Notes under the pieces: model-generated | Told to the model about the DNA's origin: nothing | The model's input: only the letters and a program-made list of their open reading frames with translations | Database searches by the model: none | Source of the DNA: Escherichia phage EK8 | Sequence record: PQ805430.1 | Length of the DNA stretch: 64,000 nucleotides | Strand: one strand, 5' to 3' | Shown: positions 1-64,000 of the stretch, one piece after another | Position numbering within the stretch: the stretch's first letter is position 1 | How the letters are laid out: the number at the start of each line of letters is the position of its first letter | Made by a program: the position numbers and the translations under genes

Positions 1-1061
1 TGACAGTCAACCATGATGCCCGCATCTTTTTCGGATTTAACACCGGATGCAGTCAGGCGTTTGTAGATCACGATGGAGCCATCGTCAGCAATCGGCAGAT
101 CGCCGTGCTTCATGAACTTCATCAGGTCTTCAACGCTGAAACGGCGTTTGTGAACCACCGTACCCAGGCGTTCCAGGAATTTCTGGAAGCCAGTGAAGTC
201 TTTCAGATCCGTGGCTGCTTTAACTTGTGCAGCCAGGTGCTGAGCTTCCGGGATGATGGTACGGCCACCGTTGGTAACCGCCACTACCGTTTCGTCTTCG
301 GTCAGCTTTTCGTGGAACTTCGGATCGGATGCAGGTACTGCTTCCTTCTCCAGAATGTCCAGTCGAGCATTGGCCTCAGCGATTTTCTGCTCATTGGTTT
401 GAACCGGAGCAACCGGAGCCGGAGCATTGGCAGGCTTGTACGTTACCACACCGCCCAGGCGAGCCAGTTCGGTTACGAACAGCTTAACCCGTGCATCGTT
501 AACATCATACGCCACGAGAACCGGCAGGCTGCTGGATACCAGGTCATGGGCTTCTTTCAGCCCAGCCCCGGCGACAGCACGGATAGCTTTGATAACAGCA
601 ACCTTCTGCCCCTGCGGGTATGCTTCCAGCATCACGTCATAGTTACCCGGAGGGATAACCACGTCGTCGAACTCAGTCTCTACCGACTCGCCGGGGATAA
701 CCCCCAGCTTGATCGGATTGACATAAGCAGACGGTGCCGGTTGGGTAACCGCAGGCTGCTCAGGTTCATCACTGAACCAGTCAGCAATACGTTTTTTCGC
801 CACTTTGAAGAAGCGAACAACACCATTACTGGCTTTCTCTGCTTCATCAAATTCCGGCTGATGGACAACCGGTATAACCGGTGCCAGGGAGACTTCCACT
901 GCACGAGGGGGAACCTCGGACAGCGGAGCCTTCACCGTTTCCATAATGCGGGTGACACGAGGATCACCCTGCTTTACGGTTACGGTATCACCGTCCTCGG
1001 TAAAGAGGACGATGTTCGCAGAGTCAACTGACACTGCGATCACCACAACTGAATTTTTCAT
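1..1061 (-). CDS. rIIB: rIIB-like protein (partial; start at 1061, 3' end beyond window start)
   Basis: ATG at 1061..1059 overlaps rIIA stop (ATGA); hand translation MKNSVVVIAVSVDSANIVLFTEDGDTVTVKQGDPRVTRIME... stays open to position 901 in frame; plus-strand ORF 105..1031 is its shadow; position directly downstream of rIIA. Confidence 0.45.
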   Translation of the reverse strand, partial: MKNSVVVIAVSVDSANIVLFTEDGDTVTVKQGDPRVTRIMETVKAPLSEVPPRAVEVSLAPVIPVVHQPEFDEAEKASNGVVRFFKVAKKRIADWFSDEPEQPAVTQPAPSAYVNPIKLGVIPGESVETEFDDVVIPPGNYDVMLEAYPQGQKVAVIKAIRAVAGAGLKEAHDLVSSSLPVLVAYDVNDARVKLFVTELARLGGVVTYKPANAPAPVAPVQTNEQKIAEANARLDILEKEAVPASDPKFHEKLTEDETVVAVTNGGRTIIPEAQHLAAQVKAATDLKDFTGFQKFLERLGTVVHKRRFSVEDLMKFMKHGDLPIADDGSIVIYKRLTASGVKSEKDAGIMVDC

Positions 1062-3496
1062 TTTTTATTTCCGTTTTTCATCGCGATTAAAACGAGGGAT
1101 CGGAGAGCAGCTTTTCTCTCCGGGTACATGTCGGCAATCTCACGGACTTGCTCAATCGTTAATTTACGAATCACAATATCCGACTTGATGGCCTTAATTT
1201 GCTTGATCCAAGCAAACTCGGTCAGGTGCAAGGTTTCAACAACCTTACACTGCTCGTACTCTTCTTCGGTCAAGACCTCATCGGTGTACAGGCGATAGAG
1301 GCTGCACTCGTCGATAGCTTTGATTACAGCTTCCAAATCCTTACGGAATGTTAGCTTCTTCAAGCCAGGGACTTTAATGTCCAGCTTCTCCAGCATACGC
1401 AATGTGCCAGATTCTATGTTATGGGCAGTGGACAGATCCGATTGACGTTCTTTGGTCAGGTAGGTCTTCATCTCTTTGCTGAGATAAATCTCCAGCATAG
1501 GTTTGATGAAATACTGATCTACCGGAACCGCACCACGGCGTGCTGCCATGTTACGCTCGATACCGTTACGGACTACCACTGCGTTATCCAGCAGATTGTC
1601 ATCCAGCATGGATGGCGTGCAGAAACGGCCCAGCTTATTGTGCTTCACATCGTCGTACTCAACGTAGAACAGCGGAGCGTCGGTATTACCTTTCCACTCT
1701 TTAGCTGTCTTGATTTTCGAACGTGTGAACACCATAACGCCTTTGTCGCCAGTGTCCACCATGTTACGGATGGGCACCAGGCCATTTGCGATTACTGGTT
1801 TGGCTTCAGCAAGTTTTTTACGCTGCTTTTTGTACTTCTCGACCGGATCCCATTCATGATTCAGGGTCAGGTCAACGACAGTCCAGCCAGCGTCAGTGAA
1901 GGCTTTGATCGGTGCAACCTTTGCATCCTTCTTCATGCCGATGTGGTAAATGTAATAGTTCTTACGGAAGTCAGAGCCATTAAAACCAGGCCACTGCTCG
2001 CAGGAATACTCTACTTCTTTCAGGCGGGTAGTGATGAACACCACACGCTGAGTCAGGCAGTAGAGATTGCTCAGGATTTCCATGTCCTTGTGGTACAGGT
2101 GGAAATTCTTTGCGGTCAGCGAACGATAGCCTTTGAACTGAACCACACGAAGTGATCTCAGATCCAGGTCTTTATGCTCAAAGACTTTGGCTACCGGCTT
2201 CCAGATGAACTGGTAATGGAAACGACGTAACGCATCGTTGCGGCTGGTATTTTTAGCCACGTTAAGGGCACCCAGCAGGGCACTTTCGATGCTCGGATGA
2301 ATATTCCGCTCCGCGAGGAACTTCTTATACGAAGCCAGTTCACAATTTTTGAAGTATTTACGCCAGTGCTCAACGAGATCTTTACCCAGAGGTGAGGTCA
2401 GATAACGCTGTTGCAGATCGGAAAAGCCACGGATGAAGTGATACCAGTTTTTATCCTGCAAACGGTTGGCATTGACATCCCGCAGTTCCTCGCCAACTTT
2501 CATGGCTGTTACCGGAATGCTGGCACGGATATCTTTTTCGACACGCTTGGTCAGGTTAACGCAGAGGTCAACGATACCGTTCTCCGTCATCTTCTGGCTT
2601 GACAGTGCCTCACGGCCCGGTGTTAAAGCCAGAGTGTCAGGAGCAGCCTGAACGAGCATACGACGGATGTTCACGATACGCATGAAACGACGGATGGTGT
2701 CCAGGGCAGGACGAGTTGCCGGGGTATCCAGTGCCGGATAAACGACGTTACCATAACGGATAAACACTGCGTGCTCACCCATATAATCGTCATACCAGCG
2801 GTTCGAGTCCATGTGATAAGAACCTGGCTCGAAGGACATACCCAGTGTTTCCAGACGGCCAGTGGCACCACGGTAATAACCGGATACTTCCAGATCCACT
2901 TTCATTTCGCCATGCAGCGTGATGTAACGGATGTACTGGAGGAACTCGTACTCATCCCCATCTTCGACACGGATACGCACTTCCAGACCGGTTTCAGTGG
3001 TCGGAGCGTCCATGATTTTGGTAATACCCGGACGGCCACCAGATTCTATTGAGGATTTAGTTATGTTGTATACCGTCTTAGTTCCCTGGTTATACGAGAT
3101 AACCCGGAAGCTGTCGGTATACGCGAATGGTGATTTACAGCCCAGGCCAAAGCCACCAGTCACATTGCTGTTGGTCTTTTTGGTGGACGCACCATAGGTG
3201 CCGTACACTTCACCCATTTTGTCATGGGGAATGCCTGTACCGAAGTCACGGAAGATGAGATCACCTTCTTCGTTGATGGATACTTTAACGGCTGTGTCTT
3301 TCAGGCCAGCCTCAATATGGGCATCCCAGGAGTTGCAGAGCGTTTCACGCACTACAGCTAATTTCTGGTTTGAATAGAGGTTGGCTGACAAAATCTGGAA
3401 GAACGCCGGATCGTCAGAGATACCGAAGTTGATGGTCTGGTTGGCACCGCCCAGAGTTGCGGAAGACGCCAGTTGTGTTGAGTCGGCTACCTGCAT
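1058..3496 (-). CDS. rIIA: rIIA-like protein with N-terminal GHKL (histidine-kinase-like) ATPase domain
   Basis: 812 aa; N-terminus LSANLYSNQKLAVVRETLCNSWDAH...DFGTGIP...GGFGLGCKSPFAYTDSF matches the N-box/G1/G2 boxes of T4 rIIA as recalled. Confidence 0.75.
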   Translation of the reverse strand: MQVADSTQLASSATLGGANQTINFGISDDPAFFQILSANLYSNQKLAVVRETLCNSWDAHIEAGLKDTAVKVSINEEGDLIFRDFGTGIPHDKMGEVYGTYGASTKKTNSNVTGGFGLGCKSPFAYTDSFRVISYNQGTKTVYNITKSSIESGGRPGITKIMDAPTTETGLEVRIRVEDGDEYEFLQYIRYITLHGEMKVDLEVSGYYRGATGRLETLGMSFEPGSYHMDSNRWYDDYMGEHAVFIRYGNVVYPALDTPATRPALDTIRRFMRIVNIRRMLVQAAPDTLALTPGREALSSQKMTENGIVDLCVNLTKRVEKDIRASIPVTAMKVGEELRDVNANRLQDKNWYHFIRGFSDLQQRYLTSPLGKDLVEHWRKYFKNCELASYKKFLAERNIHPSIESALLGALNVAKNTSRNDALRRFHYQFIWKPVAKVFEHKDLDLRSLRVVQFKGYRSLTAKNFHLYHKDMEILSNLYCLTQRVVFITTRLKEVEYSCEQWPGFNGSDFRKNYYIYHIGMKKDAKVAPIKAFTDAGWTVVDLTLNHEWDPVEKYKKQRKKLAEAKPVIANGLVPIRNMVDTGDKGVMVFTRSKIKTAKEWKGNTDAPLFYVEYDDVKHNKLGRFCTPSMLDDNLLDNAVVVRNGIERNMAARRGAVPVDQYFIKPMLEIYLSKEMKTYLTKERQSDLSTAHNIESGTLRMLEKLDIKVPGLKKLTFRKDLEAVIKAIDECSLYRLYTDEVLTEEEYEQCKVVETLHLTEFAWIKQIKAIKSDIVIRKLTIEQVREIADMYPERKAALRSLVLIAMKNGNKK

Positions 3497-3524
3497 TTGA
3501 AATTCCTCAAGTAAGATTTAGAAA

Positions 3525-3560
3525 GGCTTTTAGTAAGAAAAAGCCAGATTAAATCTGGCT
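3525..3560 (-). terminator. rho-independent terminator candidate
   Basis: perfect palindrome agccagat-taa-atctggct followed on minus strand by ttttcttact. Confidence 0.4.
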
Positions 3561-3567
3561 TATTGGG

Positions 3568-3900
3568 TTAGATTTTTGGCAGCTTACCCGCCATAGCTTG
3601 CAGTACAAATACGGCCATATCTGATGCACGATCATCAGAAAGGTCAGATAATTGGAATCCCCAGTCTTCATCCCATTCATCAGCAATACGCTGAACTTCG
3701 GCCAGACCCGCCTGCACCATATCCGGGGTCGGAGTGGTGAACGCTTCTTCTAACTGTTGAATACGCTGAACGAGGGCGAGAGCCAGATTATCTCCAGTAA
3801 GGTCGCGCCAAAGGTGGCCATTACGATGAGCAACGAAATGAGCACCGCAATCGTGAGAGACTTCATATTCGCCTACCTTCACAATGGTTTTGGTTGTCAT
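3568..3900 (-). CDS. hypothetical protein (110 aa)
   Basis: ORF in co-directional operon, abuts neighbours. Confidence 0.5.
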   Translation of the reverse strand: MTTKTIVKVGEYEVSHDCGAHFVAHRNGHLWRDLTGDNLALALVQRIQQLEEAFTTPTPDMVQAGLAEVQRIADEWDEDWGFQLSDLSDDRASDMAVFVLQAMAGKLPKI

Positions 3901-4424
3901 ACAAACACTCCTAAAGTGTTCTTGGTCGCACGCTGGAACAGCATATCCAGGTTATGCGCATGTTTGGTTTTAAACTCGGCTACCTGCTCATCACTGAGAG
4001 GCTGGAAGTGTTCCAGGTCGAGTTCCTCTTTGATGCCAATCTTCCGCATTTGTTCATGCAGAAGGCTCGGCAATAGTTGGTACAGGTGAGTTGCACTTTC
4101 ACACCGGCCTACGGCAGCGATCAGTGCAGCATTAACGTAGGCACCTTCCTCATCCAGAATCTTCCGGCGTTTTGCCATCAGTTCGTGCATTTCGGGATAC
4201 AGGAATTTGGCCAGTGTCTGGGGGAAACGTACCGGTTGCGATTCGAACCGGAATACTTCACCCCCGAACGTAAACGTTAATAACGGCGACTTTCTCGCTT
4301 CCTGGTTTCGCTGGGCAATCGACATGATCTTCTCATCGAAGTAGTCAATCGCCCCCTGAAACATGTAACGGTGCAATAGCTTCACCACAAGCTGGATATC
4401 TTTGGTTGTCAGGTCTTTGATCAT
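3897..4424 (-). CDS. hypothetical protein (175 aa)
   Basis: ORF, 4-nt overlaps with both neighbours. Confidence 0.5.
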   Translation of the reverse strand: MIKDLTTKDIQLVVKLLHRYMFQGAIDYFDEKIMSIAQRNQEARKSPLLTFTFGGEVFRFESQPVRFPQTLAKFLYPEMHELMAKRRKILDEEGAYVNAALIAAVGRCESATHLYQLLPSLLHEQMRKIGIKEELDLEHFQPLSDEQVAEFKTKHAHNLDMLFQRATKNTLGVFV

Positions 4425-5776
4425 CAGTACAGATCCCCAGTAAGAAATAGCTGCTTACGGGCACGAGTGCAGGCCACATACAGAAGCCGCATACGGATTT
4501 CAGTGTCCACACAATACCCGATATCAGCCAGGTCAATATAAACACGTCGGAAGGTGGAACCCTGTGACTTGTAGACTGTCTGGGCATAGACCGGGCGTAA
4601 GTCTACCCAGGTGTCTTTCACCTTACGCATCTGGTGCAGATAGGCTTCGGCTGCTTTAGGCTCCGGGGTATTCTCATACTCCCGGTACAGTCGGTTGATG
4701 ATTTTGGAGATGGCCTTATGGTCATGTGGCATGAAGAACGTTCGTTCGTTCTCGTTGTTCATGTACACCCAATAGCCAGGCTCTCCATGCTGAACATCCT
4801 CTTCGAGGGCACTGATATAAACCAGGCCATCAGTACGGATGCCACCAGTGCCTTTCTTGCCAGCCACGTAGTGGTTGTTGATCGCATAATCCCCGGCCTG
4901 AAAGTCACGGCTACCGGTGATGATTCTGTTCATGCCTTTGTTGTAGGCTTGAACCCGGTTGTTACGAAAGGCCAGGAATTTGCTGGTGCTAAAGATCCAG
5001 TCGTCGGACGACATATCCGCCAGCATTACCCGGTCGAACTGAGGACGTGGCATCCACACGATGTGTTTCCCGTCGATAGGACAGGGCGGGATACGCCAGT
5101 CCTTCGCCAGAATACGCTTACGCAGTTCCACGCTGAGTTTGAAGATGGGCGTATCAGTATCAAAACGCTCCACGATCTTAAGCTCAGCTTTACGGAAGCC
5201 AGATTCGAATGCAGGCATCGACTTGGCATCGGCATTCTTCAACTGAGCAGGATCACCAACAAAGATAACTTTCGTATCCTTGCTGATTTTCTTCTTAATC
5301 CAGTCGAATAATTCCTCGTCGATATAGCTCGCCTCATCAATGATGAGGATGCACTTACCGGCCTTGAAATCGTATTTCCGGTCGGCCAGTCTGTCCTTCC
5401 TGGGATTGTTGGGATCCGGTGCCATAGTCAGCCCCAGATAGCTGTGAATAGTTTTCACCTCTGGATTCATGACAGTAATGTCATCACCAGTCACCGACGC
5501 ATCCAGGCCACGGAGTTGAATCTCCATAGCCTCACATGCTTTATTGGTGGTGGCGGTGAAATTGATAGGCAGACCGGTTTTACCCTTCAAACCCAGCAGT
5601 CGCCGGGTCTTATGGAAGTCATGAAGGGTACGCACGAAGTGCTTTAGCACGAATGTCTTACCGGTTCCCCCGGCACCCTCCAGAACCATAAACTGTTCTG
5701 TGGAGCTACCGAGGAACCCGTGCATTATCTGAATGGCCGATTCCTGATCGGCATTAAGTTTTACGTCTTCGGACAT
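4424..5776 (-). CDS. SF1 DNA helicase (Dda/RecD-like)
   Basis: Walker A GAGGTGKT, Walker B IIDEASY, VGDPAQL, YKSQGSTF, ACTRAR motifs. Confidence 0.75.
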   Translation of the reverse strand: MSEDVKLNADQESAIQIMHGFLGSSTEQFMVLEGAGGTGKTFVLKHFVRTLHDFHKTRRLLGLKGKTGLPINFTATTNKACEAMEIQLRGLDASVTGDDITVMNPEVKTIHSYLGLTMAPDPNNPRKDRLADRKYDFKAGKCILIIDEASYIDEELFDWIKKKISKDTKVIFVGDPAQLKNADAKSMPAFESGFRKAELKIVERFDTDTPIFKLSVELRKRILAKDWRIPPCPIDGKHIVWMPRPQFDRVMLADMSSDDWIFSTSKFLAFRNNRVQAYNKGMNRIITGSRDFQAGDYAINNHYVAGKKGTGGIRTDGLVYISALEEDVQHGEPGYWVYMNNENERTFFMPHDHKAISKIINRLYREYENTPEPKAAEAYLHQMRKVKDTWVDLRPVYAQTVYKSQGSTFRRVYIDLADIGYCVDTEIRMRLLYVACTRARKQLFLTGDLY

Positions 5777-5793
5777 GATTACCTCTTAGAGGA

Positions 5794-6963
5794 TCAATCG
5801 TCCTCCGGCATTTTAAAGTGTACAACCTGACCGAATGGCGGTGTGAAACCTGGGTTACCATAGACTGCCCAGATCACCGGTTTACGGGGGTTAGGAATGT
5901 TGTGCAGATTGTGGATGTAACCATCCGTCAATACAACCAGCCAGCGGGACTGATCGGCAGCGTAGGATTCCATCAACTCGTCGATGACCGTACCACCACC
6001 GCCCTTCATCTCAATGTTCAGGAGAGCCTTGAGACTACGGACACGGTTTTTGCTACGCAGCACATGGTCAAACTGCATCACCTCGATATAGTCCGGGTTG
6101 AAGCCCTTCAATACGTGGTGAGTTTCACTGACGAAGAAGTTGAAGATCTTATCGGTTATTGATCCTGATGTATCCCAGCCGAAAGCACCTGGGCCTAAGC
6201 CAGGGGAATATTGACTCGGCAGATAGATACCCATCGGGTGATAACGACGGTTCGGACGCATCCAGTTGAAATCGCCTTTGGTCATGGCGAAAAACAGACG
6301 ACGAAGCACACGCTGCCAGGGAATGGCAGGCTTAAGAATGCTGTCAATCAGTCGCTGTAAGTCTGGGCCAATATCGCTGGGCATTTTGCCAGCCATCTCA
6401 GCCATCGCCTTACCACGCATGACAAGCTCTTGCACCTTCTGCTTAATTTCCTGTCTGGTTTCGGTCTGGTGAGGCCCGTTAGGTTCACGCAGATCCTTCA
6501 TCGGCATACCGCCAAACATATTGTCCGGGGTAGAGCCTTTACCATTCTCTTCCTCTTCATCCTGTAGCAGGCGATACACCTGCATAGTGGAGAGGTTACG
6601 GAAATCTTCACGCAGTAGACCACCCTTCGGCATTTTCAGGCCGACACGGGTGAGGATTAAGTTGATCACGTAATCCGCAGCTTTGTTCCAGAGGTCAGGA
6701 TCCATACCCTGAGCACGTTCAGTGCAGTGCTCCAGTGCGATATGCAGACCTTCATGGGCGACGATGAACTCACGCTCATCAGGGGTGAGGGATTTGAAAA
6801 ATTCCTCGTTGTAGTAACAGTTCAGCCCGTCCGTAAAGGCCGTGGCTTCTGTATTGTTAATGCTGTGCTTACAGCCCAGGATGATGTGAGTGAAGAACAC
6901 CATCTCATCTTTTGTAAGTAGGCCGATCTTGGCCTTGCTCATAATTTTTTGGAAGTCCATCAC
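5794..6963 (-). CDS. vWA-domain protein with N-terminal zincin-like HExxH domain
   Basis: HEGLH motif plus MIDAS-like DTSGS; sits beside MoxR-type ATPase; start could be the internal Met at 6903. Confidence 0.6.
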   Translation of the reverse strand: MMDFQKIMSKAKIGLLTKDEMVFFTHIILGCKHSINNTEATAFTDGLNCYYNEEFFKSLTPDEREFIVAHEGLHIALEHCTERAQGMDPDLWNKAADYVINLILTRVGLKMPKGGLLREDFRNLSTMQVYRLLQDEEEENGKGSTPDNMFGGMPMKDLREPNGPHQTETRQEIKQKVQELVMRGKAMAEMAGKMPSDIGPDLQRLIDSILKPAIPWQRVLRRLFFAMTKGDFNWMRPNRRYHPMGIYLPSQYSPGLGPGAFGWDTSGSITDKIFNFFVSETHHVLKGFNPDYIEVMQFDHVLRSKNRVRSLKALLNIEMKGGGGTVIDELMESYAADQSRWLVVLTDGYIHNLHNIPNPRKPVIWAVYGNPGFTPPFGQVVHFKMPEDD

Positions 6964-7504
6964 TGTTACCTTTCAGTAAGATCATGGTTTTAATTTCGAA
7001 TGCCCGATCATTTATCAGCGACCAATCGAGTTGACGCAGATAATCGTCGAGCAGATATAGTTCACTTTTAATACCCTCATGGGTATCAACCACCATCCAC
7101 TTATGTACCATGAACTCACTTTCGTCAGACCAGTAGTACATATCGCAATGCGCACGCATTGTTCTTGATGACTGTGGGTTGAATTTCTCCGTACTGATAT
7201 TGATTATGCAGTGCGGAATGTAGGCTTGCCCCAGCAGCTTAGAAGGCGACGGGCTGGATGGTTTAATAAACCGGGAAAAGAGACAGAGAGGATTACGCTG
7301 GAATGACCACACGAGTGGCAACTGCATATCCTCTTGGATGGGTAGTATGATCCTCTGTGCCTCTTCTAAACGAGAATCGGGGACTACCACAAATATTTCT
7401 TCTGCCTTTTCGAATTGGGAAGCCCAGCTTTGTTCGTACTGTTCTTTCCATTCACGCCCGGAGGCCAGACGGGGCTGATCGTTTAGCCACGGATACTTGC
7501 TCAT
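6905..7504 (-). CDS. hypothetical protein (199 aa)
   Basis: ORF in operon context. Confidence 0.45.
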   Translation of the reverse strand: MSKYPWLNDQPRLASGREWKEQYEQSWASQFEKAEEIFVVVPDSRLEEAQRIILPIQEDMQLPLVWSFQRNPLCLFSRFIKPSSPSPSKLLGQAYIPHCIINISTEKFNPQSSRTMRAHCDMYYWSDESEFMVHKWMVVDTHEGIKSELYLLDDYLRQLDWSLINDRAFEIKTMILLKGNSDGLPKNYEQGQDRPTYKR

Positions 7505-7519
7505 GATAGTCCCCTTTAC

Positions 7520-8152
7520 TTAGCCGACGATAGAACGGTCTTCTTTGCCGTGGCGTTTCACAATTTCAACGGCCATGTAATACGGCATTGCAGTGATGTT
7601 CAGGCTTTCCACTACAGCGGTTTTTCCGCCGTGCAGAATAGCGAACACATTAGGATTGTTACGGCTTTGGTAAACATCCACCGGGCCGGACATACCGTCC
7701 ATACGAGTGATCTGCACAAAACGCAGTTTGTTGGTCGGTTGTTTTGCTTCCGGCTTACCGAACATCGCGTTACATGCTTCGCAGTCGGTACGGCCACAAT
7801 GCTTTTCAGGGATAGCCGCATCACGCAGAGCAGAGAACAGATAGCTCAGAGCGTCGATAGCATCATCCTGGCTTTGTGGATCAAAGATTTCGGGATCTTT
7901 ATACTCCGGGTTCGGGCCAGCCGGTTCAGCCTGTTGATACGCAGTCTGGTCTTCGCCGGGTTTAGCCGGGTCAACAGCCACTTCGGGCATTACACCGACT
8001 TCCAGTGCAGCACCGGCAGCGACAACAGCCTCCTCTACGAGGTTACGCAGATTGGCTCGTTGATCCTGGCGAGCACGAGTGATTGCCAGTTCAATTGCCA
8101 GTTCTTGCAGGCTTTGTGGTAAAGAATTAAAGGTACGGATGGTATTAGACAT
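7520..8152 (-). CDS. hypothetical protein (210 aa)
   Basis: ORF in operon context. Confidence 0.5.
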   Translation of the reverse strand: MSNTIRTFNSLPQSLQELAIELAITRARQDQRANLRNLVEEAVVAAGAALEVGVMPEVAVDPAKPGEDQTAYQQAEPAGPNPEYKDPEIFDPQSQDDAIDALSYLFSALRDAAIPEKHCGRTDCEACNAMFGKPEAKQPTNKLRFVQITRMDGMSGPVDVYQSRNNPNVFAILHGGKTAVVESLNITAMPYYMAVEIVKRHGKEDRSIVG

Positions 8153-8193
8153 TGACTGTCTCCAGTTAAAGTGGGGCCGAAGCCCCAGGGGGA

Positions 8194-9234
8194 TTAATGC
8201 CAGAGTTCTTTGCTGTTACGAGCGATCCAGTCCTTCATCGCTTCATGCTGGATGAGTGAATCGTCACGCGCCATGATGTGACGGAATGCGATTACCTGGT
8301 ACTCCATCAGCATACGCTCGATGTACGGCACCAGTTTATCGATGTTGTCCTTATTGGCGTGCTGAGCCATTGAACCGGCTACAGCGTAAACCAGCGACGG
8401 ATTATCATCGCTTTCCGGGCAACGGGCTTTCAGCGGGTCTGCCAGAATGTCAGCCAGCTTCGGCACCTGGTCGAAGATTTTACAGAATGCAATAAATTCA
8501 GCACCTACACCAGATGAGATACAGCCAGCCACCAGCGGCAGGTCAGCATCAGTTACCGGTTCGCCACGGATCAGCTTATCCAGGAACATCCAGGTACGCG
8601 GAGCAGCGAAGGTCAGGTCGTCGTGGTCAGGCTTGAAGTGATGCACATAGTCCGGTTTGAACTCCAGAAACGCAGCGATACGATAATCGATATTCTGCGT
8701 CAGGGCATACTTCATGAAGCAATCCAGGTTGGTATACACCTGGAAGTTGATCATACGAGACTGCAACGGAGTTGGTAACGGGTTAACGATGGCACCATCG
8801 TCTTCCATGTTACCGGCAGCGGCCAGGAGTGCATGGGAGTGCAGCTTACGCTGGCCTACCATTTTATCCAGGATCAGCTTGAATGCAGCAGCCTGTACGG
8901 ACGGAGCCGCAGACGGCAGTTCATCCAGGAATACCAGCCAGCCTTTGTAGCCTTCGGGGATAGAATCCCCTTCGACCGGGAATACGTCGAACGGTACATA
9001 CTCCGCAATGTTGCGGGCACCGGACGTGTTGAAGTATGGCAGACCGTTCATGTCAGCAGGGTCATACGTGCTCAGACGCACGTCAATGACCTTGAGGCTG
9101 AACTTTTCTGCGATGGTGCGAATGATATCGGATTTACCGATGGCAGGTGATCCATGCAGCATAGGCACCAGACGTTTTTTGAGCACACGTTCTACGAACG
9201 GGATGGAGTGATCCAGACGGACTTGGGTTGTCAT
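8194..9234 (-). CDS. MoxR-like AAA+ ATPase
   Basis: P-loop LHGSPAIGKS, Walker B LVFLDE; classic partner of vWA proteins. Confidence 0.65.
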   Translation of the reverse strand: MTTQVRLDHSIPFVERVLKKRLVPMLHGSPAIGKSDIIRTIAEKFSLKVIDVRLSTYDPADMNGLPYFNTSGARNIAEYVPFDVFPVEGDSIPEGYKGWLVFLDELPSAAPSVQAAAFKLILDKMVGQRKLHSHALLAAAGNMEDDGAIVNPLPTPLQSRMINFQVYTNLDCFMKYALTQNIDYRIAAFLEFKPDYVHHFKPDHDDLTFAAPRTWMFLDKLIRGEPVTDADLPLVAGCISSGVGAEFIAFCKIFDQVPKLADILADPLKARCPESDDNPSLVYAVAGSMAQHANKDNIDKLVPYIERMLMEYQVIAFRHIMARDDSLIQHEAMKDWIARNSKELWH

Positions 9235-9236
9235 AA

Positions 9237-10004
9237 CTATACCTGTAAGAAGTAACGGTGAATGAGTTGATTCACAACACGGACGCCAATAGCATTCGTC
9301 TTGTAGACCATTTTAAGTTGGGCCTGCACTTCGTTGATGACCTTCTTCTTGTACTGGCTTAAGTTCTTGCCAGTACCGAACGCCTTAATGTACTCGTCCA
9401 GTAAACGAGACTCCGGCACCAGGTCGAGAAGGGATTGCAGGGACGGTCGGATGGTACTGAAATGCAGTGCCACACGTCCTAAAAATTCTGTACGCACACC
9501 CAGTTCACGCATACGGTCGTGGGTGAGGTTAGCTTCGCCATTGAAAGCACCAGCGAACACGAATAATACGTGCTCAACGGAGACTTTCTCGTACTTGCCA
9601 TAGTCACCAAAGACACTGGCGGTACTGCTTTCCAGCATGGTGAGGAACTCGTTCTGGACACCGGCCAGAGCTTCGTGAGTCTCACCGCCTACGCCATTGG
9701 TAAACAGCTTATCGAACTCGTCTACGAAGATTACGATGCCGTTTACCCCGACCATTCCCCGGAGGGGAGCCAGGGCTTTGGATAACGAGTTACCCGATAC
9801 ACCTTCTTTGGTTAAACCAGCAGCGTTGACTTCCAGCATCTGAATTTCACGCTCTTTGGCGAGAGTCGAGATCAGGTGAGATTTACCAGATCCTGATTCA
9901 CCCGACAGGATGAAGTGAGGGCGGATCGCACCTTTAGATTTAGTGTAAGCATCAAAGACGCGGCCTAATACGCCCGCAACTTCTTCTTGTTCTGGGAGAA
10001 TCAT
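9237..10004 (-). CDS. AAA+-type ATPase (255 aa)
   Basis: Walker A GESGSGKSHL, Walker B IVIFVDEFD. Confidence 0.55.
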   Translation of the reverse strand: MILPEQEEVAGVLGRVFDAYTKSKGAIRPHFILSGESGSGKSHLISTLAKEREIQMLEVNAAGLTKEGVSGNSLSKALAPLRGMVGVNGIVIFVDEFDKLFTNGVGGETHEALAGVQNEFLTMLESSTASVFGDYGKYEKVSVEHVLFVFAGAFNGEANLTHDRMRELGVRTEFLGRVALHFSTIRPSLQSLLDLVPESRLLDEYIKAFGTGKNLSQYKKKVINEVQAQLKMVYKTNAIGVRVVNQLIHRYFLQV

Positions 10005-10075
10005 AGATACCTCGAATTAGGTTCAGGTGCCTACTCACGGTCGGCAGGGACTTTCATATTTCAGCACCAGAGGGA

Positions 10076-10468
10076 TTAACGACAGTCGAACGCAATACCG
10101 AATTGCTTCTGGCCTTCGTAGCGGAATACGCCATAGAAGCCCGCATACTGGCCTGTGCCTTTGCTGAACAGCAGACCAATGTTGTTGTAGCCCTGTATAC
10201 CAGAAGGCTTCTGGATGATGAGCTGAGGCGACACCATTGCTACTTTGCCTTTCGCGTTAATCACGGTGAATCGGTCACCCTGATCACGGATGAAGGAGAT
10301 GGCCAACGGCTGATCCGGTTTACCCGTTTCAGTGCGAACAGCCTGACACCAGAGATCAGTAGCCGGGGCGGAGGCAACCGCCGTAACCTGCGTAGCAGGT
10401 GTAGGCTGGTTGACGACGCACCCAGCAAGAGAAAAAACAGCGACAGCAACGAGAATAAGTTTTTTCAT
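10076..10468 (-). CDS. lipoprotein (130 aa)
   Basis: signal peptide MKKLILVAVAVFSLAGC with lipobox LAGC. Confidence 0.6.
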   Translation of the reverse strand: MKKLILVAVAVFSLAGCVVNQPTPATQVTAVASAPATDLWCQAVRTETGKPDQPLAISFIRDQGDRFTVINAKGKVAMVSPQLIIQKPSGIQGYNNIGLLFSKGTGQYAGFYGVFRYEGQKQFGIAFDCR

Positions 10469-10638
10469 TTCTTAACTTCCGGTACGAATTGCATTACACA
10501 ATTCTGGTTTCGAGGTATGTTGAGTTCGCACTCATCACGTTTTTGTGTAAGTTCACTAGTTACTGTCCAATAGGTCAGCAAACCCATAAGAAATGCTCCC
10601 AACACTAAACCAATAACAAATTCCGGTTTATGATTCAT
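10465..10638 (-). CDS. small membrane protein (57 aa, below ORF-track cut-off)
   Basis: hand translation MNHKPEFVIGLVLGAFLMGLLTYWTV...; AAGGGG RBS; stop overlaps the lipoprotein start. Confidence 0.35.
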   Translation of the reverse strand: MNHKPEFVIGLVLGAFLMGLLTYWTVTSELTQKRDECELNIPRNQNCVMQFVPEVKK

Positions 10639-10960
10639 CTTTGATGCCCCTTAAACCAGGGATTGAGTTAAGCCGGGAGATGTATTCACCGATGTAAAAC
10701 AACTCATTAATTTCATCTTGCGTACAAATTAATTTATTGCCTGCATCAGTGATGATTTCCCAGGTTGGTATGAATACTAAAGCCGGGATACCATTGCCTT
10801 CACGCAGAACGAACGCATTACCGCAACGGCGACCATCTTTAGTGAAAAGCTGGCGACCAACCTCTACTACGCCATCAGGCTTATAAGCAGTGGCCCATTC
10901 GGGTAAAACTTCACGTTTGAATTGCTCATTTTGATCTTCAAAGTAATCTTCAAAGCTCAT
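10628..10960 (-). CDS. hypothetical protein (110 aa)
   Basis: ORF in operon context. Confidence 0.5.
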   Translation of the reverse strand: MSFEDYFEDQNEQFKREVLPEWATAYKPDGVVEVGRQLFTKDGRRCGNAFVLREGNGIPALVFIPTWEIITDAGNKLICTQDEINELFYIGEYISRLNSIPGLRGIKDES

Positions 10961-11319
10961 ACCTGCTCCTTCTTGGCACGCTGCATTCGTTTACAATTCT
11001 CTTTCTGGCTTACCAGTTCGAGGTGTTCCGGATTACAGCAGAGACGGTTACGGCATTTATGATCCACCTGCTTATTGCCGGGGATGTAGCCGAAGTAATG
11101 GGTAGCCATGACGATGTGAGTAGCACACGTCTGGCTGTTAATACTGATACGGCCATAACCTCCACCACGTCCTTCGCCCGAAGTGGGGCCAGTCCAGATA
11201 TGACAAGGGGATACGACACCGTTAACGCGATAACCGCAGTCACGGATATCCACCCGCTTCATGATACGGTCGCAGATTTCCTGACGACGATCAGGATGGG
11301 GATGTTTTTTCGTGATCAC
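10957..11319 (-). CDS. HNH homing endonuclease
   Basis: VDHKCRNRLCCNPEHLE HNH motif with Cys/His zinc ligands. Confidence 0.7.
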   Translation of the reverse strand: MITKKHPHPDRRQEICDRIMKRVDIRDCGYRVNGVVSPCHIWTGPTSGEGRGGGYGRISINSQTCATHIVMATHYFGYIPGNKQVDHKCRNRLCCNPEHLELVSQKENCKRMQRAKKEQV

Positions 11320-11570
11320 TTTGAATCCAGAAATAGTAGGGCTTGCTCCAGATATAACCGAAGGTCAAGCAGTTCGTCATGATAGAGGAAGAGGCTATGA
11401 AACTTGTCGTGATACATACTGCGCCCATGTTCAGTAGTCGAGTAATACTCTTCATGTAGTTCCAGTTTGTACCTGGAATCCTTCCTCCTGGTTTCTTTGG
11501 TGATTGTTACCGTCACCGTACCATTGGTATGACGACGTTCGATCACTTGGGTCATACTGTCCATAAACAC
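11316..11570 (-). CDS. hypothetical protein (84 aa)
   Basis: ORF, 4-nt overlap with HNH gene. Confidence 0.45.
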   Translation of the reverse strand: MFMDSMTQVIERRHTNGTVTVTITKETRRKDSRYKLELHEEYYSTTEHGRSMYHDKFHSLFLYHDELLDLRLYLEQALLFLDSK

Positions 11571-11627
11571 TCCTGACTGTCTTACTCCCGAAGTGGGGAG
11601 ATCGACTCATTGAGTGCCCGGAGGGCA

Positions 11628-11942
11628 CTACTCTTCGGGTTCAGCAATTTCCACTGAGAAGCCCTGCTGGGCTAACAGTGTGGCTACTTCACCGGTTTCG
11701 AGATAACGGGTAGGCTCGCAGTTCATGGTACGGCCTGCGGGCAGGTAGATGGTTTTGCCCACTTCTTTGATGAGGGTGTTGTGATACATCATCACCAGAG
11801 AGTGAACAGTGTTCTCATCGTAGGGATACAGATGAGCTTTGATTTCGCTCAGGGCTTCGTCCAGGTTATTCGCTGTCCTGAACATCGGCACCGGAGCCAG
11901 AGGGATCTTTGAAAGCATTTGCATATACCTTAGCTGCAACAC
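11628..11942 (-). CDS. hypothetical protein (104 aa; start probably at an internal Met)
   Basis: ORF; annotated start overlaps upstream gene by 77 nt. Confidence 0.4.
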   Translation of the reverse strand: MLQLRYMQMLSKIPLAPVPMFRTANNLDEALSEIKAHLYPYDENTVHSLVMMYHNTLIKEVGKTIYLPAGRTMNCEPTRYLETGEVATLLAQQGFSVEIAEPEE

Positions 11943-12459
11943 GACGCATTAAGGCAATGGCCTGTTCCTGCGTCATATCTTCCAGTTGTGAGTCGATATC
12001 CAGAGCACGTTCAAGCTGCTCAGGGGCGTAGATTTCTTTGTCGTGGAGAATGTCCAGCATTGCATGGCCAGACTTCTTCACATACTGGCTTAGGTAGCCC
12101 CAGAAAGCCGGTGTAGGCTGTCCTGACGGCGTAAAGAAGCCAGACAATACACGAGCTTCCAGACCAGCATAATCCGCATCGGATAATGTTTTATGGGCTT
12201 TAGCCAGTTGACAATTAGATTCTTTAAACAGGTCTTCTTGCAGACGTAAACCCATCTCCAGGGGAGTTTCCTGTTTACGTTTAGGGGCTAATAATTCATC
12301 GTACAGTTTGTCAATAGAAGTCTGGCCTTCATATGCCATCTGAACTTTGACAGCACGTACTGTAGCGACACGGAGGCCATACATGTTGGCTACCTGATAC
12401 TCGCTGTACTGCAACAAAGCACGGCGAACCTTGTTTTCCATATCTTTGGTAAGTTGCAT
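11866..12459 (-). CDS. hypothetical protein (197 aa)
   Basis: first ORF after a 516-bp noncoding spacer. Confidence 0.5.
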   Translation of the reverse strand: MQLTKDMENKVRRALLQYSEYQVANMYGLRVATVRAVKVQMAYEGQTSIDKLYDELLAPKRKQETPLEMGLRLQEDLFKESNCQLAKAHKTLSDADYAGLEARVLSGFFTPSGQPTPAFWGYLSQYVKKSGHAMLDILHDKEIYAPEQLERALDIDSQLEDMTQEQAIALMRRVAAKVYANAFKDPSGSGADVQDSE

Positions 12460-12604
12460 TTTAATCTCCAGGGTTAAATTTAAGCCTATAGATAACCTGA
12501 TTTGGTATATAGGATCGTTTAGTCAGACTGTCTCAAATGACTGTCTTCAACATATAGGTTTAAAACTTACGACACATACTATGTAAGGTCTAAAACTGTA
12601 TGCT

Positions 12605-12635
12605 CAAAACTAAAAACCCCTCACAAGGAGGGGTT
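12605..12635 (-). terminator. rho-independent terminator candidate
   Basis: aacccctc-acaag-gaggggtt hairpin with T-rich tract on minus strand. Confidence 0.4.
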
Positions 12636-12875
12636 TCTATTGCCATGTTTATCGTTGATTACAGGATCTGGAATCCTGCGCGTCTCAACCCTAGTGGGTC
12701 AGTCGCCGATTTCACTTTTACGACCAGAGGATCGTCTGTATGAACTACATCTGATACATGGCGGTACAGATGCAGCAACGATAAGATAAACCAGATTAGC
12801 ATCAGGTATCCTCATCGTAAGGTGAATCACACTATGTAATTCACATTGGATTATATAACCATAATACAATGTAAA

Positions 12876-12912
12876 CTAAGAAAAAGTAGGACACCCTAAG
12901 ATGGGGTGTCCT
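12876..12912 (-). terminator. rho-independent terminator candidate
   Basis: 9-bp stem aggacaccc/gggtgtcct then ctttttc on minus strand, just after the 81-aa gene. Confidence 0.45.
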
Positions 12913-12975
12913 TTCAGAAAGTAAAAACTAAGTTATGCAGACGCAGAGCGTCATTCATTAAACGCACGGAGTGCG

Positions 12976-13221
12976 TCATTTAAGTTTAAAACGGAGCTTC
13001 TGGGTTCCACCCTGTTCATCGAATACGGACTGCACTTCCACTACACCCTCGTGATCCAGTACCAGTACCTTGTCAGCTTTATTGGTGAACTCACCCTCGA
13101 TTTCAATGACCTTCAAGCCTAACAGCTTCTTGGTTTTGAACTCGTTCAGCTTATCTTCGGTGGTATAGATGACTCTGGTTTGTTGTGTAATATGTTGATA
13201 ACCGCGAAATGGGTCGGCCAT
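12976..13221 (-). CDS. small protein, paralog-family member (81 aa)
   Basis: carries family motif TEDKLNEFKTKKLLGLKV. Confidence 0.5.
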   Translation of the reverse strand: MADPFRGYQHITQQTRVIYTTEDKLNEFKTKKLLGLKVIEIEGEFTNKADKVLVLDHEGVVEVQSVFDEQGGTQKLRFKLK

Positions 13222-13493
13222 TATTCCTCCAGGTATAGACGGATCAGCTTGTCCTCCCCGTCTTCGTAGACACTGACGCCAACCACGCCGAATACTGGCA
13301 GATTGATACGCATCCAGCCTTTCTCCAGCAGATCAGGAGTAATGCGGAACTCGGTCGGGTTAACTCCGGCCAGCATACTGGCCTTGACCGTCGAAACGAG
13401 AGAGGCGGGAACATTCAACCGGGCGACAGGCTTACCCGGTTGTGGCAGAGATTGCAGCAATTTCATAGTTACCTCGATTTGAAGGTGATGCAC
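13221..13493 (-). CDS. small protein, divergent paralog-family member (90 aa)
   Basis: weaker motif VKASMLAGVNPTEF. Confidence 0.45.
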   Translation of the reverse strand: MHHLQIEVTMKLLQSLPQPGKPVARLNVPASLVSTVKASMLAGVNPTEFRITPDLLEKGWMRINLPVFGVVGVSVYEDGEDKLIRLYLEE

Positions 13494-13714
13494 TTAAACG
13501 AGCCATAAACACTCTCATACTGGATTGAGTCAGTATCTATGGGCATTAGTATGCAAGGGAATGTACGGTTAACCTCATCGATCCAGGCATTGGGTACGAG
13601 TACCTCATGATCCTTTATACCGATGAGCATTTCAGTTCTGAGTTCATCCATGATATCGCCCGGCAACCGGACTTCTACCCTGGGATCTGAACCATTGGAT
13701 ATGAAGACAGCCAT
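13469..13714 (-). CDS. small protein, paralog-family member (81 aa)
   Basis: motif IMDELRTEMLIGIKD. Confidence 0.5.
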   Translation of the reverse strand: MAVFISNGSDPRVEVRLPGDIMDELRTEMLIGIKDHEVLVPNAWIDEVNRTFPCILMPIDTDSIQYESVYGSFKCITFKSR

Positions 13715-13722
13715 AGGATCTC

Positions 13723-13869
13723 TTATCGTTTATACCAGTCTTTGATTTTGCAAGTAGTACAAACTGAGAATAGTTTTATGTATTGATTCGCTGTACCACC
13801 AAATTTTCTTGCACGTTCCTCAGCAGAAGGAACAAGTACAATTTCTTTATTACACTTCGAACATTTCAT
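13723..13869 (-). CDS. small zinc-ribbon protein (48 aa, below ORF-track cut-off)
   Basis: hand translation MKCSKCNKEIVLVPSAEERARKFGGTANQYIKLFSVCTTCKIKDWYKR; CxxC..CxxC; GGAGA RBS 6 nt upstream. Confidence 0.4.
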   Translation of the reverse strand: MKCSKCNKEIVLVPSAEERARKFGGTANQYIKLFSVCTTCKIKDWYKR

Positions 13870-13875
13870 AGGATC

Positions 13876-13907
13876 TCCAAATGAAATAGCCACCCCGAAG
13901 GGGTGGC
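13876..13907 (-). terminator. rho-independent terminator candidate downstream of RNAP II genes
   Basis: gccacccc-gaa-ggggtggc hairpin then T-rich tract on minus strand. Confidence 0.45.
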
Positions 13908-13913
13908 TGGTGG

Positions 13914-14168
13914 TTATTTCGGATACTTCGGGTCATTTTCTTTAAGCCAGATAACATGGCGATTGAAGGTATTAACCAGACGGTTGTATTCACCACCTGT
14001 GGCGACATTAATCATATCAATGCCACATTCGAAGCTGCATGTTAGATTAGCAATCTGGATACTGGTCTTTCTGGCTTGTCGCTTATGCCACCAGATTTTA
14101 AGAAAGAGCATAGTTTGAGTTCCTGATCTTATCGCCCAGGTCGTTGCTGAGCTTCTCGTAGACACCAT
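13914..14168 (-). CDS. hypothetical protein (84 aa; doubtful)
   Basis: ORF overlaps RNAP large-subunit 3' end by 71 nt in another frame. Confidence 0.2.
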   Translation of the reverse strand: MVSTRSSATTWAIRSGTQTMLFLKIWWHKRQARKTSIQIANLTCSFECGIDMINVATGGEYNRLVNTFNRHVIWLKENDPKYPK

Positions 14169-15372
14169 CGGTGGTCTGATATAACTGGTTCATGAGCATA
14201 GCCAGCATGTCGCTATCAGCGAAGTCAGCCATGATCTCTTTGTACCAGTAACGGGTGATATCGCAGTTGTTTGCATGGCAACCAAACGCATCATGCACCG
14301 TGATAATCGGGAACGGTTTGTACGTCAGCATGTCATCAGTGATAGACAGCAGCTTGGTAACAATCCACTCCGGCAGGCACATAACGTTGCTCCAGGTCAG
14401 CAGTGGCAGGATGGACAGGTCAGCGATGTGAGCCTTTTCCATCAAAGCCAGAGCTTCAACCAGTTCAGCATGTACAGGCAGACGGTTAGCACCGTTGGCA
14501 TACATGATTTGAGCATTGGCCAGCATCTCATTCGCAGGGTGAACGATAGCCGGATCGTAGTTACAGCGACGTTCCATCCCACGCAGGAGATAGGCGTCAC
14601 AACCGTGAATGGTATTGGCAACGTTGGCACGGCCACGCTCAGTACCTTCGTTCACCTTGTATTGCAGCGTGAACGTAGCGTGGTCGAGTTCGTCTACTTC
14701 AATCCTGGTTTCCTTCGACTCCATGACTTTCATCACGGCTACGAAGCCATCCGGGAACACCAGAGTGTGATCCAGTGCGAACGGACGCCAGGACTCCAGC
14801 AGTTCATCCATTAACTGGAATGCACCCGGAGCGATGATCATCGCAGCGTTGTAGAACACGTCCAGCATTTCACCTTCACCGAATACACGCTTTGGTACGG
14901 CCTTAGAGCCATAGCCAGAGGTCATCACGGCTTGTTTCACGTCCTTACGTGGAACAGTGATGGTAGCGTGACCGGTTTCCAGCAGGAGTTTATTCATCTC
15001 TGCTGTGGTGTTGCTGTACGCATCCATACGGGAGCGAGGGTCAATCATGCCAGTGTTGTAGGCACCAGAGATGCAGCCCGTGAGGGCTGACATAATCTGG
15101 ATACCAGAGCAGCAGGCATCGAAGTGAACGATATGCCCAACAGGGATACCACGGCGAGCACGGTCAATGACCATTGCAGCCTTACGGAACAGGGCAGGTT
15201 CTTCTGCCTGATCCGCGATAGCTTCGAGGTTGTTGATGTTGTTCTGGATGAACTCGATACGAGTATCGAACAGTTCTTTATCCATACCAAAGTGGTTGGC
15301 AGCATCTATACAGAGGTATTCCCAGCCAGTGAACGTCTGGAACCCGGAACCGAAATTGATAGTCTTTTGCAT
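14098..15372 (-). CDS. T7-like single-subunit RNA polymerase, catalytic (large) subunit of split RNAP II
   Basis: motif A HFDACCSGIQ (T7 FDGSCSGIQ), motif B VMTSGYGSK, motif C VHDAFG (T7 HDSFG). Confidence 0.8.
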   Translation of the reverse strand: MQKTINFGSGFQTFTGWEYLCIDAANHFGMDKELFDTRIEFIQNNINNLEAIADQAEEPALFRKAAMVIDRARRGIPVGHIVHFDACCSGIQIMSALTGCISGAYNTGMIDPRSRMDAYSNTTAEMNKLLLETGHATITVPRKDVKQAVMTSGYGSKAVPKRVFGEGEMLDVFYNAAMIIAPGAFQLMDELLESWRPFALDHTLVFPDGFVAVMKVMESKETRIEVDELDHATFTLQYKVNEGTERGRANVANTIHGCDAYLLRGMERRCNYDPAIVHPANEMLANAQIMYANGANRLPVHAELVEALALMEKAHIADLSILPLLTWSNVMCLPEWIVTKLLSITDDMLTYKPFPIITVHDAFGCHANNCDITRYWYKEIMADFADSDMLAMLMNQLYQTTDGVYEKLSNDLGDKIRNSNYALS

Positions 15373-15382
15373 AAGTTAATCC

Positions 15383-16384
15383 TCATTTTCTGAATTTATC
15401 AGGTACACCAATTACCGGCTCTTGATCGGCCAGGTTAATCATTGCTTTTTTGAAGCTGGTGCCCTGTGGGGTGATATGGTAGCCACAAGCGTACATGCGC
15501 CCGCGTTTGTCTACCTTGTTGCTGATATAGAACCGGTTACCCTGGTTCACCATCAGGCTGTAGAAGTAGTAGGACTGCTCCTTATAGGATGCCCAGTTCT
15601 CCTTCTGTTTGCGGATCATATCCGCTATCTGCCAGTCACTGAGATCCTCATCAGACTCAATGCTATCCAGATCGTGAGTTGGTTCTTCCTCCACTGAGCA
15701 TAGGAACTCAACGTCCAGGGACAGAGGAACACGATTGCGTGAATTAAGTACATCAAGGCAGATGTTTCCGTCATGATGGTTGAACCCTCCACCCAGAATG
15801 AGGCTATCGCTCTTGTGGGTATAGTAGGCAGTTGAACGGTTATTCGTGAGCTTACGAGGCTCACAAACCAGTGGTGGTAAATAGCATGAATATTCAATGA
15901 AGTTGCTTAATTCTTCACTGAACTGAATGTTACTGATTATCTGGATTGGGCTGTTACGGTGATGCTTGTTCAGGTCGAACACGTCGGTTGTAGCGAGTAC
16001 AGCCAGCACCTCAGCGATGGTCTGCACGCTATCACGTTTGTCATCGAAGCCCAGACGGGAAGCCAGTTGACCGATGGCATTGACCAGAGGCGTTTCAGCC
16101 TGGAAGTAGGTCACACCAACGAAGATCTCTTTGACGAGATTCTCCAGGTCAAGCTGGGCTAAGTGATGCAGCCGGACAGCTTTGCTGTCGTAATACTGCT
16201 CACTCATCCACTGCTTCAATAACTCAACGCCCTGCTCCACTTCTGGCAGCAGGTTCTCGGTGCCCTCAAATAACTCCTTACGGATGTATCCGTCGATATG
16301 ACGGCGATTGAACTGACGTTCGTTTACGAGTTGTAACTCTTTTGGTGGCAACCACTTATGTTCCATAATTCCCTCTAATCTCAA
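15383..16384 (-). CDS. T7-like RNA polymerase N-terminal (small) subunit of split RNAP II
   Basis: C-terminus DKRGRMYACGYHITPQGTSFKK resembles T7 RNAP DWRGRVYA...PQG segment that precedes motif A; immediately upstream of the catalytic subunit. Confidence 0.7.
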   Translation of the reverse strand: MRLEGIMEHKWLPPKELQLVNERQFNRRHIDGYIRKELFEGTENLLPEVEQGVELLKQWMSEQYYDSKAVRLHHLAQLDLENLVKEIFVGVTYFQAETPLVNAIGQLASRLGFDDKRDSVQTIAEVLAVLATTDVFDLNKHHRNSPIQIISNIQFSEELSNFIEYSCYLPPLVCEPRKLTNNRSTAYYTHKSDSLILGGGFNHHDGNICLDVLNSRNRVPLSLDVEFLCSVEEEPTHDLDSIESDEDLSDWQIADMIRKQKENWASYKEQSYYFYSLMVNQGNRFYISNKVDKRGRMYACGYHITPQGTSFKKAMINLADQEPVIGVPDKFRK

Positions 16385-16411
16385 ATAAAGAGGCCAACCC
16401 TAAGGTTGGCC
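16381..16411 (-). terminator. rho-independent terminator candidate just upstream of RNAP II genes
   Basis: ggccaacc-ctaa-ggttggcc hairpin then tctttatttg on minus strand. Confidence 0.45.
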
Positions 16412-16417
16412 GATTGG

Positions 16418-16717
16418 TTACGCGAGTTCGAACTTTGCACCTTCCGGCGTGGCTTCGCCATACGACAGGACGATGCGGGATGCCAGCGCTTTCAGTTGTT
16501 TCTCAACGTCAGCCTCAGACTTACAGTCTTTCAGCATGTCGATGATCATCCCTTCCAGGGGATGAGACTCACGCAGGCCAATACCCTGACCACCCAGACG
16601 TTTCAGACCTTGTTTGGTCATCACGCCGATGTTCAGATAGCCAGCGATTTTGTTGCGGTTAGCATCAGCAGCAGGAGCGGAGTTGTTAGAACCAGAAGAA
16701 CGACGATTGAAAGCCAT
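16418..16717 (-). CDS. hypothetical early protein (99 aa)
   Basis: ORF in early block. Confidence 0.5.
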   Translation of the reverse strand: MAFNRRSSGSNNSAPAADANRNKIAGYLNIGVMTKQGLKRLGGQGIGLRESHPLEGMIIDMLKDCKSEADVEKQLKALASRIVLSYGEATPEGAKFELA

Positions 16718-16781
16718 GATATATACCTCGAAGAATGAGTAGATGAATGATATTTAAAGGATTGGGGGGTTTTCCCCTCTG

Positions 16782-16796
16782 AGGCGCTATGCGCCT
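16782..16796 (-). promoter_or_regulatory. hairpin element aggcgc-TAT-gcgcct (candidate hairpin promoter)
   Basis: GC stem with 3-nt loop, 66 bp upstream of gene start at 16717; shares cgcTATgcg core with two other copies. Confidence 0.3.
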
Positions 16797-16797
16797 T

Positions 16798-17079
16798 CTA
16801 ACAGATGATGAGGCAGCTAACAGCGTCCCTCCAGGCTGCATAGAGCACCGGATTGCTGTTGACCTCATCATTGTATTGGGACAGGTCTTCGAACGCTTCA
16901 CGACCCAGGTGGGCAGCAGCAATCTCGACCTGAATTTCCAGCGATATGTCTTCCATCACAAGCTGTGACAGACCTTTACGAAACAGGAACAATGCCAGAG
17001 CACGCATCTCCCCGTCTTTCCATGCACGGGAAGCCCAACGAAGGTTGGTTTGAGCGTGGTCAATATTCATATTTGGCAT
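16798..17079 (-). CDS. hypothetical early protein (93 aa)
   Basis: ORF in early block. Confidence 0.5.
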   Translation of the reverse strand: MPNMNIDHAQTNLRWASRAWKDGEMRALALFLFRKGLSQLVMEDISLEIQVEIAAAHLGREAFEDLSQYNDEVNSNPVLYAAWRDAVSCLIIC

Positions 17080-17146
17080 ACAGATAGTCCTTAAGGGTGA
17101 GCGAGGATCCCAGCAGCCCTGGAATCCCCGGTAGTTATTCTGTTCG

Positions 17147-17161
17147 ACGCGCTATGCGCGT
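17147..17161 (-). promoter_or_regulatory. hairpin element acgcgc-TAT-gcgcgt (candidate hairpin promoter)
   Basis: same cgcTATgcg core, 69 bp upstream of gene start at 17079. Confidence 0.3.
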
Positions 17162-17445
17162 TTTCCTTCCAGAGTGACGTAGGACATTTCAACCGTGATA
17201 GTGGAGTAGACACCCAGCAAACACTTTGTGGCTATGGCATAACGCTCATCCCTACGCAGGGTAAATGCGTAGTAAACGTTATCCTGTTTGAACTGGTAGC
17301 TCTCGTTGATATCCAGCTTCGAGGGTGTATAGGCATAGATGCTCACATCAGCTAACACCACGCCTTCAATGGCATCGGTTATCTGGTTTATATCCCAGTC
17401 GATCACTGCGGTTAAGTCTTTGGATTTATACGTATGCTCGGCCAT
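17152..17445 (-). CDS. hypothetical early protein (97 aa)
   Basis: ORF in early block. Confidence 0.5.
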   Translation of the reverse strand: MAEHTYKSKDLTAVIDWDINQITDAIEGVVLADVSIYAYTPSKLDINESYQFKQDNVYYAFTLRRDERYAIATKCLLGVYSTITVEMSYVTLEGKRA

Positions 17446-17759
17446 TACATGCCCTTAATAGTTGCCTCCACCATTGTTACCTCTGGCTTCTTGAGCATGT
17501 GATGCGTCACGTAGACAGCCAGGATGACAAACTTGTTGTCGATACCCGGTATGGTAACGATGGTCTGAATGGTTCCACCCAGGTTATTCGGGCCTAAACT
17601 GACGTTGGCCAGGTTAACCGGGAAGGTGTCCTTGTACACGAATTTGGGGCTTATCAGCCGCATTGTACGAAGATGATCATACTGCTCAGCACTCAGCCAG
17701 CCTATGGCTTCACCATCGTTTACCTTACGGATTTCGTACTCACGTACCTTAGTAGTCAC
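17445..17759 (-). CDS. small protein, paralog-family member (104 aa)
   Basis: motif LSAEQYDHLRTMRLIS. Confidence 0.5.
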   Translation of the reverse strand: MTTKVREYEIRKVNDGEAIGWLSAEQYDHLRTMRLISPKFVYKDTFPVNLANVSLGPNNLGGTIQTIVTIPGIDNKFVILAVYVTHHMLKKPEVTMVEATIKGM

Positions 17760-18121
17760 TCGGCTTCTCCTGTAAGTTTCAGCGGTGGTTTATATTTCAG
17801 AAACCAGCGTGAGATGATACGGCGATTAACCTGTGGAATTAACTCACCACGGTCTACAGCACGTCCACGCCAGTCTTCCGGGCAGTCCATAAATATGGGC
17901 TTAGGCGGATCGCCTCCGTCATACCAGTACACGATGGACGGTAGTTCGAACACCGTATCGGGAGTTATCAACGTAGTGGTACGCATGGCATCAAACTCTT
18001 CCTGAGTTATCTTGGCCTCAACGATGAGGCTAATACCATTCGGGCTTCGTTGTAATATATCCCGTAAGTAAATTGATTTTGACATTAAAAGGGTATCTCC
18101 TTGGTGAAGTTGAATACCCAC
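17756..18121 (-). CDS. small protein, paralog-family member (121 aa)
   Basis: motif ITQEEFDAMRTTTLITP. Confidence 0.5.
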   Translation of the reverse strand: MGIQLHQGDTLLMSKSIYLRDILQRSPNGISLIVEAKITQEEFDAMRTTTLITPDTVFELPSIVYWYDGGDPPKPIFMDCPEDWRGRAVDRGELIPQVNRRIISRWFLKYKPPLKLTGEAE

Positions 18122-18378
18122 GTCATCGGTTGAATAACATCTTCGATACGTTCGTATTCTTCACTGGTTAAAGTATCAGGACGACCTTCGAGATATAAAT
18201 CTTCGGTCACATTCAGATAGCTGGATACACCAAAGTCAGATTTGAATGTATCTACCACTTTACGGTATACAGCGCCTTCACCTAATAAGGTTAAAGCAGT
18301 ACGTATAGCATCTACTTCATTCTGGCTTAACTGACATACCACACGAGAGAACCCTCTAGATCTTAGTTCGTATCCCAT
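18085..18378 (-). CDS. small protein, paralog-family member (97 aa)
   Basis: motif LSQNEVDAIRTALTLLGEG. Confidence 0.5.
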   Translation of the reverse strand: MGYELRSRGFSRVVCQLSQNEVDAIRTALTLLGEGAVYRKVVDTFKSDFGVSSYLNVTEDLYLEGRPDTLTSEEYERIEDVIQPMTWVFNFTKEIPF

Positions 18379-18701
18379 GGTGTATTAAACCTCGCTATTA
18401 GTTGACCGTTCTTTTCAAAGTACAGGAAATTAATACGGACTGAATCCAGATATAGAAGGCTGCTATTACCGGACACTAATAAATGCGGTACAGCCAGTTC
18501 TTCTTTTTTAAAAATAGGCACATCCAGGATGCAGTCCTCCACACCTAATAAGTGTTGAGTACGCATGTTTAATATCAGATCATCATTAATCTCGAAATAA
18601 CGATGACCATTATCATTAACGCTGGTGGCACGACAATAACGTTTCATGCACCCTCCACTCGAACAAAGTGATACATTTCCTGCACCGAAGGTGTAGGCCA
18701 T
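18363..18701 (-). CDS. small protein, paralog-family member (112 aa)
   Basis: motif INDDLILNMRTQHLLGVED. Confidence 0.5.
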   Translation of the reverse strand: MAYTFGAGNVSLCSSGGCMKRYCRATSVNDNGHRYFEINDDLILNMRTQHLLGVEDCILDVPIFKKEELAVPHLLVSGNSSLLYLDSVRINFLYFEKNGQLIARFNTPWDTN

Positions 18702-18955
18702 TCGAACTGGGAATTAGAGCATGGCTCTAATGTAATACGTAATTCAGTACCAGGTATCTGATATTGCATATATACGTTGGTCTGGATTAAGTGAATTTGT
18801 TCGGGTTTTAATATCGTCAATGAATCACGATAATTTATCATTCGATTGCCCAACAAATAGTTGGTACGAATAACCCCAATATCCTCTTCACTTAATTTAC
18901 GTGAGATCAGATAACCATGCTGTATGGCAGCAAGTATTATCTCGTTCACTTGCAC
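18644..18955 (-). CDS. small protein, paralog-family member (103 aa)
   Basis: motif LSEEDIGVIRTNYLLGNR. Confidence 0.5.
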   Translation of the reverse strand: MQVNEIILAAIQHGYLISRKLSEEDIGVIRTNYLLGNRMINYRDSLTILKPEQIHLIQTNVYMQYQIPGTELRITLEPCSNSQFEWPTPSVQEMYHFVRVEGA

Positions 18956-19605
18956 TCCTTATAACAGTAGGCAACGATTTCAACATCGACCTCTTTACGC
19001 CGGGCAACCATATCTTCATGCTCTTGAATACGAGCACGACCATACGGTGACAGCCAGTCATCAGGATCAGCTTTAGCGTAACGGGCTTCGATACAGCCAC
19101 GACGCCACTTGATCAAATAGCGATGAGCAGCCAGATATGACTTGAAGAACTGAGCACGATAAACGCACTCTTCATCAAACTCTCTGGCTTCATCACCCAT
19201 TACACGGTTGGAGATAAACTTATCGGTAAGGAACTTACCGGTGCCAACCTCACGCAGGAAATACATGGTCTTGAATTGGGTATCACCCCCACGATATTCA
19301 TGCAGTCGCAACATCGTGATTTCCATATCCTCACGTTGACGTGTGGGTACAGGAATAGGTTTACCCGGATAAGTCCAGTAATAGCTGTGGTATTCATCGC
19401 CATCCCAGTCTTCTTCACGAGGGATCTGACCTTGCAGCCAGATGGTGAGATAGATTTTGGCATGGCGTAATTCCGGGAATACACGCGGATATGCTAACCG
19501 TGGATCAATGGGTTCAACCCATGAACCACCACGCATACGACTGGACTTGGGTTTAGGCAGAAACTCCTTACGTCGTTTAATGGCATACACATGCTGAGTT
19601 AACAT
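18946..19605 (-). CDS. hypothetical early protein (219 aa)
   Basis: ORF in early block. Confidence 0.5.
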   Translation of the reverse strand: MLTQHVYAIKRRKEFLPKPKSSRMRGGSWVEPIDPRLAYPRVFPELRHAKIYLTIWLQGQIPREEDWDGDEYHSYYWTYPGKPIPVPTRQREDMEITMLRLHEYRGGDTQFKTMYFLREVGTGKFLTDKFISNRVMGDEAREFDEECVYRAQFFKSYLAAHRYLIKWRRGCIEARYAKADPDDWLSPYGRARIQEHEDMVARRKEVDVEIVAYCYKECK

Positions 19606-19844
19606 TAACGAAACCTCATTTGTGTTACAGGTTCAATGTGGAATTGCCAGTGGTTATTACCCAGGTATTCCACGGAATAGTAATTACCCATATGGTGGGT
19701 TTTATCCTTACCCATATGGTTAATACTTACAGCCGGTGCATCAATGACATTAATACCCAGTAGTTTGAATATACGCATTTGATCCATCATGGCTTTAGTT
19801 AGCCAGATGCCTTTACCGGTCTTACTACATCTGAGCTTTTGCAT
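19605..19844 (-). CDS. small protein, paralog-family member (79 aa)
   Basis: motif LTKAMMDQMRIFKLLGINV. Confidence 0.45.
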   Translation of the reverse strand: MQKLRCSKTGKGIWLTKAMMDQMRIFKLLGINVIDAPAVSINHMGKDKTHHMGNYYSVEYLGNNHWQFHIEPVTQMRFR

Positions 19845-20115
19845 AGGCTTCCTCTACTAATAAACGTAGAGCGTGCATAGCCTGATTACAGGTTTCACCC
19901 TCTTTGGTGATGTGGATAATGTCAGCCGGTGTACCGTCTTCCAGGGTTTTACCAATATCCGCATACAGAATGTAATTACCACGGCCATCGGATTCCATAG
20001 ACAGCTTTACGTCTTTCTCTTTGAAATAACGCTCATCATCTTCGTCGATAGCGTTAATTTCTGTATTGGTTCGATTACCGAAAGGACGGGTATAGATTAA
20101 GCAATTAATTGGCAT
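19825..20115 (-). CDS. hypothetical early protein (96 aa)
   Basis: ORF in early block. Confidence 0.45.
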   Translation of the reverse strand: MPINCLIYTRPFGNRTNTEINAIDEDDERYFKEKDVKLSMESDGRGNYILYADIGKTLEDGTPADIIHITKEGETCNQAMHALRLLVEEAYAKAQM

Positions 20116-20237
20116 AAGATTTACCTTTTAACCATGCAGCTTTATAGATATCCCATAAGTCTATCTCAATAGCTTTAGGGCCATAATTAGCAGTGAGCCA
20201 CATTCTGTAATCACTGCGGCATTGAATGAGTTCTTGT

Positions 20238-20486
20238 TCAGTCACGGAATAATTGCTCCATATCGGTTAACAATTCGTATTTAAGGCTGACCTGCACTTC
20301 CATTGGAATGGGTTGAGGTGTCACGCCTAACATAAGCTGGGTTCGATGCTGACTTATAAAGTCCTCATCAATAATTTTGGTAATGAGTTGAGTTATATCT
20401 AACTCCACTTCACCATCTTTAAGGTAATACCTTAAGATAATTGGTTTAAGTTTACTCATACGATTAGTCCAGGACGGGAAACTCAT
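20238..20486 (-). CDS. small protein, paralog-family member (82 aa)
   Basis: motif IDEDFISQHRTQLMLGVTP. Confidence 0.5.
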   Translation of the reverse strand: MSFPSWTNRMSKLKPIILRYYLKDGEVELDITQLITKIIDEDFISQHRTQLMLGVTPQPIPMEVQVSLKYELLTDMEQLFRD

Positions 20487-20505
20487 AAATATGGCCGGAG
20501 GCCAT

Positions 20506-20533
20506 AAAAAATAAGATAAGCCCCGAAGGGCTT
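20506..20533 (-). terminator. rho-independent terminator candidate
   Basis: aagccc-cgaa-gggctt hairpin then atcttatttttt on minus strand. Confidence 0.45.
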
Positions 20534-20702
20534 ATTTAGATTTAAACAAAGATATGGGATAACCAATCATAAATATCACAAAGCCCATTACGAGAATGAA
20601 GGCAGTGAATACCAGTTCAGCAATAAGCATGGCAATGGCAAACACAAACGGCAGCAGGCCAGTGAAGTAAAGTACGACCATTACGATCAGGAATGTGATC
20701 AT
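20532..20702 (-). CDS. small membrane protein (56 aa, below ORF-track cut-off)
   Basis: hand translation MITFLIVMVVLYFTGLLPFVFAIAMLIAELVFTAFILVMGFVIFMIGYPISLFKSK; ATGA overlap with upstream gene stop. Confidence 0.35.
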   Translation of the reverse strand: MITFLIVMVVLYFTGLLPFVFAIAMLIAELVFTAFILVMGFVIFMIGYPISLFKSK

Positions 20703-21091
20703 TCAAATGTTACCTTTTTCCAATACTGCATATTGATATAACCACCCTTACGAATATGTTTATCGATACGGTTAAGCGTATGCTCCACCTGAGCTTTAAG
20801 TTCTGGCTTGCAGCCGTCACGGTACTCAGCGGAATGCGCGAGGTAATAATCCTCGCCATAGATCGTTATCTCGATCCGATTGATGTAATACTGCTGTCCC
20901 AGGTGCGTCTGCATCAGACGACGAGCAATACGAGGGAATGTCAATGCGCGAGCATGTTCACGCTCTAAACGCATTTCGAAGCCCGCAGCACGGGCTTTAA
21001 CGATTTCGTCATGTACCATTAAATGTGATTGCATAATATGTCCCCAGTCCCGAAGCGATGATGAACAACCATACAGCGAGAATAATGGCAA
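20699..21091 (-). CDS. hypothetical early protein (130 aa; true start probably an internal Met)
   Basis: ORF; annotated 5' end overlaps upstream gene. Confidence 0.45.
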   Translation of the reverse strand: MPLFSLYGCSSSLRDWGHIMQSHLMVHDEIVKARAAGFEMRLEREHARALTFPRIARRLMQTHLGQQYYINRIEITIYGEDYYLAHSAEYRDGCKPELKAQVEHTLNRIDKHIRKGGYINMQYWKKVTFE

Positions 21092-21224
21092 TAATGCCTA
21101 TCTCCAGTGCATGGTTAGGTTTGGTTCCGAACATGCGAGCACGTTCTTCCTCATGCCGAATACCCCAATAGAGCATCGGCACAACGATGATAGTGAACAA
21201 CGCAAAGCCTAAGAGGTAACCCAT
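21009..21224 (-). CDS. small membrane protein (71 aa, start re-assigned to internal ATG)
   Basis: GAGGA RBS 6 nt before ATG at 21224; two hydrophobic helices; ORF-track start 21299 adds an implausible Cys-rich leader. Confidence 0.4.
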   Translation of the reverse strand: MGYLLGFALFTIIVVPMLYWGIRHEEERARMFGTKPNHALEIGIIAIILAVWLFIIASGLGTYYAITFNGT

Positions 21225-21358
21225 ACTTAGTCCTCGTACTGATTCATGCTTACCAGACGGACAGCAGCGAAGGTTGCTACTACGGATACAGCAGCCCATA
21301 CGAGCAGACCGGTTAAAATAGTCATAATTAATACCTCTGGTTTAAATGGAATCACCCG

Positions 21359-21371
21359 ACTCGCTATGCGA
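21359..21371 (-). promoter_or_regulatory. hairpin element ctcgc-TAT-gcgag (candidate hairpin promoter)
   Basis: same cgcTATgcg core, in spacer upstream of small membrane-protein genes. Confidence 0.3.
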
Positions 21372-21387
21372 GCCAGGTTTTGATTAT

Positions 21388-22011
21388 TTATGCACGGATG
21401 ACAAGTTGCATGTCTGGTACAGTCAAAGCAGCGTTCGTGTCCTGCACGTAGACTGCGTTATGTGGGTCACCCTCTTCCAGTGTCTTCTGTAACTTTTGAC
21501 GACCACCATACGCATATCCCTGGGCCATATAGAACAGAGTACCATCAGGTAGGTCACCAAACCGCTCCACACGCGGTAAATCGCTTGCACCTACATCAAC
21601 TACAGGCAGATTGAGTTCAGTCGCTCTGTGAGCGATACAGGCGCTTTTAGAGGGATTGACCATCTCGCTACGCTCAATGGTCGCTTCGCTGCACTTCATG
21701 CAATTACAAGCATCACCACATACAGATAAGTCAGTAAGTGGTTTGATTGGACGACAGAACTCAATAACATCTGACCAGCCATCTACAGGCTCATTATCAC
21801 CGTGGAACAGTGTGATGTAGTGGAAGTCAGATTCACGCTGTCCTAACAGCCATGCGTATACAGATGCTTTATCTTCAAACTCTTTCTCTGTCGAGTGAGT
21901 TGCATCAAAGGTCAGATAGTCCAGTACGAATAACGTAGTCATAGTATGTCTCCAATAAGTTAAGTGTATTACTTCACTTAAAGTGCTATGCACTACTACC
22001 GGTCGTAACAC
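21388..22011 (-). CDS. hypothetical early protein with Cys cluster (207 aa)
   Basis: ORF; CGDACNCMKC motif. Confidence 0.45.
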   Translation of the reverse strand: MLRPVVVHSTLSEVIHLTYWRHTMTTLFVLDYLTFDATHSTEKEFEDKASVYAWLLGQRESDFHYITLFHGDNEPVDGWSDVIEFCRPIKPLTDLSVCGDACNCMKCSEATIERSEMVNPSKSACIAHRATELNLPVVDVGASDLPRVERFGDLPDGTLFYMAQGYAYGGRQKLQKTLEEGDPHNAVYVQDTNAALTVPDMQLVIRA

Positions 22012-22038
22012 TACGGTACTACGTACCTACGTGTTACT

Positions 22039-22090
22039 GACTAACCAATACTTCGTACTACGCTTCGCTACGTACTCGTATTGGTTAGTC
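22039..22090. repeat. perfect 13-bp inverted repeat gactaaccaatac / gtattggttagtc with 26-bp spacer
   Basis: read directly at 22039..22051 and 22078..22090. Confidence 0.8.
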
Positions 22091-22118
22091 TTACATCCCT
22101 AGTTATGTATACACATAC

Positions 22119-22259
22119 TAATAGTAAGGTTATTAGATATAAGGTAGATATGAGTTATAGATATAGGATAGGTATAGGTATAGAGATAGTAGTTGATAGG
22201 GTATAGGTAGAGATAAGTGATATAGATATAGATAAAGTAGTAGTAAGAGTAAGTAGTAA
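22119..22259. repeat. cytosine-free microsatellite-like tract (GTA/TAG/ATA units)
   Basis: 141 bp with no C on plus strand; only 4 C in 22119..22320; units taggta, gatatag, gtagtaa. Confidence 0.8.
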
Positions 22260-22520
22260 CAAAGTAGTAAGTAAGTAGAGATAGTAGTAACAGGTAGATA
22301 CTAAACATAAGTAAGTAGTGTTTTACTCAGTAAATACATCCTAATCTCTGTCAACCTTTTCCACTAATATAAATTTCCGATAAGGGTTATCGATAAAAGT
22401 GGTATAGGAAACTTACTGTATGATTTCTGACCGTCATACCTAGCGCGAGTAAAAGCTGTAAAGTTTTGGTAACTTATAGCGCGCCTTACTGTCTCAGTGG
22501 TGAGTTGTGTAATGTGTAAT

Positions 22521-22557
22521 TGTGTAGAAAAGAAATAGCCTACTCCGAAGAGTAGGC
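22521..22557 (-). terminator. rho-independent terminator after the first early gene
   Basis: 8-bp stem gcctactc/gagtaggc, loop cgaa, then ctatttcttttct on minus strand. Confidence 0.5.
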
Positions 22558-22564
22558 ATTGATG

Positions 22565-22819
22565 TTATGCAGTAGCAGTAGCTGATGCAGCCAGAGCTTT
22601 GACTTGGTTATCAAGCTCAGACTTAGCTGCGTTGTAAATCATCTGGTCTTTGATTTCGATGAGTTCACCGAAGCGTTTAGCTTTGTTCTCTGCTACCTTA
22701 GCCAGCTCATCACCAGCAGTAGCCAGACGATTGACTGCGGTTGCAGTTGTGGTGACAGTGGATACGGTTGCAACTACAGCACCAGTGAGAGCAGCGAACA
22801 GACCTTGTGGTTGGGACAT
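22565..22819 (-). CDS. hypothetical small protein (84 aa), apparently monocistronic
   Basis: ORF followed immediately by a terminator. Confidence 0.5.
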   Translation of the reverse strand: MSQPQGLFAALTGAVVATVSTVTTTATAVNRLATAGDELAKVAENKAKRFGELIEIKDQMIYNAAKSELDNQVKALAASATATA

Positions 22820-22991
22820 GAGTAATACTCCATAGCTATTGGATTAATGTAAGGGATGAAGGCATCTCACCTTCAAGACTCTGAAGCCTCCCACATCGCA
22901 GAGCTACGATTGTGGGTGCATACATGTGATTAATCTCAAGCAGACAATGTATGAAAACACTGAATGAGATGGATACGTATATCCATATGAT

Positions 22992-23002
22992 GGCCTATGG
23001 CC
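22992..23002 (-). promoter_or_regulatory. hairpin element ggcc-TAT-ggcc (weaker relative of the cgcTATgcg hairpins)
   Basis: 4-bp GC stem, TAT loop, about 175 bp upstream of gene start 22819. Confidence 0.2.
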
Positions 23003-23133
23003 TGAATTGTGTAAGGCGTAGTAAGAATCCTTTTTCAGCCAGCACTATGGAGGGGGTATCCACCCAAAGCTACAGCCAGAGTAGTAAGTTGAGCACTCGT
23101 ACCTAAATTAAAAAATTTTATAAAAGTTTTCCC

Positions 23134-23334
23134 TTAAACTTTTTTATCTCTATCCAGCGGAGCTATCCTGTTTACCCACCCTTCAAACTTATCCCTGAGT
23201 TTATCCATACCGTTCCAAATACTTTCAAAGATATAAGCAAGCACTAACGCTATACCACCCACCAACCATATCACTAACCAAACTGGCAGCAGAGAGATAC
23301 GGATAGCCTTGCTCTTGGTACTCATGCGATACAT
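23134..23334 (-). CDS. small membrane protein (66 aa)
   Basis: one strong TM helix; GAGG RBS; flanked by AT-rich sequence. Confidence 0.4.
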   Translation of the reverse strand: MYRMSTKSKAIRISLLPVWLVIWLVGGIALVLAYIFESIWNGMDKLRDKFEGWVNRIAPLDRDKKV

Positions 23335-23362
23335 AAAATTTTCCTCATAAAATTTTTAAAAA

Positions 23363-23391
23363 TTGCCCAACCTTTCGACCCTATTTATACT
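23363..23391 (+). promoter_or_regulatory. sigma70-like promoter candidate for the late operon
   Basis: -35 ttgccc (23363..23368), 17-bp spacer, -10 tatact (23386..23391), about 30 bp before the first late gene. Confidence 0.3.
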
Positions 23392-23422
23392 CTGGCTTAG
23401 AACCTATAGGGAGACTATATCA

Positions 23423-24109
23423 ATGGCATTGCTCGATTTAAATACACTCAAAGCTGCGTTGCCTGACAACATCCGTAAGACTATCACTGATGAAGTGTTG
23501 AATGGGATTAACGCTGCTGTGGCTGACCCCCAGTTTTACGAGTATTACCGTAACAACCTGTTGAGCTATGGCCATGTGCTGAAAGAAGGGAAGTTTACGG
23601 TTAAGCAGTACAGTGCAGCAGTCCGGTATGTGTCGTATAAGCTGATGGGCTTAACGAACCAGGAAGCGTGGATGAAGACCTTCCCGGACAAGTATGCGTA
23701 CTTCGCTCAGAAGGGCACCAGTGCAAAAGACATTTCAAGTTACGTCCATGCGTACCATAATACTAAACTGGTAAACCTGGTAATGGAGCAGTCGCTTGTT
23801 CCTGTGCATGTGGTAGGCCGTGACCTGTTCTGGAAAGCTCTCAACGTTCAGGCTGAGTTAATGGTCAGTGCTACCAGTGAAAAGGTACGCAGCGATGCTG
23901 CGAACAGCGTACTGAACACGTTGCGCCCGCCTGAGACTAAGAAGATGGAACTGGATATCAACCACAAGGACGATGGTACGCTGGAGGCGTTGCGTGCTGC
24001 TACGCAGGCTCTGGTAGACCAGCAATCGAATGCGATTGCTAGTGGGACAGTAACAGCAGGGCAGGTGGCCGCGTACCGTGTCATTGAAGCGGAGAAACTC
24101 GATGAGTAA
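23423..24109 (+). CDS. putative terminase small subunit (229 aa)
   Basis: first gene of late operon, directly upstream of large terminase; GGGAGA RBS 8 nt before ATG at 23423 (ORF-track start 23363 is a TTG). Confidence 0.35.
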   Translation: MALLDLNTLKAALPDNIRKTITDEVLNGINAAVADPQFYEYYRNNLLSYGHVLKEGKFTVKQYSAAVRYVSYKLMGLTNQEAWMKTFPDKYAYFAQKGTSAKDISSYVHAYHNTKLVNLVMEQSLVPVHVVGRDLFWKALNVQAELMVSATSEKVRSDAANSVLNTLRPPETKKMELDINHKDDGTLEALRAATQALVDQQSNAIASGTVTAGQVAAYRVIEAEKLDE

Positions 24110-24272
24110 GCCAGAACTGATAGTGACACTGTTTGGGATAGGTGCGTTTTTACTGGGTGCATTCATGGCCTGGCTTAAGCGTTGTCGGCATTCATATTAC
24201 TTTGTACGCACGGCCACTGATGGAAAAAAGGTGCTGTGCTGTGCGAAATGCGGGAAGGTTAAAGTCCAATGA
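24102..24272 (+). CDS. small membrane protein with C-terminal Cys pairs (56 aa)
   Basis: ATGA overlap with upstream stop; GGAGA RBS; hydrophobic helix. Confidence 0.35.
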   Translation: MSKPELIVTLFGIGAFLLGAFMAWLKRCRHSYYFVRTATDGKKVLCCAKCGKVKVQ

Positions 24273-24412
24273 TTACCTTATGGCCCGATTTCAAAGATCA
24301 ATCCCTGGCTTTCAACGAAGAAGAAGGTAAGTGGGAATTTAATAGCCGCCTCTACAGACGTAGGGGCCAGGCCGAAAAAGCAGCCTGGAAAGCATGGAAT
24401 AAGATGCGATGA
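24269..24412 (+). CDS. small protein (47 aa, below ORF-track cut-off)
   Basis: hand translation MITLWPDFKDQSLAFNEEEGKWEFNSRLYRRRGQAEKAAWKAWNKMR; overlaps both neighbours by ATGA. Confidence 0.3.
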   Translation: MITLWPDFKDQSLAFNEEEGKWEFNSRLYRRRGQAEKAAWKAWNKMR

Positions 24413-26022
24413 AAGACCTGGTAATGGGAGAACAGATCACCGCCCGCACCGTGGATAGCTGGTTGGCAGACGTTGACTATAACGACGATCCGACTTACCA
24501 GCCGTCCCGGTTCGCGCTGGAATTTGTGCTGTTCATCAAGATGGTGAACGGCGGGCAGGGGGAGGAAAACAAATCCCCCGTCCTGCACTACAAAATGTTG
24601 GATCAGGTTGTGTCCGGCGATACCCGTATCGCCAACATGATTCACCGTGGTGCCGCTAAGACGACCATCATGGGTGAATACCTGTTCCTGTATATCGGCG
24701 TTTATGGGGAGATCCCCGGCTTCGGTAAAATTGAACTGGCCTTGTACGTGTCGGACTCCATCGATAACGGCGTGAAGAACATGCGTAAGAACCTGGAGTT
24801 CCGCTATGAGAACAGCCCGTTCTTGCAGCAGTACATCCCGGTAGCGAAGTTCACTGATATCCGCTGGGAGTTCCAGAACGTCGATGGTAATAAGTTCGTG
24901 GTCAAGGGCTACGGTGCGAAGACCGGCGTTCGTGGTACGAAAGAAATGGGTAAACGTCCCCGTCTGGCGGTACTCGATGACCTGGTTTCGGATGAGGACG
25001 CACGTTCTCCGACTGTTATCGCGGCCATCGAAGATACCATCTACAAGGCAGTGGAATACGCCCTCCACCCTGAACGTAACATGATGATCTGGTCGGGTAC
25101 GCCGTTTAACGCATCCGATCCACTGTACAAAGCAGTCGAGTCCGGTGCCTGGTCGGTTAACGTCTACCCGGTGTGCGAGCGTTTCCCCTGCACGAAAGAA
25201 GATTTCCGGGGTAGCTGGCCTGACCGTTTCCCGTATGAGTACGTCAAACGCCAGTACGATAAGGCGTTACAGGCCGGAATGATTTCGATGTTTAACCAGG
25301 AGCTTATGCTTCGCATTATGTCCGACGAGGATCGCCTGATCGCAGATGGTGATATTCGTTGGTACAAAATCGACCTGGTTAAAAATAACCCGACCAACTT
25401 CAACTTCTACATCACCACTGACTTTGCGACCGGCGAGAAGCAGGCGAATGACTTCTCGGTTATCTCCGTGTGGGCTTATAACAACAACGGTGACTGGTTC
25501 TGGGTAGACGGGATCTGTAAACGACAGGATATGGCCAAGAACATTGATGACCTCTTCCGGCTCAATGCAAAATACAGGCCAATCTCCGTGGGTGTTGAAG
25601 TCTCCGGGCAACAGCAGGGCTTTATCTCAATCATCCAGGAGCGTATGGGCCGAACCAACAACTGGTTCACTCTGGCTTCAAACGAGAACTCAAACCAGCC
25701 TGGTATCAGGCCGAATACGAACAAGCTGCAACGCTTTAACGTAGTCGTGCCCTGGTTTAAGGCCGGTAAGATGTATTTCCCGATTGAGCACAAACATGAA
25801 GCCCCGCTCATGGAAATGATGGATGAACTTAAGCTGGCCTCAGTCGGAGGGTTTAAGTCCAAGCACGATGACGCCGTTGATACCATCTCCATGCTCGCCA
25901 GCATGAAACCGTTCAAGCCGAGCGAAGAAAGCACGCAGACAACCTGGGAGGATGGTAATATTTGGGATCAGAAAGTTGATGATGGTTGGGGCGATAGTGG
26001 CCTTAACTCCTACCTACCGTGA
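24409..26022 (+). CDS. terL: terminase large subunit
   Basis: 537 aa; Walker A-like HRGAAKTT, Walker B LAVLDD, C-terminal nuclease-like region with acidic residues. Confidence 0.8.
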   Translation: MKDLVMGEQITARTVDSWLADVDYNDDPTYQPSRFALEFVLFIKMVNGGQGEENKSPVLHYKMLDQVVSGDTRIANMIHRGAAKTTIMGEYLFLYIGVYGEIPGFGKIELALYVSDSIDNGVKNMRKNLEFRYENSPFLQQYIPVAKFTDIRWEFQNVDGNKFVVKGYGAKTGVRGTKEMGKRPRLAVLDDLVSDEDARSPTVIAAIEDTIYKAVEYALHPERNMMIWSGTPFNASDPLYKAVESGAWSVNVYPVCERFPCTKEDFRGSWPDRFPYEYVKRQYDKALQAGMISMFNQELMLRIMSDEDRLIADGDIRWYKIDLVKNNPTNFNFYITTDFATGEKQANDFSVISVWAYNNNGDWFWVDGICKRQDMAKNIDDLFRLNAKYRPISVGVEVSGQQQGFISIIQERMGRTNNWFTLASNENSNQPGIRPNTNKLQRFNVVVPWFKAGKMYFPIEHKHEAPLMEMMDELKLASVGGFKSKHDDAVDTISMLASMKPFKPSEESTQTTWEDGNIWDQKVDDGWGDSGLNSYLP

Positions 26023-26030
26023 GGTGAGGC

Positions 26031-26939
26031 ATGAAATTAAGACTGTCCGACGTATTGGATAACCTTCTGGTCGGAGAGTTCGCACAAACAGGCTGGGCAC
26101 AAGATGGTGAGTTTTCCGTAGCGACGGTGAACAAGATTATCATCCTGCTCAATGCTGCATTGGGCGATATCTCTTCTCGGTTCTGGATTAAGAGGAAAGA
26201 AGTCTTCCTCCAGACCTGCCGGGGCCAGACGCTGTACGTGATCGATAACTCGGTCGCAAGTGCCCAGATGAAATTGCAGGGTGGCAACTGTAATTTAACC
26301 ACCAGCACTGGTGAAGTCTGGGAAGATGATCTCCAGCAGATCTATGAAGTCTATGACTGCAACGGGAATGAGATGCCTCTCGCGCACGACGTAGGTTCGC
26401 CGCACGCCAGTGCAAGGCGAACCTGCAAGTGCGGGGCACCGATTAGCCCGGAAGAACTGGATGAGATGTGTTACAAATGCCGTAACGCCCGGTTCAGTAA
26501 AACCGTGGATAAACCAGGTACGATTGTTACCCGGCACCATCCGTTTGGTGTACCGAACATTCGTCCGGGCGACTCGTGCTCTATCCAGCTTGCAGCGTAT
26601 AACACGATCCGTGTACCGGATAACCTGACTCCGCAGAAACTGCGTGTCGTGTACCGGGCAACGGCGAAGCGTGTTAAGAAAATTGAAAACAACGGTGTCC
26701 CATATGACCCAACTCGAATTTTTATTGATGTGCCTTACGAGTATCTCCAGGCGATTCTTTTTTATATTGCTTCTCGTAAGTTCAACTCTAATAAATCCGG
26801 GGTACAGGGTGGGATGCACGAAGGGAACAACTACTACCAAAAATACATTGCAGCCTGTACACTACTGCAAGACCAGGGAGCCGGTGTCGAACCGGTAGGG
26901 AACTCAGGAAGTAAGTTCGAACAGAACGGATTTGTATAA
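26031..26939 (+). CDS. hypothetical protein with zinc-ribbon-like Cys cluster (302 aa)
   Basis: ORF; CKCGAP...CYKC. Confidence 0.5.
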   Translation: MKLRLSDVLDNLLVGEFAQTGWAQDGEFSVATVNKIIILLNAALGDISSRFWIKRKEVFLQTCRGQTLYVIDNSVASAQMKLQGGNCNLTTSTGEVWEDDLQQIYEVYDCNGNEMPLAHDVGSPHASARRTCKCGAPISPEELDEMCYKCRNARFSKTVDKPGTIVTRHHPFGVPNIRPGDSCSIQLAAYNTIRVPDNLTPQKLRVVYRATAKRVKKIENNGVPYDPTRIFIDVPYEYLQAILFYIASRKFNSNKSGVQGGMHEGNNYYQKYIAACTLLQDQGAGVEPVGNSGSKFEQNGFV

Positions 26940-26940
26940 T

Positions 26941-26968
26941 AAAAAGCCCCTCATTGAGGGGCTTAATT
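26941..26968. terminator. bidirectional rho-independent terminator candidate
   Basis: agcccctc-att-gaggggct flanked by A-run upstream and T-rich downstream; sits between convergent genes. Confidence 0.5.
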
Positions 26969-26970
26969 AT

Positions 26971-27417
26971 TTAAATGCTACAGGCACCGCTTTCACACTT
27001 GTTGTTCTCAGCAAACTCAGCCAGTGCAGCTTTGGTCTGAATTTCTTCAAACAGACGCTGTTTCAGGCGATAACCTTCCACCAGCCAGATCTTCTCAATG
27101 GCGTTTTCACGGGCAACATCGCAGCCAATGGAGAAGTTAAAGTTCTCCGGGCTGGCGCAGGCAGAATGACCAATCACGGTGAAGCCGTTTTCCAGAGTCA
27201 GTACGCAGATGGTCACCAGCTTATGGGACTCCAGCGTTTCCTGGGTGGTATCCGGGGAATCACTGTTCTGGTTTGCACCGGAGATACCTTCGGCAGCGGT
27301 GAAGAAGACTTCGGATTTAATCAGGGACTTGATGTAATCCGGGGTAAGACGCGGAGCTTTATCGGCACCAGCAGCAACAATTTTCTGTTCGAGATCAGAC
27401 ATTGGGTTTCTCTTCAT
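26971..27417 (-). CDS. hypothetical protein (148 aa; start may be the Met at 27402)
   Basis: ORF in minus-strand island. Confidence 0.45.
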   Translation of the reverse strand: MKRNPMSDLEQKIVAAGADKAPRLTPDYIKSLIKSEVFFTAAEGISGANQNSDSPDTTQETLESHKLVTICVLTLENGFTVIGHSACASPENFNFSIGCDVARENAIEKIWLVEGYRLKQRLFEEIQTKAALAEFAENNKCESGACSI

Positions 27418-27535
27418 AGAGTGGTTTCATGGAATAGCCGAACATGACTGCATTGTCATACTCGACACTGTTGGCAAATACCAGGTACTTCTTGCCACGG
27501 CGATCCGTGACTTCATAAGCATAAGGTATCGGCAT
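27395..27535 (-). CDS. small protein (46 aa; tentative)
   Basis: hand translation MPIPYAYEVTDRRGKKYLVFANSVEYDNAVMFGYSMKPLYEEKPNV; stop overlaps downstream ATG. Confidence 0.25.
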   Translation of the reverse strand: MPIPYAYEVTDRRGKKYLVFANSVEYDNAVMFGYSMKPLYEEKPNV

Positions 27536-27704
27536 AATTTGTACCTTTTCTTACCCGTGAGAGTATACGTCTGCACATGGATTTAGTGATCGGGGAGCTA
27601 TGCTCAAAGAACATTAGCTTATTACACATTGTTACCACAGCGAGACAGAATACTCCCTGCTCATCTGGTTTAGTCCGGTAATAACGTTTAATTTTCATAG
27701 GTAT

Positions 27705-27737
27705 CCTTAATGGAAAAAGCCCCTCCAAAGAGGGGCT
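27705..27737 (-). terminator. rho-independent terminator candidate
   Basis: agcccctc-caaa-gaggggct then ttttccatt on minus strand. Confidence 0.45.
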
Positions 27738-27836
27738 ATTCCAGGCTTGCAGGTGCATAGGCGCTTTTATATTCCCTATGCGGATAACCTTGTCGGGTAT
27801 TTCCAACCATTACGCACCAGGCGTAACGACGGGAAC

Positions 27837-28082
27837 TTATAAGCCAGCCTTGATAACTTCCAACTGGCTTTTCATCATCACCCAGAATACGGCTGGTATC
27901 TTCTCGTAACCGAGGTTTATAAACATGTCACGTATCTGAATGTTATGAATACGTTTGGCTATAAGCAGACTACAACATCTGAGCTTATCGTCAACGGGTT
28001 CGTTATACTTTTTTGCCATAGCAATACAGAGATCTACCGTATCCACGGCATCAAGAAACTCATCAATAGGATCGGGGAACAT
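27837..28082 (-). CDS. hypothetical protein (81 aa)
   Basis: ORF downstream of tRNA genes. Confidence 0.45.
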   Translation of the reverse strand: MFPDPIDEFLDAVDTVDLCIAMAKKYNEPVDDKLRCCSLLIAKRIHNIQIRDMFINLGYEKIPAVFWVMMKSQLEVIKAGL

Positions 28083-28113
28083 GATTGTTACTCTGGTTTA
28101 GGGAGGGTATGAA

Positions 28114-28189
28114 TTGGATGGGGTATCTGGATTCGAACCAGAGAATGCCGATATCAAAGACCGGTGCCGTAACCACTTGGCTATACCCC
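28114..28189 (-). tRNA. tRNA-Gln (anticodon UUG), 76 nt with encoded CCA
   Basis: hand-folded cloverleaf: 7-bp acceptor, T-loop TTCGAAT, anticodon loop CTTTGAT; close to E. coli tRNA-Gln as recalled. Confidence 0.85.
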
Positions 28190-28194
28190 AGAAG

Positions 28195-28270
28195 GTGGCG
28201 ATGGGATGGAGATTCGAACTCCAATGTCGCGGATTAACAGTCCGGTGCTTTACCGAGTTAGCTATCCCAT
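28195..28270 (-). tRNA. tRNA-Asn (anticodon GUU), 76 nt with encoded CCA
   Basis: hand-folded cloverleaf: acceptor GATGGGA/TCCCATC, T-arm TGGAG-TTCGAAT-CTCCA, anticodon loop CTGTTAA. Confidence 0.8.
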
Positions 28271-28661
28271 CTTATTAATTAAGACACTCTGTTACCTGCC
28301 GATCCATGTGGCTGCATGGAATGATAACACACTGAGATTAGGGTATGAGCCTGTTCAATGTTGAGTGTCCTAATTAATAAGCCCCCTGTAAAGCCGGGGG
28401 GGCAACTCCGAGTTCGGTAATCTGGTTCTGGTTCCAGAGCACTCCAGGTATTAAGCCTTTGTGCAGGGACGGGTCACTGCCCGTATTATCAAATCGTATT
28501 CCCAAAGTAGAACATGGTTCTTAGTCGCTGGCGTCACCGGTGCTTCTAAGCATCAACACACTCGTAAGTATGTTCAGGTTTAAAAGCTCCCCCATCGCTG
28601 AGGGAGAAAATTGATAATGCAGGTGGTGTAAGTTAAGTATTACCGCACCCGCAGCCAGATA

Positions 28662-29210
28662 TCAAGCCTGGTTTGGAAGAAGTTGAGAAAAATCTGGTTC
28701 GGTGAAAGTCACCATGTTTTTCAGGAACTTCCCTTCCGGGTAGAATTTACCGTTCAGTTTGATATCACGCTTAACCTTAATGCACATAGTCGGGTAGTTA
28801 CCGTGCAGATACAGGTCGTCAGGCTGGAAGCCCAGATCATAGTAATAAGCCAGGGCTTTAATCTTGTCGCCTTCGCTGCTAATGAACTTAGACATGTTAG
28901 ATTCATGCACCAGGTCATAGCAGGAGTTACCATCGAAACCAGCCACATGAGCTACTCCGTCGTTAACGGTGGTCAGGTCACCCTGTGCATCCAGGATACC
29001 GGGCATATCGATACTGGTTTCATCCGTATCGCCATTCAGATCCCAGACTACCTTCATACCAGGGTGTGCAGCTTCGACCATTTCGATAGCTTCCTCTAAA
29101 CAAAGCATTGCCTGTTTACGGATAGCCTTAACGTTAGGGTTGTTCAGATCGCCTTTCGCGTTACCAAATGCTAAATTAAGTGCAGTAACTTTTTCGAAAG
29201 TAGTTTTCAT
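28662..29210 (-). CDS. hypothetical protein, possibly all-alpha NTP pyrophosphohydrolase (MazG-like)
   Basis: 182 aa; LCLEEAIEMVEA resembles the MazG/HisE EExxE helix; AGGAAA RBS. Confidence 0.35.
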   Translation of the reverse strand: MKTTFEKVTALNLAFGNAKGDLNNPNVKAIRKQAMLCLEEAIEMVEAAHPGMKVVWDLNGDTDETSIDMPGILDAQGDLTTVNDGVAHVAGFDGNSCYDLVHESNMSKFISSEGDKIKALAYYYDLGFQPDDLYLHGNYPTMCIKVKRDIKLNGKFYPEGKFLKNMVTFTEPDFSQLLPNQA

Positions 29211-29275
29211 GAAAGGTTTCCTTTCTCTTTAAATTGACAATAATGGGTGAAATTATTCACCAGAGCAGAGGACAT

Positions 29276-31513
29276 ATGACTGACCTTGCCCCCGATGACG
29301 TACAGATTGCTGCTGGGGTAGAGGTGCCTAAGCTGACCGACTGGTCGCGTGAACCGACGCTTTCCATTTTCAAACAGGACTTGCAGAGTTGCGAATCCTC
29401 GCACCAGGCTCAGATGAGCAAGGTCGAAGAATGGAATGACTATCGGAATGCGACCGGTAAAGCGGCACCGAAAACCACTAAAGGGCAATCCAAAGTTCAG
29501 CCTAAACTTATTCGTAAGCAGGCTGAGTGGCGGTATGCTGCATTATCGGAGCCGTTCTTAGCAAGCCCAGATCTGTTTAAAGTCTCCCCGATTACCTGGG
29601 AAGATAAGAAGGGGGCTGTTCAGAACGAACTCCTGTTGAACATGCAGTTTACTAACAAGATGAACCGTGTTGCTTTTATCGATGAGTACGTTCGTGCTGC
29701 TGTCGATGAGGGCACCGTTGTGCTGCGTACTGGTTGGGACTTCGAAGAGGTTGAAGAAACCGTCGAAGAACCTATTTACCAGGGTATGGTTGATCCTCGC
29801 ATGAGCGATATCTATCAGCAGATGCAGCAACTGGAAATGGAAAACCCAGTCCAACTGCTCAGTCTTGACCAATCACTGCAAGACGGATATGCCCAGTTCA
29901 AACAGACTGGCTTACCAATCCGTTTAATTCAAACCGGCGTGCGTATGGTTAAAAAGATGCGCACCGTCAAAAATCAGCCAACTCTGGAAGTATGTCGGTT
30001 GGCAAACCTCTATATTGATCCTTCATGTAATGGTGATATTAAAAAGGCCAACTTTGTAGTTTATGCCTTCGAAACCTCCATCGCGGAATTGAAGGCAGAG
30101 GGCCGTTACCGAAACCTGGAGAAACTCAATGTCTCATCTGAATCGCCTTTATCGGCTGCTAACTTCACCCCGAATGCTGCCCCCGATTTCCAGCCAGCAG
30201 GTAAATCCCGTAAGAGAATTGTTGCTTACGAGTATTGGGGATATTGGGATATTGACGGTAGCGGTCGTCTTACTGCAATTGTCGGCACATGGGTAGGTGA
30301 TACCCTCATCCGTCTGGAAGAGAACCCTTTCCCTGACGGTGAACTTCCATTCACTATCGTGCAATACCTGCCGGTGCGTAAGGCCGTATACGGTGAACCC
30401 GATGGCGAACTCCTGAAAGATAACCAGGATATCGCTGGTGCTGTAACCCGTGGGATGATTGACCTGCTCGGCAAATCGGCTAACTCGCAGACTGGCTTCG
30501 CCAAGTCTCTGCTCGATAGCCTCAACAAGAAACGTTACCAGCAGGGACTCGACTATGAGTTTAACCCTGGGGTATCACCGGAAAATGGTATCTATAGCCA
30601 CAAGTACCCGGAGATTCCGGTATCTGCTCAGTACATGCTGAGCCTGATGAATACCGAAGCCGAATCCATGACAGGTGTTAAAGCGTTTGCCAATACCGGT
30701 CTGGACGGTGACTCCCTGGGTGGTACTGCTACGGCAGTCCGTGGGGCACTGGATGCAGCATCCAAACGTGAGATGGGTATCCTCCGTCGTTTATCCACTG
30801 GCTTAGTGGAAGTGGCCCGTAAGGTCATTGCCATGAATGCTGTATGGCTGGACGAGGAAGAGGTAGTCCGTGTTACCGAAGATGAGTTTATCCCGGTACG
30901 TCGTGACGATCTGAAAGGTGAGTTTGACCTCAAGGTCACTATCTCCACCGCAGAAGCCGATGAGCAACAAGCTCAGGATCTGGCATTCATGCTCCAGACT
31001 CTGGGTAACAATATCGACTTCGGTATGACTCAGATGATCCTCGGTGAGATTGCCCGTCTGCGTAAGATGCCTGATCTGCAACACAAGATCATGTCCTTCC
31101 AGCCGCAGCCTGATCCGATGCAGCAAGCTATCCAGCAAGCTCAGCTTGAACTGCTGCAAGCTCAGATTGAACTTACCCGTGCTCAGGCTCTCGAAGCTGG
31201 TACTAAAGGTTCTCTCAACCAGAGCAAGGTTCCTGTTGAACAGGCTCGTGCTAACCACATTCAATCCAGTGCGGATAAAAACAATCTGGATTTCCTCCAG
31301 GAACAGAATGGGGTTAAACACCAGCAACAACTGGAACTTACCCGGACGAAAACTGATGAGCAAATGGCACTCGCTGAGTTGCAAAGTAACCATCAATCCA
31401 CGTTGGCTAAGCTCACCCATAACTTAAATCTGTTGCAGGAACATGCGAAGGCTGGCTTAAACAGACAGACTCAACGTATGAATAACGCTGGACGAAGCCC
31501 AGCAACTGCGTAA
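29276..31513 (+). CDS. portal protein
   Basis: about 746 aa between terminase and capsid genes; GAGGA RBS before ATG 29276 (ORF-track TTG start at 29234). Confidence 0.6.
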   Translation: MTDLAPDDVQIAAGVEVPKLTDWSREPTLSIFKQDLQSCESSHQAQMSKVEEWNDYRNATGKAAPKTTKGQSKVQPKLIRKQAEWRYAALSEPFLASPDLFKVSPITWEDKKGAVQNELLLNMQFTNKMNRVAFIDEYVRAAVDEGTVVLRTGWDFEEVEETVEEPIYQGMVDPRMSDIYQQMQQLEMENPVQLLSLDQSLQDGYAQFKQTGLPIRLIQTGVRMVKKMRTVKNQPTLEVCRLANLYIDPSCNGDIKKANFVVYAFETSIAELKAEGRYRNLEKLNVSSESPLSAANFTPNAAPDFQPAGKSRKRIVAYEYWGYWDIDGSGRLTAIVGTWVGDTLIRLEENPFPDGELPFTIVQYLPVRKAVYGEPDGELLKDNQDIAGAVTRGMIDLLGKSANSQTGFAKSLLDSLNKKRYQQGLDYEFNPGVSPENGIYSHKYPEIPVSAQYMLSLMNTEAESMTGVKAFANTGLDGDSLGGTATAVRGALDAASKREMGILRRLSTGLVEVARKVIAMNAVWLDEEEVVRVTEDEFIPVRRDDLKGEFDLKVTISTAEADEQQAQDLAFMLQTLGNNIDFGMTQMILGEIARLRKMPDLQHKIMSFQPQPDPMQQAIQQAQLELLQAQIELTRAQALEAGTKGSLNQSKVPVEQARANHIQSSADKNNLDFLQEQNGVKHQQQLELTRTKTDEQMALAELQSNHQSTLAKLTHNLNLLQEHAKAGLNRQTQRMNNAGRSPATA

Positions 31514-31579
31514 AACTATAGGCAGGTTGGATAATTTATTGTATTGTCCACCTGCCTTAACTCTATATGAGGTTACCGT

Positions 31580-31900
31580 ATGTCTTTAGAAACCGAACTC
31601 GAAAGCCAGATTAGCCGTGATACAAAAGTCATGGAGAAAGGTAAAGCGTTACGACGACTCCTTAATAGCTCCGACTTTAAATCCGTAATCATTAACGGCT
31701 TCCTTCGTGAATATGCGCTCCACCTGGTTTACCAGCGTGCGGAATCCACGGAAGATGGGGATAAAGTTTCTCGTAAGATCGATGCAGTAGCCGAATTTAA
31801 AGCGTACATCGATAAAGTATTATTGGACGCTGCAACCGCAGAGAAGACAGTTGGCGAAGCCAGCGAAGCACTTCTCTCTATTCGAAATAACGAGGAATAA
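31580..31900 (+). CDS. hypothetical structural-module protein (106 aa)
   Basis: ORF between portal and scaffold-like gene. Confidence 0.5.
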   Translation: MSLETELESQISRDTKVMEKGKALRRLLNSSDFKSVIINGFLREYALHLVYQRAESTEDGDKVSRKIDAVAEFKAYIDKVLLDAATAEKTVGEASEALLSIRNNEE

Positions 31901-31902
31901 GC

Positions 31903-33087
31903 ATGAGTGGAAACGCCGAGCAACTAGGTCAGGACGTTGACGTATTCGCAATGTCGGATGACGAATTAAGCCGGTTGGATATCTCTCAATACCTGGGTGG
32001 TGCAGAACCGTCCCCGAAAGAAGATCCCCAACCTGAACAAACTACCGTTACCGAACCGGAACCGGAAACTCCGAACCCGGATGATAACGGTGAAGTTGTA
32101 GAGACAGGTGAGGGCGACCCAAAACCGGGTGACGATGCTGAAGCACCTAAACCGGGTGAAGGCGAAGATGAGCCGAAGCCGGAGGCGGAGCCGGAAGGCA
32201 AGGCGAAATCTGAGCCGGATGCTGATCCTAAAAAGCCTGATCCTTCATCTCAGAATGTACCGGATTACAAAGCGTTTTATGAGCAACTCACCAAACCCTT
32301 TAAAGCCAATGGGCGTGACCTGACTCTCTCCAGCCCGGAAGAGATGATTACGCTTATGCAGATGGGCGCGAACTACAACGCGAAGATGGCTGCTCTGAAA
32401 CCCAACCGTCGCTTTATGAAGATGCTTGAGCAGAACGAACTGCTGGACGAAGGTAAGCTCGGTTTCCTTATCGACCTGAGCAAGCGTGATCCTAAAGCAA
32501 TCGCCAAGCTGGTGAAGGACAGCGGATTTAATTTCGACGAGTATGATCCTGATGCCGAAGTGGACTATCAGTCCAAGCACACTGCACCTCCGGTTGAACA
32601 GATCGACCTCGAAGATGTTGTTACTGAACTCGGCCAGCAACCTGGTTTCGCAGATATGCTGAACGTGGTTACTACTGGCTGGGATGCTGCAAGCCAGGAA
32701 ATCGTTGGTAAGAACCCGCAGATTCTGCGTGTCCTCCAGCAACAAAAAGCCCTGGGCCACTTTGACCTGATCCAGGCAGAAGTAGATCGCTCCGCATTGT
32801 TAGGTAAAGCCAATGGCATGACCACGCTTCAACTGTACTCTGCTGCTGAGCAAAAACTGATGCAGGAAGGTAAGCTGGGTGTTGCACCGCAACCTCAACC
32901 TACCCCTGCTCAGCAAGCTGCACCGGTAGTAACTGCTCCGGCTAAGAAGGACAATACTGCTGCTAAAAAAGCTGCTGCTGCACCGAAGCAAACCGTACAG
33001 GGCAAAACCTCTGCACCGGTAAGTGATAATTTATTTTCACTTTCTGATGAAGAGTTTGCTAAGATTGACCCAACTAAATTTAAGTAA
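31903..33087 (+). CDS. scaffolding-like protein (acidic, Pro/Glu-rich)
   Basis: 394 aa, low-complexity acidic N-terminus, directly upstream of capsid gene. Confidence 0.45.
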   Translation: MSGNAEQLGQDVDVFAMSDDELSRLDISQYLGGAEPSPKEDPQPEQTTVTEPEPETPNPDDNGEVVETGEGDPKPGDDAEAPKPGEGEDEPKPEAEPEGKAKSEPDADPKKPDPSSQNVPDYKAFYEQLTKPFKANGRDLTLSSPEEMITLMQMGANYNAKMAALKPNRRFMKMLEQNELLDEGKLGFLIDLSKRDPKAIAKLVKDSGFNFDEYDPDAEVDYQSKHTAPPVEQIDLEDVVTELGQQPGFADMLNVVTTGWDAASQEIVGKNPQILRVLQQQKALGHFDLIQAEVDRSALLGKANGMTTLQLYSAAEQKLMQEGKLGVAPQPQPTPAQQAAPVVTAPAKKDNTAAKKAAAAPKQTVQGKTSAPVSDNLFSLSDEEFAKIDPTKFK

Positions 33088-33101
33088 GAGGCTGACTATT
33101 T

Positions 33102-34274
33102 ATGGTTATGCAATATAAAGACCCCGCTAATGGGCGTGAGTCCAGTGTTGGCCCGCAGATTATCACTGCGTACTACCAGCGCCAGGCTTTGACCGAACTG
33201 CGTAAAGAGCAGTTCTTCACCCAGTTGGCTAACGCTCAATCTATTCCGTCGAACTACGGTAAGAAAATTAAGCGTTTCCACTACATGCCGATCCTCGACG
33301 AACGCAATATTAACGACGAAGGTATCGACGCAACCGGTGCGAAAATCGTTAACGGTAACCTGTACGGCTCCAGCAAAGATATCGGCTCTGTGCCGAACAA
33401 GCTGCCGGTACTGGGCGAAAACGGTGGTCGTGTTAACCGCGTTGGTGTTACCCGTCTGGAACTGGAAGGCACCTTTGAGAAGTTCGGCTTCTTCACTGAG
33501 TACACCCGTGACTCTCTGAACTTCGACACTGATGCTGACCTGTTGATGCACATCAACCGCGAACTGCTGACTGCCGCGAACCAGATCACCGAAGATGCCC
33601 TGGGCATCGACCTGATCAACAACGCCGGTACAATCCGTTATGCGGGCGAAGCAACCCAGCGTAGTGAAATCGGCCAGGGTGACGTGGTTACCTACGTTGA
33701 CCTGATGCGTCTGTCTATCGACCTCGATAACAACCGCACTCCGAAACACACCACGATCCTGACTGGTACTCGTAACATCGATACCAAAGTCGTTCCGGCT
33801 GCACGTTATGCGTACATCGGTTCCGAACTGATCCCAACCCTTCGCGCGATGACTGACCTGCATGGTAATCCGGCGTTTATTTCTGCCGAGCATTACGCTG
33901 CTGGTACTACCCTGGCGACCGGTGAAGTTGGCCAGATCGACCAGTTCCGTTTCATCGTTAACCCGAACATGTTCAAGTGGGAAGGTGCCGGTGCGACTCT
34001 GGAATCTGGCGATGACGCTGTGTACTACAACAACGGCGAGAACTATGACGTGTTCCCGATTCTGGTTGTTGGTGACGAGTCCTTTGCGACCATCACTTTC
34101 CAGACTTCCGGTAACTCCGTTAAGTTTGAAATCAACCACAAGAAACCGGGCGAAAACCTCGACCGTCTTGACCCGTATGGCGAAACTGGCTTCATCTCTA
34201 TTCGCTGGTTCTACGGCTTCATGGCACTGCGTCCTGAGCGTATCGCACTGGTTCAAACTGCTGCCAAGATGTAA
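33102..34274 (+). CDS. major capsid protein
   Basis: 390 aa, follows scaffold-like gene and is followed by a strong terminator. Confidence 0.6.
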   Translation: MVMQYKDPANGRESSVGPQIITAYYQRQALTELRKEQFFTQLANAQSIPSNYGKKIKRFHYMPILDERNINDEGIDATGAKIVNGNLYGSSKDIGSVPNKLPVLGENGGRVNRVGVTRLELEGTFEKFGFFTEYTRDSLNFDTDADLLMHINRELLTAANQITEDALGIDLINNAGTIRYAGEATQRSEIGQGDVVTYVDLMRLSIDLDNNRTPKHTTILTGTRNIDTKVVPAARYAYIGSELIPTLRAMTDLHGNPAFISAEHYAAGTTLATGEVGQIDQFRFIVNPNMFKWEGAGATLESGDDAVYYNNGENYDVFPILVVGDESFATITFQTSGNSVKFEINHKKPGENLDRLDPYGETGFISIRWFYGFMALRPERIALVQTAAKM

Positions 34275-34308
34275 TTCTGGCTTCGGCTTGTGAGATGAGC
34301 TAAAGTAA

Positions 34309-34338
34309 GACCGGGGATAATACCCCGGTCTTTTTTTA
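34309..34338 (+). terminator. rho-independent terminator after capsid gene
   Basis: gaccgggg-ataata-ccccggtc then ttttttt. Confidence 0.55.
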
Positions 34339-34362
34339 TTTAATCAATGAGGTATTTACTTT

Positions 34363-34938
34363 ATGTCACAGTTTGATGAAACCACCGACCAGGGCGAGAT
34401 CCCGGAACAAGATGAACGTGCAGCCCTTGAAGCCCGTGCTAAAGTGCTGAACATTTCCTATCACACCAATATTTCTACCGAGAAGCTGCGTGAACGTGTT
34501 AACGCTGCAATCTCCGGTACTCGTGAACAAGACTCCGAACGTCCGGCAAAAGATGAGTCTGACGTTGCACGTCGTAGCCGACTGAAAAAGAAAGCCAGTC
34601 GCCTGATTCGTGTACGTATCCACTGTAATGACCCGGCTAAAAAAGACTGGCCCGGTGAGTATATTACCGTGGGCAATAACGCGGTTGGTACGTATCGTAA
34701 GTACGTTCCGTACAACCAGGACGAACCTTTCCACCTGCCGGAAATCATCGTCAATGCTCTGCGTGAAAAGCGCGTTCAGGTGTTTGCCACCAAGAAAAGC
34801 AAGAACGGTATTCCGGTACGTGAATCCAAATCCATCGCTGCTTACGCTATCGAAGTCGTTCAGCCTCTGACCGAAGAAGAACTGACTCAGTTGGCGAACT
34901 CCCAGATGGCCCGTAACGCTTTAAGCGATAACGTTTAA
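34363..34938 (+). CDS. hypothetical virion-module protein (191 aa)
   Basis: ORF in late block. Confidence 0.5.
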   Translation: MSQFDETTDQGEIPEQDERAALEARAKVLNISYHTNISTEKLRERVNAAISGTREQDSERPAKDESDVARRSRLKKKASRLIRVRIHCNDPAKKDWPGEYITVGNNAVGTYRKYVPYNQDEPFHLPEIIVNALREKRVQVFATKKSKNGIPVRESKSIAAYAIEVVQPLTEEELTQLANSQMARNALSDNV

Positions 34939-34949
34939 GGTAATCGACA

Positions 34950-35717
34950 ATGGCAGAGATTATTACCCCACCAGACGTAACTAGTGATCCGCTAAACATC
35001 ACGGATCTGACGTTAAAGACACTGGATGGTACTGGTGTTCTGGATCAGATGCTGGCTACGATGCGTGTGCATTTAGGTGAGCAGTTTGAAAAGGAACGAA
35101 TCCAGGGTACTGAGTATGCTGAGGTTTACCTCGGTGCATTCCAGTCAACGTTGGCTGCTGCCATTCAGTTCCTTCTGGCACGTCGTAAGTTGGGACTTGA
35201 CCTTAAGCTACAGGAAGCACAAATCAGTCTGACCACTGCTCAGGAAGAACAGATTCGGGCTGAGATGCAGAAGATCCCTTATGAGATCCAGGCGCTCCAG
35301 AAACAACTTGAACTGGCTGATAAGCAGATTGCCCAGGCTGATAAGCAACTGGAACTGACCGAAGCTCAGATTCAGGTTCAACTGAAACAGCTCGACCTGA
35401 TGGCTGAACAGCTCGAACAGGCTAAAGCCCAGACTGCCTACTATGAGCAACGCACCATTACGGAGAAAGCTCAGACCTCGGCTGGTGTGGCTGCAACTGG
35501 TTCTGTTATTGGTACTCAGGTTGCACTGATGAATAAACAGGCTGATGGTTACGACCGTAACGCTGAACAGCAAGCTGCTCAGATTATCACTAACACCTGG
35601 AACGTTCGTCGTCAGACTGATGAAGATACGTCTGCCAACACCACCAACAAACTGGATGATGCCTCTGTCGGGGCGGTTATTTCTAAACTGGCCGCAGGTA
35701 TAAACGTGGTTCTGTAA
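34950..35717 (+). CDS. coiled-coil structural protein (255 aa)
   Basis: Q/E/L-rich heptad-like repeats. Confidence 0.5.
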   Translation: MAEIITPPDVTSDPLNITDLTLKTLDGTGVLDQMLATMRVHLGEQFEKERIQGTEYAEVYLGAFQSTLAAAIQFLLARRKLGLDLKLQEAQISLTTAQEEQIRAEMQKIPYEIQALQKQLELADKQIAQADKQLELTEAQIQVQLKQLDLMAEQLEQAKAQTAYYEQRTITEKAQTSAGVAATGSVIGTQVALMNKQADGYDRNAEQQAAQIITNTWNVRRQTDEDTSANTTNKLDDASVGAVISKLAAGINVVL

Positions 35718-35767
35718 TCACTCTGGTTTAAAGGTATACTCAAGGGAGCTTCGGCTCCCTTTTCATT

Positions 35768-38554
35768 GTGAGGTTCCCGATGGGATTATTCGGCAGTAAG
35801 AAAAAGACCTACCGTGACCTGTCGTATTCCCGGCTTATCGAAGATGACTATCTGCCGGATGTTATCGGCCAGGCCATTACCACCTATGTACTTGACGAAG
35901 ACAACACGTCCAGCCTTGCTGACCTGATGATTGAGTATGGGTGGAAAAGTAACGCAGTTAAATGGAATGCTGCTTATCGCTGGGCAAGTAAACCAGGTAA
36001 GTATGCTTATGGCGTGCCATCGGCATCCATCGTAAACCAGACGGATTTTACCGGGGCTGCATCCCTCAATGAGGTATTGGAGTCACTGACCGGGCAGACC
36101 AATCTGAATTACATCTACAGCAAATTCGGCTCCATCAACATGCGTCATGCCATGTGGCAGTTGCTGATTAGCCAGTATTCCTATAACCCAACTACCAACC
36201 AGCTTAACGGGCTGAATGCTTCGTTGGGGGCTACGGCATATCTGTACTCAGCCAAATCATTCTTCAATGCACAAGTCTGGTTACTGGCAGATCCGTTTAC
36301 TCTGGAACACTGGGGCTTCTCCCCGGAATCCGGTGCAACGCAGAACCGTGCTCAGAACCTGGCCGCTGCTGATGTGCCCGATGGTACTGCCATTGGCCAA
36401 GAGAACTATACCCGTGTGGAATACACCTTCCGCTTCACTGGTTTGACCAAGACTGACGTTGTGACGACCACGGAAGTAGAGACTACCGTTCGTACACCGA
36501 ATGAATCTGGTGGCTACGACAATGAGACTACGACCACCAGCAGTGATTCTACAACCTCGACGACGGATAATAACGGGCAGACTCTGCCTCCAGCATCCAA
36601 CATCATAAGCCAGGATAAGACAGTAACGGATACCACTACCAATACTGAAACTGACGATCCTACCACCACCACGACTACTGACCCGGATACCGGCGTCATT
36701 ACCATTGTGAAGACTACCGTTAGCCGTAAGACTACGGTTACGACTTCCAGCAATGATGTGGTGGCATTTTTCAATATGGGCTTCGGCCAGTACGATTATT
36801 CTTCTGATCTGTTCGTCGATACCACAACGGTACTGGACGACAACGATATGAATAACTATGACCCGAATGCTGTACTGGATCCGTCCGGGGAAAGTGTGGG
36901 TGGGGATGATGACTATTTCCAGGTGCTGTATACCTATGCCGTGGGTGATACTACACACATCGGTTATTTCACCTATCAGTATGGTTCCGGTAACTATCCA
37001 GACCTGGATGGCATCTCTGATACTACAGTAACGGATTTTGGTAAGTCATACCCTCGAATGTATTTCCGACTGAATGGCAACAAGTTATCCGATTCACGTT
37101 ATGTGGATACGGCTGCTTATAAGACCTCCATCAAGTTCGGCAAGAAACTTGATATGGACTGGCTTGAGATCTTGGGCAAGATTTATGACAGTCTCAGTTC
37201 TTTGAAAAAAATTCGTGACGTACTGATGATCCAGTGTGTTCCGGCCAATACCAGTAACAAACTGGAGCAGGAATATCTGTTCCGTTATTTCAAAACGCTA
37301 TATGGCATCCGACCTGTTATAACCGATTCGAATATCGGTACAACGACCGTAATGGGTGACGGTGGGGGTAGTTCTACCCGTCCAACCACTGATTACGATA
37401 CGTATGCTGCTCATGCCGGTACGACTATGAAGTCCACTGATGGGACGATTAACGTCTACAACTCAATGGATGCTATCGGCTGGCGAAGCATTACAGGAAC
37501 GATTGGCCCGGTCGGTTCAGTGGCCTCCGGGCGGGGTACTGGTACTAAGCTCGTAATTTACAAGCGTACTACCAGTGACGACCGAGGTAAGACCTCAACC
37601 CAGACGACATATGGCACGGCAAACACCAGCTACCACTACTACCGTATGCAGGTTTCTGCCACGGTATACGAGGAAGTCCGGGTGTATGAGTTAAGTCATA
37701 AAGTCGATGTAGGTGGTAAAGGGGTAGGGCGATCCGGTGACAGTGATGAACTGATGGTTCCACTGGATTACGCCTTCCGTAAAGAGTTCTCCCCACATGA
37801 GCGTGAAACCCTCTATGCACGGGCAACCCACATTCTGATCTGTACGGAATACACGGTTAAAACCAAATGGTATCAATCGGGTATTTTCAAAGCAGTAGTT
37901 GTGGTGATTGCTGTTGTGCTGTCCTGGTGGACAGGAGGTGCGTCTCTTACGCTCATCGGTGCGGTTACTGCTGCTGCTACAGCGATAGGGGCTATGATAG
38001 TTATGTCCCTGCTCAGCAAATATGTGTTCAGTAAGCTGGGTGGGGTATTTGCTATTATCGCTACCGTGGTAGCTATAGCTGTTGCTATATACACTGGTTA
38101 TCTATATCTGACTAGCACAACAGGGCCGTTCAGTGTTACAGCCACTCAAATGATGCAGGTAAGTAATGTTGCATTCCAAGCGGCTCAGTCTGCTCAGCAA
38201 GGTGCTATCGCCAAAGAAATGCAGAAAATTGCTACGCTGGAAGAAGAGATCGCCGATAAGCAAGAAGCGTTGAAAGTAGCCCAGAAGGAACTAACTAATC
38301 CTTACAATACCATCGAAGATGGTGTGTTTCTTAAAGCGCTTCAAGGTTACGCTTACCTGGGAGAGAAACCGCAGGAATACTATGCTCGTACCCTAAATAC
38401 TAACATTGGTGCTGAAACAAATAACCTGGTTGAAATGTATTACAGCCAATCTATCCAGCTTCCTTCGGATGTGGCTATTAACCAGCTTATACTGCAAAAT
38501 ATACAAAGACCGTTCGAACTCTTCAATGAGTTAAGCAATCTTATTAACCAATAG
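35768..38554 (+). CDS. large virion protein with Thr-rich tract and C-terminal transmembrane helices (928 aa)
   Basis: poly-Thr region and hydrophobic helices AVVVVIAVVLSWW / IIATVVAIAVAIY. Confidence 0.5.
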   Translation: MRFPMGLFGSKKKTYRDLSYSRLIEDDYLPDVIGQAITTYVLDEDNTSSLADLMIEYGWKSNAVKWNAAYRWASKPGKYAYGVPSASIVNQTDFTGAASLNEVLESLTGQTNLNYIYSKFGSINMRHAMWQLLISQYSYNPTTNQLNGLNASLGATAYLYSAKSFFNAQVWLLADPFTLEHWGFSPESGATQNRAQNLAAADVPDGTAIGQENYTRVEYTFRFTGLTKTDVVTTTEVETTVRTPNESGGYDNETTTTSSDSTTSTTDNNGQTLPPASNIISQDKTVTDTTTNTETDDPTTTTTTDPDTGVITIVKTTVSRKTTVTTSSNDVVAFFNMGFGQYDYSSDLFVDTTTVLDDNDMNNYDPNAVLDPSGESVGGDDDYFQVLYTYAVGDTTHIGYFTYQYGSGNYPDLDGISDTTVTDFGKSYPRMYFRLNGNKLSDSRYVDTAAYKTSIKFGKKLDMDWLEILGKIYDSLSSLKKIRDVLMIQCVPANTSNKLEQEYLFRYFKTLYGIRPVITDSNIGTTTVMGDGGGSSTRPTTDYDTYAAHAGTTMKSTDGTINVYNSMDAIGWRSITGTIGPVGSVASGRGTGTKLVIYKRTTSDDRGKTSTQTTYGTANTSYHYYRMQVSATVYEEVRVYELSHKVDVGGKGVGRSGDSDELMVPLDYAFRKEFSPHERETLYARATHILICTEYTVKTKWYQSGIFKAVVVVIAVVLSWWTGGASLTLIGAVTAAATAIGAMIVMSLLSKYVFSKLGGVFAIIATVVAIAVAIYTGYLYLTSTTGPFSVTATQMMQVSNVAFQAAQSAQQGAIAKEMQKIATLEEEIADKQEALKVAQKELTNPYNTIEDGVFLKALQGYAYLGEKPQEYYARTLNTNIGAETNNLVEMYYSQSIQLPSDVAINQLILQNIQRPFELFNELSNLINQ

Positions 38555-38562
38555 GAGGATTC

Positions 38563-38976
38563 ATGGGTGAATTAACTTCTCTCATCCAGAACCTGTTTGG
38601 TGGGGGTACTCAGGCAGACACGGTGCCTATTACTCCTAATATGGCAGGGGCAAGTATCAGCTCTAATGCCTCACCGAATGCGTTCAATACCCCGACTATT
38701 ACTGACACCCTCAGTAATGGTATGTCTGGTTTGCAGATCGGCCAGCTTGGACTGGGTGCTGCTAATGGCCTGCTCAATGGTTATCTTGGTTTCCAGAACC
38801 TCAGACTTGCTAAAAGCCAGGCACGTCAAGCTCAACAGAACTGGGATAAACAGTGGTCTGCCAATGTGAAGAACACTAATGCTGCGCTGTCTGACCGACA
38901 GGCTGCTCGTGTCGCTTCTAACCCTAATGCGTATGAGTCCGTGGACTCCTACATGAAAAAATACGGGATCAGCTAA
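38563..38976 (+). CDS. hypothetical virion-module protein (137 aa)
   Basis: ORF in late block. Confidence 0.5.
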   Translation: MGELTSLIQNLFGGGTQADTVPITPNMAGASISSNASPNAFNTPTITDTLSNGMSGLQIGQLGLGAANGLLNGYLGFQNLRLAKSQARQAQQNWDKQWSANVKNTNAALSDRQAARVASNPNAYESVDSYMKKYGIS

Positions 38977-40139
38977 TGGCAACTATTCGGACACAACAAC
39001 TGGCTCCGGTAAACTTCGGTGATTCCAATCAACTCCTGCGGGTTGCACAACAGCTCATTCAGCAGGGTGCTGGTGGCCTCGTCGATACCTTCGGACAGTT
39101 ACGTCAGAATGTTGTGGATCGAAACACTGCTAATGCGGTTAACCTGCTTACTGGTGCTCAGTCAACCGATGAGTTGGCTCAGCGTCAGGGGCAGGTTGCC
39201 CAGATTCTCCAGGCTGCAAATGGGGATATCAACAACGAAGCAGTGCAACGAGCGCAACTGACCATGCCGGATACACTGTTAGGCCGTCAGCTTAACACCA
39301 ACCGGATTACGGAGTTCAACCAACAACAACATGACCAGCCTCTGTTAAACCAGGCTATGGCTCTGTACGCTGCTGGCGATAAAGCCGGTGCTCAGCAAAT
39401 TCTGTCTGGTGTTCAGGGTGATGCTTCCAAAGCATTGACCTTTGGTGCCAGCCGGGAAGACGCTGCTGCTCAGCGTAGTCTGCAAGAACGTCAGCTTGGT
39501 ATTCAGGCTGCTGGTTTGGCATTACGTCGTCAGGCCGCTGCACAACGTGCTGCTGCTGCGGGGAATAGCAGTAAACAGTTACAGGGGATGCTTAATAAGA
39601 TCCTCGGTATCACTGGTGATGCGAATATCGCTTCTACCGAAGCTGCGGTCAAAGAAGAGAACGCTCGTTTGAAGGATGCGGAGAGTAACAACCCTCTGCT
39701 GAATCCGAACAACGACTCTACTGCGGCTGCTGCTAAGATCACCAATGACAACCGGTCTGTATTGACCAGTTTGCTTCCTAACTCCTGGCGTAGTGACCGG
39801 GGCGGTCGTCTTTTAGGACTCATTGATCAACTGGATCCTGATAAGAAGCTCACCGAAAAAGAACGCACCAACATGCTTAAGGGCATGAACGATGTGTTTG
39901 AGAACGCGAACCTTAACGAAGATCCAGATAAAGCTGCTTTAGACTGGGGTAAAAAAGCTCTGGATAACTTAGGTAAAGTTCGTACCCAGCGATTGCAAAA
40001 TACTCAATCTCAGATTGATCAGAAGAAGGCTACCCGACTCGCTCAAATGCAGGTATTATTACAAAGCATGTTAGCGAACGGTAATGGTCAACTCGACCCA
40101 ATGGCCCTTCAACTGCTCAATCAAGATTATGAGGAATAG
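38976..40139 (+). CDS. Gln/Ala-rich hypothetical virion protein (387 aa)
   Basis: ORF directly upstream of vRNAP. Confidence 0.5.
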   Translation: MATIRTQQLAPVNFGDSNQLLRVAQQLIQQGAGGLVDTFGQLRQNVVDRNTANAVNLLTGAQSTDELAQRQGQVAQILQAANGDINNEAVQRAQLTMPDTLLGRQLNTNRITEFNQQQHDQPLLNQAMALYAAGDKAGAQQILSGVQGDASKALTFGASREDAAAQRSLQERQLGIQAAGLALRRQAAAQRAAAAGNSSKQLQGMLNKILGITGDANIASTEAAVKEENARLKDAESNNPLLNPNNDSTAAAAKITNDNRSVLTSLLPNSWRSDRGGRLLGLIDQLDPDKKLTEKERTNMLKGMNDVFENANLNEDPDKAALDWGKKALDNLGKVRTQRLQNTQSQIDQKKATRLAQMQVLLQSMLANGNGQLDPMALQLLNQDYEE

Positions 40140-40141
40140 CA

Positions 40142-43100
40142 ATGGCAGACTCTCTGTTGTCCCAGGCTCTTAATGCTTTAAGCAACGGCGAGTTCACCAA
40201 TCCTACCGAAGCTGTTTCCGTTCCGCAGGCTGCTCCCCAGCAGCCTGTCTCCAAAGATTCTCAAGTCCTTGACGCCACCCAACGTATTAATACTGGCTTT
40301 GCTGCTAAGGGCATCTATCCGTCTATCTCTGGTGAAATCGAACGTTTAAATCAGCAAAAAGCAGGACGTGAACAAGTCGTTCAAGCATACGAAGAAGATA
40401 TGCAACGTCTGGTTCCAACCAACGCTTTAGAGTCTGGTTCCCCGGTAATTCGCACCGGTGCCCAGATTACCAACGCAATGGCTGGTTTCGGCAGTTCAAT
40501 TGCACGTATCGCTCTCCAGGTGAAAAACCTTAACAATCTCGGTGCTGTAGCTGCCGGGATGGACGGTGCCACCGATGAAGAAAAACTCGCCTTTAACCGT
40601 GAAGCCACTCAACGTGGTGCTGAGGCTGCTGCACTGGTAGGCAATAATGCCCGTCGTGTTCAGGATATCCTCGGCGGTGTTCCGGGTGCGTCTGCTAAGG
40701 CGATTGCCGAAGCATCTGAAATCCCGAATCAGCTTAAGGCTTACCCTTCTGATACCAACCTGCTTGACCGTGAGATTCCTCGTGGTGCAGCAAAAATTCC
40801 TTCTGCAACTCAGGACGATTCTCTTCTGGGTTCGGTAGGTCAATACTTCAATAACCTGAATGATCGACTTGTCGGATCGGTAAATGGCATGACTGGTGAA
40901 GACCAGACCGGCCAGACTGAATCTGTACGTGACCGACTGCAACGTGCTCAGACTGCCCTTACCCAAACTCAGAAATCCCTGGGTAACACTGCACAAGGCG
41001 TCGATAACGAATGGGGAACGGACTCCTGGGTTAACCGTGAACAAACTCAACGTATGGCTCAGCAACTGGAAGAAGAGAATAAAGATCTCTCCATCCCTGG
41101 TGCTATTGCTAACACTGTTGGGGAATATCTGGCTAACCCTTCACTGGTTATCCAATCTGCCGCAGAGTCCTTACCTTACGCACTTGGTCGTGTCGGTATC
41201 ATTGCCGGTACTACCGGTCAGGCGGTACAAAACCAGACTGATGGTTACCGTGGTCAGGCAGATGGACAGCTTCCTACTGATGAGCAAATCAGTGATGTAA
41301 CCCGACTCAATGCGTTGCATTCTGGTTTGAACTTTGTGGAGAACGTAGTCAATGCACGCGCTCTTACCGGTCTTAGCAATGCTGCTATCACTGCTCCACT
41401 TCGCCGTGGTGGTGAAGCACTGGCTGATACTGCCCTCGGACGAGCGATTACCAACGCTGTCGCTCGGAATGGCGTATCTCGTGCTGCTCTGGCAGCAGGG
41501 CGAGCAATTACTCCCGAACCTGTTAGGGAACTTGGCCTGACTATGGCCATTAACGGTCTGACCGAAGCTGCACAAAATCAGATCGAAACTCGCAACCTGC
41601 TCGGTGATGATCGCTGGGATACCGAAGGCAACATCAATGCTGGTGTGCTTGGTGCCCTGTCTGCTGGTGTAATGACTGGCCCATCTACTCTGGCGGCTGG
41701 TGCCGGTGCCGTAGGTGAGCGTATTGCCCGTGCTGCTCAGGAACGTCGTGACGCTGCTAACCCACAAGCTGCCGAAGCTCGTCGTGCTGCACAAGACGCT
41801 GCTAAGCCGTTTGAAGATCTGACCAACCCGGAACATGCGGATTACAACCCGCAGGCTGCTATTCGCCAACAGACCAACGTGTTTGCTGATGAATCAACTA
41901 CTCCTGAAGTACGTCAGGCTGCTATCGACCGTGCTCAGTCCGTCCGTGATTCTGCCGAACAGAACCTGGCTTCGGTTACTGATGAAGTACGCCAAATCCA
42001 GAAAGATATGGCTACCCGTCAGGAAATCGAACGTCGTCTGGAAGATATCCAGACCAACCCGGATTCTGAGTACAAAGGTAGCGAAGCTCAACTGACCACT
42101 ATCCGTGACCAGATTGATGAGCGTATGCCGGATGAAGCTGCTCAACAGGATCTGGTTTCCCGCTTCCAGGCTGCAAACGAAAACGTTGAACGTGTGCGTA
42201 GTGCCTACGATCAGTTTGAGAATGCTGCTGGTCTGCGTGAACGTCAGGCTCCAGAAGAAGCTCAGGCTCAGATGGATACTGCTACCAATCCTGATGCAAC
42301 TCAGGAACAGGTTGATACGGCTGCTGACCATGTGGTTACGCACCCTATGCAGTACACCCCGGAACAACTCCGTACTCTGGCCGATGATACGACCAACCGT
42401 TTCAGCGACACTCAGCGTGAAGCGATTCGTAAACTGGCTGATGCCCGTGTTGCCCAGAACAACCTGAAAGATGATCTGCGTGTAAACCAGGATATTATGC
42501 AGGGTGGTAAGGGCTACCGTTCCCTGGGTGAATACACCTCTGCTTATGCTGCTGCTATCCGTTCCGGTGATAAGACTATGGCTACCAACCTGCGTGAGCA
42601 GTTAGGTCGCTTCCAGGCTTCTCATGAACAGAAAGCTGCCGTTGCTCAGCAAATGATGGACTCTGGTAACTACGGCCAGCTTATCCGTCAGAACAGTCAG
42701 TGGGTGGCTAACGAAGGTAAGAAACTTCGTGGTAAAGATAAGACCCGTAACGGTGCTCTGGATATTCATTCTGGCTCCGGTCGTCTGGTTGCTCGTCTTC
42801 AAGAAGAAGCCGAAGCAATCCGTGCAACTTCCGCTGCCCTGGATGCAATGTCTCAGGCTCGTCCGGCTGCTCCCGCTACCGCTCCGCAGCCGTCCTCCCC
42901 TGCACCAGCGAACGACGCAACCACAACGGTGGAGGCGAAGCCGGAACCGGCAGTGGTGGAGTCGGAAGCGACTGTTACCAAATCATCCCTCTCTCACTAT
43001 GCCAATGACGGCGTACTGACTCAGGATGCTGATGGTGATATGGCTCTGCGTCTGGATCAGTTCTCTCCGGCTGAACAACAGTTCCTGCGTGACAACAATA

Positions 43101-46100
43101 TGGTTGATGCTCAGAACATGGTTAAAGCTGCTTTCTTACGCCGTGCTGAACCGCGTAAAGATGACGCCCATAAACCACGTACTCTGAACCAGCAAGACCG
43201 CATTGCCCCGGCAGAACAACAGACTCAGCAAGAGCAGGTACAGGCTCAGGATACCAATGAGAATGACCCTACTCCGGCCAGCACTGTAGAAACCGACACC
43301 AACGTAACTACCGATCAGACTACGGCAACGAAGACTGACGAGAACACGAAGGCAGACGGTGCTACCCGTGTCCTACGTCCAGAAGGTAAATCTCTGGAGA
43401 CTGCCCGTACCGAAGAACGAGCTAAGCCATTCTCAGAACAGAACCTTGTTCTCACTGGTTTCGTTCAGCGTGTCCGTGAAGGTTTCGTTAACCCACTGGT
43501 TACCGTTGAAAACTTCATGTCCAGCGTTATGGATAAAGCTGACTGGTCTGGTCGCTTCACCGAAGTGAACCGTTACCTTGCTCAGCCGATGAACGCTGCC
43601 CAGAAGAATCTGGTCGGTATGTTCACCAAATTCCATAAAGCAGTGGAAGGTGATATCGATCCTGCTATTAAACAGAAGATCGGTAAAACCCGTGGTGGTC
43701 TGGATCGCTCTGCTTATAACTACCAGGATTTTGTCCAGTTTCTTACCACTGACGGTAAACTGGATGAAAACACGAAGACGGCCCTGACCGCCTCTATGTT
43801 CACCTGGCTTGCAGAGAACGGTAACAAGCTCATCGCCACTCGTGACGATATGGCTGGCCTGTTCCATATGGATAAAGGTGAAGTACCGGTAGAGATCCAT
43901 AATCGCTTCTCTGAGATCGGTTCTTCTCAGCGTGCTGTTATCCAGTCCCTTGGCCAACGTGCTTACCAGATGCTGGGCTTCAAGGTACTGAAAGACGTTG
44001 ACCCTAACCGTGCTGGACGTATGCAGCAAGCTCTCGGCATGTACGCAATGCACGTTATGATGAAACGTGGCTACCTGGAGCAGACAACTATGACTGCTCG
44101 TGAGTACGCCGACGTTATCACTACTGGTTTGGATCCTGAAGCTGCTCAGGCTAAACGTGCAGAGTTTGCTCGTGACTTCCTGAATGGTGAGTCCATCGAT
44201 AAAGCGAAAGAGACATTCAACTTTGTTCGTGTACCACGTAAAGAAGTAAACGGTAAACTCGTACCGGCAGATAACATTGCCCGTATCGTTGAAGCCAACA
44301 AAGGGACTTCCGGGGTTATGAGCAAGCTGTTTAGCTTTGACTCATCCCAGACTTTCCCGTTGACTAAGAAGCCAGGTAAATTCATTCAGAATACCGTAGG
44401 TGACTTTGGTCAGCAGGTTCCTTCTGAATTGGCAGAACGTCTGACTAAAGCCCAGCAACAACCGTACCGGATCAATGAGTCCCTGGTTAACGCCATGAAC
44501 ACGATCCGCAATGTGGATGAAGCTGCATTGCTGCACATGATGGGTGTTCGTACTGAGACAGAAACTCCGTTCATGCACGCTCGTGACCGTATCGGGCAGC
44601 AGGCCAAAAACGACGATATCATTCGTGCTCTGGCTAATGCTGATGAGGTAATGGGTACTCTGGATTCCATCGACCAGCAGATCTATATGCCGCTGGCAGT
44701 ATGGAGTAACAACCGTGTCGGCGTAGCGTCCAACATGCTCAACCCGCAGGGGAACAAAGTTCACCGTGCAATGGTAGGCATGGAAGCACACCGTGTTGAT
44801 ATCCCGGTAAACCAGGCACCAATCGACGCCAACGGTAACATCACTGAGTACGGCCAGTTCTTACTGACTGTGGCTCAGGGTATGGAAGAGGCGCCGATCA
44901 AGAAACCAGGCACTACTGATAAGATGCCTACGGTTGATAAAGTGACTGGTGGTACTTATCTGCAAGGTATGCAGGAATACCTGAAAAGTGACAGCGTTCG
45001 TGCTGGCATTAAAGCCATGCAGAATATCGTTGAGGGTAACTCCACTCCGCGTGATATCGAAACCGTTAAGCAAACCGTTGCCGAATTTGGCATGGGGCCA
45101 CACTCCTTCCAGTCACTCCATGCACTGGCTCTGGTTAACCAGGCTCGTGAACAGGGTGCTGAAAAAGTGCAGGTTGCTATCGGTGGCGAATCAGATGGTG
45201 TCACCAACGGGCCGATCCTTACCAATGTGCTCTATGGTACGGCAGACACTGACCTTCTCGCTCGTGGTGGCCTTTACACTGCTGACGCTGGTGTTACCAA
45301 CGTACCGCAGTACCGCGAACAAGGTGGGCAGGACTACTACCAGTTATTGGGGACAGCTCAGAAGGAAGCATGGGATGCCATGTATCCTCCGACGACTGGC
45401 CGGGTAACGGATCAGAACCAGAAGTTCCGTCGTGCAATTGATTACTTATCTCCTGGTTTCGGCTCTCGTTCGAAAGCCAAAGTACAGGCTACCCCATTCA
45501 ACTACGGTTCCGGTATGGACTCGCTCAAGCGAGCAAGTGCCAGAGACACCATTGATAGTGTCTACGGTCATATCACTGATATTGCCGAAGCCTATAGCCG
45601 TTCCAAAGTTGAGGGTGATTTTGCTCGCCATAAACTGGAGAAAGCAATCGAGATCGTACTGGCCCAGGGCAAGACGCTAGGGATTAAAGTTCCCGCATTT
45701 TCCGGCCTGGGTAAAACGGAATCACTGTTAACCACCGAATTGCCACGTCCAATTGTGGACGCGATTATGCAGATCGATATGGCTATCCGTGGTGAAGCAT
45801 CCGAGACTGCGATTGAGCGTGTTGCTGCTCACTACATCAAAACCCGTGACACTAACACTGCGATTACTAATGCAGCGTTTGAAGTGGGCAAAGTTGTACG
45901 TGACCGTGCAGAGGCTCTGGCTCTGGAACAGGCAGTTAAAGACGGGCAAGTAGGTTCCATCAACGATATCGCCGTAGAAGGCTTATCGACTGATGCAAAA
46001 GCTAACCTGTCTGAACAACTGCGTGAAGCCAGTGCTATCGTCCCTACCGCTACCGGATCCCTTTCCAAAAATAAACTGGAATCAGGTTACGTGGCTGCTA

Positions 46101-49100
46101 AGGTCGGTACTACCTTCAAAACCAATGACCCAACCACCGAGGTATATGCCTCGTTCCGTGAGGGTGCTAACCCTACTGGTACTGGCTTAACCAACACCAA
46201 ACCGACGACCTTTAAGGACGTAAGATCTGGCGCTCAGGTTAAAGAACAGATCGCTCCGGGTGTGTCTACAAGTGCATTGGTTGTGCAGGGTACTGATGCT
46301 GCAATCTCAACTCGTGTTATCGCTGAGCGTCCGGCTCAGAACTTCCATGATGCGAACCTGTTCGCTATTACGGATATGATTGAAGGTGCCAAAGCGCAGA
46401 ACAAAGCCATGTGGGATACAGTGGTCGGTTATGACTCTCAGTTAGCGAATACCGAAGCATTAATCCGCACCCTAGAAGGTGTTACCCAACAAGACGGATT
46501 AACGTCACTGGATTGGATTAATATTGCCGGGTCTTTGCAACAACTGGCTTTCAAGGCTGAACTAATTGGATCCCCTAAAGAGTCCGTATCGGCGGTAGCC
46601 GTACTTGGACGGGTAGTCGGTGATGCTTATAACCGTGAGATTGCCAAGCTCAACACACTCAACGAAGTTGAGTATGTAAACCAGTATGGTTATGAGGGTG
46701 GTGAATACCAGGTTACTGCTGCCGACCGTAAAGCTCTGGCTGACAAAATTGACTCTCTACGCATATCACGGGATAAAGCGGTTGATAAGGCAATGACTCT
46801 TGGCGGTGAACTAAATACCCTGCTACAGCAAGGTACAACCACATCCAAGCGTAAAGCCGATGCTGTTAATGCTGCTCAACGCCGTCAGGCTATTGAACAA
46901 GCTGCTGCTGATAGCGTACCGGTTACCCGTGATGCCAAAGGCAAGAACGCTCTTGAGCGTTTCCTGACTGAAAGCAAAGACGGCACCGTTAATGCTAAAG
47001 ACCTGATGAACTTTACCGTTAAGTCCCTGGCTTCCGGTCGTACTGATGGTTCAGCACTGCAAAGCCGTATGCGTACCACTTACAGCGAACTTGCTAAAGT
47101 GCTCGCAGCGACTCTGCCGGAAAACCTGACCGTTAATATCCTGTCTGCTCAACATAATCCAAAAGGGGTTATGGGTGCTGAGCAGAACGTTAACTCACGA
47201 GCATGGTTTTATAGTGACGGTAAGGTAAACCAGATCAACATCAAGATGGATGGCCCGGAAGCACCGGGGCTGGAAGTTGTGCTGCATGAAATGCTTCACG
47301 CTGCCACTGCCCGTGCTCTGGATGCTGCTCGCCGTGATCCTAAAGCTAACCCGGCTCTGACCGAAATCGTTGGCCGACTGGAATCACTGCGTAGCGAGAT
47401 CGAACAGTCCGTACAGAGTATGCCTCAGTTTGCACCGGCAGTCCGTAACGTGGACGAGTTAATCTCGTGGGGTATGACTAATCCGGCATTTCAGCAACAT
47501 CTTGATGGTTTGCAGTCCTCCATGTACCCACGTCAACGCGAAGGTGTACGTGGTCGTCTGGGTTCCATGTTTAAACAGTTTGCCAACACTGTGCTGCGTG
47601 CGGTCTACGCCTTTACTGGTCGTAAGCCTTCCGCTAAACAGATGACGGCAATGGAAGCCCTAATTCTGGATACTGCTGACGTACTCCAGACTGCCACGGT
47701 TAATCCGGGCAATGCTGGTAACGTTAATCTGGCAATGGCCTCATCTACCCGTGCAGCACAAACTGCCGGACAGTACACCCATCGCCAGATATTCGATGCT
47801 CTGTCGTCCTCGACTGCTGGTAAGCGGAACACTTCTGCCTTTACCGGAAATCTGGGTAAGATCATCGAAAATGTATCGGATAAACTGTTTAGTCAAATTG
47901 GTGGTGATCACCTGACCAACCTTCCGGCAGGTCACGGTTATACACCGGGCCAGGTATGGGCGAATGCTCTTACCGGGGGCAAGGCACCGTTCACTACCAA
48001 AGCATTGGCTGCTGGTTTCCACATGACTGACCAGGAAGCATTCGCTATCGAGTCCATTGAGACTGCGGTTGCTGCTGCTCTGGATTCTGGTTTCGGTACT
48101 GCTGTGAACCGTGAGATCCGTAAATCCTGGGAAGCTGCCCGTAAGCAGGTAACCCCGGAACAGTTCCATAACGGTAACTGGAATACGGCTACCCCGGCAG
48201 AGAAAGCTGCTGCACAAGCAAAGTGGGATCACCTGTTCAAACTGGAAGCCAGCCAGAACGGTAAGAACCGCTACCTCGCACAGTTTGTGGCAATGACTCT
48301 GGGTCATGAAGAAACCAGTAAACTGATGGGCTTCACCAATGAAGTTGCCGATGCTAACGCTCCGGTCACTCCGTTCGAGAAAGCTGCTGCCTTCTTTAAC
48401 CATTCGGTTAACTGGGCATCGGGTTACCTGACTCGCACCAACAATGGCCAACTGGTAAACCAGAAGGCTCAGGCACTGGCTCAACAGTTGATTGAAATCG
48501 ACTTGAAGAACCGTGACAAATCCGTTGATGCACTTGAGAAAGCGTTTATCTACGTCAGCGATCTGGGTGAGAAAGCTGGTAATAAAATCTGGGATGCTGC
48601 TCATGCAACTGCTGATGCGAAACTGATTCGTGAGAACCCTCTCGGTATCGTTCGTATGGCCGGGTCTATTACCCGTCTGGCTGCTAAGCGTAATCTGGAT
48701 GTGCTGAGCGATACCATTCGTCAGGTACGTGATATGAATAACCCGAATACCGCTGATGGTTGGGCTGCTCAAATCCTGTCTGATATCGCTAACCCGGATA
48801 AAGTACGTAGTGCGTTCGAATCGCTGCAACGACACACGAACCTCATTGAACAACGTCGCCGTAATTTCGCAGAAATTACTCGTGGCAACGTGATGGGAGC
48901 GTTCGAAAATAACGGTGAGTATCTGACCAACGAAGATAAAACTGCGTTGTCTTATACCCTGCTGCGAACCGAAGCACACTCACTGCTCAATACCCGCTCC
49001 CTGGATGACGTTCAGCAACTGGTTTCCAGCAAAGCTAAACGTAATGCAGAGATTCGTAATCTGGAGCAAATCGTATTGGCAGATCCGAATGGTAATGATA

Positions 49101-51232
49101 TGGTTATCCGCGCTAAAGCACTCGGCTATTATATGGTGACTGGGAAACCAACTGATGTAGGTTTAGCTAAGAATGCACAAGCCATTGCTTCTGGAGCTGG
49201 TACTCACTACGTCACGACTGGTTTAGCAGACCGCAATGGTGCCCTGACAGAGGCAATAGATCAACTGGCTACTCTGTACGCCATAGACTACTCAAAACCA
49301 GAGCATTTATCGGCTACTGCTGCCGTCATGAAACGTGAGATGGCTAACCCTTACAATGGCATTAAAGCGTTGCTGAATGTGCATAAAGTGCTGGCCGAGG
49401 ACGCAGCCTCTACCCTGTTCCAGGATAACGAGATCTCCCGGATTAAAGGCTACGTTCCAGAGGTAACCAACCCTTATCGTGATGTGAAGATTGTTGAAGA
49501 GGGTGACCGTGCTCAACGTTCAGAGCTTGAGGCAATGGGGTATCAGTTTGTAGGCATGGTGCCGACTGATCCGACTATCCCAAGCATGGGCAAGAAAGCA
49601 ATGTACGCCACTAAGGACAACGGCTCTCAACGTTACGTGTCTGGTGCTGTGAGCTTAACCAGCAATCAACGTAAAGGTTCGTCGGCTATCCGTAACCAGA
49701 ACTACCGCAAAGGGCAAGGCCCGACTGTGGCCGATGGCAGCAAAGCTGTGTATGCCGCTGCTCGTCGCCGTGCTCAAATGAGTTATAAAGACTTTGACCC
49801 TACTCAGGTTAAAGATACTTATATGATTCCGGTGTTCGGAACTGATGGCCGTATTATGGACTTCCAGTACGAGATGAATGCCACTAACCGTGACACTCTG
49901 CTGGATCGTAACAATGACTTTGCACACCTGCTGGGTCAGTACGCAGGGCAGAACTTCGATAAGCTGCATAGCCCGACTCAGAACCGAGTCATTATGGAAG
50001 CTTTACACGAAGACTACCGATCCAACTACGCTGCCAATCCAGAGCGTTACGTTGCAATTGGGCCACAAGTTGCTGATGCCCGCTCCAGAGAAATCTGGGC
50101 TATGCTGCCGCAACAGACCCGTTACGACGCTGAATCAATCTGGGGTGCAGGCGAACCTATGCAGGTACGCAGTGATCTGGTCAACCTCGTGTTCGGTTTC
50201 CGTAAGCTGACAGTGGCGAATGCCTTTGATAAGGATGCCCAGGATCGCAATATGGCCGAGTCTTTAGCGACCTCCGTTTTCAACACTCTGGGCCTCCTGA
50301 CCAATTCCAACGGGAAAGTCATGGCTGCTCAGACTGAACGTGGTGTTCAAGGGGGTGTTGAACTACTGAAAGATATTATCGTGATCCGTAACGTCACCAC
50401 TTTGATGCGCAACCTAGTGGGTAATGCAGCATTGCTGAAAGCCTATGGCGTGTCTCCGACTGATATTGTGAAGGACACCAAGACTGCTTTACAGGCTGGT
50501 TTGAGCTACCGCAAAAACACTGCACTGCTGCTGAAATACCAACAGCAACAACGTGCAGGTATCGGTAACTACGAACAGCTTGAGCAGAAGATCATTCAAC
50601 TGGAAGACCAGCTTGCTCGTAACCCGATCAAGGACTTCATCGAAGCCGGTACTATGCCGAGCATAGTTGATGATGTAGATACTTCTGATACTGCGTATAC
50701 TTTTACGTCAGGCTTACAGCAGAAGATCTCTGGTGTGACTGATAAAATCCCGGCATCTGTACGGACGGCGGCTAAGTGGGCGTTTGTGACTAAAGACACA
50801 CCGCTTTACAAATTCCTGTCCAATACCGCTCAGTTCGGTGACTTTACGTCGAAATATGTGCTGTACAAATACAGTATGAATAAGGCGGATACTAAACTGA
50901 ACCACGCAGAAGCGGTACAGCGTGCAACCGATGCGTTCGTTAACTACGACCTGCCGACTTCGCCAGAGTTGCAGTATATGAACGACATGGGTTTGTTCAT
51001 GTTTACGAAGTATCGTCTGCGGATCCAGCGTGCAATGCTGACCCTGATGAAGGAACGTCCGGGCACTGCACTGGCTCAATCCGTACTGGTGTCGCGCTTT
51101 ACCGATGCACCTCCGGCACTGGAGCCTAACTTAATTACTGGTTTGGGTAATCCGTTCTCATCCGGCGTATTGCAGTTGCCGAATGCACTGACCCAGCCGA
51201 TGCCGATTAAGTTAATCCTCGGATCGCTGTAA
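40142..51232 (+). CDS. giant virion-encapsidated RNA polymerase (vRNAP), 3696 aa
   Basis: size; embedded T7-like motifs GGESDGVTNG (A), RSKAKVQATPFNYGSG (B), NFHDANL (C); N4 vRNAP is known to be about 3500 aa. Confidence 0.8.
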   Translation: MADSLLSQALNALSNGEFTNPTEAVSVPQAAPQQPVSKDSQVLDATQRINTGFAAKGIYPSISGEIERLNQQKAGREQVVQAYEEDMQRLVPTNALESGSPVIRTGAQITNAMAGFGSSIARIALQVKNLNNLGAVAAGMDGATDEEKLAFNREATQRGAEAAALVGNNARRVQDILGGVPGASAKAIAEASEIPNQLKAYPSDTNLLDREIPRGAAKIPSATQDDSLLGSVGQYFNNLNDRLVGSVNGMTGEDQTGQTESVRDRLQRAQTALTQTQKSLGNTAQGVDNEWGTDSWVNREQTQRMAQQLEEENKDLSIPGAIANTVGEYLANPSLVIQSAAESLPYALGRVGIIAGTTGQAVQNQTDGYRGQADGQLPTDEQISDVTRLNALHSGLNFVENVVNARALTGLSNAAITAPLRRGGEALADTALGRAITNAVARNGVSRAALAAGRAITPEPVRELGLTMAINGLTEAAQNQIETRNLLGDDRWDTEGNINAGVLGALSAGVMTGPSTLAAGAGAVGERIARAAQERRDAANPQAAEARRAAQDAAKPFEDLTNPEHADYNPQAAIRQQTNVFADESTTPEVRQAAIDRAQSVRDSAEQNLASVTDEVRQIQKDMATRQEIERRLEDIQTNPDSEYKGSEAQLTTIRDQIDERMPDEAAQQDLVSRFQAANENVERVRSAYDQFENAAGLRERQAPEEAQAQMDTATNPDATQEQVDTAADHVVTHPMQYTPEQLRTLADDTTNRFSDTQREAIRKLADARVAQNNLKDDLRVNQDIMQGGKGYRSLGEYTSAYAAAIRSGDKTMATNLREQLGRFQASHEQKAAVAQQMMDSGNYGQLIRQNSQWVANEGKKLRGKDKTRNGALDIHSGSGRLVARLQEEAEAIRATSAALDAMSQARPAAPATAPQPSSPAPANDATTTVEAKPEPAVVESEATVTKSSLSHYANDGVLTQDADGDMALRLDQFSPAEQQFLRDNNMVDAQNMVKAAFLRRAEPRKDDAHKPRTLNQQDRIAPAEQQTQQEQVQAQDTNENDPTPASTVETDTNVTTDQTTATKTDENTKADGATRVLRPEGKSLETARTEERAKPFSEQNLVLTGFVQRVREGFVNPLVTVENFMSSVMDKADWSGRFTEVNRYLAQPMNAAQKNLVGMFTKFHKAVEGDIDPAIKQKIGKTRGGLDRSAYNYQDFVQFLTTDGKLDENTKTALTASMFTWLAENGNKLIATRDDMAGLFHMDKGEVPVEIHNRFSEIGSSQRAVIQSLGQRAYQMLGFKVLKDVDPNRAGRMQQALGMYAMHVMMKRGYLEQTTMTAREYADVITTGLDPEAAQAKRAEFARDFLNGESIDKAKETFNFVRVPRKEVNGKLVPADNIARIVEANKGTSGVMSKLFSFDSSQTFPLTKKPGKFIQNTVGDFGQQVPSELAERLTKAQQQPYRINESLVNAMNTIRNVDEAALLHMMGVRTETETPFMHARDRIGQQAKNDDIIRALANADEVMGTLDSIDQQIYMPLAVWSNNRVGVASNMLNPQGNKVHRAMVGMEAHRVDIPVNQAPIDANGNITEYGQFLLTVAQGMEEAPIKKPGTTDKMPTVDKVTGGTYLQGMQEYLKSDSVRAGIKAMQNIVEGNSTPRDIETVKQTVAEFGMGPHSFQSLHALALVNQAREQGAEKVQVAIGGESDGVTNGPILTNVLYGTADTDLLARGGLYTADAGVTNVPQYREQGGQDYYQLLGTAQKEAWDAMYPPTTGRVTDQNQKFRRAIDYLSPGFGSRSKAKVQATPFNYGSGMDSLKRASARDTIDSVYGHITDIAEAYSRSKVEGDFARHKLEKAIEIVLAQGKTLGIKVPAFSGLGKTESLLTTELPRPIVDAIMQIDMAIRGEASETAIERVAAHYIKTRDTNTAITNAAFEVGKVVRDRAEALALEQAVKDGQVGSINDIAVEGLSTDAKANLSEQLREASAIVPTATGSLSKNKLESGYVAAKVGTTFKTNDPTTEVYASFREGANPTGTGLTNTKPTTFKDVRSGAQVKEQIAPGVSTSALVVQGTDAAISTRVIAERPAQNFHDANLFAITDMIEGAKAQNKAMWDTVVGYDSQLANTEALIRTLEGVTQQDGLTSLDWINIAGSLQQLAFKAELIGSPKESVSAVAVLGRVVGDAYNREIAKLNTLNEVEYVNQYGYEGGEYQVTAADRKALADKIDSLRISRDKAVDKAMTLGGELNTLLQQGTTTSKRKADAVNAAQRRQAIEQAAADSVPVTRDAKGKNALERFLTESKDGTVNAKDLMNFTVKSLASGRTDGSALQSRMRTTYSELAKVLAATLPENLTVNILSAQHNPKGVMGAEQNVNSRAWFYSDGKVNQINIKMDGPEAPGLEVVLHEMLHAATARALDAARRDPKANPALTEIVGRLESLRSEIEQSVQSMPQFAPAVRNVDELISWGMTNPAFQQHLDGLQSSMYPRQREGVRGRLGSMFKQFANTVLRAVYAFTGRKPSAKQMTAMEALILDTADVLQTATVNPGNAGNVNLAMASSTRAAQTAGQYTHRQIFDALSSSTAGKRNTSAFTGNLGKIIENVSDKLFSQIGGDHLTNLPAGHGYTPGQVWANALTGGKAPFTTKALAAGFHMTDQEAFAIESIETAVAAALDSGFGTAVNREIRKSWEAARKQVTPEQFHNGNWNTATPAEKAAAQAKWDHLFKLEASQNGKNRYLAQFVAMTLGHEETSKLMGFTNEVADANAPVTPFEKAAAFFNHSVNWASGYLTRTNNGQLVNQKAQALAQQLIEIDLKNRDKSVDALEKAFIYVSDLGEKAGNKIWDAAHATADAKLIRENPLGIVRMAGSITRLAAKRNLDVLSDTIRQVRDMNNPNTADGWAAQILSDIANPDKVRSAFESLQRHTNLIEQRRRNFAEITRGNVMGAFENNGEYLTNEDKTALSYTLLRTEAHSLLNTRSLDDVQQLVSSKAKRNAEIRNLEQIVLADPNGNDMVIRAKALGYYMVTGKPTDVGLAKNAQAIASGAGTHYVTTGLADRNGALTEAIDQLATLYAIDYSKPEHLSATAAVMKREMANPYNGIKALLNVHKVLAEDAASTLFQDNEISRIKGYVPEVTNPYRDVKIVEEGDRAQRSELEAMGYQFVGMVPTDPTIPSMGKKAMYATKDNGSQRYVSGAVSLTSNQRKGSSAIRNQNYRKGQGPTVADGSKAVYAAARRRAQMSYKDFDPTQVKDTYMIPVFGTDGRIMDFQYEMNATNRDTLLDRNNDFAHLLGQYAGQNFDKLHSPTQNRVIMEALHEDYRSNYAANPERYVAIGPQVADARSREIWAMLPQQTRYDAESIWGAGEPMQVRSDLVNLVFGFRKLTVANAFDKDAQDRNMAESLATSVFNTLGLLTNSNGKVMAAQTERGVQGGVELLKDIIVIRNVTTLMRNLVGNAALLKAYGVSPTDIVKDTKTALQAGLSYRKNTALLLKYQQQQRAGIGNYEQLEQKIIQLEDQLARNPIKDFIEAGTMPSIVDDVDTSDTAYTFTSGLQQKISGVTDKIPASVRTAAKWAFVTKDTPLYKFLSNTAQFGDFTSKYVLYKYSMNKADTKLNHAEAVQRATDAFVNYDLPTSPELQYMNDMGLFMFTKYRLRIQRAMLTLMKERPGTALAQSVLVSRFTDAPPALEPNLITGLGNPFSSGVLQLPNALTQPMPIKLILGSL

Positions 51233-51239
51233 AAAATAA

Positions 51240-51264
51240 AGCCTCCCTATTCGGGAGGCTTTTT
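51240..51264. terminator. strong bidirectional rho-independent terminator after vRNAP
   Basis: agcctccc-tattc-gggaggct with A-run before and T-run after. Confidence 0.6.
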
Positions 51265-51426
51265 ACTTTCATGGTGCTCTTTCAATGCAGCCACGATAAA
51301 AGCGGCAACGATAATGACTGCCGCTAAAAGTCCAACCCCATACAGGATGAACTTAAATACCATGAGCGCACCTATCAGAGCCAGGGCACCAAAGATGCCC
51401 AATATCCAGTAGATGACACTGAGCAT
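51247..51426 (-). CDS. small two-helix membrane protein (59 aa, below ORF-track cut-off)
   Basis: hand translation MLSVIYWILGIFGALALIGALMVFKFILYGVGLLAAVIIVAAFIVAALKEHHESKKPPE; AAGGAG RBS. Confidence 0.35.
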   Translation of the reverse strand: MLSVIYWILGIFGALALIGALMVFKFILYGVGLLAAVIIVAAFIVAALKEHHESKKPPE

Positions 51427-51435
51427 CTATGCTCC

Positions 51436-52197
51436 TTAATCAAACAGATCCAACACTGCATCACCGCCAGCCGGTTTTACAAAACCTTCCTCAGTGGAGG
51501 TGACAGGTTTACCTGCATCCTGAGTCGGAGCCGGGTCAGAAAACAGATCGAGGCTGTCTTCCGATACCTCCGTCTGCTGTTCACCGCCGAACGGATTGGA
51601 TGCTGCCGTAGTGCTTTCAGCTTCGCCTTCATCTGCGAACAGATTTTCCGTCTGAGTTTCCACCGACTGCTCGGCTACGCTGCCTGACTGAGTATCAGCG
51701 AACAGATCAGTTGCTGCTTCTGTTCCTGCTCCTGCTGCCGCCGCAACCGTACTCGCTGCCGTCGTCGCTTTATCTGATCCCGTTTCAGGTTTGGTTTCCA
51801 GAACTGTTTCGGTTTCCGTACCTTTGGTTTCAGGCTGCTGCGCGTCCTGGCTTTCGCCTGCGGCTTCGCCAGACGCTTGCTGTGGTTGCTGAGTTTCTGC
51901 TGCTTGTTTAGCTTTCGCTTCATCGGCTGCAATTTCCTCTTTGGTGCGACGTTTACGACGCTTACGCGGAGTTGCAGGTTCAGCTTCACCAGTCGGTTTA
52001 GCTTCGCTTTCAGCTACCGGATCAGTGTCGTCATCGTCGAAAGTGCCCTGGGGAACTTCCTCACCGACGCCAGCTACCGCTTTGATTTCGCCACCAATCG
52101 GGCCGATGTGAATTTCAACCGGTGCCAGGCCAGTTTCGGATTTCAGACCTAACAGTACCAGACGTAGAATGTCGTCGGTATTCAAAATGATTTGCAT
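51436..52197 (-). CDS. acidic disordered protein with repeated (D/N)LF motifs (253 aa)
   Basis: DLFAD, NLFAD, LDLFSD and C-terminal LDLFD; basic patch PRKRRKRRTK. Confidence 0.5.
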   Translation of the reverse strand: MQIILNTDDILRLVLLGLKSETGLAPVEIHIGPIGGEIKAVAGVGEEVPQGTFDDDDTDPVAESEAKPTGEAEPATPRKRRKRRTKEEIAADEAKAKQAAETQQPQQASGEAAGESQDAQQPETKGTETETVLETKPETGSDKATTAASTVAAAAGAGTEAATDLFADTQSGSVAEQSVETQTENLFADEGEAESTTAASNPFGGEQQTEVSEDSLDLFSDPAPTQDAGKPVTSTEEGFVKPAGGDAVLDLFD

Positions 52198-52202
52198 CTG
52201 GA

Positions 52203-52793
52203 TTATTCCTTCTTGGCTACCATAGCCATAGTTTTAAAGAGATCGGTTTCCATCGCTGCGTAGATCGCTGCAATGGCATCAGCCATGTGTTCAGCGAGGC
52301 TTGCATTCACCTCGCCCCGGTGCATAGGCCACGGTGCCTCCGGGTGCTTAGCCATTGCCCAAGCAATTGCCTGGGCTTTGGTTGCTTCCCTGGTGCCGGT
52401 AATTACCATTCTGGTTTCGATAGCGTTAACTTCGATCAGAGGTACGCGGGTATTTGAAGCCAGACTGAGTATACCGATACAAACGCCATACCCGGCCATA
52501 GCACGGGCAGATTGACTACCATGAGGGACTTCGGCTGCGATGAGGTCACTTACCCTCATCCTGTCGATAAAGCCCTTAGAGAGCTGTTTAGCGCGGTTTA
52601 AATCGATAGCACTCTGCCGAGTTTGTTTACCCTTTGGAGTTACCGGTCGGATAACGTCCAGCCGTTCAATGATCAGCTTAGACGTTTCCGGGTTGTACAG
52701 ACCTTCGGCAATGCCCCAGTTACTAAATGAGGGGTCACACCCCAGGATCCGTAAACCTTTAGGCATCGGTATCACCTTCAACCGCTTGCTCAA
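52203..52793 (-). CDS. RuvC-like Holliday junction resolvase
   Basis: N-terminal ILGCDPSFSNWG resembles RuvC ILGIDPG catalytic motif; acidic residues later. Confidence 0.5.
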   Translation of the reverse strand: MSKRLKVIPMPKGLRILGCDPSFSNWGIAEGLYNPETSKLIIERLDVIRPVTPKGKQTRQSAIDLNRAKQLSKGFIDRMRVSDLIAAEVPHGSQSARAMAGYGVCIGILSLASNTRVPLIEVNAIETRMVITGTREATKAQAIAWAMAKHPEAPWPMHRGEVNASLAEHMADAIAAIYAAMETDLFKTMAMVAKKE

Positions 52794-53097
52794 TTTCCTG
52801 CTCTACGAACTGGAACGGCAGCGTTTTGAAGATGGCACCGGCTACCTGCACACCGGCGATGAACGCATCACGCTCATTAGGTGTCAGCACTTTTTCCTTC
52901 CCACGGATGGTGGCTTTGATACGAACATCCTTCGGCGGGTTACTGGCTAAAGCAATCTGCTTCTGCCCGTCAGTGTGCCAGTCCACCATAAGCTGTGCGA
53001 ACTGATCCAGATTTTGAACAGGTAGCGGGGTTACCCCTTTACCGTCCGGCGAAATAGGAGCATTCATATGCTCAGCAGCTAATTCGTCACGAGTCAT
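52759..53097 (-). CDS. hypothetical protein (112 aa)
   Basis: ORF in replication block. Confidence 0.45.
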   Translation of the reverse strand: MTRDELAAEHMNAPISPDGKGVTPLPVQNLDQFAQLMVDWHTDGQKQIALASNPPKDVRIKATIRGKEKVLTPNERDAFIAGVQVAGAIFKTLPFQFVEQEIEQAVEGDTDA

Positions 53098-53107
53098 AAA
53101 AGCCTCT

Positions 53108-53140
53108 GGTTACGGAAAAGAAAGCCCACCGAAGTGGGCT
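53108..53140 (-). terminator. rho-independent terminator candidate after SSB-like gene
   Basis: agcccac-cgaa-gtgggct then ttcttttcc on minus strand. Confidence 0.45.
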
Positions 53141-53157
53141 ATTGAACTACTGATCTG

Positions 53158-53937
53158 TTACAGGAACAGATCGTTCTGACCAGCCGTAGTACCAGCAGGT
53201 TCCTGGCTACCAGCAGCGTTACCCGCACCAGCGAATGCACCGCCTGGTACGCCACCAGTCCCGGCCTGAGCGACAGCTTTATATTTGTCGTTCGGCTTAC
53301 CGTCCCACTTGGTTTTCCAGGTTTCGATAAACTCAGCTTTATCTTTCTTACCGACGATTTCGCCAACGGTTTTATCGTCGCGGTCACGGAAGAATTTATC
53401 GATTTCGTTGATGGTACGTTTTTCGTTGATCGGTTCGTACACACCGGTAGATGGGTTCTTCGCAGACTTGTTCTCGATGGTTTCGAGAATACCCGCTTTG
53501 ATACGCTGGCCGATCAATGGCATCAGCATATCCACTTCGGTCGGCACTTCGCGTTTCAGATCGAAGTTGTACAGGTTGATCGTTTTCTTTTCGATCTGTG
53601 CCTGCAACTGCACCAGCGGTTTACCAACGGTCAACAGGCATAGGCTGTCCACGGTCAGGAAGCCAGGCAGATATTGCAGTTCGCCAGTCTTCTTGTCTTT
53701 GTACTTAATGGAACCCTGCTTGTTCGACACGTAGATCGTGAAGCGATGTTTGTTACCGGATTCAACTTCTTTCAGTTCGAGTTGAACGAACTTAGCGCCA
53801 CCGTTGGATTTACCGCAGTACGCCAGCACAACATCAAAGCCGTAGATGCCAGAAGTCAGGGAGCGGAAACCGCCACCTACAACGTCTTTCTCTACTGCAT
53901 TACCGGCTTCGTACTCTGCACTATCTAAAAAGCTCAT
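53158..53937 (-). CDS. single-stranded DNA-binding protein-like (259 aa)
   Basis: Gly-rich C-terminal linker ending in NDLFL tip; size and position in replication module. Confidence 0.45.
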   Translation of the reverse strand: MSFLDSAEYEAGNAVEKDVVGGGFRSLTSGIYGFDVVLAYCGKSNGGAKFVQLELKEVESGNKHRFTIYVSNKQGSIKYKDKKTGELQYLPGFLTVDSLCLLTVGKPLVQLQAQIEKKTINLYNFDLKREVPTEVDMLMPLIGQRIKAGILETIENKSAKNPSTGVYEPINEKRTINEIDKFFRDRDDKTVGEIVGKKDKAEFIETWKTKWDGKPNDKYKAVAQAGTGGVPGGAFAGAGNAAGSQEPAGTTAGQNDLFL

Positions 53938-53954
53938 ATCATTACCTTTTTGGT

Positions 53955-54491
53955 TTATTTTTCGGATCCGTGATTCTCACTGAATCCGAGTTCGATTAAC
54001 TTTGCGCGTCTGGTTTCAACAGCCTCAGCCGCAGTCACGAACGATTTCTGATACACCTTCTTACCGTCCATCGTTATCTCAGCAACATAGCGGTTCCTGC
54101 GCTTGTTGTACCACACGCCCTGGTGACCAGTAACTGTATCCCGCAGTGCAGCCTTGTTTCGCATGTTCTGCTTAAAGGTTATGTCCCGGAGATTGCTGAT
54201 CCAGTTATGGTCACGTACCTGGTCTTCATGGTCGATCTGTCCCTCTGGCCATTTACCGTAGTAAATGAACCAGATAAGGATATGTTCAGGGTAGCTCTTA
54301 CCAAAGATGGTTATGCTACGATAGCCCGTACTTGGTACGAGACTCCCAGCACGAGAACCGAGAACAATTCCTTTATTATGAAACTTACCAATCCAAACAA
54401 GATGTCCAGTATTAGGGTCATATTCCAGTACCGATCTTAACAGTTGGGGGGTAAGGTCTTCTTTACGTAGTCGCATCACCGTAATACTCAT
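53955..54491 (-). CDS. HNH homing endonuclease with AP2-type DNA-binding domain
   Basis: IDHEDQVRDHNWISNLRDITFKQNMRN HNH core plus GVWYNKRRNRYVAEI AP2-like segment. Confidence 0.65.
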   Translation of the reverse strand: MSITVMRLRKEDLTPQLLRSVLEYDPNTGHLVWIGKFHNKGIVLGSRAGSLVPSTGYRSITIFGKSYPEHILIWFIYYGKWPEGQIDHEDQVRDHNWISNLRDITFKQNMRNKAALRDTVTGHQGVWYNKRRNRYVAEITMDGKKVYQKSFVTAAEAVETRRAKLIELGFSENHGSEK

Positions 54492-55200
54492 GCAGGCGGT
54501 CTAAGACCAGTTGCATGTCATTATCGATAAATGTTTCGTTGGACGCAAACAGACCCATCGGGCCACGGAGTCTTTCGTTCACCGTGTCTTTTGTGATCAT
54601 CGTCTGAAATACATACTTGAAGCCCAGAGCTTCTTCCTGCGGAGTGATCGTCAGCAAGTCCGACTTGTACTCTTCGAGGTCAGTCAGCTTTTTCTTCTTG
54701 GCTGCGATAACGCATGAGAAGTAGGATTCAATCCCGTTATTTTTCAGAGAACCTTTAACAGGCACGGAAGTTTCACGCACCATTTCGTCGGTCACATCGT
54801 CCTTAACATGGGCGGTGAAAATGACGTTCTTGGTGGATTTAGCTACCAGATCCTGCATTAGGTATTTGAAGAACTGAGCGAAGTTCGACCAGCCTTCCAT
54901 TTTGTTCGCCAGAGTCAGCACGTACTTGCTTTCGTACATATCCAGCAGGTAGGTAAGGCTGTCTACCACGATGGTATGAATTTCTGGTTTCTGCTCCGCA
55001 CCCATAAACATCTGCGGGATATGCTTAATCGGATCCGTGATTACCCGCTCAATGAACTTTGAGCGGAACGGTAATTTCTTACCGGCTTCGCAGTTGAGGT
55101 AGAGAACCCCTTCGGGATTCTTGATATTACGCAGCGATGCGGATTTGCCATTTGCTGCTTTACCTACCAGCAATACGAGGTTGTCATTGATGGCAGACAT
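54463..55200 (-). CDS. RecA-fold ATPase (Sak4-like)
   Basis: Walker A GKAANGKS, Walker B IVVDSL; 245 aa. Confidence 0.5.
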   Translation of the reverse strand: MSAINDNLVLLVGKAANGKSASLRNIKNPEGVLYLNCEAGKKLPFRSKFIERVITDPIKHIPQMFMGAEQKPEIHTIVVDSLTYLLDMYESKYVLTLANKMEGWSNFAQFFKYLMQDLVAKSTKNVIFTAHVKDDVTDEMVRETSVPVKGSLKNNGIESYFSCVIAAKKKKLTDLEEYKSDLLTITPQEEALGFKYVFQTMITKDTVNERLRGPMGLFASNETFIDNDMQLVLDRLHEYYGDATT

Positions 55201-55331
55201 TACTCTTCACCTCCCAGTACAACGACATAAATTTCGTTAGGGTCTTCACCACGTTGTTCGCAGTGGTTTTCCCATAACGCCCAATGCTGTCCGAGAAATT
55301 CCCGGAGCGATAACATCTGTTCTTCGTCCAT
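55200..55331 (-). CDS. small acidic protein (43 aa, below ORF-track cut-off)
   Basis: hand translation MDEEQMLSLREFLGQHWALWENHCEQRGEDPNEIYVVVLGGEE; AGGGGAG RBS; stop overlaps ATPase ATG. Confidence 0.35.
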   Translation of the reverse strand: MDEEQMLSLREFLGQHWALWENHCEQRGEDPNEIYVVVLGGEE

Positions 55332-55396
55332 CTGGACTCCCCTTTAAAGATGCCCCCCGAAGGGGGCAAGGCCATTAAACGAGCGGAAGCTCGTTA

Positions 55397-55621
55397 CTAA
55401 GACAGTTCGACGTAGCCTTCTTCGAATACGTCTTTAGGGGACCAGGAGTGATACTCCTGATCCGTACCTTTGGCATACACGACCAGATAGCCTGCTGTTT
55501 CCGGTGAACCAGCCAGGTCTTTCTTACCGGAGTGAGTTTTAAATTCACCCAGCGTCATTGGGGTAGCGTGAACTTTTTTATGGCACTGATACAGTTTCAG
55601 ATCTGACATTTCTAACCTCAA
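55397..55621 (-). CDS. hypothetical protein (74 aa)
   Basis: ORF, 4-nt overlap with upstream gene. Confidence 0.4.
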   Translation of the reverse strand: MRLEMSDLKLYQCHKKVHATPMTLGEFKTHSGKKDLAGSPETAGYLVVYAKGTDQEYHSWSPKDVFEEGYVELS

Positions 55622-57780
55622 GGTCTGGCCAATTTCTTGGCTACGGTGATCATGATAGAACCGTTGATTTCGGCTTCATCAAGTTTGTCTGCCAGTTTGT
55701 CATTGAGTTCAATCACGCGAGTGCGGATACCCTCAAAGTCAAAGCCAGCATCGATAAGAATTTCAGCAAAACGGTGCAGCATGTTATTGCGGTTACCGTC
55801 GCCCGTATTATTGATAACCCAACGTTCCAGGTTATCCATCTGCTGCTGGTTACCCAGCAACTGCTTACGGTCTTCGTTCTTACTGGTTTTCGGAATGTAC
55901 GGGAGCACGTCGAATACTTCGCCGTCTTGATACTCGTAACTTCCCTTATGGCTAAGCCACTTCTTACAACGGTGAGTACAGGACTCATCCACTTCAAACG
56001 GTAACCCTTCGATTACGTTATTCATGAACTCTTTGTACTCTTTCGCATCCATGTACAACTCATAGTTCGTTGGCATTATGATGCGGAAACGGTTCGTTTC
56101 AGGAGTGGATCGCTTGGTGGTATAGAACAACGCTTTCTGCCCCTGGAGCAACAGCTTAGCCGTGCTCAGTTGCATAGTGCCGTCGATATCGAGAACAATC
56201 ATGTTGAAGCCAGGAATGGCATTCTCTTCGTTACGATAACCACTTGCCACATGGTGATTAAGCCAGTGGACGCCATCGGTTTGAGTCATCTTCCAGAGCT
56301 TGTCGAACGGTGCTCTGACTGCCTGATAACCCGTCGTCATATCCTGGTTTTGGGTATACGACAGAATCATCTCGCTGAGGTCAGTCTCTTTGAGGGTTTC
56401 CCCACGCAGGAACTGAATACCGTCATTAAAGGCTTTCTTAATGATGACGTTATTTTTATAACCCCATGCAGTCGCCATAGTGATCATCTCGTCTTTCTGG
56501 TTACGACCGCCACGGAAATACGGCAGGTCTTCATCCAGATCAGCGAGTGTCACTTCGTTTTTGGTTGCAGCCAGATAACGTGCCAGCTTGACGTAAGGGC
56601 GCTCAGGAGTCATCAGCTTGGCAAATGCCTCACCGGATTCCTCCACCAGCTTAATGGCGTTTTCCAGGTGATCCTGGGTAATAACCGCCGATTCATCAAT
56701 GAAGGCATAGGCTGCTGCCAGTTTCAGCGTTTTGAAGTAGCGATGATCCATCTCACTTTTCTTCACACTTTCGTGCTCGCTGTATTCGGCACCACGTTCT
56801 TCACACCATAAACGGTAGCGAAGAAGCTCCAGACAGACCGGCTCCGGGATGAATACCTTTTTACGGATATTCGCCACGTCAGCCAGACGGCCTAACTGAG
56901 TGCTGAGATCTTCGATGAAGTTGTTGCCCGCAGCATTGAACATCTGGGCCATCATCTCTTCTGCCGTTACGCCAGCTTTCTTCTTGCTGCCGATAACGAA
57001 GCCGAACAGACAGCGACGGGCATACCCCATTTCCAGCATGTCGTTAAGACGACGCTCGGTAATGTCACCATCAAACAGCTTGGTCGGAGTACCGAATAGC
57101 AGCATGTTGGTTGGGGTTGTGCCAGTGAGTCGCTCATGGCGAACGTTCTCGCTGGTGGACTTGACCAGCTTCTCCTTGACCATACCCAGATCGTAAAGTT
57201 CCAGGAAGGTGTCCAGCACCTCAGTCTGACCAACCAGGTTTGCACCTACTTCGTCAATCTGGAGGTTGACCGCACCAGCGTTACCCATCAGCAACTTGTG
57301 TCGCATCTGTTTAACTGCCGGGGTGGTGCCTGAGTCAAAGCTGAATAACAGCGAACCCAGGCTATCGAACTCTTTGCGTACCGCTACGAGTTCATCAGCC
57401 GGGTCAATCGTGTTATCCGGGGTACTTTTACGGGTTGCACGTTTATGAGCCAGTTCCAGTAAGTGTTGCTCTGCAATCTCAGGGAACGTGTATTCCAGGA
57501 AGTTTTCCCGGAACTGGTTGATGATCTCACGTTCGATGAGACTGGTTGAATAACCTTTACCGGTGCCTGACGGTGACAGGTTCAGGGCATAGATATTAAT
57601 CGGCAGACTGCCACGGTCGAAACCGTGAATCTCAGCACGCATAGACGATGCAATTTGTGCCCAGTAGTACGCCAGCACCACACGGAAGAATAAACGTTCC
57701 TGGTTCTGGGTTTTGGTGCAAAGAATATCGACGACCTGCTCCGACATTGGATGATAGGCCATCTCACTTACTGGTTTCAT
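55618..57780 (-). CDS. putative DNA primase / replication initiation protein (720 aa)
   Basis: large replication-module protein; NMIVLDIDG resembles the DxD motif of archaeo-eukaryotic-type primases; no family-A polymerase motifs. Confidence 0.35.
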   Translation of the reverse strand: MKPVSEMAYHPMSEQVVDILCTKTQNQERLFFRVVLAYYWAQIASSMRAEIHGFDRGSLPINIYALNLSPSGTGKGYSTSLIEREIINQFRENFLEYTFPEIAEQHLLELAHKRATRKSTPDNTIDPADELVAVRKEFDSLGSLLFSFDSGTTPAVKQMRHKLLMGNAGAVNLQIDEVGANLVGQTEVLDTFLELYDLGMVKEKLVKSTSENVRHERLTGTTPTNMLLFGTPTKLFDGDITERRLNDMLEMGYARRCLFGFVIGSKKKAGVTAEEMMAQMFNAAGNNFIEDLSTQLGRLADVANIRKKVFIPEPVCLELLRYRLWCEERGAEYSEHESVKKSEMDHRYFKTLKLAAAYAFIDESAVITQDHLENAIKLVEESGEAFAKLMTPERPYVKLARYLAATKNEVTLADLDEDLPYFRGGRNQKDEMITMATAWGYKNNVIIKKAFNDGIQFLRGETLKETDLSEMILSYTQNQDMTTGYQAVRAPFDKLWKMTQTDGVHWLNHHVASGYRNEENAIPGFNMIVLDIDGTMQLSTAKLLLQGQKALFYTTKRSTPETNRFRIIMPTNYELYMDAKEYKEFMNNVIEGLPFEVDESCTHRCKKWLSHKGSYEYQDGEVFDVLPYIPKTSKNEDRKQLLGNQQQMDNLERWVINNTGDGNRNNMLHRFAEILIDAGFDFEGIRTRVIELNDKLADKLDEAEINGSIMITVAKKLARP

Positions 57781-57791
57781 GGGTACTCCTA

Positions 57792-58784
57792 CTATTCGAG
57801 AATCAGATCGCCAGATTCGATCAACCGATCCTTTTGTTTACAGACGGTAAATGCAGGGCAGTATTTGCAAGCGCCTACCTGCCCCCTAACTTCAACTACT
57901 TCACCTTTACCACCTTTGTTCTGCCAGAAGGCAATCGCTTCACCTTCATTGGTGAAGTTTTTGGTGGCACGGGCTTTGTTCGCCGGGTTTGAGTAATATT
58001 TCCAGACCGGATCGCTACGCCATAGCTCGTCGTCGGTACAGTCCGGGATCTCTTCATCGGGTGCATTCATATACTGCTGCACCAGTTTCAGGCGGTTCTC
58101 AACGTACTGTTGAGTGTCTTCCACGGACATTAACTTGAACTTGCGAGGCATCATTTTACGCGGAGGATAATTAGCATCAGCCCGTGACATTGCTTTCTGC
58201 CAGTCAGTAAAGATGAACTGAATGGTGAAAACGTCATTGGTAATGATCTCCGGGTTAAGCCAGCGATAAATGGAACCCTGGAGGATATAGTCATCGTCTT
58301 TGCGATTCTTAATCCAGGTATAGACACTGGTTGATTTAAAGTCTTCCAGCGCACCGTTGCCAACGAAGTCAAACTTACCGGACACACGAAAACCCATCAC
58401 TTCTTTGAAGCTACGGAGTTCCATATATACCGGGATACTGTCTGGCTTGAGGTCTTCGGGATTCGGGTTAAACACAATACGATCAATGATGTGCTGTGGG
58501 TAGCCCAGATCCTTCATGGCTTGGATACGTGTCTCTTCCACCGACCAGGCTTTTTCGATGCCATCGTGGATCGCCGTACCCATACGTGCAGAGATGAAAT
58601 CCTCCACATCCGGGATATCAGATCCCGGTGGTACACGGCGAGCCAGGACGTATTGTCGTAGTGGTCGGATTAACGACGTAGCCGAGATGGTATTCGGAAT
58701 ATAGTCGTAGTGATCTACGGCGAGAAACAGCGCGACAGATAACGGGATATGCTCCCGGTTTGTCACCTTACGTTGATACGCCAT
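57792..58784 (-). CDS. PD-(D/E)xK nuclease, Cas4/RecB-like with Fe-S Cys cluster
   Basis: FDFVG...LEDFK (D...ExK), QGSIY (QhxxY), C-terminal CKYCPAFTVC. Confidence 0.6.
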   Translation of the reverse strand: MAYQRKVTNREHIPLSVALFLAVDHYDYIPNTISATSLIRPLRQYVLARRVPPGSDIPDVEDFISARMGTAIHDGIEKAWSVEETRIQAMKDLGYPQHIIDRIVFNPNPEDLKPDSIPVYMELRSFKEVMGFRVSGKFDFVGNGALEDFKSTSVYTWIKNRKDDDYILQGSIYRWLNPEIITNDVFTIQFIFTDWQKAMSRADANYPPRKMMPRKFKLMSVEDTQQYVENRLKLVQQYMNAPDEEIPDCTDDELWRSDPVWKYYSNPANKARATKNFTNEGEAIAFWQNKGGKGEVVEVRGQVGACKYCPAFTVCKQKDRLIESGDLILE

Positions 58785-59296
58785 TATTCTTTTTCCTGTT
58801 TGGCAAGGAACTCAGCAGCCAGTGCCTCATAGGCTGTAGCGTCCTCAAAGTTGTCCAGCTTAAAATTCCCCTGGGTACTGCGTACCATCTTGAGGAATAC
58901 CATGAACCGCCAGCCCTGATCTTCGGTCAGGTTCATACCGTAGAACAGGTTGAACAGTTCGACAGTACGTCCCATCGACCGTTCACCTTCTGGCTTATCG
59001 TAAGTAACAGCCCGGTCAGCTAAGTGTCCGGCAGCTTTACTTAGGATCTGGTCAGCCTTAACCAGGTCGGTCAGTGTATCCTGGAATTGTTCGTCATGCT
59101 CTTCCTGACTTAACTTTTCCAGCATATCGGCCAGCTTTGCAGCTTCACCCAGGTGATAGGCTTTTTTACGCCAAGTGGCAGACTGTGCTGCCGATTTCAT
59201 TCGGTTGTTATAATTAGCCTCCAGATTTTCAATCTGTTTGGCCCTAACGGAAGCTCTCATACTCGATCCTCTGCACAATGCCCGGAAGGGCATCAT
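58784..59296 (-). CDS. hypothetical protein (170 aa)
   Basis: ORF adjacent to ThyX-like gene. Confidence 0.45.
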   Translation of the reverse strand: MMPFRALCRGSSMRASVRAKQIENLEANYNNRMKSAAQSATWRKKAYHLGEAAKLADMLEKLSQEEHDEQFQDTLTDLVKADQILSKAAGHLADRAVTYDKPEGERSMGRTVELFNLFYGMNLTEDQGWRFMVFLKMVRSTQGNFKLDNFEDATAYEALAAEFLAKQEKE

Positions 59297-59466
59297 TTAG
59301 TTTTACGGTTGGATAACTTAATCCCATGCCTACTGGCATGTTCTTGAATAGACTTACGATCACGTTTCATAAGACGGGCAAGGTAGTCTATGTCAATATC
59401 ACGTCCATGTAGCTTTAACAGAAACTTCGTCTCGTCTACCGTGAATTGTGAATATCTCTTGCCCAT
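59293..59466 (-). CDS. small basic protein (57 aa, below ORF-track cut-off)
   Basis: hand translation MGKRYSQFTVDETKFLLKLHGRDIDIDYLARLMKRDRKSIQEHASRHGIKLSNRKTK; stop overlaps downstream ATG. Confidence 0.3.
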   Translation of the reverse strand: MGKRYSQFTVDETKFLLKLHGRDIDIDYLARLMKRDRKSIQEHASRHGIKLSNRKTK

Positions 59467-59472
59467 AGCGTT

Positions 59473-60234
59473 TTACTTTGTGAGTGCTTTCCACGATACC
59501 GGGTAAAGCGGTTCGATGATGGTGCGTACCAGTTCAGCAAGCTCCTGGTTTTCACCCTGAGCATGGGGATCGACACGCTTGTTGTAGAAGTTGGCGAAGG
59601 CAAACAGATTACCAGTCCAAAGCCAGTTAACCATTGCACCCTGGGGCAACACAAAGCGTGCTTGCTCTGGTGCTACACCCTTTTCTAGCATCCAGTTATA
59701 GCATTGTACTGCTTGTTCAACTTGGTACTTATAGGCTTCCTTGATGCCAGGATTCAACGGATGAATACCGCCACTACCCTGTTTAATAGAACCTTCTGGT
59801 TTGGTACGGAACTCCGGGATAAAAATCTCCGGCGTACAGGTGATATAGCGACGGGACTCTTCGTTTTCAACGAAGCCCTGCTTATGCTTGAAGCATTGGG
59901 TGCGGATTGGAATTGGTGCCTTCATACTTACGCTAATAGAGGTATGAGCGAACGGCGTCCAGTGAGTAGCCTGGTGTCGGATCTGGTTATAGAGTTCGAT
60001 AGCTGCCTTACCTGATCCCTCTGGACACTTCAACGTACCGTTTTGAATCGCATTAATTACTGCGTTACGATCATCAGTTTTAAGGCCGAAAGCCAGGAAG
60101 TTGATTAACCCTATATCCTTCTTGGTTAATTCACCACTGGTTTCATGGCCTATACCAAAGGACAAACGGGCCGCATTGACCACCGACTTATCGGTGCCCA
60201 TATGATCCACATAAATTGCTGATTGTTGAGACAT
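59473..60234 (-). CDS. thyX: ThyX-fold protein (flavin-dependent thymidylate synthase-like)
   Basis: aligns by eye to ThyX: AARLSFG, HWTPFAH, KAPIPIRTQCFKHK...SRRY, ARFVLPQG, R...HAQ; signature reads K-H-K not R-H-R. Confidence 0.65.
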   Translation of the reverse strand: MSQQSAIYVDHMGTDKSVVNAARLSFGIGHETSGELTKKDIGLINFLAFGLKTDDRNAVINAIQNGTLKCPEGSGKAAIELYNQIRHQATHWTPFAHTSISVSMKAPIPIRTQCFKHKQGFVENEESRRYITCTPEIFIPEFRTKPEGSIKQGSGGIHPLNPGIKEAYKYQVEQAVQCYNWMLEKGVAPEQARFVLPQGAMVNWLWTGNLFAFANFYNKRVDPHAQGENQELAELVRTIIEPLYPVSWKALTK

Positions 60235-60331
60235 GGTATTTCTCCAGTTAATAGTTCATTGAGGGGCAGGGAACTGCCCTTTTATGGGAAAACAGTTTAT
60301 GATTTAGGCATTCGATTAAAGGAGACTCATC

Positions 60332-61051
60332 ATGAGTGATACCCCGATCATTCCAGAGAACACGACACTAATTGACGTGTATCTGAAAAATCCGAATGGT
60401 CATCCATTAACCAACACGCGATTCATTGTGAAACCAGTACGTGCTGGTTTCTGGAATGACTACGTAGGGGTGGTGGAAGACAGAGAGGAACTCTATTGCA
60501 CGGATGAGAACGGTTACGTTCAGTTGCACTTATGGCCGTTGCCCTATCCGTATACGCTTACCTATTCCTATGACGACAATGCTGTGCCTGGTTACTTTAT
60601 GTTTTACGTGCCGGACATTCGTACCGTCGTTCAGTTCCAAGATCTTATCGTTACTCAAGCCAGAGATGAACCCGCTTACGGTGAAACTATCCTGGCCCAG
60701 ATTGTAGCGGCTAAGGCTCAGGTATCAGCTCTCGTTGATGAGGCTAAAACCAGCGAGGCTGCTGCGGCTACATCGGCTACTACTGCTACTAATGCTGCAT
60801 CTACTGCGACAGCTAAGGCTTCCCAGACGGATGAAGATCGCGAGCAGGTTGCAGCTATTCAACTGGCTTTGCAAGGCATTCTTGGACAAATGACCGAGGC
60901 CATTGTTAAGATCCAGGGTATTAACTTACAGAACAAACTGTTACTCGGCGGTTACCAAATTTGGGTAGACGCATTCGGTAAACTTCGTATTAAAAACGGC
61001 GCTCCAACCAGTGATACTGATGGTACTGTCGTTGGCGATCAAACATCATAA
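60332..61051 (+). CDS. putative tail fibre-associated protein (239 aa)
   Basis: first gene of plus-strand tail block; Ala/Thr-rich linker. Confidence 0.4.
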   Translation: MSDTPIIPENTTLIDVYLKNPNGHPLTNTRFIVKPVRAGFWNDYVGVVEDREELYCTDENGYVQLHLWPLPYPYTLTYSYDDNAVPGYFMFYVPDIRTVVQFQDLIVTQARDEPAYGETILAQIVAAKAQVSALVDEAKTSEAAAATSATTATNAASTATAKASQTDEDREQVAAIQLALQGILGQMTEAIVKIQGINLQNKLLLGGYQIWVDAFGKLRIKNGAPTSDTDGTVVGDQTS

Positions 61052-61062
61052 GGAGCGGATAA

Positions 61063-63888
61063 ATGTGTGATAAAGATACTTGCAATGACGCCTCTTGCTG
61101 CGGTGAGTGTGAACCGTGGAACTGCTTAGAACAGCAAGTCAACGACATTCTTGCCACCAAAGAGGATCAACTCCAGGGCTATGTGGACGAAGCCAAAGAT
61201 GCAGCCGCTGAGTCGAAAGCCTCGTCAGAGGCGTCGGCTCAGTCGGCTGCGGAGTCGAAGGAGTTCCGCGACGAAGCAGAAGTGGCAGCAAGCACGGCAG
61301 TAGCCGCAGAAAGTGTTGTACTCGGTGTAGCAAACACGTTACAAGATACCGCAGATAAGCTCGAACAGATTGCTGATGAGCTTGGTACTGCTATTGCTGG
61401 TGTTGCTGTATCCTCATGGTTCTATACTACGGTATCTGAAAACCAGACGGTTATTCCTGTACCGGCTTATAAGAATGCTGTGGACGTGCAGTCGATTTAT
61501 ATCGAAGGTGCTCGTCAATCCCCATTCCGTGGGTTCGAGTTCGATAAAACTGCCATGACTATTACGCTGGCTGAACCTCTGCCGTTGGGTTTAGAAATTG
61601 AAATTATCCTGGGTACTTATAACTCAGATAATCCTAATAATTTTGCTCAAACTCTGGCTTCCAACAATGGTGCAAGTCTTGTTGGTACTTCCAATGGTCT
61701 TACAGTACAAGAGAATCTGACTGATCTAGTAGAACAGGATGCGGACTTTAAAGAAACCTTTAAAGCTCACTGGGTTAACAGCCAGGCAGATAAAAAAGAA
61801 ATTCGTTTTGATCTACCATTACTATTTCCAGATTATGATGCAATTTTAGCCGCACATCCTGACTGGACGTTTATCTATCCAGGGTCATTCTGCATCGGGG
61901 ACGATGGCAATATCTATATTGCGTATGGCCCAAGTAACAACGCAGCAACGGAACGTTTCGTTGTAGTTTACTCAGGCAATGGTGATTACTTAGGGTATCT
62001 CCAGACTAATAATGGAGGCACTGGGGTAAATGGTTCTGCAGTATCCGAAGGGATTATCGTAACCAATTACTATGGTTCACTTAAGTTATTCCTGGGGTCT
62101 TACGATGGTAACTTAGCTGAGTTTGATATCTCAGCAGTGACCTATGGCACTATGATTAGTTATTCAGCTTTGCATCAGGTAGGTCTATATAACCAGTTCT
62201 CCTTCCACAATGGAATGTGGGCAGTTGAGCAGGCCATCCCATCGTTGGGCATTAACCGCCAACGTAATGCTATTGCATATTTCAACTCCGCATTTGCATT
62301 AACTGGTTTCACGGAATTTTCTCCGTATGATGCTGGATACATCACGTCAACTACTACTGATGACGGGTCACTTCAAACTAAGCGACAAGCAATCTGTTTA
62401 GCTCCCGGTGTTTTGATCATGGCATTTGGTGGTGTTTACATTACAGGAACAACTGTAGAAGCGCCTACTAATTATCAGGGGGTAAAAGCATTTAGCACTG
62501 ATGGGCATAAAATGGTAGAGGCAGTAATACCCCCTACTGATTTTATTAATGTTTTGGATGCTAAAGGGTTAACGACCTCTCGTATAGAAAATGAGGGTGT
62601 TTGCTACGCAAAAGGTGAAGTATTCACCTTATGGATTTATAACAATAGAACTACCCCAAATGCGTATACTAACGGCATCCTGATTACTAAAGAATATTCG
62701 AACTCCCCGGATTTGGATTTTTCTGAGGCGGTTACGGTATCCCCAGGTTACGACACTGTTCGAATGGCTTCTGGGGTTTATCCTCGCATTCTCGCAGGCG
62801 ACAGACTCTATAATCCGTTGACTGGTGCTGCCATGACTTCAATGACAGAAGTATTGGACTTTATGCGCCTGTCTGGACAAAAAGCAGTTACTATTTATAC
62901 GTCAAGCACTGGTCTTACAGACCTGGCTGGGGTTGCTTATCCAATTGGGGTAGAACTCCACATTAGCAACCTAAATAACCAGAGTTTTTCTATAGATCAG
63001 ACCGGGCCAACTACCCGTAAAACTGTGCGAGTAACTTACGATACCTCCGGCTATACCATAGTCACAGCAGCTTCTGGTTTGGAGACTTACCGTTTAACTC
63101 TAAACAATACTGACTCTGGTTCTTTAACTCAGGGGCGTATTGCTGCCAGAGCTTTTGGTGGTAGTACACTCACTGAGGCAGAGCAGATTCTTGTTCTGGA
63201 TCAGCAGAGTTCTGCAACTGCTCACTCTCTTCTTATCGGGGGTGGTTCCTCAGTCTTTAAGAGTGCGACTTCTGTAAGTTTTGTGACTAACTCATCACCT
63301 GCCAGTTTAGGTGGTACTATCCGTTGGCGTTTGGATGACACATCCCTTCGTCCGTATGCAGATAACAGCTATAACTTGGGTAACCCATCGTTACGTGTGG
63401 CTCAAGTATTCGCAGCAATTGGTACTATTAATACGTCTGATTCCCGTGAAAAAACTGATCCTTCTGAAATATCGGATGATATCCTTGATGCCTGGGGCGA
63501 TGTACAGGTGATCACCTATAAGTGGTTAGCTTCTATCGCATCTAAAGGGGAGGACTCTGCTCGTTGGCATTTCGGGGTAATTGCCCAACAGGTTCGTGAC
63601 ACGTTCATCAAGCATGGATTGGATGGTACTGCCTTTGGCCTGCTTTGTTACGACGAGTGGGAAGATGAATATGAACCTGAATTCACTGATGAGATTATCA
63701 CTGTTAATATCGACGGTGTGGATACCGAAGTTACACGTCAAGTGGCAACCGGTAACACGTTGCTTGTTAGAGCTGCCGGTAATCGTTGGGGCATTCGTCC
63801 CGATCAGTGTTTTTGGTTAGAAGCCGCTTATCAGCGTCGTCGTGTAAGCCGTATAGAAGAACGCTTACTCGCACTTGAATCCAAATAA
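61063..63888 (+). CDS. tail fibre / tailspike with C-terminal intramolecular chaperone (peptidase S74-like) domain
   Basis: 941 aa; C-terminal TSDSREK motif resembling the SDxxxK autoproteolytic site of S74 chaperone domains; AAGGAG RBS; Cys-rich N-terminus. Confidence 0.55.
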   Translation: MCDKDTCNDASCCGECEPWNCLEQQVNDILATKEDQLQGYVDEAKDAAAESKASSEASAQSAAESKEFRDEAEVAASTAVAAESVVLGVANTLQDTADKLEQIADELGTAIAGVAVSSWFYTTVSENQTVIPVPAYKNAVDVQSIYIEGARQSPFRGFEFDKTAMTITLAEPLPLGLEIEIILGTYNSDNPNNFAQTLASNNGASLVGTSNGLTVQENLTDLVEQDADFKETFKAHWVNSQADKKEIRFDLPLLFPDYDAILAAHPDWTFIYPGSFCIGDDGNIYIAYGPSNNAATERFVVVYSGNGDYLGYLQTNNGGTGVNGSAVSEGIIVTNYYGSLKLFLGSYDGNLAEFDISAVTYGTMISYSALHQVGLYNQFSFHNGMWAVEQAIPSLGINRQRNAIAYFNSAFALTGFTEFSPYDAGYITSTTTDDGSLQTKRQAICLAPGVLIMAFGGVYITGTTVEAPTNYQGVKAFSTDGHKMVEAVIPPTDFINVLDAKGLTTSRIENEGVCYAKGEVFTLWIYNNRTTPNAYTNGILITKEYSNSPDLDFSEAVTVSPGYDTVRMASGVYPRILAGDRLYNPLTGAAMTSMTEVLDFMRLSGQKAVTIYTSSTGLTDLAGVAYPIGVELHISNLNNQSFSIDQTGPTTRKTVRVTYDTSGYTIVTAASGLETYRLTLNNTDSGSLTQGRIAARAFGGSTLTEAEQILVLDQQSSATAHSLLIGGGSSVFKSATSVSFVTNSSPASLGGTIRWRLDDTSLRPYADNSYNLGNPSLRVAQVFAAIGTINTSDSREKTDPSEISDDILDAWGDVQVITYKWLASIASKGEDSARWHFGVIAQQVRDTFIKHGLDGTAFGLLCYDEWEDEYEPEFTDEIITVNIDGVDTEVTRQVATGNTLLVRAAGNRWGIRPDQCFWLEAAYQRRRVSRIEERLLALESK

Positions 63889-63938
63889 TATAAGCCTCTT
63901 GGGGGGCTTTTCCATTGAGAATAACAACAGGAGCTACT

Positions 63939-64000
63939 ATGGAATCTCAATTCCGCCAACCAAAAAAAGTTATTAATGTCGAAGTTAATAAACAGAGTAT
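63939..64000 (+). CDS. hypothetical protein (partial, runs off window end)
   Basis: AGGAG RBS then ATG at 63939; MESQFRQPKKVINVEVNKQS... Confidence 0.3.
   Translation, partial: MESQFRQPKKVINVEVNKQS

Follow-up and report, generated by a model that had tools for sequence, protein, structure and literature searches.

The window analyzed here, a 64,000-nt stretch of the Escherichia phage EK8 genome (PQ805430.1), is by its sequence a new relative of the Pectobacterium Cbunavirus phages, with ~80% nucleotide identity. Its plus strand carries a virion RNA polymerase (vRNAP) gene (40142–51232) encoding the 3696 aa reported by the first-pass annotation; the C-terminal domain matches N4 vRNAP chains (E = 7.5e-47), its catalytic aspartates correspond in alignment to N4 D559 and D951, and homologues of the RNAP domain are present across Schitoviridae. 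On the minus strand lie the two subunits of an N4-type heterodimeric RNAPII (14098–16384; subunits at 15383–16384 and 14098–15372), with matches to phrog_2166 (6.4e-118), phrog_2051 (4.1e-151) and Pfam RNA_pol (1.8e-19), and a 99-aa drc-like gene (16418–16717), homologous to the family of ssDNA-binding RNAPII cofactors to which LUZ7 gp14 belongs. The drc-like protein matches phrog_6271 over its full length (E = 1.3e-34), a family also matched by LUZ7 gp14 (5.2e-37) and by a Kc283 protein that carries the annotation ‘ssDNA binding RNA Polymerase cofactor’ (1.9e-36). Canonical intrinsic terminators, all on the minus strand, follow the first gene (22538–22557; GCCTACTC-TTCG-GAGTAGGC then TATTTCTTTT), lie inside the early block (20516–20535; ATAAGCCC-TTCG-GGGCTTAT then CTTATTTTTT) and directly follow drc (16392–16411; GGCCAACC-TTAG-GGTTGGCC then TCTTTATTTG); the first two are counterparts of CB3 Torf3_1 and Torf3_7, and the last corresponds in position to CB3 Torf3_21.

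Direct sequence reading and a hairpin scan of the window located five hairpins (P0 to P4), all of which lie on the strand that serves as template for the minus-strand early genes and fall within ~6.3 kb of the left end of the genome. The main hairpins all possess a perfect stem and a TAT loop closed by a C·G pair, and start codons follow at 35–68 nt, within the 35–70 bp originally estimated. P0 (22992–23002) reads GGCC-TAT-GGCC on the plus (template) strand, has a 4-bp stem with C, not G, at -8, and lies in sequence that matches the terminal repeat of relatives; its DNA folding is marginal in the window (z = -1.6), and it would serve an 84-aa membrane-protein gene (22565–22819, minus strand) from a predicted +1 near 22986. 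P1 (21982–21994; AGTGC-TAT-GCACT), which was missing from the initial hairpin list, lies ~40 nt before the start codon (ATG at 21942) of a 184-aa gene, with a predicted +1 near 21977 (GTG). A separate hairpin at 22015–22027, GGTAC-TAC-GTACC, falls outside the C-TAT-G family. P2 (21360–21372; CTCGC-TAT-GCGAG, 5-bp stem) sits 35 nt ahead of the ATG (21325) of an ORF encoding a small membrane protein, with a predicted +1 near 21355 (GTG). P3 (17147–17161; ACGCGC-TAT-GCGCGT, 6-bp stem) shares bases with the TAG stop codon of the gene before it, lies 68 nt before the start of a 93-aa gene (16798–17079), and is the least certain member because ACA/ATA replaces the RTG initiation motif at its predicted +1 near 17143. 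P4, or P-drc (16782–16796; AGGCGC-TAT-GCGCCT, 6-bp stem), precedes the drc-like gene by 65 nt, with a predicted +1 near 16778 and a DNA fold of -7.7 kcal/mol (z = -3.8). P1 to P4, like P0, face minus-strand transcription. The first-pass annotation had thus placed two of its three cgcTATgcg hairpins (P3 and P4) exactly and the third (P2) one base off, at 21359–21371, and had rightly noted T-C-(A/G) directly after these three on the coding strand; its GGCC hairpin is likewise present, though the label ‘weak’ does not suit a conserved family member in relatives.

The hairpins are enriched, and in one orientation. The 9-mer CGCTATGCG occurs three times in the window, always on the plus strand, against 0.38 expected (at least three in 1 of 100 shuffles). 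A count of perfect C-TAT-G hairpins, in which a C·G-closed TAT loop tops a stem of 5 bp or more, gave four on the plus strand against 0.23 expected, with none of 1000 dinucleotide-preserving shuffles reaching four; the minus strand of the window holds one. The enriched plus-strand hairpins are restricted to the early block and share a single orientation. Alternative promoter types look weak, with sigma-70-like sites scarcer than expected in the early region (11 vs 23.6).

Each hairpin has an upstream stop codon 0–16 nt before it, as might befit an RNA-level role on the coding strand, whether as weak terminators, attenuators, or 3′-end or processing stem-loops. The coding-strand stem of P2 can moreover be extended to 11 pairs by G·U wobbles, whose template-DNA equivalents would be A·C mismatches, and P2 alone (21360) is flagged as terminator-like in a permissive scan, via these extensions and a weak T-rich tail. 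However, no true U-tract follows any of the hairpins on the coding strand, P0 and P1 lack a preceding gene that they could terminate, and a search of the hairpins against Rfam gave no match. The true terminators of the early block are quite different in form, with GC stems of 8–9 bp, TTCG as the usual tetraloop, and T-runs, whereas a 5-bp triloop RNA hairpin would be marginal; an invariant loop, a one-sided RTG at fixed distance and a GC-NRN-GC match to N4 would also be unexpected for terminators. We therefore consider an RNA-level role very unlikely, in keeping with the first impression that these hairpins lack U-tracts and do not resemble terminators.

Related genomes carry the same motif at equivalent positions, with P0–P4 syntenic in seven relatives (CB3, phiA41, Kc283, SABI, Nepra, Possum and CB1). 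P0 appears as TGGCC-TAT-GGCCA in CB3, phiA41, Nepra, CB1 and Kc283, and as the 4-bp GGCC-TAT-GGCC in Possum and SABI. P2 differs from CB3 promoter_2 (CGTGC-TAT-GCACG) by two compensatory pair changes, and in Possum and CB1 the entire P2 cassette (CTGG-stem-ATA-stem-TCGGGTGA) is duplicated. P3 is kept in 7/7 relatives, with a compensatory CGTGC/GCACG stem in SABI and a stem weakened to 4 bp in CB3. The P4 orthologue, compensatory relative to the window in both cases, is ACGGCC-TAT-GGCCGT in Nepra, Possum and CB1, where the drc site accordingly has CC-TAT-GG instead of GC-TAT-GC and C, not G, at -8, and AACGCGC-TAT-GCGCGTT in SABI. Stems change between orthologues while remaining paired (CTCGC vs CGTGC; AGGCGC vs ACGGCC vs ACGCGC; CGCGC vs CGTGC); overall, 92.8% of cells are paired and double changes occur at 5 of 6 pairs, a covariation count that is inflated because the sites were selected by their stems. 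The coding-strand C-ATA-G core is invariant across orthologues and the T residues at -4 and +2 nearly so, with RTG occupying +1 to +3 at most sites. Intergenic regions are ~77–80% conserved overall, such that conservation alone is weak evidence for promoters.

This pattern of variation bears on whether the inverted repeats are duplex operators for a dimeric phage or host regulator rather than extruded hairpins, since short intergenic palindromes upstream of genes are common for operators. The half-sites, however, vary between sites and orthologues while complementarity persists, which fits structure and not sequence-specific duplex reading; the fixed part is limited to the central C-TAT-G, and the loop is asymmetric with a constant orientation relative to transcription. 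An operator function thus seems most improbable.

Several of these sites have annotated counterparts. The GenBank records of CB1 and CB3 (KY514264, KY514265) label the P1, P2 and P4 orthologues N4-type early promoters, with CB3 promoter_1, _2 and _3 corresponding to window P1, P2 and P4 in TAT loop and gene context and the names promoter_1 and promoter_3 recurring for P1 and P4 in CB1; Table S4 of Buttimer et al. 2018 gives ‘Porf_1’ for P0 and ‘Porf_4’ for P2 (PMC6027278), and predicted early hairpin promoters are published for CB1, CB3, CB4 and Possum (PMC6027278; PMC9569702). These Cbunavirus promoter calls are all computational, and the published sets conflict over which hairpins are promoters (Table S4 of PMC6027278 vs GenBank features) and include GGTAC-TAC-GTACC, a misfit to the C-TAT-G family. 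For P3 we found no promoter annotation in the CB1/CB3 GenBank records or the Cbunavirus papers examined. The window genome is distinct from CB1 and CB3, its P2 stems being different and its drc leader having diverged, and its hairpins are very probably, by sequence, new members of this already-annotated predicted promoter class.

We interpret the TAT-loop hairpins as probable early promoters of this N4-like phage, read by its virion RNAP, and assign this reading a probability of about 0.8; strand, location, N4 likeness, conservation and the CB1/CB3 annotation all support the original proposal of candidate vRNAP promoters. By analogy with N4, negative supercoiling after injection would extrude the inverted repeats as small cruciforms. 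In each, the template-strand hairpin (5–6 bp stem, 4 bp at P0; 5′-TAT-3′ loop with a central purine; C·G closing pair) would be bound by the virion RNAP, its presumed reader, and RNA synthesis would begin ~11–13 nt downstream, usually at R-T-G. P0–P4 would then split the left 6.3 kb into units delimited by ordinary terminators, with P4 driving the drc-like RNAPII cofactor gene; the RNAPII genes have no TAT hairpin before them, so that transcription would have to read through the drc terminator to reach them.

Could the hairpins instead be promoters for the RNAPII heterodimer with Drc? The window encodes RNAPII and a Drc homologue, and in LUZ7 that enzyme likewise seems to rely on GC-rich hairpins: the middle promoters of LUZ7, which resemble its early ones, are such hairpins, located ~15 bp before the TSS, with a stem of 6 bp or more and a 3–4 nt loop (PMC9163698). 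Yet the LUZ7 drc promoters are early (PMC9163698), the window sites precede the drc and RNAPII genes and lie at the extreme left end, where expression is needed before RNAPII exists, and no TAT hairpins were found among the middle genes of the 64-kb window, making promoters for RNAPII an unlikely explanation relative to promoters for the virion RNAP.

The reference for hairpin promoters read by a virion RNAP is N4 (Enquatrovirus), whose early promoters P1, P2 and P3 are experimentally defined (PMC4496689) and read GTTGC-GAA-GCAAC, AAGAAGC-GGA-GCTTCTT and AAGCTGC-GGA-GCAGCTT on the template strand (EF056009), with a GC-GRA-GC heptamer and a +1 G 11 nt from the loop centre (EF056009; review PMC4496689). 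Both phages encode a giant virion RNAP and possess template-strand hairpins with a 3-nt loop and a 5–7 bp stem, a coding-strand T at -4, a first site ~100–150 nt inside the left end of the genome, and further sites upstream of RNAPII cofactor or RNAPII genes. The window heptamer, GC-TAT-GC, keeps -8G, -9C, the C·G closing pair and a purine at -11; the first-pass annotation erred in describing the loop as not purine-centred, as the central base of TAT is A. The loop nonetheless differs (TAT vs GGA/GAA): it lacks G at -10 or -11, the contacts of N4 K114, R119 and D901, and cannot form the unusually stabilising sheared G·A pair of N4, so that extrusion and SSB resistance are not guaranteed. Some sites of the window family also have C at -8, a base contacted by N4 vRNAP, and a loop specificity differing from that of N4 is plausible on sequence grounds. 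The window further differs in having five candidate sites rather than three, an RTG rather than TTTT-GG initiation region, and RNAPII genes with no promoter directly before them; the RNAP domains are only ~19% identical, and the window promoters are sequence predictions whereas those of N4 are experimental.

Pseudomonas phage LUZ7 (Putzeys et al. 2022, ONT-cappable-seq, PMC9163698) resembles the window in its stems of at least 4 bp, conserved 3-nt loop, more than three early promoters and use of both GC-loop-GC and CC-loop-GG closures, and starts at a G 13–14 nt from the hairpin centre, where the window has a conserved G at 13 nt. Strong promoter(s) also lie directly before drc, followed in the LUZ7 data by high drc expression. 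Cappable-seq places two tandem early hairpin promoters before LUZ7 drc (PMC9163698), and by sequence reading we found two hairpins 32 nt apart in that leader; this 32–33 nt tandem pair contrasts with window P3 and P4, which are separated by 365 nt that include a gene, and the LUZ7 template-strand loop reads GTA, with a central pyrimidine, rather than TAT. The nearest outgroup is Klebsiella Efbeekayvirus GADU21, whose RNAPII small subunit is 63% identical; in other Klebsiella phages of Efbeekayvirus type, the RNAP domain of vRNAP shows ~40% identity. Its early region carries an unannotated pattern of three template-strand hairpins with a C·G-closed T-R-T loop (TGT), differing from the window in the central purine (G, not A), stems of 7–8 bp and CC-TGT-GG closure, and resembling it in that one TGT hairpin lies directly before a drc-like gene and that A-T-G or A-T-A occupies the N4-equivalent +1 to +3.

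Scanning the minus-strand early block of phage EK8, where the + strand is the template because the early genes lie on the minus strand, we found five C·G-closed hairpins with a TAT loop on the template strand, and these hairpins are genuine and non-random, and their conservation includes compensatory changes. The five are P0 (GGCC-TAT-GGCC, 22992-23002, a 4-bp stem that has 5 bp in most relatives), P1 (AGTGC-TAT-GCACT, 21982-94, 5 bp, ~40 nt upstream of an ATG at 21942), P2 (CTCGC-TAT-GCGAG, 21360-72, 5 bp), P3 (ACGCGC-TAT-GCGCGT, 17147-61, 6 bp) and P4 (AGGCGC-TAT-GCGCCT, 16782-96, 6 bp). DNA folding recovers a hairpin at each of the five sites, and on the template strand the inverted repeats take the N4-type form, a 3-nt loop on a stem of 5-7 bp, with P0 at 4 bp. 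The 9-mer cgcTATgcg occurs 3 times versus 0.38 expected, and perfect C·G-closed TAT-loop hairpins with stems of at least 5 bp number 4 on the + strand versus 0.23 expected, a count reached in 0 of 1000 dinucleotide-preserving shuffles, such that the comparison with shuffled sequence proposed in the first-pass annotation came out well above expectation. The three cgcTATgcg hairpins described there were confirmed by direct reading, at the positions it gave for P3 and P4 and one base away for P2, which it had placed at 21359-21371; all of its listed sites are real, but it had missed P1, which a systematic hairpin scan revealed. Our analysis thus adds the complete five-site set, including this missed site and one that was previously unannotated. 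Two look-alikes were taken as chance, namely a minus-strand GCACC-TAT-GGTGC at 3189-3201 inside an 812-aa ORF (one versus 0.23 expected) and a palindromic, symmetric ACCGGT-ATA-ACCGGT at 868-882 in the middle region.

In a megablast search with window positions 15000-24000, every match belonged to the Schitoviridae genus Cbunavirus (Pectobacterium phages phiA41, CB1, CB3, CB4, Nepra and Possum, and Kosakonia phage Kc283), with ~80% identity covering 28-54% of the query, and we therefore regard the window phage as a distinct N4-like phage. The five sites span 16.8-23.0 kb, at most ~6.3 kb from the point matching the left genome end of CB3 (where the P0 counterpart lies ~140 nt from the terminus), and sit in the leftmost early region upstream of and co-oriented with minus-strand genes, including drc, the gene for a putative ssDNA-binding cofactor of the N4-type heterodimeric RNA polymerase (RNAPII), in a genome that encodes a virion RNA polymerase (vRNAP). 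The RNAPII subunits are encoded at 15383-16384 and 14098-15372. Sigma-70-like promoter matches in window 12000-24000 numbered 11 versus 23.6 ± 4.7 in shuffled sequence, i.e., about half, a scarcity that fits early and middle regions avoiding host RNAP promoters, and an Rfam scan of 16000-23500 returned no match at E <= 1. Across 22490-23360 the early left end runs uninterrupted into a region matching the relatives' terminal repeat and then into late + strand genes (gp69-like and terminase, from 23363); because the early end is joined straight to late genes, the assembly is circularly joined or permuted, with the terminal repeat collapsed. Between the terminator of the first gene and P1, degenerate short direct repeats (TAGATA, GGTATAG, AGTAGTAA; purine-rich on the + strand) occupy 22100-22330 and might represent a replication- or packaging-related repeat field, and the low-complexity 69-aa ORF listed at 22099-22308 is probably spurious. 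Nearby, 22015-22070 carries repeats of the GTACGTAG type. Among them is a perfect hairpin, GGTAC-TAC-GTACC at 22015-22027, separated from P1 by 21 nt on its upstream side; we left it out of the C-TAT-G family because its loop differs (TAC).

A scan of the early region in each of seven relatives (CB3, phiA41, Kc283, SABI, Nepra, Possum, CB1) showed the same five positions occupied in 7 of 7, with TAT always on the template strand, and the search of related genomes at equivalent positions that had been suggested earlier was thereby borne out. Orthologous stems differ by compensatory changes at P2 (CTCGC/GCGAG versus CGTGC/GCACG), at P4 (AGGCGC versus ACGGCC versus AACGCGC) and at P3 (CGCGC versus CGTGC in SABI). 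Among 30 distinct copies, 92.8% of stem cells are paired and double changes occur at 5 of 6 pairs, with a covariation score equalled in 0 of 500 shuffles and above every slid control; this count is inflated because the sites were selected by their stems, and the unbiased part of the evidence is the orthologous alignments of the P4 and P3 regions, with intergenic regions 77-80% conserved overall. The P2 cassette (CTGG-stem-ATA-stem-TCGGGTGA) is duplicated in Possum (10588-10600, 10886-10898) and CB1 (9876-9888, 10190-10202), with identical flanks and different stems, and each copy precedes a different small gene, which suggests that promoter-plus-gene modules move as units.

The kind of element is known, as orthologues are already annotated in sister phages as predictions. 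The GenBank records of CB3 and CB1 (KY514265 and KY514264) each annotate three 'promoter' features as stem-loops of the sort typical for early promoters of N4, which we read from the sequence as ATAGTGC-TAT-GCACTAT (equal to P1), CGTGC-TAT-GCACG (P2) and AGGCGC-TAT-GCGCCT (P4). A partly different predicted set appears in Table S4 of Buttimer et al. (PMC6027278), comprising TGGCC-TAT-GGCCA in the terminal repeat (P0, called 'weak' in the first-pass annotation), the P2 hairpin and GGTAC-TAC-GTACC ('Porf_2'; window 22015-27), and the Possum paper repeats the early-promoter statement (PMC9569702). For P3 (17147), we found no annotation in the GenBank records or papers examined.

The best explanation of the hairpins, in our view, is that they serve as vRNAP early promoters of the N4 type (probability roughly 0.8), with extrusion, vRNAP binding and start sites predicted by analogy; in N4 itself, supercoil-driven extrusion, stabilization by host SSB and direct vRNAP binding are established (PMC4496689). 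On the coding strand none of the sites is followed by a T-run, in agreement with the earlier remark that the hairpins lack U-tracts and do not look like terminators, and the canonical terminators of the block are built differently, with GC stems of 8-9 bp, loops that are mostly TTCG, and T-runs (22538-57, 20516-35 and a strong one at 16392-16411), such that an intrinsic terminator reading is for practical purposes ruled out. An operator reading was likewise rejected, as half-site sequences vary while pairing is kept. The hairpins might instead be read as LUZ7-type middle promoters for RNAPII and Drc, that is, GC-rich hairpins with a stem of at least 6 bp and a 3-4 nt loop upstream of middle-gene transcription start sites (TSSs), active only once RNAPII and Drc are made; our sites lie upstream of drc and RNAPII themselves and the hairpins are absent from the middle region, both of which argue against this reading.

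Placed among these putative vRNAP promoters, P4 precedes, by 65 nt, a gene for a 99-aa protein with a full-length match to PHROG 6271 (E = 1.3e-34), a family also matched by LUZ7 gp14 (Drc, E = 5.2e-37) and by a Kc283 protein annotated as ssDNA-binding RNAP cofactor. BLASTP gave no alignment of the 99-aa protein with LUZ7 gp14 and no match to PDB, and the homology of the two rests on their full-length matches to PHROG 6271. Two tandem early hairpin promoters drive drc in LUZ7, where it is the most abundant phage transcript (PMC9163698), and our own scan places two hairpins there, 32 nt apart. The strong terminator directly after drc in the window phage occupies the entire gap (16385-16417) to the gene for the small RNAPII subunit, and the RNAPII genes have no TAT hairpin in front of them; since the terminator abuts them, RNAPII would be reached by terminator read-through. 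The drc leader carries, just downstream of P4 at 16764-16777, a small GC hairpin (GGGG-AAAA-CCCC, coding strand), with a counterpart further downstream in relatives (GGGC-AAAATC-GCCC or GGGC-ATGTTAA-GCCC), and it may represent a stem-loop conserved in the 5' UTR of the early mRNA with the highest expression. Taken together, five candidate vRNAP promoters and three terminators provide a usable early-transcription map for this genome, whose units would account for expression of the first membrane protein and the host-takeover genes, of the Drc cofactor and, through terminator read-through, of RNAPII.

When the coding-strand sequences are aligned on the loop, C-ATA-G is invariant and T is near-invariant at -4 and at +2 (counted from the predicted transcription start, N4 numbering), and most otherwise unrelated sites carry R-T-G at +1 to +3, with R 11 nt and G 13 nt from the loop centre. 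This putative shared initiation motif is a contribution of the present analysis, and LUZ7 early transcripts begin 13-14 nt from the hairpin centre (PMC9163698). In Klebsiella phage GADU21, a hairpin at 8285-8303 (CATTGCCC-ACA-GGGCAATG) stops 2 nt short of the ATG annotated for the drc-like gene (8305); initiation 11-13 nt from the loop centre would coincide with this start codon and might give a leaderless drc mRNA, and at Cbunavirus P0 an ATG likewise stands at +1 to +3.

The 3696-aa vRNAP reported earlier is indeed encoded (40142-51232), and its C-terminal domain matches N4 vRNAP structures (E = 7.5e-47). This domain is the only part matching N4 among PDB sequences, with phmmer of residues 1001-2300 returning no PDB match even at E = 10, and contact residues in the RNAP domain are therefore not mappable by simple homology. 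MAFFT alignment of eight vRNAP RNAP domains, using N4 mini-vRNAP numbering verified against a review (PMC4496689), aligned catalytic D559 and D951. In gappy segments of this alignment (18.6% overall identity), W129 tentatively falls opposite an aromatic residue, Y1145, within a TEANRW / TEVNRY match, and R904 opposite R2028, and K114, R119 and D901 appear to be without conserved counterparts.

Comparison with N4 then places the stem and loop in context. In N4 vRNAP, R904 and D901 contact the -8 G and -9 C of the stem. Our GC-TAT-GC hairpins keep the closing C·G, the C at -9 (invariant across copies), a purine at -11 and, on the coding strand, T at -4; G at -8 is present in 4 of 5 window sites (P1-P4), with C replacing it in P0 and in the drc site of Nepra, Possum and CB1, and this analysis contributes the observation that a G at -8 appears to be dispensable. 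The first 9 kb of N4 (EF056009) hold only three GC-GRA-GC hairpins on the template strand, GTTGC-GAA-GCAAC (90-102, upstream of gp1), AAGAAGC-GGA-GCTTCTT (557-573, gp2) and AAGCTGC-GGA-GCAGCTT (4546-4562, RNAP1), each with a G 11 nt downstream of the loop centre after TTTT or TTAT on the coding strand, in agreement with the published description (PMC4496689). N4 has its own P3 directly upstream of RNAP1, whereas the RNAPII genes here have no such hairpin. The sheared G·A pair of the GRA loop gives N4 promoters unusual stability and SSB resistance, and this loop (GAA, GGA, GGA) is absent from the window phage, which has TAT throughout, with both outer loop bases changed and the central purine A rather than G. 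The loop had earlier been described as not purine-centred, which is mistaken, as 5'-TAT-3' has a central A at 5 of 5 sites and in each of the 42 copies, orthologous or paralogous; the central-purine rule is stated in PMC3715699 and PMC6027278, and Buttimer et al. cite it explicitly for these phages (PMC6027278).

By our own reading, loops are GRA in N4, GTA in LUZ7 (read from FN422398 rather than the authors' table), TGT in Klebsiella Efbeekayvirus GADU21 and TAT in Cbunavirus and SABI, and the early region of Acinetobacter phage At2 gave no clear recurring hairpin motif. Because LUZ7 drc hairpins, at mapped early TSSs, carry GTA, the GRA loop with its sheared G·A pair appears to be a trait of N4 itself to which the wider class is not bound. 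A changed loop specificity relative to N4 is plausible and has precedent. We tentatively propose, at somewhat less than even odds, that the Cbunavirus vRNAP and its C-TAT-G hairpins form a pair orthogonal to that of N4, since TAT cannot make the sheared G·A pair and the residues reading -10G and -11G in N4 appear not conserved; a different set of contacts would then underlie hairpin extrusion, the choice of strand and the reading of the loop, and the loop (GRA, GTA, TGT, TAT) would be a rapidly co-evolving specificity code across Schitoviridae genera. The known picture of how N4-like phages start infection is unchanged by these results. With the architecture shared and the loops differing, it becomes possible to test directly whether vRNAP and promoter loop co-evolve, and orthogonal single-stranded-DNA transcription systems could also result. 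To summarize this cross-genus comparison, which is a contribution of the present analysis, C·G closure, a 3-nt loop and a predicted start ~11-13 nt downstream are kept from N4 to Cbunavirus, whereas the loop sequence differs.

What the first reader, a model, noticed from the sequence alone, without database searches (positions are those of the whole stretch)
22039..23088. Perfect 13-bp inverted repeat and iterated GTAGTAAG octamers flanking the first early gene
A perfect inverted repeat gactaaccaatac / gtattggttagtc (22039..22051 and 22078..22090) encloses a 26-bp spacer that is itself rich in cgtac palindromes. The octamer gtagtaag recurs at 22240, 22264, 23018 and 23081; the last two lie outside the C-free tract, so composition alone does not explain them. 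A tandem tgtgtaa x3 sits at 22506..22526. Iterated short motifs around an AT-rich region are typical of protein-binding arrays such as origin iterons or terminase/packaging sites.
Basis: seen in the sequence. Interest (0 to 1): 0.45.

Follow-up and report, generated by a model that had tools for sequence, protein, structure and literature searches.

The report
N4-like phage genome-end and early-promoter region
The flagged kilobase is the terminal-repeat and early-promoter leader of an N4-like phage: one "octamer" sits on the conserved site where the genome is cut for packaging, the other three are compositional or chance copies, and the perfect inverted repeat is a 58-bp hairpin insertion, seen in no compared relative, next to the first early promoter.

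Summary
All the listed features are in the sequence at the stated coordinates. They are not one array.

The window is a Cbunavirus-like N4-type phage (Schitoviridae), read in reverse of the standard N4 map. The assembly is collapsed across the genome ends.

- **Octamer at 23081-88:** it straddles the inferred left physical end (AACT|TACTAC, first base 23086). It lies in a 20-nt block that is invariant in 8 GenBank relatives. A family-wide ruler supports this placement: a C-run starts 29-34 nt from the left ends of N4, G7C, LUZ7, LIT1, Pollock and phiAxp-3.
- **Octamers at 22240 and 22264:** they lie in an expansion, largest in this phage, of a conserved G-free spacer (early strand). That spacer starts at the inferred right edge of the terminal repeat (~22319). 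Composition nearly explains them (P=0.055).
- **Octamer at 23018:** not conserved.
- **TGTGTAA x3:** a conserved 3x ACACA element after the terminator of the repeat-borne gene, also seen in MIF8, LUZ7, LIT1 and Pollock.
- **13-bp inverted repeat:** a 58-nt insertion that the nearest relative lacks and that no database searched contains. It sits 1 nt upstream of two conserved, covarying hairpins that include early promoter P1.

Origin iterons are not supported. A packaging-site reading is partly right. Ordinary biology, with some unreported comparative detail.

The parts
23073..23092 (-). Invariant left-terminus block CAACTTACTACTCTGGCTGT. The inferred physical left end (start of the terminal repeat) falls between 23087 and 23086 (AACT|TACTAC).
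   Evidence: Identical in all 8 GenBank relatives found by BLAST, including SABI, which is about 71% identical overall. The CB1 and CB4 records start exactly here. The bases 5' of the cut are homologous to the run-off-sequenced ends of LUZ7 and LIT1 (GCAGTACT|T).
23052..23056 (-). C-run (GGATACCCCCTCC) starting 31 nt from the inferred left end. It serves as a family-wide ruler for the left terminus.
   Evidence: The C-run starts at nt 29 (LUZ7), 30 (LIT1), 32 (N4, G7C), 33 (Pollock) and 34 (phiAxp-3) from the annotated or experimentally determined left ends. It starts at 31 in WIN, CB1 and SABI and at 30 in MIF8 when the CB1-type end is used.
22319..23086 (-). Inferred direct terminal repeat (about 768 bp), present once because the assembly is collapsed.
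   Evidence: Homology to the annotated 647/648-bp repeats of CB1 and CB4. The right edge coincides with the switch from a G-rich/C-poor block to a G-free tract that is also seen at the LUZ7 and LIT1 repeat ends. Not verifiable without reads.
22992..23002 (-). Hairpin promoter P0, GGCC-ATA-GGCC, inside the repeat. Predicted start is the G at 22984.
   Evidence: Conserved in all relatives. Listed as a putative hairpin promoter for CB1 (76-105) in Table S4 of PMC6027278. Belongs to the same C-ATA-G class as P1-P3.
23018..23025 (+). Octamer copy with no support for function.
   Evidence: Relatives read CTTACTCT, CTTACTAT or CTTTCTAT here, and the SABI-type genomes have a 3-nt deletion.
22565..22819 (-). 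84-aa early gene carried in the terminal repeat (membrane-protein family).
   Evidence: phrog_16196, E = 2e-45. Orthologue of CB1_01. No detectable similarity to N4 gp1.
22538..22557 (-). Intrinsic terminator of the repeat-borne gene.
   Evidence: 8-bp stem followed by a T-run. Same sequence as CB1 terminator Torf1_1.
22505..22530 (-). Three ACACA repeats (CTACACAATTACACATTACACAAC).
   Evidence: Present directly after the terminator in CB1, SABI, MIF8, LUZ7 and LIT1, and at 498, 505 and 533 in Pollock. Absent in N4 and G7C.
22100..22318 (-). G-free spacer on the early strand (C-free on +; longest run 22119-22259), with loose 6/11-nt periodicity. It lies between the repeat's right edge and the promoter hairpins.
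   Evidence: Only 7 C in 22100-22320. The core CCTATACCCTATC...TATACCTATACCTAYCCTATA is conserved in all relatives. Analogous G-poor stretches follow the repeats of LUZ7, LIT1 and Presley.
22239..22290 (-). Four copies of TTACTACT (22239-46, 22252-59, 22263-70, 22283-90), which reiterate the left-terminus heptamer. They include the octamers at 22240 and 22264.
   Evidence: 6 copies in the window against 1.6 expected, 0 of 100 shuffles. Five are on the - strand between 22239 and 23087. The region is much longer here than in any relative: the nearest relative L027 keeps one TTACTACT, CB1 only loose variants, and Horatius, Arno152 and L022 none.
22038..22095 (-). 58-nt insertion unique to this phage, carrying the perfect 13-bp inverted repeat (arms 22039-22051 and 22078-22090). 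The nested inner pairs are GTAC / GTA bulges / GC-GAA-GC.
   Evidence: The nearest relative L027 reads TAGGGAGTAACACG without it. All other relatives lack it, and the site carries 0-22-nt variable inserts. No match in GenBank phages, IMG/VR or GTDB genomes. Fold.
22005..22037 (-). Hairpin A: GTAACAC-GTA-GGTAC-GTA-GTACC-GTA-GTGTTAC. A conserved composite hairpin with a C-GNA-G loop on the early coding strand.
   Evidence: 100% of cells paired, 6 pairs with compensatory double changes, 0 of 500 shuffles reach the score. Also present in MIF8. No second stem-of-4-or-more C-GNA-G hairpin outside an ORF in the window. Listed as putative promoter Porf1_2 for CB1.
21982..21994 (-). Hairpin B = early promoter P1 (AGTGC-ATA-GCACT). 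Predicted start is the G at 21975-21977.
   Evidence: Belongs to the C-ATA-G class: 8 on the early strand against 1 on the other. 97% of cells paired with covariation, and an invariant G with a nearly invariant T (TG) 12-13 nt downstream of the loop centre. Orthologous hairpins in L024, L028 and SABI carry different stems.
21388..21942 (-). First early gene downstream of the repeat (184 aa), served by P1.
   Evidence: ORF list. phrog_23646.
21360..21372 (-). Early promoter P2 (CTCGC-ATA-GCGAG, followed by TCGGGTGATT).
   Evidence: Intergenic. Same downstream sequence as CB1 CGTGC-ATA-GCACG TCGGGTGATT, with compensatory stem changes.
23363..26022 (+). gp69-like protein (23363-24109; called small terminase in some records) and large terminase (24409-26022). 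These are the enzymes presumed to act on the terminus.
   Evidence: Annotation of orthologues in CB1, Kc283 and Possum. phrog_2109.

Best explanation
The interval is the 'telomere' of an N4-like podophage. It is a single collapsed copy of the direct terminal repeat (about 23086..22319 on the - strand) plus the leader of the first early operon.

**Packaging (inferred from N4/T7 knowledge, not shown).** The terminase (TerL 24409-26022, with the gp69-like protein) cuts concatemers at the invariant site AACT|TACTACTCTGGCTGT. The repeat is then duplicated so that each virion DNA carries it at both ends.

**Infection (inferred from N4 knowledge).** This end enters the cell first. Gyrase-driven supercoiling extrudes small hairpins (stem-ATA-stem, closing C:G). 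The virion RNA polymerase uses these as promoters: P0 in the repeat, then P1, P2 and P3.

1. The octamer at 23081-88 is the left-end cleavage site.
2. The octamers at 22240 and 22264 are two of four TTACTACT words in a locally expanded part of a conserved G-free spacer. That spacer begins at the repeat's right edge. The words mostly reflect composition, though they may add alternative right-end cut sites.
3. The octamer at 23018 is a chance substitution.
4. TGTGTAA x3 is a cross-genus conserved ACACA triplet after the terminator of the repeat-borne gene. It is a candidate protein-binding site.
5. The perfect 13-bp inverted repeat is a recent 58-nt insertion. It adds a third extrudable hairpin immediately upstream of conserved hairpin A and promoter hairpin B. 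It is dispensable for the phage type. At most it modulates supercoil-dependent extrusion at P1.
For: **Identity and orientation.** The region is 82-87% identical to Cbunavirus genomes, with annotated terminal repeats and hairpin promoters under the match.

**Left end.**
- The CB1 and CB4 records start at TACTACTCTGG.
- The 20-nt block is invariant in 8 independently found relatives.
- The C-run lies 29-34 nt from the left ends of N4, G7C, LUZ7, LIT1, Pollock and phiAxp-3, and 30-31 nt here. Ends were determined by run-off sequencing for LUZ7/LIT1 and for phiAxp-3.

**Right edge and spacer.** Alignments are. The composition switch is shared with LUZ7 and LIT1.

**Promoter class.**
- C-ATA-G hairpins number 8 on the early strand against 1 on the other. 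Four are intergenic and upstream of early genes.
- Stems covary and TG lies 12-13 nt downstream.
- This agrees with the CB1 authors' Table S4. It also agrees with LUZ7, where start sites are G, 13-14 nt from the hairpin centre, and tandem promoters lie 33 nt apart.

**IR is an insertion.** L027 and all other relatives lack it, and it is absent from the databases searched.

**Hairpin A is real.** Covariation.
Against: - No reads or virion DNA are available, so neither end is demonstrated for this phage.
- The published repeat frames disagree. CB3 starts 54 nt and Possum/Horatius 44 nt upstream of the CB1/CB4 frame, and all are read-depth estimates. The choice between frames rests on my cross-genus comparison.
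- The ATA-loop hairpins do not meet N4's own base-specific rules (-10G, -8G). No transcription start has been mapped in any Cbunavirus.
- The functions of hairpin A, the G-free spacer and the ACACA triplet are unknown.
- The resemblance of the IR to hairpin A is not statistically significant (P = 0.23).
Confidence: 0.75

Rival explanations
1. Replication origin. Hairpin A (and the extra IR) would act as an outward-facing start or entry site next to an AT-rich, strand-asymmetric unwinding tract. A C-free, purine-rich transcript or R-loop made across the tract would prime DNA synthesis toward the left end. This resembles the tandem promoters plus AT-rich region of the phage T7 primary origin.
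For: - Hairpin A is single-copy, conserved with covariation, and also present in MIF8, where it lies 172 nt away from the promoter hairpin. So it is not simply part of P1.
- Its stable C-G(T/A)A-G loop lies on the early coding strand in all 11 variants, and likewise in the IR (GC-GAA-GC). In N4 that loop type marks the template strand.
- The adjacent tract is about 72% A+T, C-free on one strand, and loosely periodic.
- From my own knowledge, not checked here: vRNAP is reported to be needed for N4 DNA replication.
Against: - No origin has been mapped in any Schitovirus that I could find.
- The tract repeats are imperfect (65% matches).
- The octamer iterations are not conserved.
- LUZ7 and LIT1 have the tract but no hairpin A.
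- The reverse-direction start position lacks the conserved TG/G seen at real promoters, and the N4 +1C rule is not met.
Confidence: 0.12
2. Terminal-repeat duplication or right-end formation device. The palindromes next to the concatemer junction would form a fold-back that primes copying of the repeat, as proposed for T7 concatemer processing. The switch from a G-rich block to a G-free tract, together with the TTACTACT words, would define where the right end is made. Several right ends would result, as in N4.
For: - A related word lies at both inferred edges: AACT|TACTAC on the left, AACA|CTACT(A/T)AC on the right.
- A composition switch occurs exactly at the repeat's right end in LUZ7, LIT1 and Pollock.
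- N4 right ends are heterogeneous.
- The T7 hairpin intermediate is recalled from memory, not checked.
Against: - The right-edge word is missing in Horatius, Arno152 and L022.
- The LIT1 edges share no word.
- Hairpin A lies about 280 nt beyond the inferred right edge.
- The IR is absent in relatives.
Confidence: 0.1
3. The IR is a functional extra N4-type promoter. Its core (template 5'-GC-GAA-GC-3' on the - strand) matches the N4 P1 loop and its -8G, -10G and -11A contacts. It would drive transcription rightward, away from the early genes.
For: The core is identical to the N4 P1 hairpin top (GC-GAA-GC). The N4 rules are summarised and the N4 P1 sequence is. A G lies 13 nt downstream at 22078.
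Against: - The stem is only 2 bp before three mismatches.
- +1 by N4 geometry is not C on the template.
- This phage's own promoters use ATA loops.
- No gene lies downstream in that direction.
- The element is absent in all relatives.
Confidence: 0.06
4. The IR is a miniature mobile element (terminal inverted repeats plus target duplication) or an operator for a dimeric regulator.
For: It has perfect 13-bp terminal arms and GTAA on both flanks of the insertion. It is a clean presence/absence difference against L027.
Against: - It is single-copy in the window.
- There is no other copy in 50,697 phage records, IMG/VR or 185,579 GTDB genomes.
- The flank duplication is imperfect.
- A 39-bp centre-to-centre arm spacing is atypical for an operator.
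Confidence: 0.05

Closest known systems
Direct terminal repeats and genome ends of N4-like phages (N4, LUZ7/LIT1, phiAxp-3; annotated repeats of Pectobacterium phages CB1/CB4)
   Same: - Position between the gp69/terminase module and the early genes.
- A small early gene, a hairpin promoter and a terminator inside the repeat.
- The sequence at the left end is homologous to CB1/CB4.
- The C-run lies about 30 nt from the end, as in N4, G7C, LUZ7, LIT1, Pollock and phiAxp-3.
   Different: - The repeat is inferred to be about 768 bp, against 647 in CB1 and 390-440 in N4. The extra length comes from a roughly 105-nt insertion upstream of the ORF.
- The post-repeat spacer is expanded by reiterated TTACTACT words.
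- N4 and G7C lack the ACACA triplet and the G-free spacer.
N4 virion-RNA-polymerase hairpin promoters (P1-P3) and the LUZ7 early hairpin promoters mapped by ONT-cappable-seq
   Same: - 4-6-bp stems and a 3-nt loop closed by C:G.
- A central purine on the template strand.
- A G start 11-13 nt downstream.
- Clustering at the first-injected end.
- Tandem hairpins 33 nt apart, as in LUZ7.
   Different: - The loop is TAT on the template, not GRA.
- N4's -10G and -8G contacts are not conserved.
- Hairpin A and the IR carry the GNA loop on the non-template strand.
- The IR has a 13-bp outer stem and a 26-nt interior, far outside the promoter format.
Short-repeat arrays flanking the T7 terminal repeat (SRL/SRR) and the hairpin intermediate of T7 concatemer processing (from memory, not checked here)
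   Same: A strand-biased, loosely iterated non-coding stretch lies between the terminal repeat and the first promoters. A palindrome lies near the concatemer junction.
   Different: The sequences and the terminase are unrelated. The function of the T7 arrays is itself unsettled. No experimental link exists for Schitoviridae.
Lambda cosB: three small-terminase binding repeats beside the cut site (from memory)
   Same: Three spaced copies of a short word (ACACA) lie inside the DNA that would be packaged first, and they are conserved across genera.
   Different: The distance to either inferred cut is 190-580 bp. No binding data exist. The word is only 5-7 nt long.
Extra-stable d(GCGAAGC)-type GNA mini-hairpins (from memory)
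   Same: The IR centre is exactly GCGAAGC on the - strand. Hairpin A loops are C-GTA-G or C-GAA-G.
   Different: GCGAAGC occurs 18 times in the window on both strands. The heptamer alone is therefore not diagnostic.

Membership tests
Schitoviridae direct terminal repeat / physical genome end | Lies between the late gp69/terminase module and the rightward early genes, and is homologous to annotated repeats of relatives. | tested here: met
Schitoviridae direct terminal repeat / physical genome end | Left-end signature: conserved cut context (…ACT|T…) and a C-run about 30 nt inside the end. | tested here: met
   C-run at 31 nt in the window, against 29-34 nt in N4, G7C, LUZ7, LIT1, Pollock and phiAxp-3.
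Schitoviridae direct terminal repeat / physical genome end | The same sequence is physically present at both ends of virion DNA (double read depth, read-start pile-ups or run-off stops). | not testable with these tools
   Only one assembled copy and no reads. Published frames for CB3 and Possum differ by 44-54 nt from CB1/CB4.
N4-type vRNAP hairpin promoter | Stem of 4-7 bp, 3-nt loop, loop closed by C:G, on the strand that templates early genes, upstream of early ORFs. | tested here: met
   Met for the hairpins centred at 22997, 21988, 21366 and 16789. Not met by the 13-bp IR, which has a 26-nt interior and a 2-bp apical stem.
N4-type vRNAP hairpin promoter | N4 base-specific contacts on the template: -11 purine, -10G, -8G, +1C. 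| tested here: not met
   The ATA-loop class gives template TAT: -11A is satisfied, but -10 is T. -8G is present in P1, P2 and P3 but not in P0 or in CB1's P3. The +1C equivalent is conserved if the start is the invariant G at +13. These hairpins work like N4 promoters but with a different specificity.
N4-type vRNAP hairpin promoter | Mapped transcription start and dependence on vRNAP, gyrase and SSB. | not testable with these tools
   No transcript data exist for any Cbunavirus. The CB1 promoters are predictions.
Replication-origin iterons | Several copies of one 17-22-bp (or shorter) word with regular spacing, conserved in relatives, next to an unwinding element and an initiator gene. | tested here: not met
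   The octamer copies are not conserved. The tract periodicity is weak (65% matches). No initiator is identified. The AT-rich asymmetric tract itself is conserved, so an origin cannot be excluded.
Terminase recognition/cleavage site (cos/pac-like) | A conserved sequence at the position where the mature end is generated. | tested here: met
   Met for 23073-23092 only.
Terminase recognition/cleavage site (cos/pac-like) | Repeated small-terminase binding words near the cut. | tested here: inconclusive
   The ACACA x3 element is conserved across five lineages, but no binding data exist and the word is short.
Miniature inverted-repeat mobile element | Multiple copies, terminal inverted repeats and a target-site duplication. 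| tested here: not met
   Single copy. No copies in three collections. The GTAA flank repeat is imperfect.
Intrinsic terminator | GC-rich stem followed by a T-run. | tested here: not met
   The IR has no T-run on either strand. The real terminator is 22538-22557.

The most novel reading that the evidence does not exclude
A large part of the Schitoviridae (Cbunavirus, Efbeekayvirus, Litunavirus, Luzseptimavirus, Pollockvirus) may share an undescribed cis-acting 'telomere grammar'. Its order is: left cut, a C-run at about 30 nt, a hairpin promoter, a small gene, a terminator, 3x ACACA, a G-rich block, the right edge of the repeat, then a G-free tract.

In the Cbunavirus/Efbeekayvirus branch, the single-copy GNA-loop hairpin A would be a replication-priming or repeat-duplication device rather than a promoter. 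On this reading, the window's reiterated TTACTACT words and its extra hairpin are lineage-specific amplifications of the cut-site and hairpin modules. They would give multiple right ends, like N4.
Probability: 0.2. Interest if true: 0.6.

Novelty: new member of a known kind. Interest (0 to 1): 0.3.

Why it matters
**Annotation.** This fixes where the genome of this phage, and by extension other Cbunavirus records, should be opened. It flags that the deposited repeat frames of CB3 and Possum/Horatius are probably shifted by 44-54 nt. It also separates the likely true early promoters (ATA-loop hairpins) from a conserved hairpin that the CB1 paper lists as a putative promoter.

**Biology.** The C-run ruler, the ACACA triplet and the composition switch at the repeat's right edge recur across genera. 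They give concrete, testable candidates for the still-unknown terminase recognition and end-duplication signals of N4-like phages.

**The flagged motifs themselves.** The inverted repeat and the octamer 'array' are, respectively, a dispensable insertion and mostly composition.

Tried and rejected
- **Rfam scan of 21500-23600 at E<=1:** nothing found.
- **Sigma-70 promoter scan:** no enrichment (4 found against 5.1 expected). Only the known terminator stood out.
- **IR or its spacer in other collections:** no hits in GenBank phages (blastn, E<=10), IMG/VR (two patterns) or GTDB genomes.
- **The single metagenome scan, spent on the hairpin A core:** it returned one extra relative, L028.
- **IR as a diverged duplicate of hairpin A:** the two share CGTAG/GTAC words and GTA bulges. 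The local alignment score is not above dinucleotide shuffles (P = 0.23), and MAFFT did not align them sensibly. I dropped this as a claim.
- **84-aa repeat-borne ORF as a homologue of N4 gp1:** no BLASTP similarity.
- **A shared word at both repeat edges as a family-wide rule:** suggestive in Cbunavirus and LUZ7, absent in LIT1 and three Cbunavirus lineages. I kept it only as a rival idea.
- **Other C-GNA-G hairpins as a hairpin A class:** all lie inside ORFs.
- **69-aa ORF at 22099-22308 (- strand) in the G-free tract:** a compositional artefact (few stop codons without G). Its start codon region is missing in L027.
- **Literature search for a mapped N4 origin or a description of the terminus motifs:** nothing found.
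Full report
**1. Observation.**
- The 13-bp arms (22039-22051 and 22078-22090) are perfectly complementary around a 26-nt spacer that holds CGTAC/GTAC palindromes.
- It is the only perfect inverted repeat of 13 bp or more with a spacer of 60 nt or less in the window. Shuffles give a mean of 0.07, and 3 of 60 contain one.
- GTAGTAAG occurs at 22240, 22264, 23018 and 23081, plus once on the other strand at 19821. That is 5 against 1.5 expected.
- Locally, the two copies inside the C-free tract are nearly explained by composition (0.41 expected, P = 0.055). The two outside are not (0.03 expected, P = 0.0004).
- The C-free run 22119-22259 (141 nt) is three times longer than any other run lacking a single base in the window.
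- 'tgtgtaa x3' is two exact copies plus one offset, imperfect copy.

**2. What the region is.**
The window matches Pectobacterium, Kosakonia and Enterobacter N4-like phages (Schitoviridae, Cbunavirus) at 72-87% identity. 'Redundant terminal repeat' and 'promoter ... stem loop ... N4 early' features are annotated under the match.

The window is in the reverse of the standard N4 orientation.
- The gp69-like gene (23363-24109) and the large terminase (24409-26022) run on the + strand.
- The early genes run on the - strand below 22000.

The finding therefore spans the junction between the right and left genome ends, with the terminal repeat present once.

I aligned the junction with 8 GenBank relatives, 7 IMG/VR loci and one metagenome contig. 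The IMG/VR locus L027 is the nearest relative.

**3. The octamer at 23081-88 is the left-end cut site.**
On the early strand the block CAACTTACTACTCTGGCTGT (23092..23073) is invariant in all 8 independently retrieved relatives. This includes SABI, which is only about 71% identical overall. The CB1 and CB4 records begin at T|TACTACTCTGG, which is window 23086.

Those ends are read-depth estimates, and the deposited frames disagree. CB3 starts 54 nt and Horatius/Possum 44 nt further upstream.

A cross-genus comparison resolves this. A C-run begins at a near-constant distance from left ends that were fixed by run-off sequencing or by the classical N4 work:
- nt 29 in LUZ7
- nt 30 in LIT1
- nt 32 in N4 and in G7C
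- nt 34 in phiAxp-3
- nt 33 in Pollock

With the CB1/CB4 frame the C-run begins at nt 31 in the window, CB1 and SABI, and at nt 30 in MIF8. The bases 5' of the cut are also homologous:
- LUZ7: GCAGTACTT|
- LIT1: GCAGTACT|T
- MIF8: GCAGTACT|T
- SABI: GCACTACT|T
- CB1 and the window: CTCAACT|T

Cleavage by the terminase at this site is inferred, not shown.

**4. Inside the repeat (23086..~22319).**
Reading along the early strand, the order is:
1. The C-run (23056..23052).
2. A GGCC-ATA-GGCC hairpin (23002..22992). It is conserved in all relatives and is listed as a putative promoter for CB1.
3. A window-specific insertion of about 105 nt.
4. An 84-aa gene of the phrog_16196 membrane-protein family.
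5. A strong intrinsic terminator (22557..22538).
6. Three ACACA repeats.

The ACACA triplet follows the terminator in CB1, SABI, MIF8, LUZ7, LIT1 and Pollock, but not in N4 or G7C. It is a genuine conserved element of unknown role. A binding site for the small terminase or another end-binding protein is a reasonable guess.

**5. Right edge, G-free spacer and the other octamers.**
The CB1/CB4 right edge (...CATAACA|CTACTACC) aligns to window ...AAAACA|CTACTTAC at 22319|22318. That gives a repeat of about 768 bp.

From there to about 22100 the early strand is almost free of G. The core of the tract is conserved in sequence in all relatives.

LUZ7 and LIT1 show the same layout at their experimentally defined repeat ends: a G-rich/C-poor block of about 40 nt, then 100-120 nt with 1-4 G per 40 nt, up to the next hairpin promoter. 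Pollock has the G-rich block and Presley the G-poor stretch. N4, G7C and phiAxp-3 lack both.

The octamers at 22240 and 22264 lie in a part of the tract that is much longer in this phage than in any relative; L027 shares only some of it. That part contains four TTACTACT words, the same heptamer-plus that lies at the left cut (6 in the window against 1.6 expected, 0 of 100 shuffles). Relatives carry zero or one such word near the right edge. The iteration is therefore not conserved.

The octamer at 23018 is CTTACTCT, CTTACTAT or CTTTCTAT in most relatives, and the SABI-type genomes have a 3-nt deletion there.

**6. The inverted repeat and the promoter hairpins.**
Comparison with L027 shows TAGGG[58 nt]AGTAACACG in the window against TAGGGAGTAACACG in L027. 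The IR is an insertion (22038-22095) at a spot where other relatives carry 0-22-nt variable inserts. It has no match in GenBank phages, IMG/VR or GTDB genomes, and no second copy in the window.

Two conserved hairpins lie immediately downstream.

*Hairpin A (22037..22005).* This is a composite stem: 7 bp, a GTA/GTA internal loop, 5 bp, then a GTA loop.
- It has three different outer-stem versions, and in L021 an inverted inner stem with a GAA loop.
- All cells pair, six pairs show double changes, and 0 of 500 shuffles reach the covariation score.
- MIF8 has a simpler version 172 nt upstream of its promoter hairpin.
- LUZ7 and LIT1 have none.
- Its C-G(T/A)A-G loop is on the early coding strand. 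That is opposite to the N4 rule, where this loop type marks the template strand.
- No other stem-of-4-or-more C-GNA-G hairpin in the window lies outside an ORF.

*Hairpin B (21994..21982, AGTGC-ATA-GCACT).* It belongs to a class of C-ATA-G hairpins.
- The class is found 8 times on the early strand against once on the other.
- Four are intergenic and upstream of early ORFs, centred at 22997, 21988, 21366 and 16789.
- Stems covary between orthologues, and TG lies 12-13 nt downstream of the loop centre (the G is invariant, the T nearly so).
- This fits LUZ7, where mapped early starts are G, 13-14 nt from the hairpin centre, and two strong promoters sit 33 nt apart.
- Hairpins A and B here are also 33 nt apart.

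The CB1 authors listed the GGCC-ATA-GGCC hairpin, hairpin A and a CTCGC-ATA-GCGAG hairpin as putative promoters. My comparison suggests that the ATA-loop class are the promoters and that hairpin A is something else.

As single strands, the IR, hairpin A and hairpin B fold as three consecutive hairpins of -13.6, -10.0 and -3.3 kcal/mol.

**7. How it most likely works.**
*Shown here:*
- homology, conservation and covariation
- the insertion status of the IR
- the composition statistics

*Inferred from N4 and LUZ7 knowledge:*
- The left end enters the cell first.
- Gyrase-induced supercoiling extrudes the promoter hairpins.
- The virion RNA polymerase starts at a G about 13 nt downstream of the loop centre.
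- Terminase cuts at the invariant left block.
- The repeat is regenerated during packaging.

The IR adds a very stable extra cruciform arm 1 nt from hairpin A. It could compete for superhelical energy or have no effect. Its absence from all relatives shows that it is not needed for this phage type.

**8. Comparison and novelty.**
The region belongs to a known kind: the N4-like terminal repeat plus hairpin-promoter leader, already annotated in CB1.

The following appear not to be described in the papers I could read:
- the C-run ruler
- the cross-genus ACACA triplet
- the skew switch at the repeat's right end
- the covariation-supported distinction between hairpin A and the ATA-loop promoters
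- the inconsistency of the deposited Cbunavirus repeat frames

These are modest comparative observations and need wet-lab confirmation. As a finding, the 'octamer array plus inverted repeat' is largely ordinary. One part is a real cut site, one is a conserved triplet, and the rest is composition, chance and a dispensable insertion.

Noticed in passing
window 23052-23056 (- strand); L014, L016, L018, L029, L033, L034 starts: A run of 5-11 C begins 29-34 nt from the left physical end in N4, G7C, LUZ7, LIT1, Pollock and phiAxp-3. It begins at 30-31 nt in the Cbunavirus-like genomes and at about 45 nt in Presley. It works as a family-wide ruler for the left terminus.
   Followed up: partly
L031 (CB3) 1-647; L005 (Horatius) 1-636 versus L004 (CB1) and L032 (CB4): The deposited terminal-repeat frames of CB3 and Horatius/Possum are shifted 54 and 44 nt upstream relative to CB1/CB4, although the sequence is homologous. 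The C-run ruler favours the CB1/CB4 frame.
   Followed up: yes
window 22319 boundary; L016 ~620-800; L018 ~615-780; L033 ~570-610: A G-rich/C-poor block of about 40 nt lies immediately before the right edge of the repeat. A G-poor stretch of 100-200 nt follows it, up to the next hairpin promoter. Both parts are seen in LUZ7, LIT1 and the Cbunavirus-like genomes; Pollock shows the G-rich block and Presley the G-poor stretch. N4, G7C and phiAxp-3 show neither.
   Followed up: partly
window hairpin centres 22997, 21988, 21366, 16789 (also 17154, 17704), - strand: Stem-ATA-stem hairpins closed by C:G number 8 on the early strand against 1 on the other. P2 and P3 differ from their CB1 orthologues by compensatory stem changes, while the flanks (TCGGGTGATT, CATCTGTTAGA) are kept.
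   Followed up: yes
window 22005-22037; L021, L024, L028, L012 2129-2145: Hairpin A keeps a C-G(T/A)A-G triloop on the non-template strand in every lineage. In L021 the inner stem is flipped (GTACC-GAA-GGTAC), and in MIF8 only the outer stem remains. The CB1 paper lists it as a putative promoter.
   Followed up: partly
window ~22850-22985 (- strand): A window-specific insertion of about 105 nt lies inside the repeat, between the P0 hairpin and the 84-aa ORF. It includes a TGGATA-TACG-TATCCA hairpin (22964-22991). Relatives go straight from GGCCATAGGCCATG... to the ribosome-binding site.
   Followed up: no
L009 (SABI), L021, L024, L028 between hairpins A and B: The SABI-type lineages carry an extra 7-bp hairpin (GTAGATA-GTTA-TATCTAC) between hairpin A and the promoter hairpin. 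The space around these hairpins is therefore a hotspot for small palindromic insertions.
   Followed up: no
window 22099-22308 (- strand): This 69-aa ATG ORF lies entirely in the G-free tract and is an artefact of composition (TAG and TGA stops are impossible without G). Its start region is absent in L027.
   Followed up: partly
window 23108-23146 (+ strand coordinates): An AT-rich block of overlapping palindromes (AAAACTTTTATAAAATTTTTTAA) lies 20-60 nt outside the left cut and is conserved in relatives. It follows the stop of the 66-aa ORF 23134-23334 (- strand). It could be part of the terminase recognition region or a terminator.
   Followed up: no
window 13898, 11621, 12969, 20498 (+ strand coordinates): Long-stem hairpins with TTC/TCC loops on the early strand lie in the early/middle region (for example AGCCACCCC-TTC-GGGGTGGCT followed by ATTTCATTT). 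They look like intrinsic terminators of the kind listed for CB1. The one at 20498 is preceded, not followed, by a T-run.
   Followed up: no

Follow-up and report, generated by a model that had tools for sequence, protein, structure and literature searches.

The junction between the early and late genes

The DNA analysed here, a window of 64,000 nucleotides, belongs to an N4-like phage of the genus Cbunavirus. At the divergent junction of its early and late genes the plus strand features a run of exactly 141 nt without C (22119-22259; A59 T43 G39), the early-sense minus strand being without G. A preliminary description of the sequence had already placed the tract at the early/late junction of an N4-type genome and reported no C in 22119-22259 and four C in 22119-22320; location and exact counts agree (4 C in 202 nt, while the whole window has 24.4% C). 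The runner-up C-free runs in the window have 44 and 43 nt, runs devoid of any one other base (A, G or T) are all of 44 nt or less, and an independent-base model predicts ~1e-13 C-free runs of at least 141 nt per 64 kb. The full C-poor stretch (22100-22335) is rich in TpA steps and of low duplex stability. To the right, the run overlaps a flank (22236-22320, plus strand) made of AGTA, GTA and TAAG units.

The tract was described as microsatellite-like, which is roughly right: Tandem Repeats Finder identifies overlapping degenerate periods of 4, 6, 7, 11, 17 and 24 (65-88% matches), but no single period dominates. Autocorrelation gives weak peaks at 4, 6, 11-12, 15 and 17 without a dominant lag, which led us to reject helical phasing or a single repeat period. 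The flanks behave as slippage-prone repeats and the core is a fixed sequence. The proposal of a structure-forming homopurine/homopyrimidine region did not hold. The plus strand is 70% purine and 30% T and the purine runs of 22119-22320 reach 5 nt at most, while H-DNA requires ~15 nt or more of purine without interruption, usually as a mirror repeat; a triplex is therefore rejected.

Comparison with relatives indicates that the tract is non-coding, as was proposed. The minus-strand ORF 22099-22308, which begins with ATG and encodes 69 aa with much Tyr, Leu and Ile, was taken in the preliminary description for an artefact and is confined to this window. Relatives have no ATG ORF spanning the core in a consistent phase, the ORF of the closest relative is in a different phase, and the ORF is annotated in none of the deposited genomes. 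A protein-coding gene was thus rejected, the ORF being conserved neither in presence nor in frame, as was a known RNA family (no Rfam match in 21000-24000 at E up to 1).

The first early gene (21388-21942, minus strand) codes for a protein of 184 aa and has a GGAG ribosome-binding site at 21950-21953. Searches of the neighbouring proteins against Pfam and PHROGs gave no DNA-binding clue. Transcription into this gene proceeds leftward from P1 (21982-21994, plus-strand coordinates), an N4-type hairpin promoter of the virion RNA polymerase (vRNAP) whose template strand reads AGTGC-TAT-GCACT and whose homologue in phages CB1, CB3 and CB4 is annotated as promoter_1. Hairpins of the same GC-TAT-GC type are found at 21360, 17147 and 16782, and SABI and L012 keep the P1 hairpin with a different stem. 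When vRNAP promoters of N4 type are defined by a stem of 5-7 bp, a loop of 3 nt and a central purine on the template strand, the hairpins beside the tract are 21982-21994 and 22015-22027. The latter lies inside compound hairpin H (22005-22037, plus strand), positioned between the tract and P1 and composed of an outer stem of 7 bp, a TAC/TAC internal loop, an inner stem of 5 bp and a loop of 3 nt. H pairing is kept in three sequence variants, with 100% of cells paired and 6 of the 12 pairs changed on both sides. A palindromic insertion with perfect arms of 13 bp (22039-22090), specific to this window, separates H from the tract; the palindromic insertions that other relatives carry near the same site are unrelated to it.

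On the opposite side of the tract is the left terminal repeat. Its inner boundary, which is the cut site of the genome's right end in a concatemer, projects from the annotation of relatives to 22319 (CB1 and CB4) or 22391 (CB3 and Possum). The outer boundary, the left physical end of the genome, projects into a zone at 23086-23152, the annotated positions of this set of relatives projecting onto 23086-23143. These boundaries are estimates from the doubling of read depth, with an uncertainty of ~70 bp, and differ by ~70 bp between near-identical phages. The preliminary description had expected the physical ends here and considered the tract as a possible terminal-repeat sequence. The projected ends do adjoin it, but the repeats of relatives stop to the right of the C-free run (22319-22391, by read depth), so the tract would lie just outside the repeat, in unique DNA between the inner boundary and hairpins H and P1.

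The repeat contains a small membrane-protein gene (22565-22819, minus strand; phrog_16196) with an intrinsic terminator at its end (22538-22557), and a conserved non-coding block (22419-22557) that includes TGACCGTCATACCTAGCGCGAGTAAA, TAGCGCGCCTTACTGTC, a (TTGTGTA)n array and the terminator hairpin. This block has 79.6% identity to Erwinia phage MIF8 over 139 nt (E = 5e-21). No other part of the region resembles another genus significantly at the DNA level, so that by sequence the block is a better candidate for a packaging site than the tract. The motifs of the tract are absent from 23090-23400, beyond the repeat, and a mirror-image array there was rejected, the G-poor segment 23127-23334 being a coding ORF on the minus strand.

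Conservation and physical properties of the tract

A C-free run of 65-167 nt occupies the same place and orientation in 11 of the 11 relatives examined. The Cbunavirus-type comparison covers 12 sequences, namely this window and the 11 relatives. In all 12 the run is 54-119 nt from hairpin H, with P1 just beyond, and its distance to the conserved block of the terminal repeat is far more variable (roughly 150 to at least 400 nt). The strand without G, 70% pyrimidine, is in every relative the non-template, early-sense strand.

A core of ~55 nt is C-free in every Cbunavirus-type sequence. At its centre is the 21-mer TATAGGATAGGTATAGGTATA (22162-22182, plus strand), invariant in the alignment of 12 sequences apart from one R position (consensus TATAGGrTAGGTATAGGTATA), and its left edge is an invariant TAAGGTA block (22140-22146, plus strand). 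Both are unchanged although the coding DNA of these phages is only 76-85% identical. The 19 variable columns of the core have A/G, A/T or G/T changes and no C allele. The flank at 22236-22320 has another length and another sequence in each relative, though it is always poor in C; this variability is consistent with replication slippage. An exact-pattern scan of viral contigs for the 21-mer yielded matches in relatives only, and the rest of the genome, middle promoters included, shows no enrichment of core motifs.

A looser equivalent is present in Efbeekayvirus-type contigs, where a C-free run of 56-88 nt lies 30-50 nt from a hairpin with a stem of 7 bp and a loop of 3 nt. Positional homology of the core between the two genera was rejected: MAFFT gives apparent blocks, but local alignment scores are no better than those of dinucleotide shuffles (p 0.02-0.49), and only composition and motif vocabulary are common to both. 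Literature searches found nothing on terminal repeats in Efbeekayvirus. The N4 genome has no such tract. The first 88 nt of N4 and G7C were discarded as a precedent; they are G-poor but made of TACAC repeats, resembling the (TACACA)n at 22505-22526 and not the tract. Literature searches found no published description of the tract, the Cbunavirus papers mentioning only terminal repeats and hairpin promoters.

In a nearest-neighbour profile no duplex of the 64 kb is less stable than the tract (z 4.7-5.6 at scales of 50-200 bp), with 36 TA steps per 141 nt compared to a mean of 8. A one-bubble, SIDD-like model predicts that ~230 bp at 22100-22335 open at a superhelical density (sigma) of -0.065. 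Next in instability among the 50-mers of the window is 23103-23152 (84% AT), located in the zone of the outer repeat boundary. Other AT-rich islands of the window are coding or ordinary intergenic DNA without likeness to the tract. Over 202 nt the predicted single-strand folds reach -1.1 kcal/mol for the plus strand and -0.6 kcal/mol for the minus strand, weaker than those of their own shuffles; the neighbouring segment 21965-22125 holds three hairpins (z = -4.3). The tract itself has no predicted hairpin in either strand, so it would not be a vRNAP hairpin promoter of N4 type. The modelled stability minimum, opening under negative superhelicity, is what the DNA unwinding element of a replication origin should display, and these predictions lend physical support to the strand-asymmetric unwinding element evoked in the preliminary description.

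The tract is probably a working DNA element, since no other DNA of the 64 kb melts as easily and every close relative has it too. Because two conserved hairpins adjoin it, which the preliminary description had overlooked and of which one is annotated as the first early promoter, a role linked to the promoter is at least as likely as the terminal-repeat, packaging, origin or structure-forming roles proposed initially.

Possible roles of the tract

Placed directly upstream of the first vRNAP promoter, on the genome end that enters first, the tract may be a cis-acting, strand-asymmetric unwinding element. Host gyrase would supercoil the first ~1 kb of injected DNA, and the tract would be the segment that opens first or breathes most, as the least stable duplex in which neither strand is able to fold back. 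Host SSB might then gain an unstructured landing site of at least 65 nt, preferentially on the pyrimidine-rich non-template strand, and the open, SSB-coated tract would lower the kinetic barrier to extrusion of hairpins H and P1, which vRNAP requires for early transcription. The invariant 21-mer may provide a sequence-specific contact with a partner. A strand-opening and SSB-loading pad that aids supercoil-dependent activation of P1 is the reading that we favour, tentatively; that the tract opens in vivo, loads SSB and acts on P1 is what we infer.

The stability minimum at every scale from 50 to 200 bp, the modelled bubble at sigma -0.065 and the contrast between two unstructured strands and a neighbouring segment with three hairpins all argue for such a pad. 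So do the arrangement of tract, H and P1 that all 12 sequences share, the hairpin close to the C-free run in Efbeekayvirus-type contigs and the consistent assignment of the G-free strand to the non-template strand. Exclusion of C from the 19 variable core columns is beyond chance and the 21-mer is invariant. A tetramer of EcoSSB occupies 65 nt in its 65-nt binding mode, and the shortest C-free runs of relatives (56-105 nt) may correspond to about one such site. The pad also fits the published biology of N4, whose vRNAP promoters are inactive on relaxed duplex: at the left end, which is injected first, gyrase must drive the extrusion of the hairpins, and EcoSSB is required as well, which melts the non-template hairpin (PMC4496689).

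Several observations weigh against it. Hairpins of the same type at 21360, 17147 and 16782 have no such tract, nor has N4. Promoter fragments of N4 reportedly function in vitro without upstream sequence. For these reasons vRNAP promoters cannot generally require the tract. The invariant 21-mer is left unexplained by a bulk physical role. A long AT-rich bubble competes thermodynamically with the extrusion of small hairpins, hence the benefit must be kinetic or mediated by SSB, and in a simple model with a domain of 1.2 kb the tract opens only from sigma ~-0.065. The tract adjoins the boundary of the terminal repeat as well, and its proximity to P1 fails to discriminate a promoter function from one in packaging.

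N4-type phages provide the textbook case of promoters active only as extruded hairpins on supercoiled DNA with host SSB, yet their activation over the initial few hundred bp of a linear genome still being injected is explained only by the assumption that "the genome is topologically constrained" (PMC4496689). A conserved, easily melted segment without structure in either strand, beside the first promoter, is a concrete candidate for part of the activation mechanism. The tract might even represent a previously unrecognised class of promoter auxiliary, rather doubtful at this stage: a three-letter, structure-free, supercoil-sensing pad with strand-specific SSB loading that licenses the first vRNAP hairpin promoter and possibly doubles as the start of vRNAP-primed replication. 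If true, this would explain how injected linear DNA turns a few gyrase cycles into promoter activation. In practice the tract is a length-polymorphic marker, to be left untouched in engineered Cbunavirus phages for biocontrol.

The proximity of the terminal repeat leads to a different proposal, doubtful and somewhat unlikely, in which the tract is a junction element for concatemer processing or packaging that flanks the cut site of the right end. It could be a strand-separation zone for repeat duplication by strand displacement, a possibly heterogeneous right-end cut zone, or a terminase-binding array of short repeats on the non-packaged side. Projected from relatives, the repeat boundaries come within 0-130 bp of the tract, and the repeat is bracketed by the two least stable segments of the window, the tract and 23103-23152. 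Packaging (pac) sites of other phages such as P1 and SPP1 are arrays of short repeats, and phage T7 has an analogous array, SRL, which adjoins the left repeat on its inner side and shows the same strand bias. A repeat boundary of LUZ7, determined by run-off sequencing, is followed after 35 nt by the start of a G-poor stretch (695-800), and the right ends of N4 are heterogeneous (PMC3896407). Against a junction element, there is no comparable array across the repeat, where the G-poor 23127-23334 is coding, and conservation between genera resides in the block 22419-22557 inside the repeat and not in the tract. The Efbeekayvirus core adjoins a promoter hairpin and is at least ~330 nt from the conserved block, the boundaries of relatives are read-depth estimates ~70 bp apart in near-identical phages, and strand asymmetry has no evident role in cutting.

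The lowest helical stability of the window, strand asymmetry, iterated short motifs (TATAGG, TAGGTA and GATAG) and flanking palindromes make up a classical origin anatomy. The tract could be the unwinding element of a replication origin, of T7 type if combined with the hairpins and the vRNAP promoter, in which P1 transcripts or R-loops act as primers of DNA synthesis and the tract receives the replicative helicase or primase. In T7 the secondary origin phiOL, whose promoter is annotated at nt 405, is next to SRL at the left end. A review ties the N4 transcription machinery to DNA replication, and the minimum of the cumulative GC skew of the window is near 22000, though the coding strand switches there too. 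We regard an origin as unlikely, because the tract is upstream of P1 while the corresponding region of T7 origins is downstream, both hairpins point away from the tract, there is no DnaA box within 1 kb, N4 shares the replication genes but not the tract, and N4 DNA synthesis in vitro begins at the genome ends by hairpin priming, according to the summary given in PMC3896407. A "DnaA-trio" interpretation of the TAG/TAA run was rejected on the missing DnaA box and the low autocorrelation at lag 3.

The tract may also have no function. It would then be a low-complexity spacer made by slippage, or the footprint of C-to-U deamination in an often single-stranded strand, and would persist only since the gap between repeat and P1 tolerates any sequence. 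Slippage of C-free units yields only C-free DNA, and the hypervariable length and flanks, with C-free runs of 65-167 nt that differ by short-unit expansions, look like its product; similarity between genera no better than that of dinucleotide shuffles and the lack of the tract in N4 also agree with a spacer. A spacer of this kind is unlikely for an element whose position and orientation do not vary among all 12 Cbunavirus-type sequences and are kept by the sister genus, whose 21-mer and TAAGGTA are invariant against a coding identity of 76-85%, and whose 19 variable core columns never have C. The compact phage genome keeps 250-700 bp of non-coding DNA at this place.

Transcription of the tract from the terminal-repeat gene leftward would yield an RNA free of G, unstructured, containing C and without start codon or Shine-Dalgarno sequence, which might act as an untranslatable Rho-loading (rut-like) insulator that halts host-polymerase read-through before P1 and the early genes. 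The minus strand (28-33% C, 0% G, 22 YC dinucleotides, no ATG, GTG or TTG) has the largest C-minus-G bubble of the window (0.33), with a DNA-strand fold of ~0 kcal/mol predictive of a structure-free RNA, and judged by its sequence would offer the at least ~80 nt of unstructured, untranslated C-over-G that characterise rut sites. The tract is downstream of the gene and its terminator (22538-22557), and the corresponding strand is likewise rich in C and poor in G in T7 SRL and in the LUZ7 stretch. An insulator is nonetheless very unlikely: the leftward direction yields no convincing sigma-70 promoter, the intrinsic terminator upstream looks efficient, early and middle transcription of N4 type relies on phage polymerases normally not subject to Rho, host polymerase uses the opposite strand, the C-minus-G bubble exceeds others in the window only marginally, and rut sites do not need an invariant 21-mer. 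Sigma-70 promoters are not enriched (4 found, 5.1 expected). For an invariant TTGACA at 22346-22351 (minus strand), no relative offers a -10 element within a usable distance.

Comparison with known systems

Origin unwinding elements (oriC 13-mers, lambda ori, the T7 AT-rich region) resemble the tract in being a stability minimum with strand asymmetry near iterated motifs, palindromes and a promoter. They are typically much shorter than its 140-230 bp, and the tract has neither recognised initiator sites nor DnaA boxes. The AT-rich region of the T7 origin is downstream of a phage-polymerase promoter and the tract is upstream.

The pac hexamers of phage P1 and pacL/pacR of SPP1 are clusters of motifs of 5-7 bp beside the terminase cut site. 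Like them, the tract is a cluster of short motifs near a projected cut site, and SPP1 pacL is on the non-packaged side, where the tract would be. N4-type phages differ from these phages by having fixed terminal repeats instead of headful permutation. Unlike in repeat-array pac sites, the element conserved across genera is not the tract but its neighbour, the block 22419-22557. If transcribed leftward, the tract would share with rut sites an RNA of more than 80 nt that is G-free, untranslatable, unstructured and rich in YC, although its 28% C is modest compared to classical rut sites.

The AT-rich "inducing" flanks that reportedly confer C-type cruciform extrusion, defined by Lilley and co-workers in vitro at low salt, are like the tract AT-rich, easily opened and within ~100 bp of an inverted repeat that extrudes under negative supercoiling. 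The C-type concept involves no strand asymmetry and no conserved sequence, unlike the tract. N4 promoter hairpins are reported to extrude at physiological superhelicity without AT-rich inducing flanks (PMC4496689).

The SRL repeat array of T7 is the closest known analogue of the tract. SRL is said to have been described by Dunn and Studier in 1983 at nt ~161-345, beside the 160-bp terminal repetition. Literature searches found nothing useful on its function. The two have no sequence similarity: SRL has a clear heptamer, CCTAAAG, in ~13 copies, and its richness in C contrasts with that of the tract in AT and TpA. T7 also possesses SRR, a companion array that precedes its right repeat; a search for such a companion of the tract gave nothing. 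Host polymerase transcribes from the T7 early promoters, which lack hairpins, while the tract adjoins a hairpin promoter. Both are non-coding degenerate arrays of short repeats placed directly inside the left repeat and upstream of the first early promoters, and both are strongly depleted of G on the early-sense strand (G20 in T7 161-345, of composition A71 C57 G20 T37, and none in the tract). If a role at the repeat junction or in replication is true, the tract would be the first such cis site defined in Schitoviridae and the T7 SRL array would gain a counterpart.

Composition and stability of the tract

The plus strand of the Escherichia phage EK8 window (PQ805430.1) is devoid of C from 22119 to 22259 (141 nt: A59 T43 G39), as the preliminary description had it, and the 202 nt of 22119-22320 hold 4 C, against 24.4% C window-wide. 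The runner-up C-free runs measure 44 and 43 nt, and runs missing any other single base do not exceed 44 nt throughout the window. An independent-base model sets the chance expectation for such a C-free run in 64 kb at ~1e-13. Degenerate short units make up the tract; Tandem Repeats Finder yields overlapping periods of 4, 6, 7, 11, 17 and 24 with 65-88% matches, and autocorrelation gives no dominant lag in the window tract or in eight relatives. The term microsatellite-like is thus fair for the degenerate short units, but no single repeat unit stands behind it. A homopurine/homopyrimidine structure, also proposed initially, is not sustained, and H-DNA is excluded because the longest purine run in the tract is 5 nt. 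The segment is noncoding, as had been stated: the 69-aa minus-strand ATG ORF is conserved among relatives neither in presence nor in phase, and no deposited record of the relatives annotates a gene at this position.

No duplex in the window is less stable than the tract at 50, 100, 150 and 200 bp (nearest-neighbour energies, z 4.7-5.6), and the tract carries 36 TpA steps per 141 nt versus a mean of 8. The second least stable 50-mer, 23103-23152, lies at the projected outer boundary of the direct terminal repeat (DTR). Stress-induced duplex destabilisation was computed with a simple one-bubble model using AT/GC energies only. For a 5-kb domain it predicts that 23103-23149 opens when sigma is between -0.045 and -0.055, and that a ~230-bp bubble forms at 22100-22335 when sigma is -0.065; for a 1.2-kb domain, which stands in for the first-injected DNA, the tract is the preferred opening site and sigma of ~-0.065 is needed. 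Predicted folding of the separated 202-nt strands is weaker than that of their own shuffles (-1.1 kcal/mol for the plus strand, -0.6 kcal/mol for the minus strand). Neither strand allows G-C self-pairing since one has no C and the other no G.

The terminal repeat and the promoter hairpins

DNA around the tract matches that of N4-like Cbunavirus phages (Schitoviridae), namely Pectobacterium phages CB1, CB3, CB4, Nepra, Possum, Horatius and phiA41, Kosakonia phage Kc283 and Enterobacter phage SABI. The SABI locus is also present, with identical similarity values, in the 249-kb record PQ898399.1 (Enterobacter phage SonariX, 248,734 bp); the SABI genome has 76 kb, and the SonariX record may have been assembled as a concatenate or chimera. 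Early genes occupy the minus strand left of the tract (the first at 21388-21942), while the genes for the small and large terminase subunits start at ~23423 and ~24409 on the plus strand to its right. A DTR of 636-648 bp opens the deposited records of CB1, CB3, CB4 and Possum, its boundaries estimated solely from doubled read depth (PMC6027278, PMC9569702). The inner boundary projects to 22319 (CB1, CB4) or 22391 (CB3, Possum), and the outer one, which is the physical left end, to 23086 (CB1, CB4), 23130 (Possum) or 23143 (CB3). These positions are approximate because estimates for nearly identical phages disagree by ~70 bp. From this projection the window would be an assembly with the DTR collapsed into a single copy, ordered from left to right as early genes, promoter hairpin P1, compound hairpin H, tract, inner DTR boundary, DTR, outer DTR boundary and terminase genes. 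By the approximate read-depth estimates of the relatives, the tract would adjoin the DTR yet sit in unique DNA. The suggestion that the physical ends map at the tract is therefore right in that the DTR boundaries project beside it, but the tract itself falls outside the repeat.

Inside the DTR lie a gene for a small membrane protein (22565-22819, minus strand) and, at 22538-22557, its terminator. The DTR would measure ~750-770 bp in EK8 instead of 647 bp, because ~145 bp of the presumed repeat (22845-22989) have no counterpart in CB1, CB3, CB4 and Possum (a gap between BLAST segments). The minus strand at 23046-23066 reads GGGTGGATACCCCCTCC (CCTGGTGGATACCCCCC in CB1), which is similar to TGGTGGGGCTACACCCC, the left terminus of N4 as known from experiment, and hints that the true left end may be ~20 bp inside the CB1/CB4 estimate. 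The 84% AT segment 23103-23152 falls on the physical left end annotated in CB3 and Possum, holds an AT-only inverted repeat (AAAAGTTT...AAACTTTT) and is located immediately downstream of the stop codon that ends a small minus-strand ORF (23134-23334).

Within the DTR, 22419-22557 is significantly similar to Erwinia phage MIF8 (79.6% over 139 nt, E = 5e-21); cross-genus similarity is thus significant for this block, whereas it is not for the tract. Along with TGACCGTCATACCTAGCGCGAGTAAA and a further TAGCGCG copy, the block has three to five TTGTGTA heptamers forming a 43-nt C-free run (22496-22538), followed by the terminator. It is noncoding and conserved as far as Efbeekayvirus, and its heptamers, read on the other strand (TACACA), resemble the left-end TACAC repeats of N4 and G7C. 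It is a plausible candidate for a terminase recognition or packaging site. At 22346-22355, CTGTCAAC (TTGACAG, minus strand) is nearly invariant in Cbunavirus and TTGACA is kept in all; Efbeekayvirus has a TTGACAC motif in the opposite orientation. TTGACA has no -10 element at usable spacing, so the motif probably binds a protein and does not act as a sigma-70 promoter.

Directly left of the tract, 21965-22125 folds into three predicted hairpins (z = -4.3). P1 (21982-21994, AGTGC-TAT-GCACT) matches the annotated 'promoter_1' of CB1, CB3 and CB4 and is kept in SABI and in the compared contig L012 despite a different stem. Similar GC-TAT-GC hairpins occur at 21360, 17147 and 16782, giving four perfect plus-strand nnnGC-TAT-GCnnn hairpins (16782-16796, 17147-17161, 21360-21372 and 21982-21994) that look like the early promoter set for the virion RNA polymerase (vRNAP). 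The one at 21360 matches promoter_2 annotated in CB3, and the pair near 17 kb is located ~5 kb inside the early/middle region. H (22005-22037), between P1 and the tract, has a 7-bp outer stem, a TAC/TAC internal loop, a 5-bp inner stem and a 3-nt loop. Its three sequence variants among relatives keep pairing intact in all cells compared; both sides changed in 6 of 12 pairs, and pairing is lost when partners are slid. In contig L012 the inner hairpin of H is inverted, with loop TTC. The records carry no separate annotation of H, most of which is overlapped by CB1's wide promoter_1 feature. A second vRNAP promoter is one possibility for H, a structural element another. Between H and the tract, perfect 13-bp arms (22039-22051 and 22078-22090; GACTAACCAATAC ... 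GTATTGGTTAGTC) enclose 26 nt in a palindrome found, among the sequences compared, only in the window. Unrelated palindromic insertions occupy the same gap in CB3 and CB4, Nepra, MIF8 (L009, ~1441-1513) and the further compared sequence L026, and are often centred on CTACG or CGTAG. This gap has the look of a hotspot where small palindromes insert or hairpins are duplicated.

Conservation within and beyond Cbunavirus

A C-free run is found at the equivalent place and in the same orientation in every relative compared. It measures 70-105 nt in the deposited genomes; in three viral contigs from metagenomes, retrieved by exact-pattern search with the tract core, its lengths are 65, 95 and 167 nt. 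Alignment of the relatives reveals the invariant 21-mer TATAGGrTAGGTATAGGTATA (22162-22182), an invariant TAAGGTA (22140-22146) and additional conserved positions, up to ...GATArGrTAkAGG. The flanks vary in length and sequence from phage to phage, most of all the right-hand AGTA/GTA/TAAG part. In the core of ~55 columns C-free in all sequences, 19 columns are variable (A/G, A/T, G/T), all of them without a C allele; just left of it, C alleles occur in 3 of 8 variable columns. Register shifts link some of these columns. C is nonetheless excluded from the core beyond the prediction of neutral substitution, with slippage of C-free units contributing.

Efbeekayvirus-type contigs, picked up in a scan with a small-terminase-subunit profile, have a C-free run of 56-88 nt (…GTATAGGTGTGATTAGGTATGAGGTAGG…GGTATAGGGAGAG…) located 30-50 nt from the hairpin ATTACCC-TGT-GGGTAAT (7-bp stem, 3-nt loop). 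The same pattern, patchy over 300-700 bp, is found in Klebsiella phages pKP-BM327-1.2 and P184 and in MIF8. A multiple alignment of both genera suggested common blocks, but positional homology of the tract was dropped because cross-genus pairwise scores were not above dinucleotide shuffles (p 0.02-0.49). What the two genera share is composition, orientation, position and motif vocabulary only. In Pseudomonas phage LUZ7, whose 660-bp DTR was mapped via run-off sequencing (note in record), the early-sense strand of 695-800 is G-poor and C-rich (A25 C45 G7 T29), with G-free runs of 40 and 25 nt. This stretch begins 35 nt past the DTR boundary and comes before the first unique ORF. Spacers with a strand bias beyond the left repeat may occur widely among Schitoviridae. 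No comparable tract is found in N4. The first 88 nt of N4 and G7C are G-poor and made of TACAC repeats; this end was not counted as a precedent because it is nearer to the (TACACA)n at 22505-22526 (minus strand) than to the tract.

Possible functions and known systems

N4 vRNAP shows no activity on relaxed duplex DNA, and its promoters, on the first-entering left end, require hairpin extrusion by gyrase-generated negative supercoiling; EcoSSB is also required, melting the non-template hairpin and sparing the template one (review PMC4496689). Supercoiling of the linear genome presupposes a topological constraint that the authors leave unexplained (PMC4496689). The tract is tentatively read, as the first-ranked possibility, as an unwinding and SSB-loading element that would serve P1, the first vRNAP promoter. 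This would account for its extreme instability, the lack of structure in both strands, the fixed orientation (the non-template strand is pyrimidine-rich and G-free), run lengths near one SSB tetramer site, and the tight linkage to a hairpin in both genera versus a variable distance to the DTR. The invariant 21-mer is left unaccounted for, and the reading is weakened by the other hairpin promoters and N4, which have no such tract.

The left end of N4 is unique while its right ends are heterogeneous (PMC3896407). A role of the tract in processing the repeat junction, rather doubtful, would fit the bracketing of the DTR by the two least stable segments of the window, the similar LUZ7 arrangement and the parallel with the T7 SRL array, but a partner array is absent and the neighbouring block 22419-22557 is the better terminase-site candidate. 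The anatomy is also origin-like; participation in a replication origin is nevertheless unlikely, as the tract is wrongly placed relative to the promoter, initiator sites were not found and N4 lacks it. A functionless spacer, made by slippage or shaped by deamination, would agree with the hypervariable flanks and the non-significant cross-genus alignment; it is equally improbable given that position, orientation, invariant block and C exclusion are all kept. A Rho-loading insulator is very unlikely, for although the predicted RNA has neither G nor start codons and the tract holds the window's highest C-minus-G bubble, no sign of transcription into it by the host polymerase was found.

The papers on CB1, CB3, CB4 and Possum mention just repeats and hairpin promoters (PMC6027278, PMC9569702), and no description of the tract was found in the searchable literature. 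It is real, conserved and physically extreme, and bears on an open mechanistic question of N4 biology. Physically it is similar to origin unwinding elements and to AT-rich flanks that promote cruciform extrusion. The closest described system is the T7 SRL array, which is placed alike with respect to the left repeat and early promoters and shares the strand bias, but differs in repeat unit and composition and has a right-end partner array that the tract lacks. The tract thus represents an extreme case, strand-pure, easily melted and coupled to hairpin promoters, of a short-repeat, strand-biased array beside a DTR.
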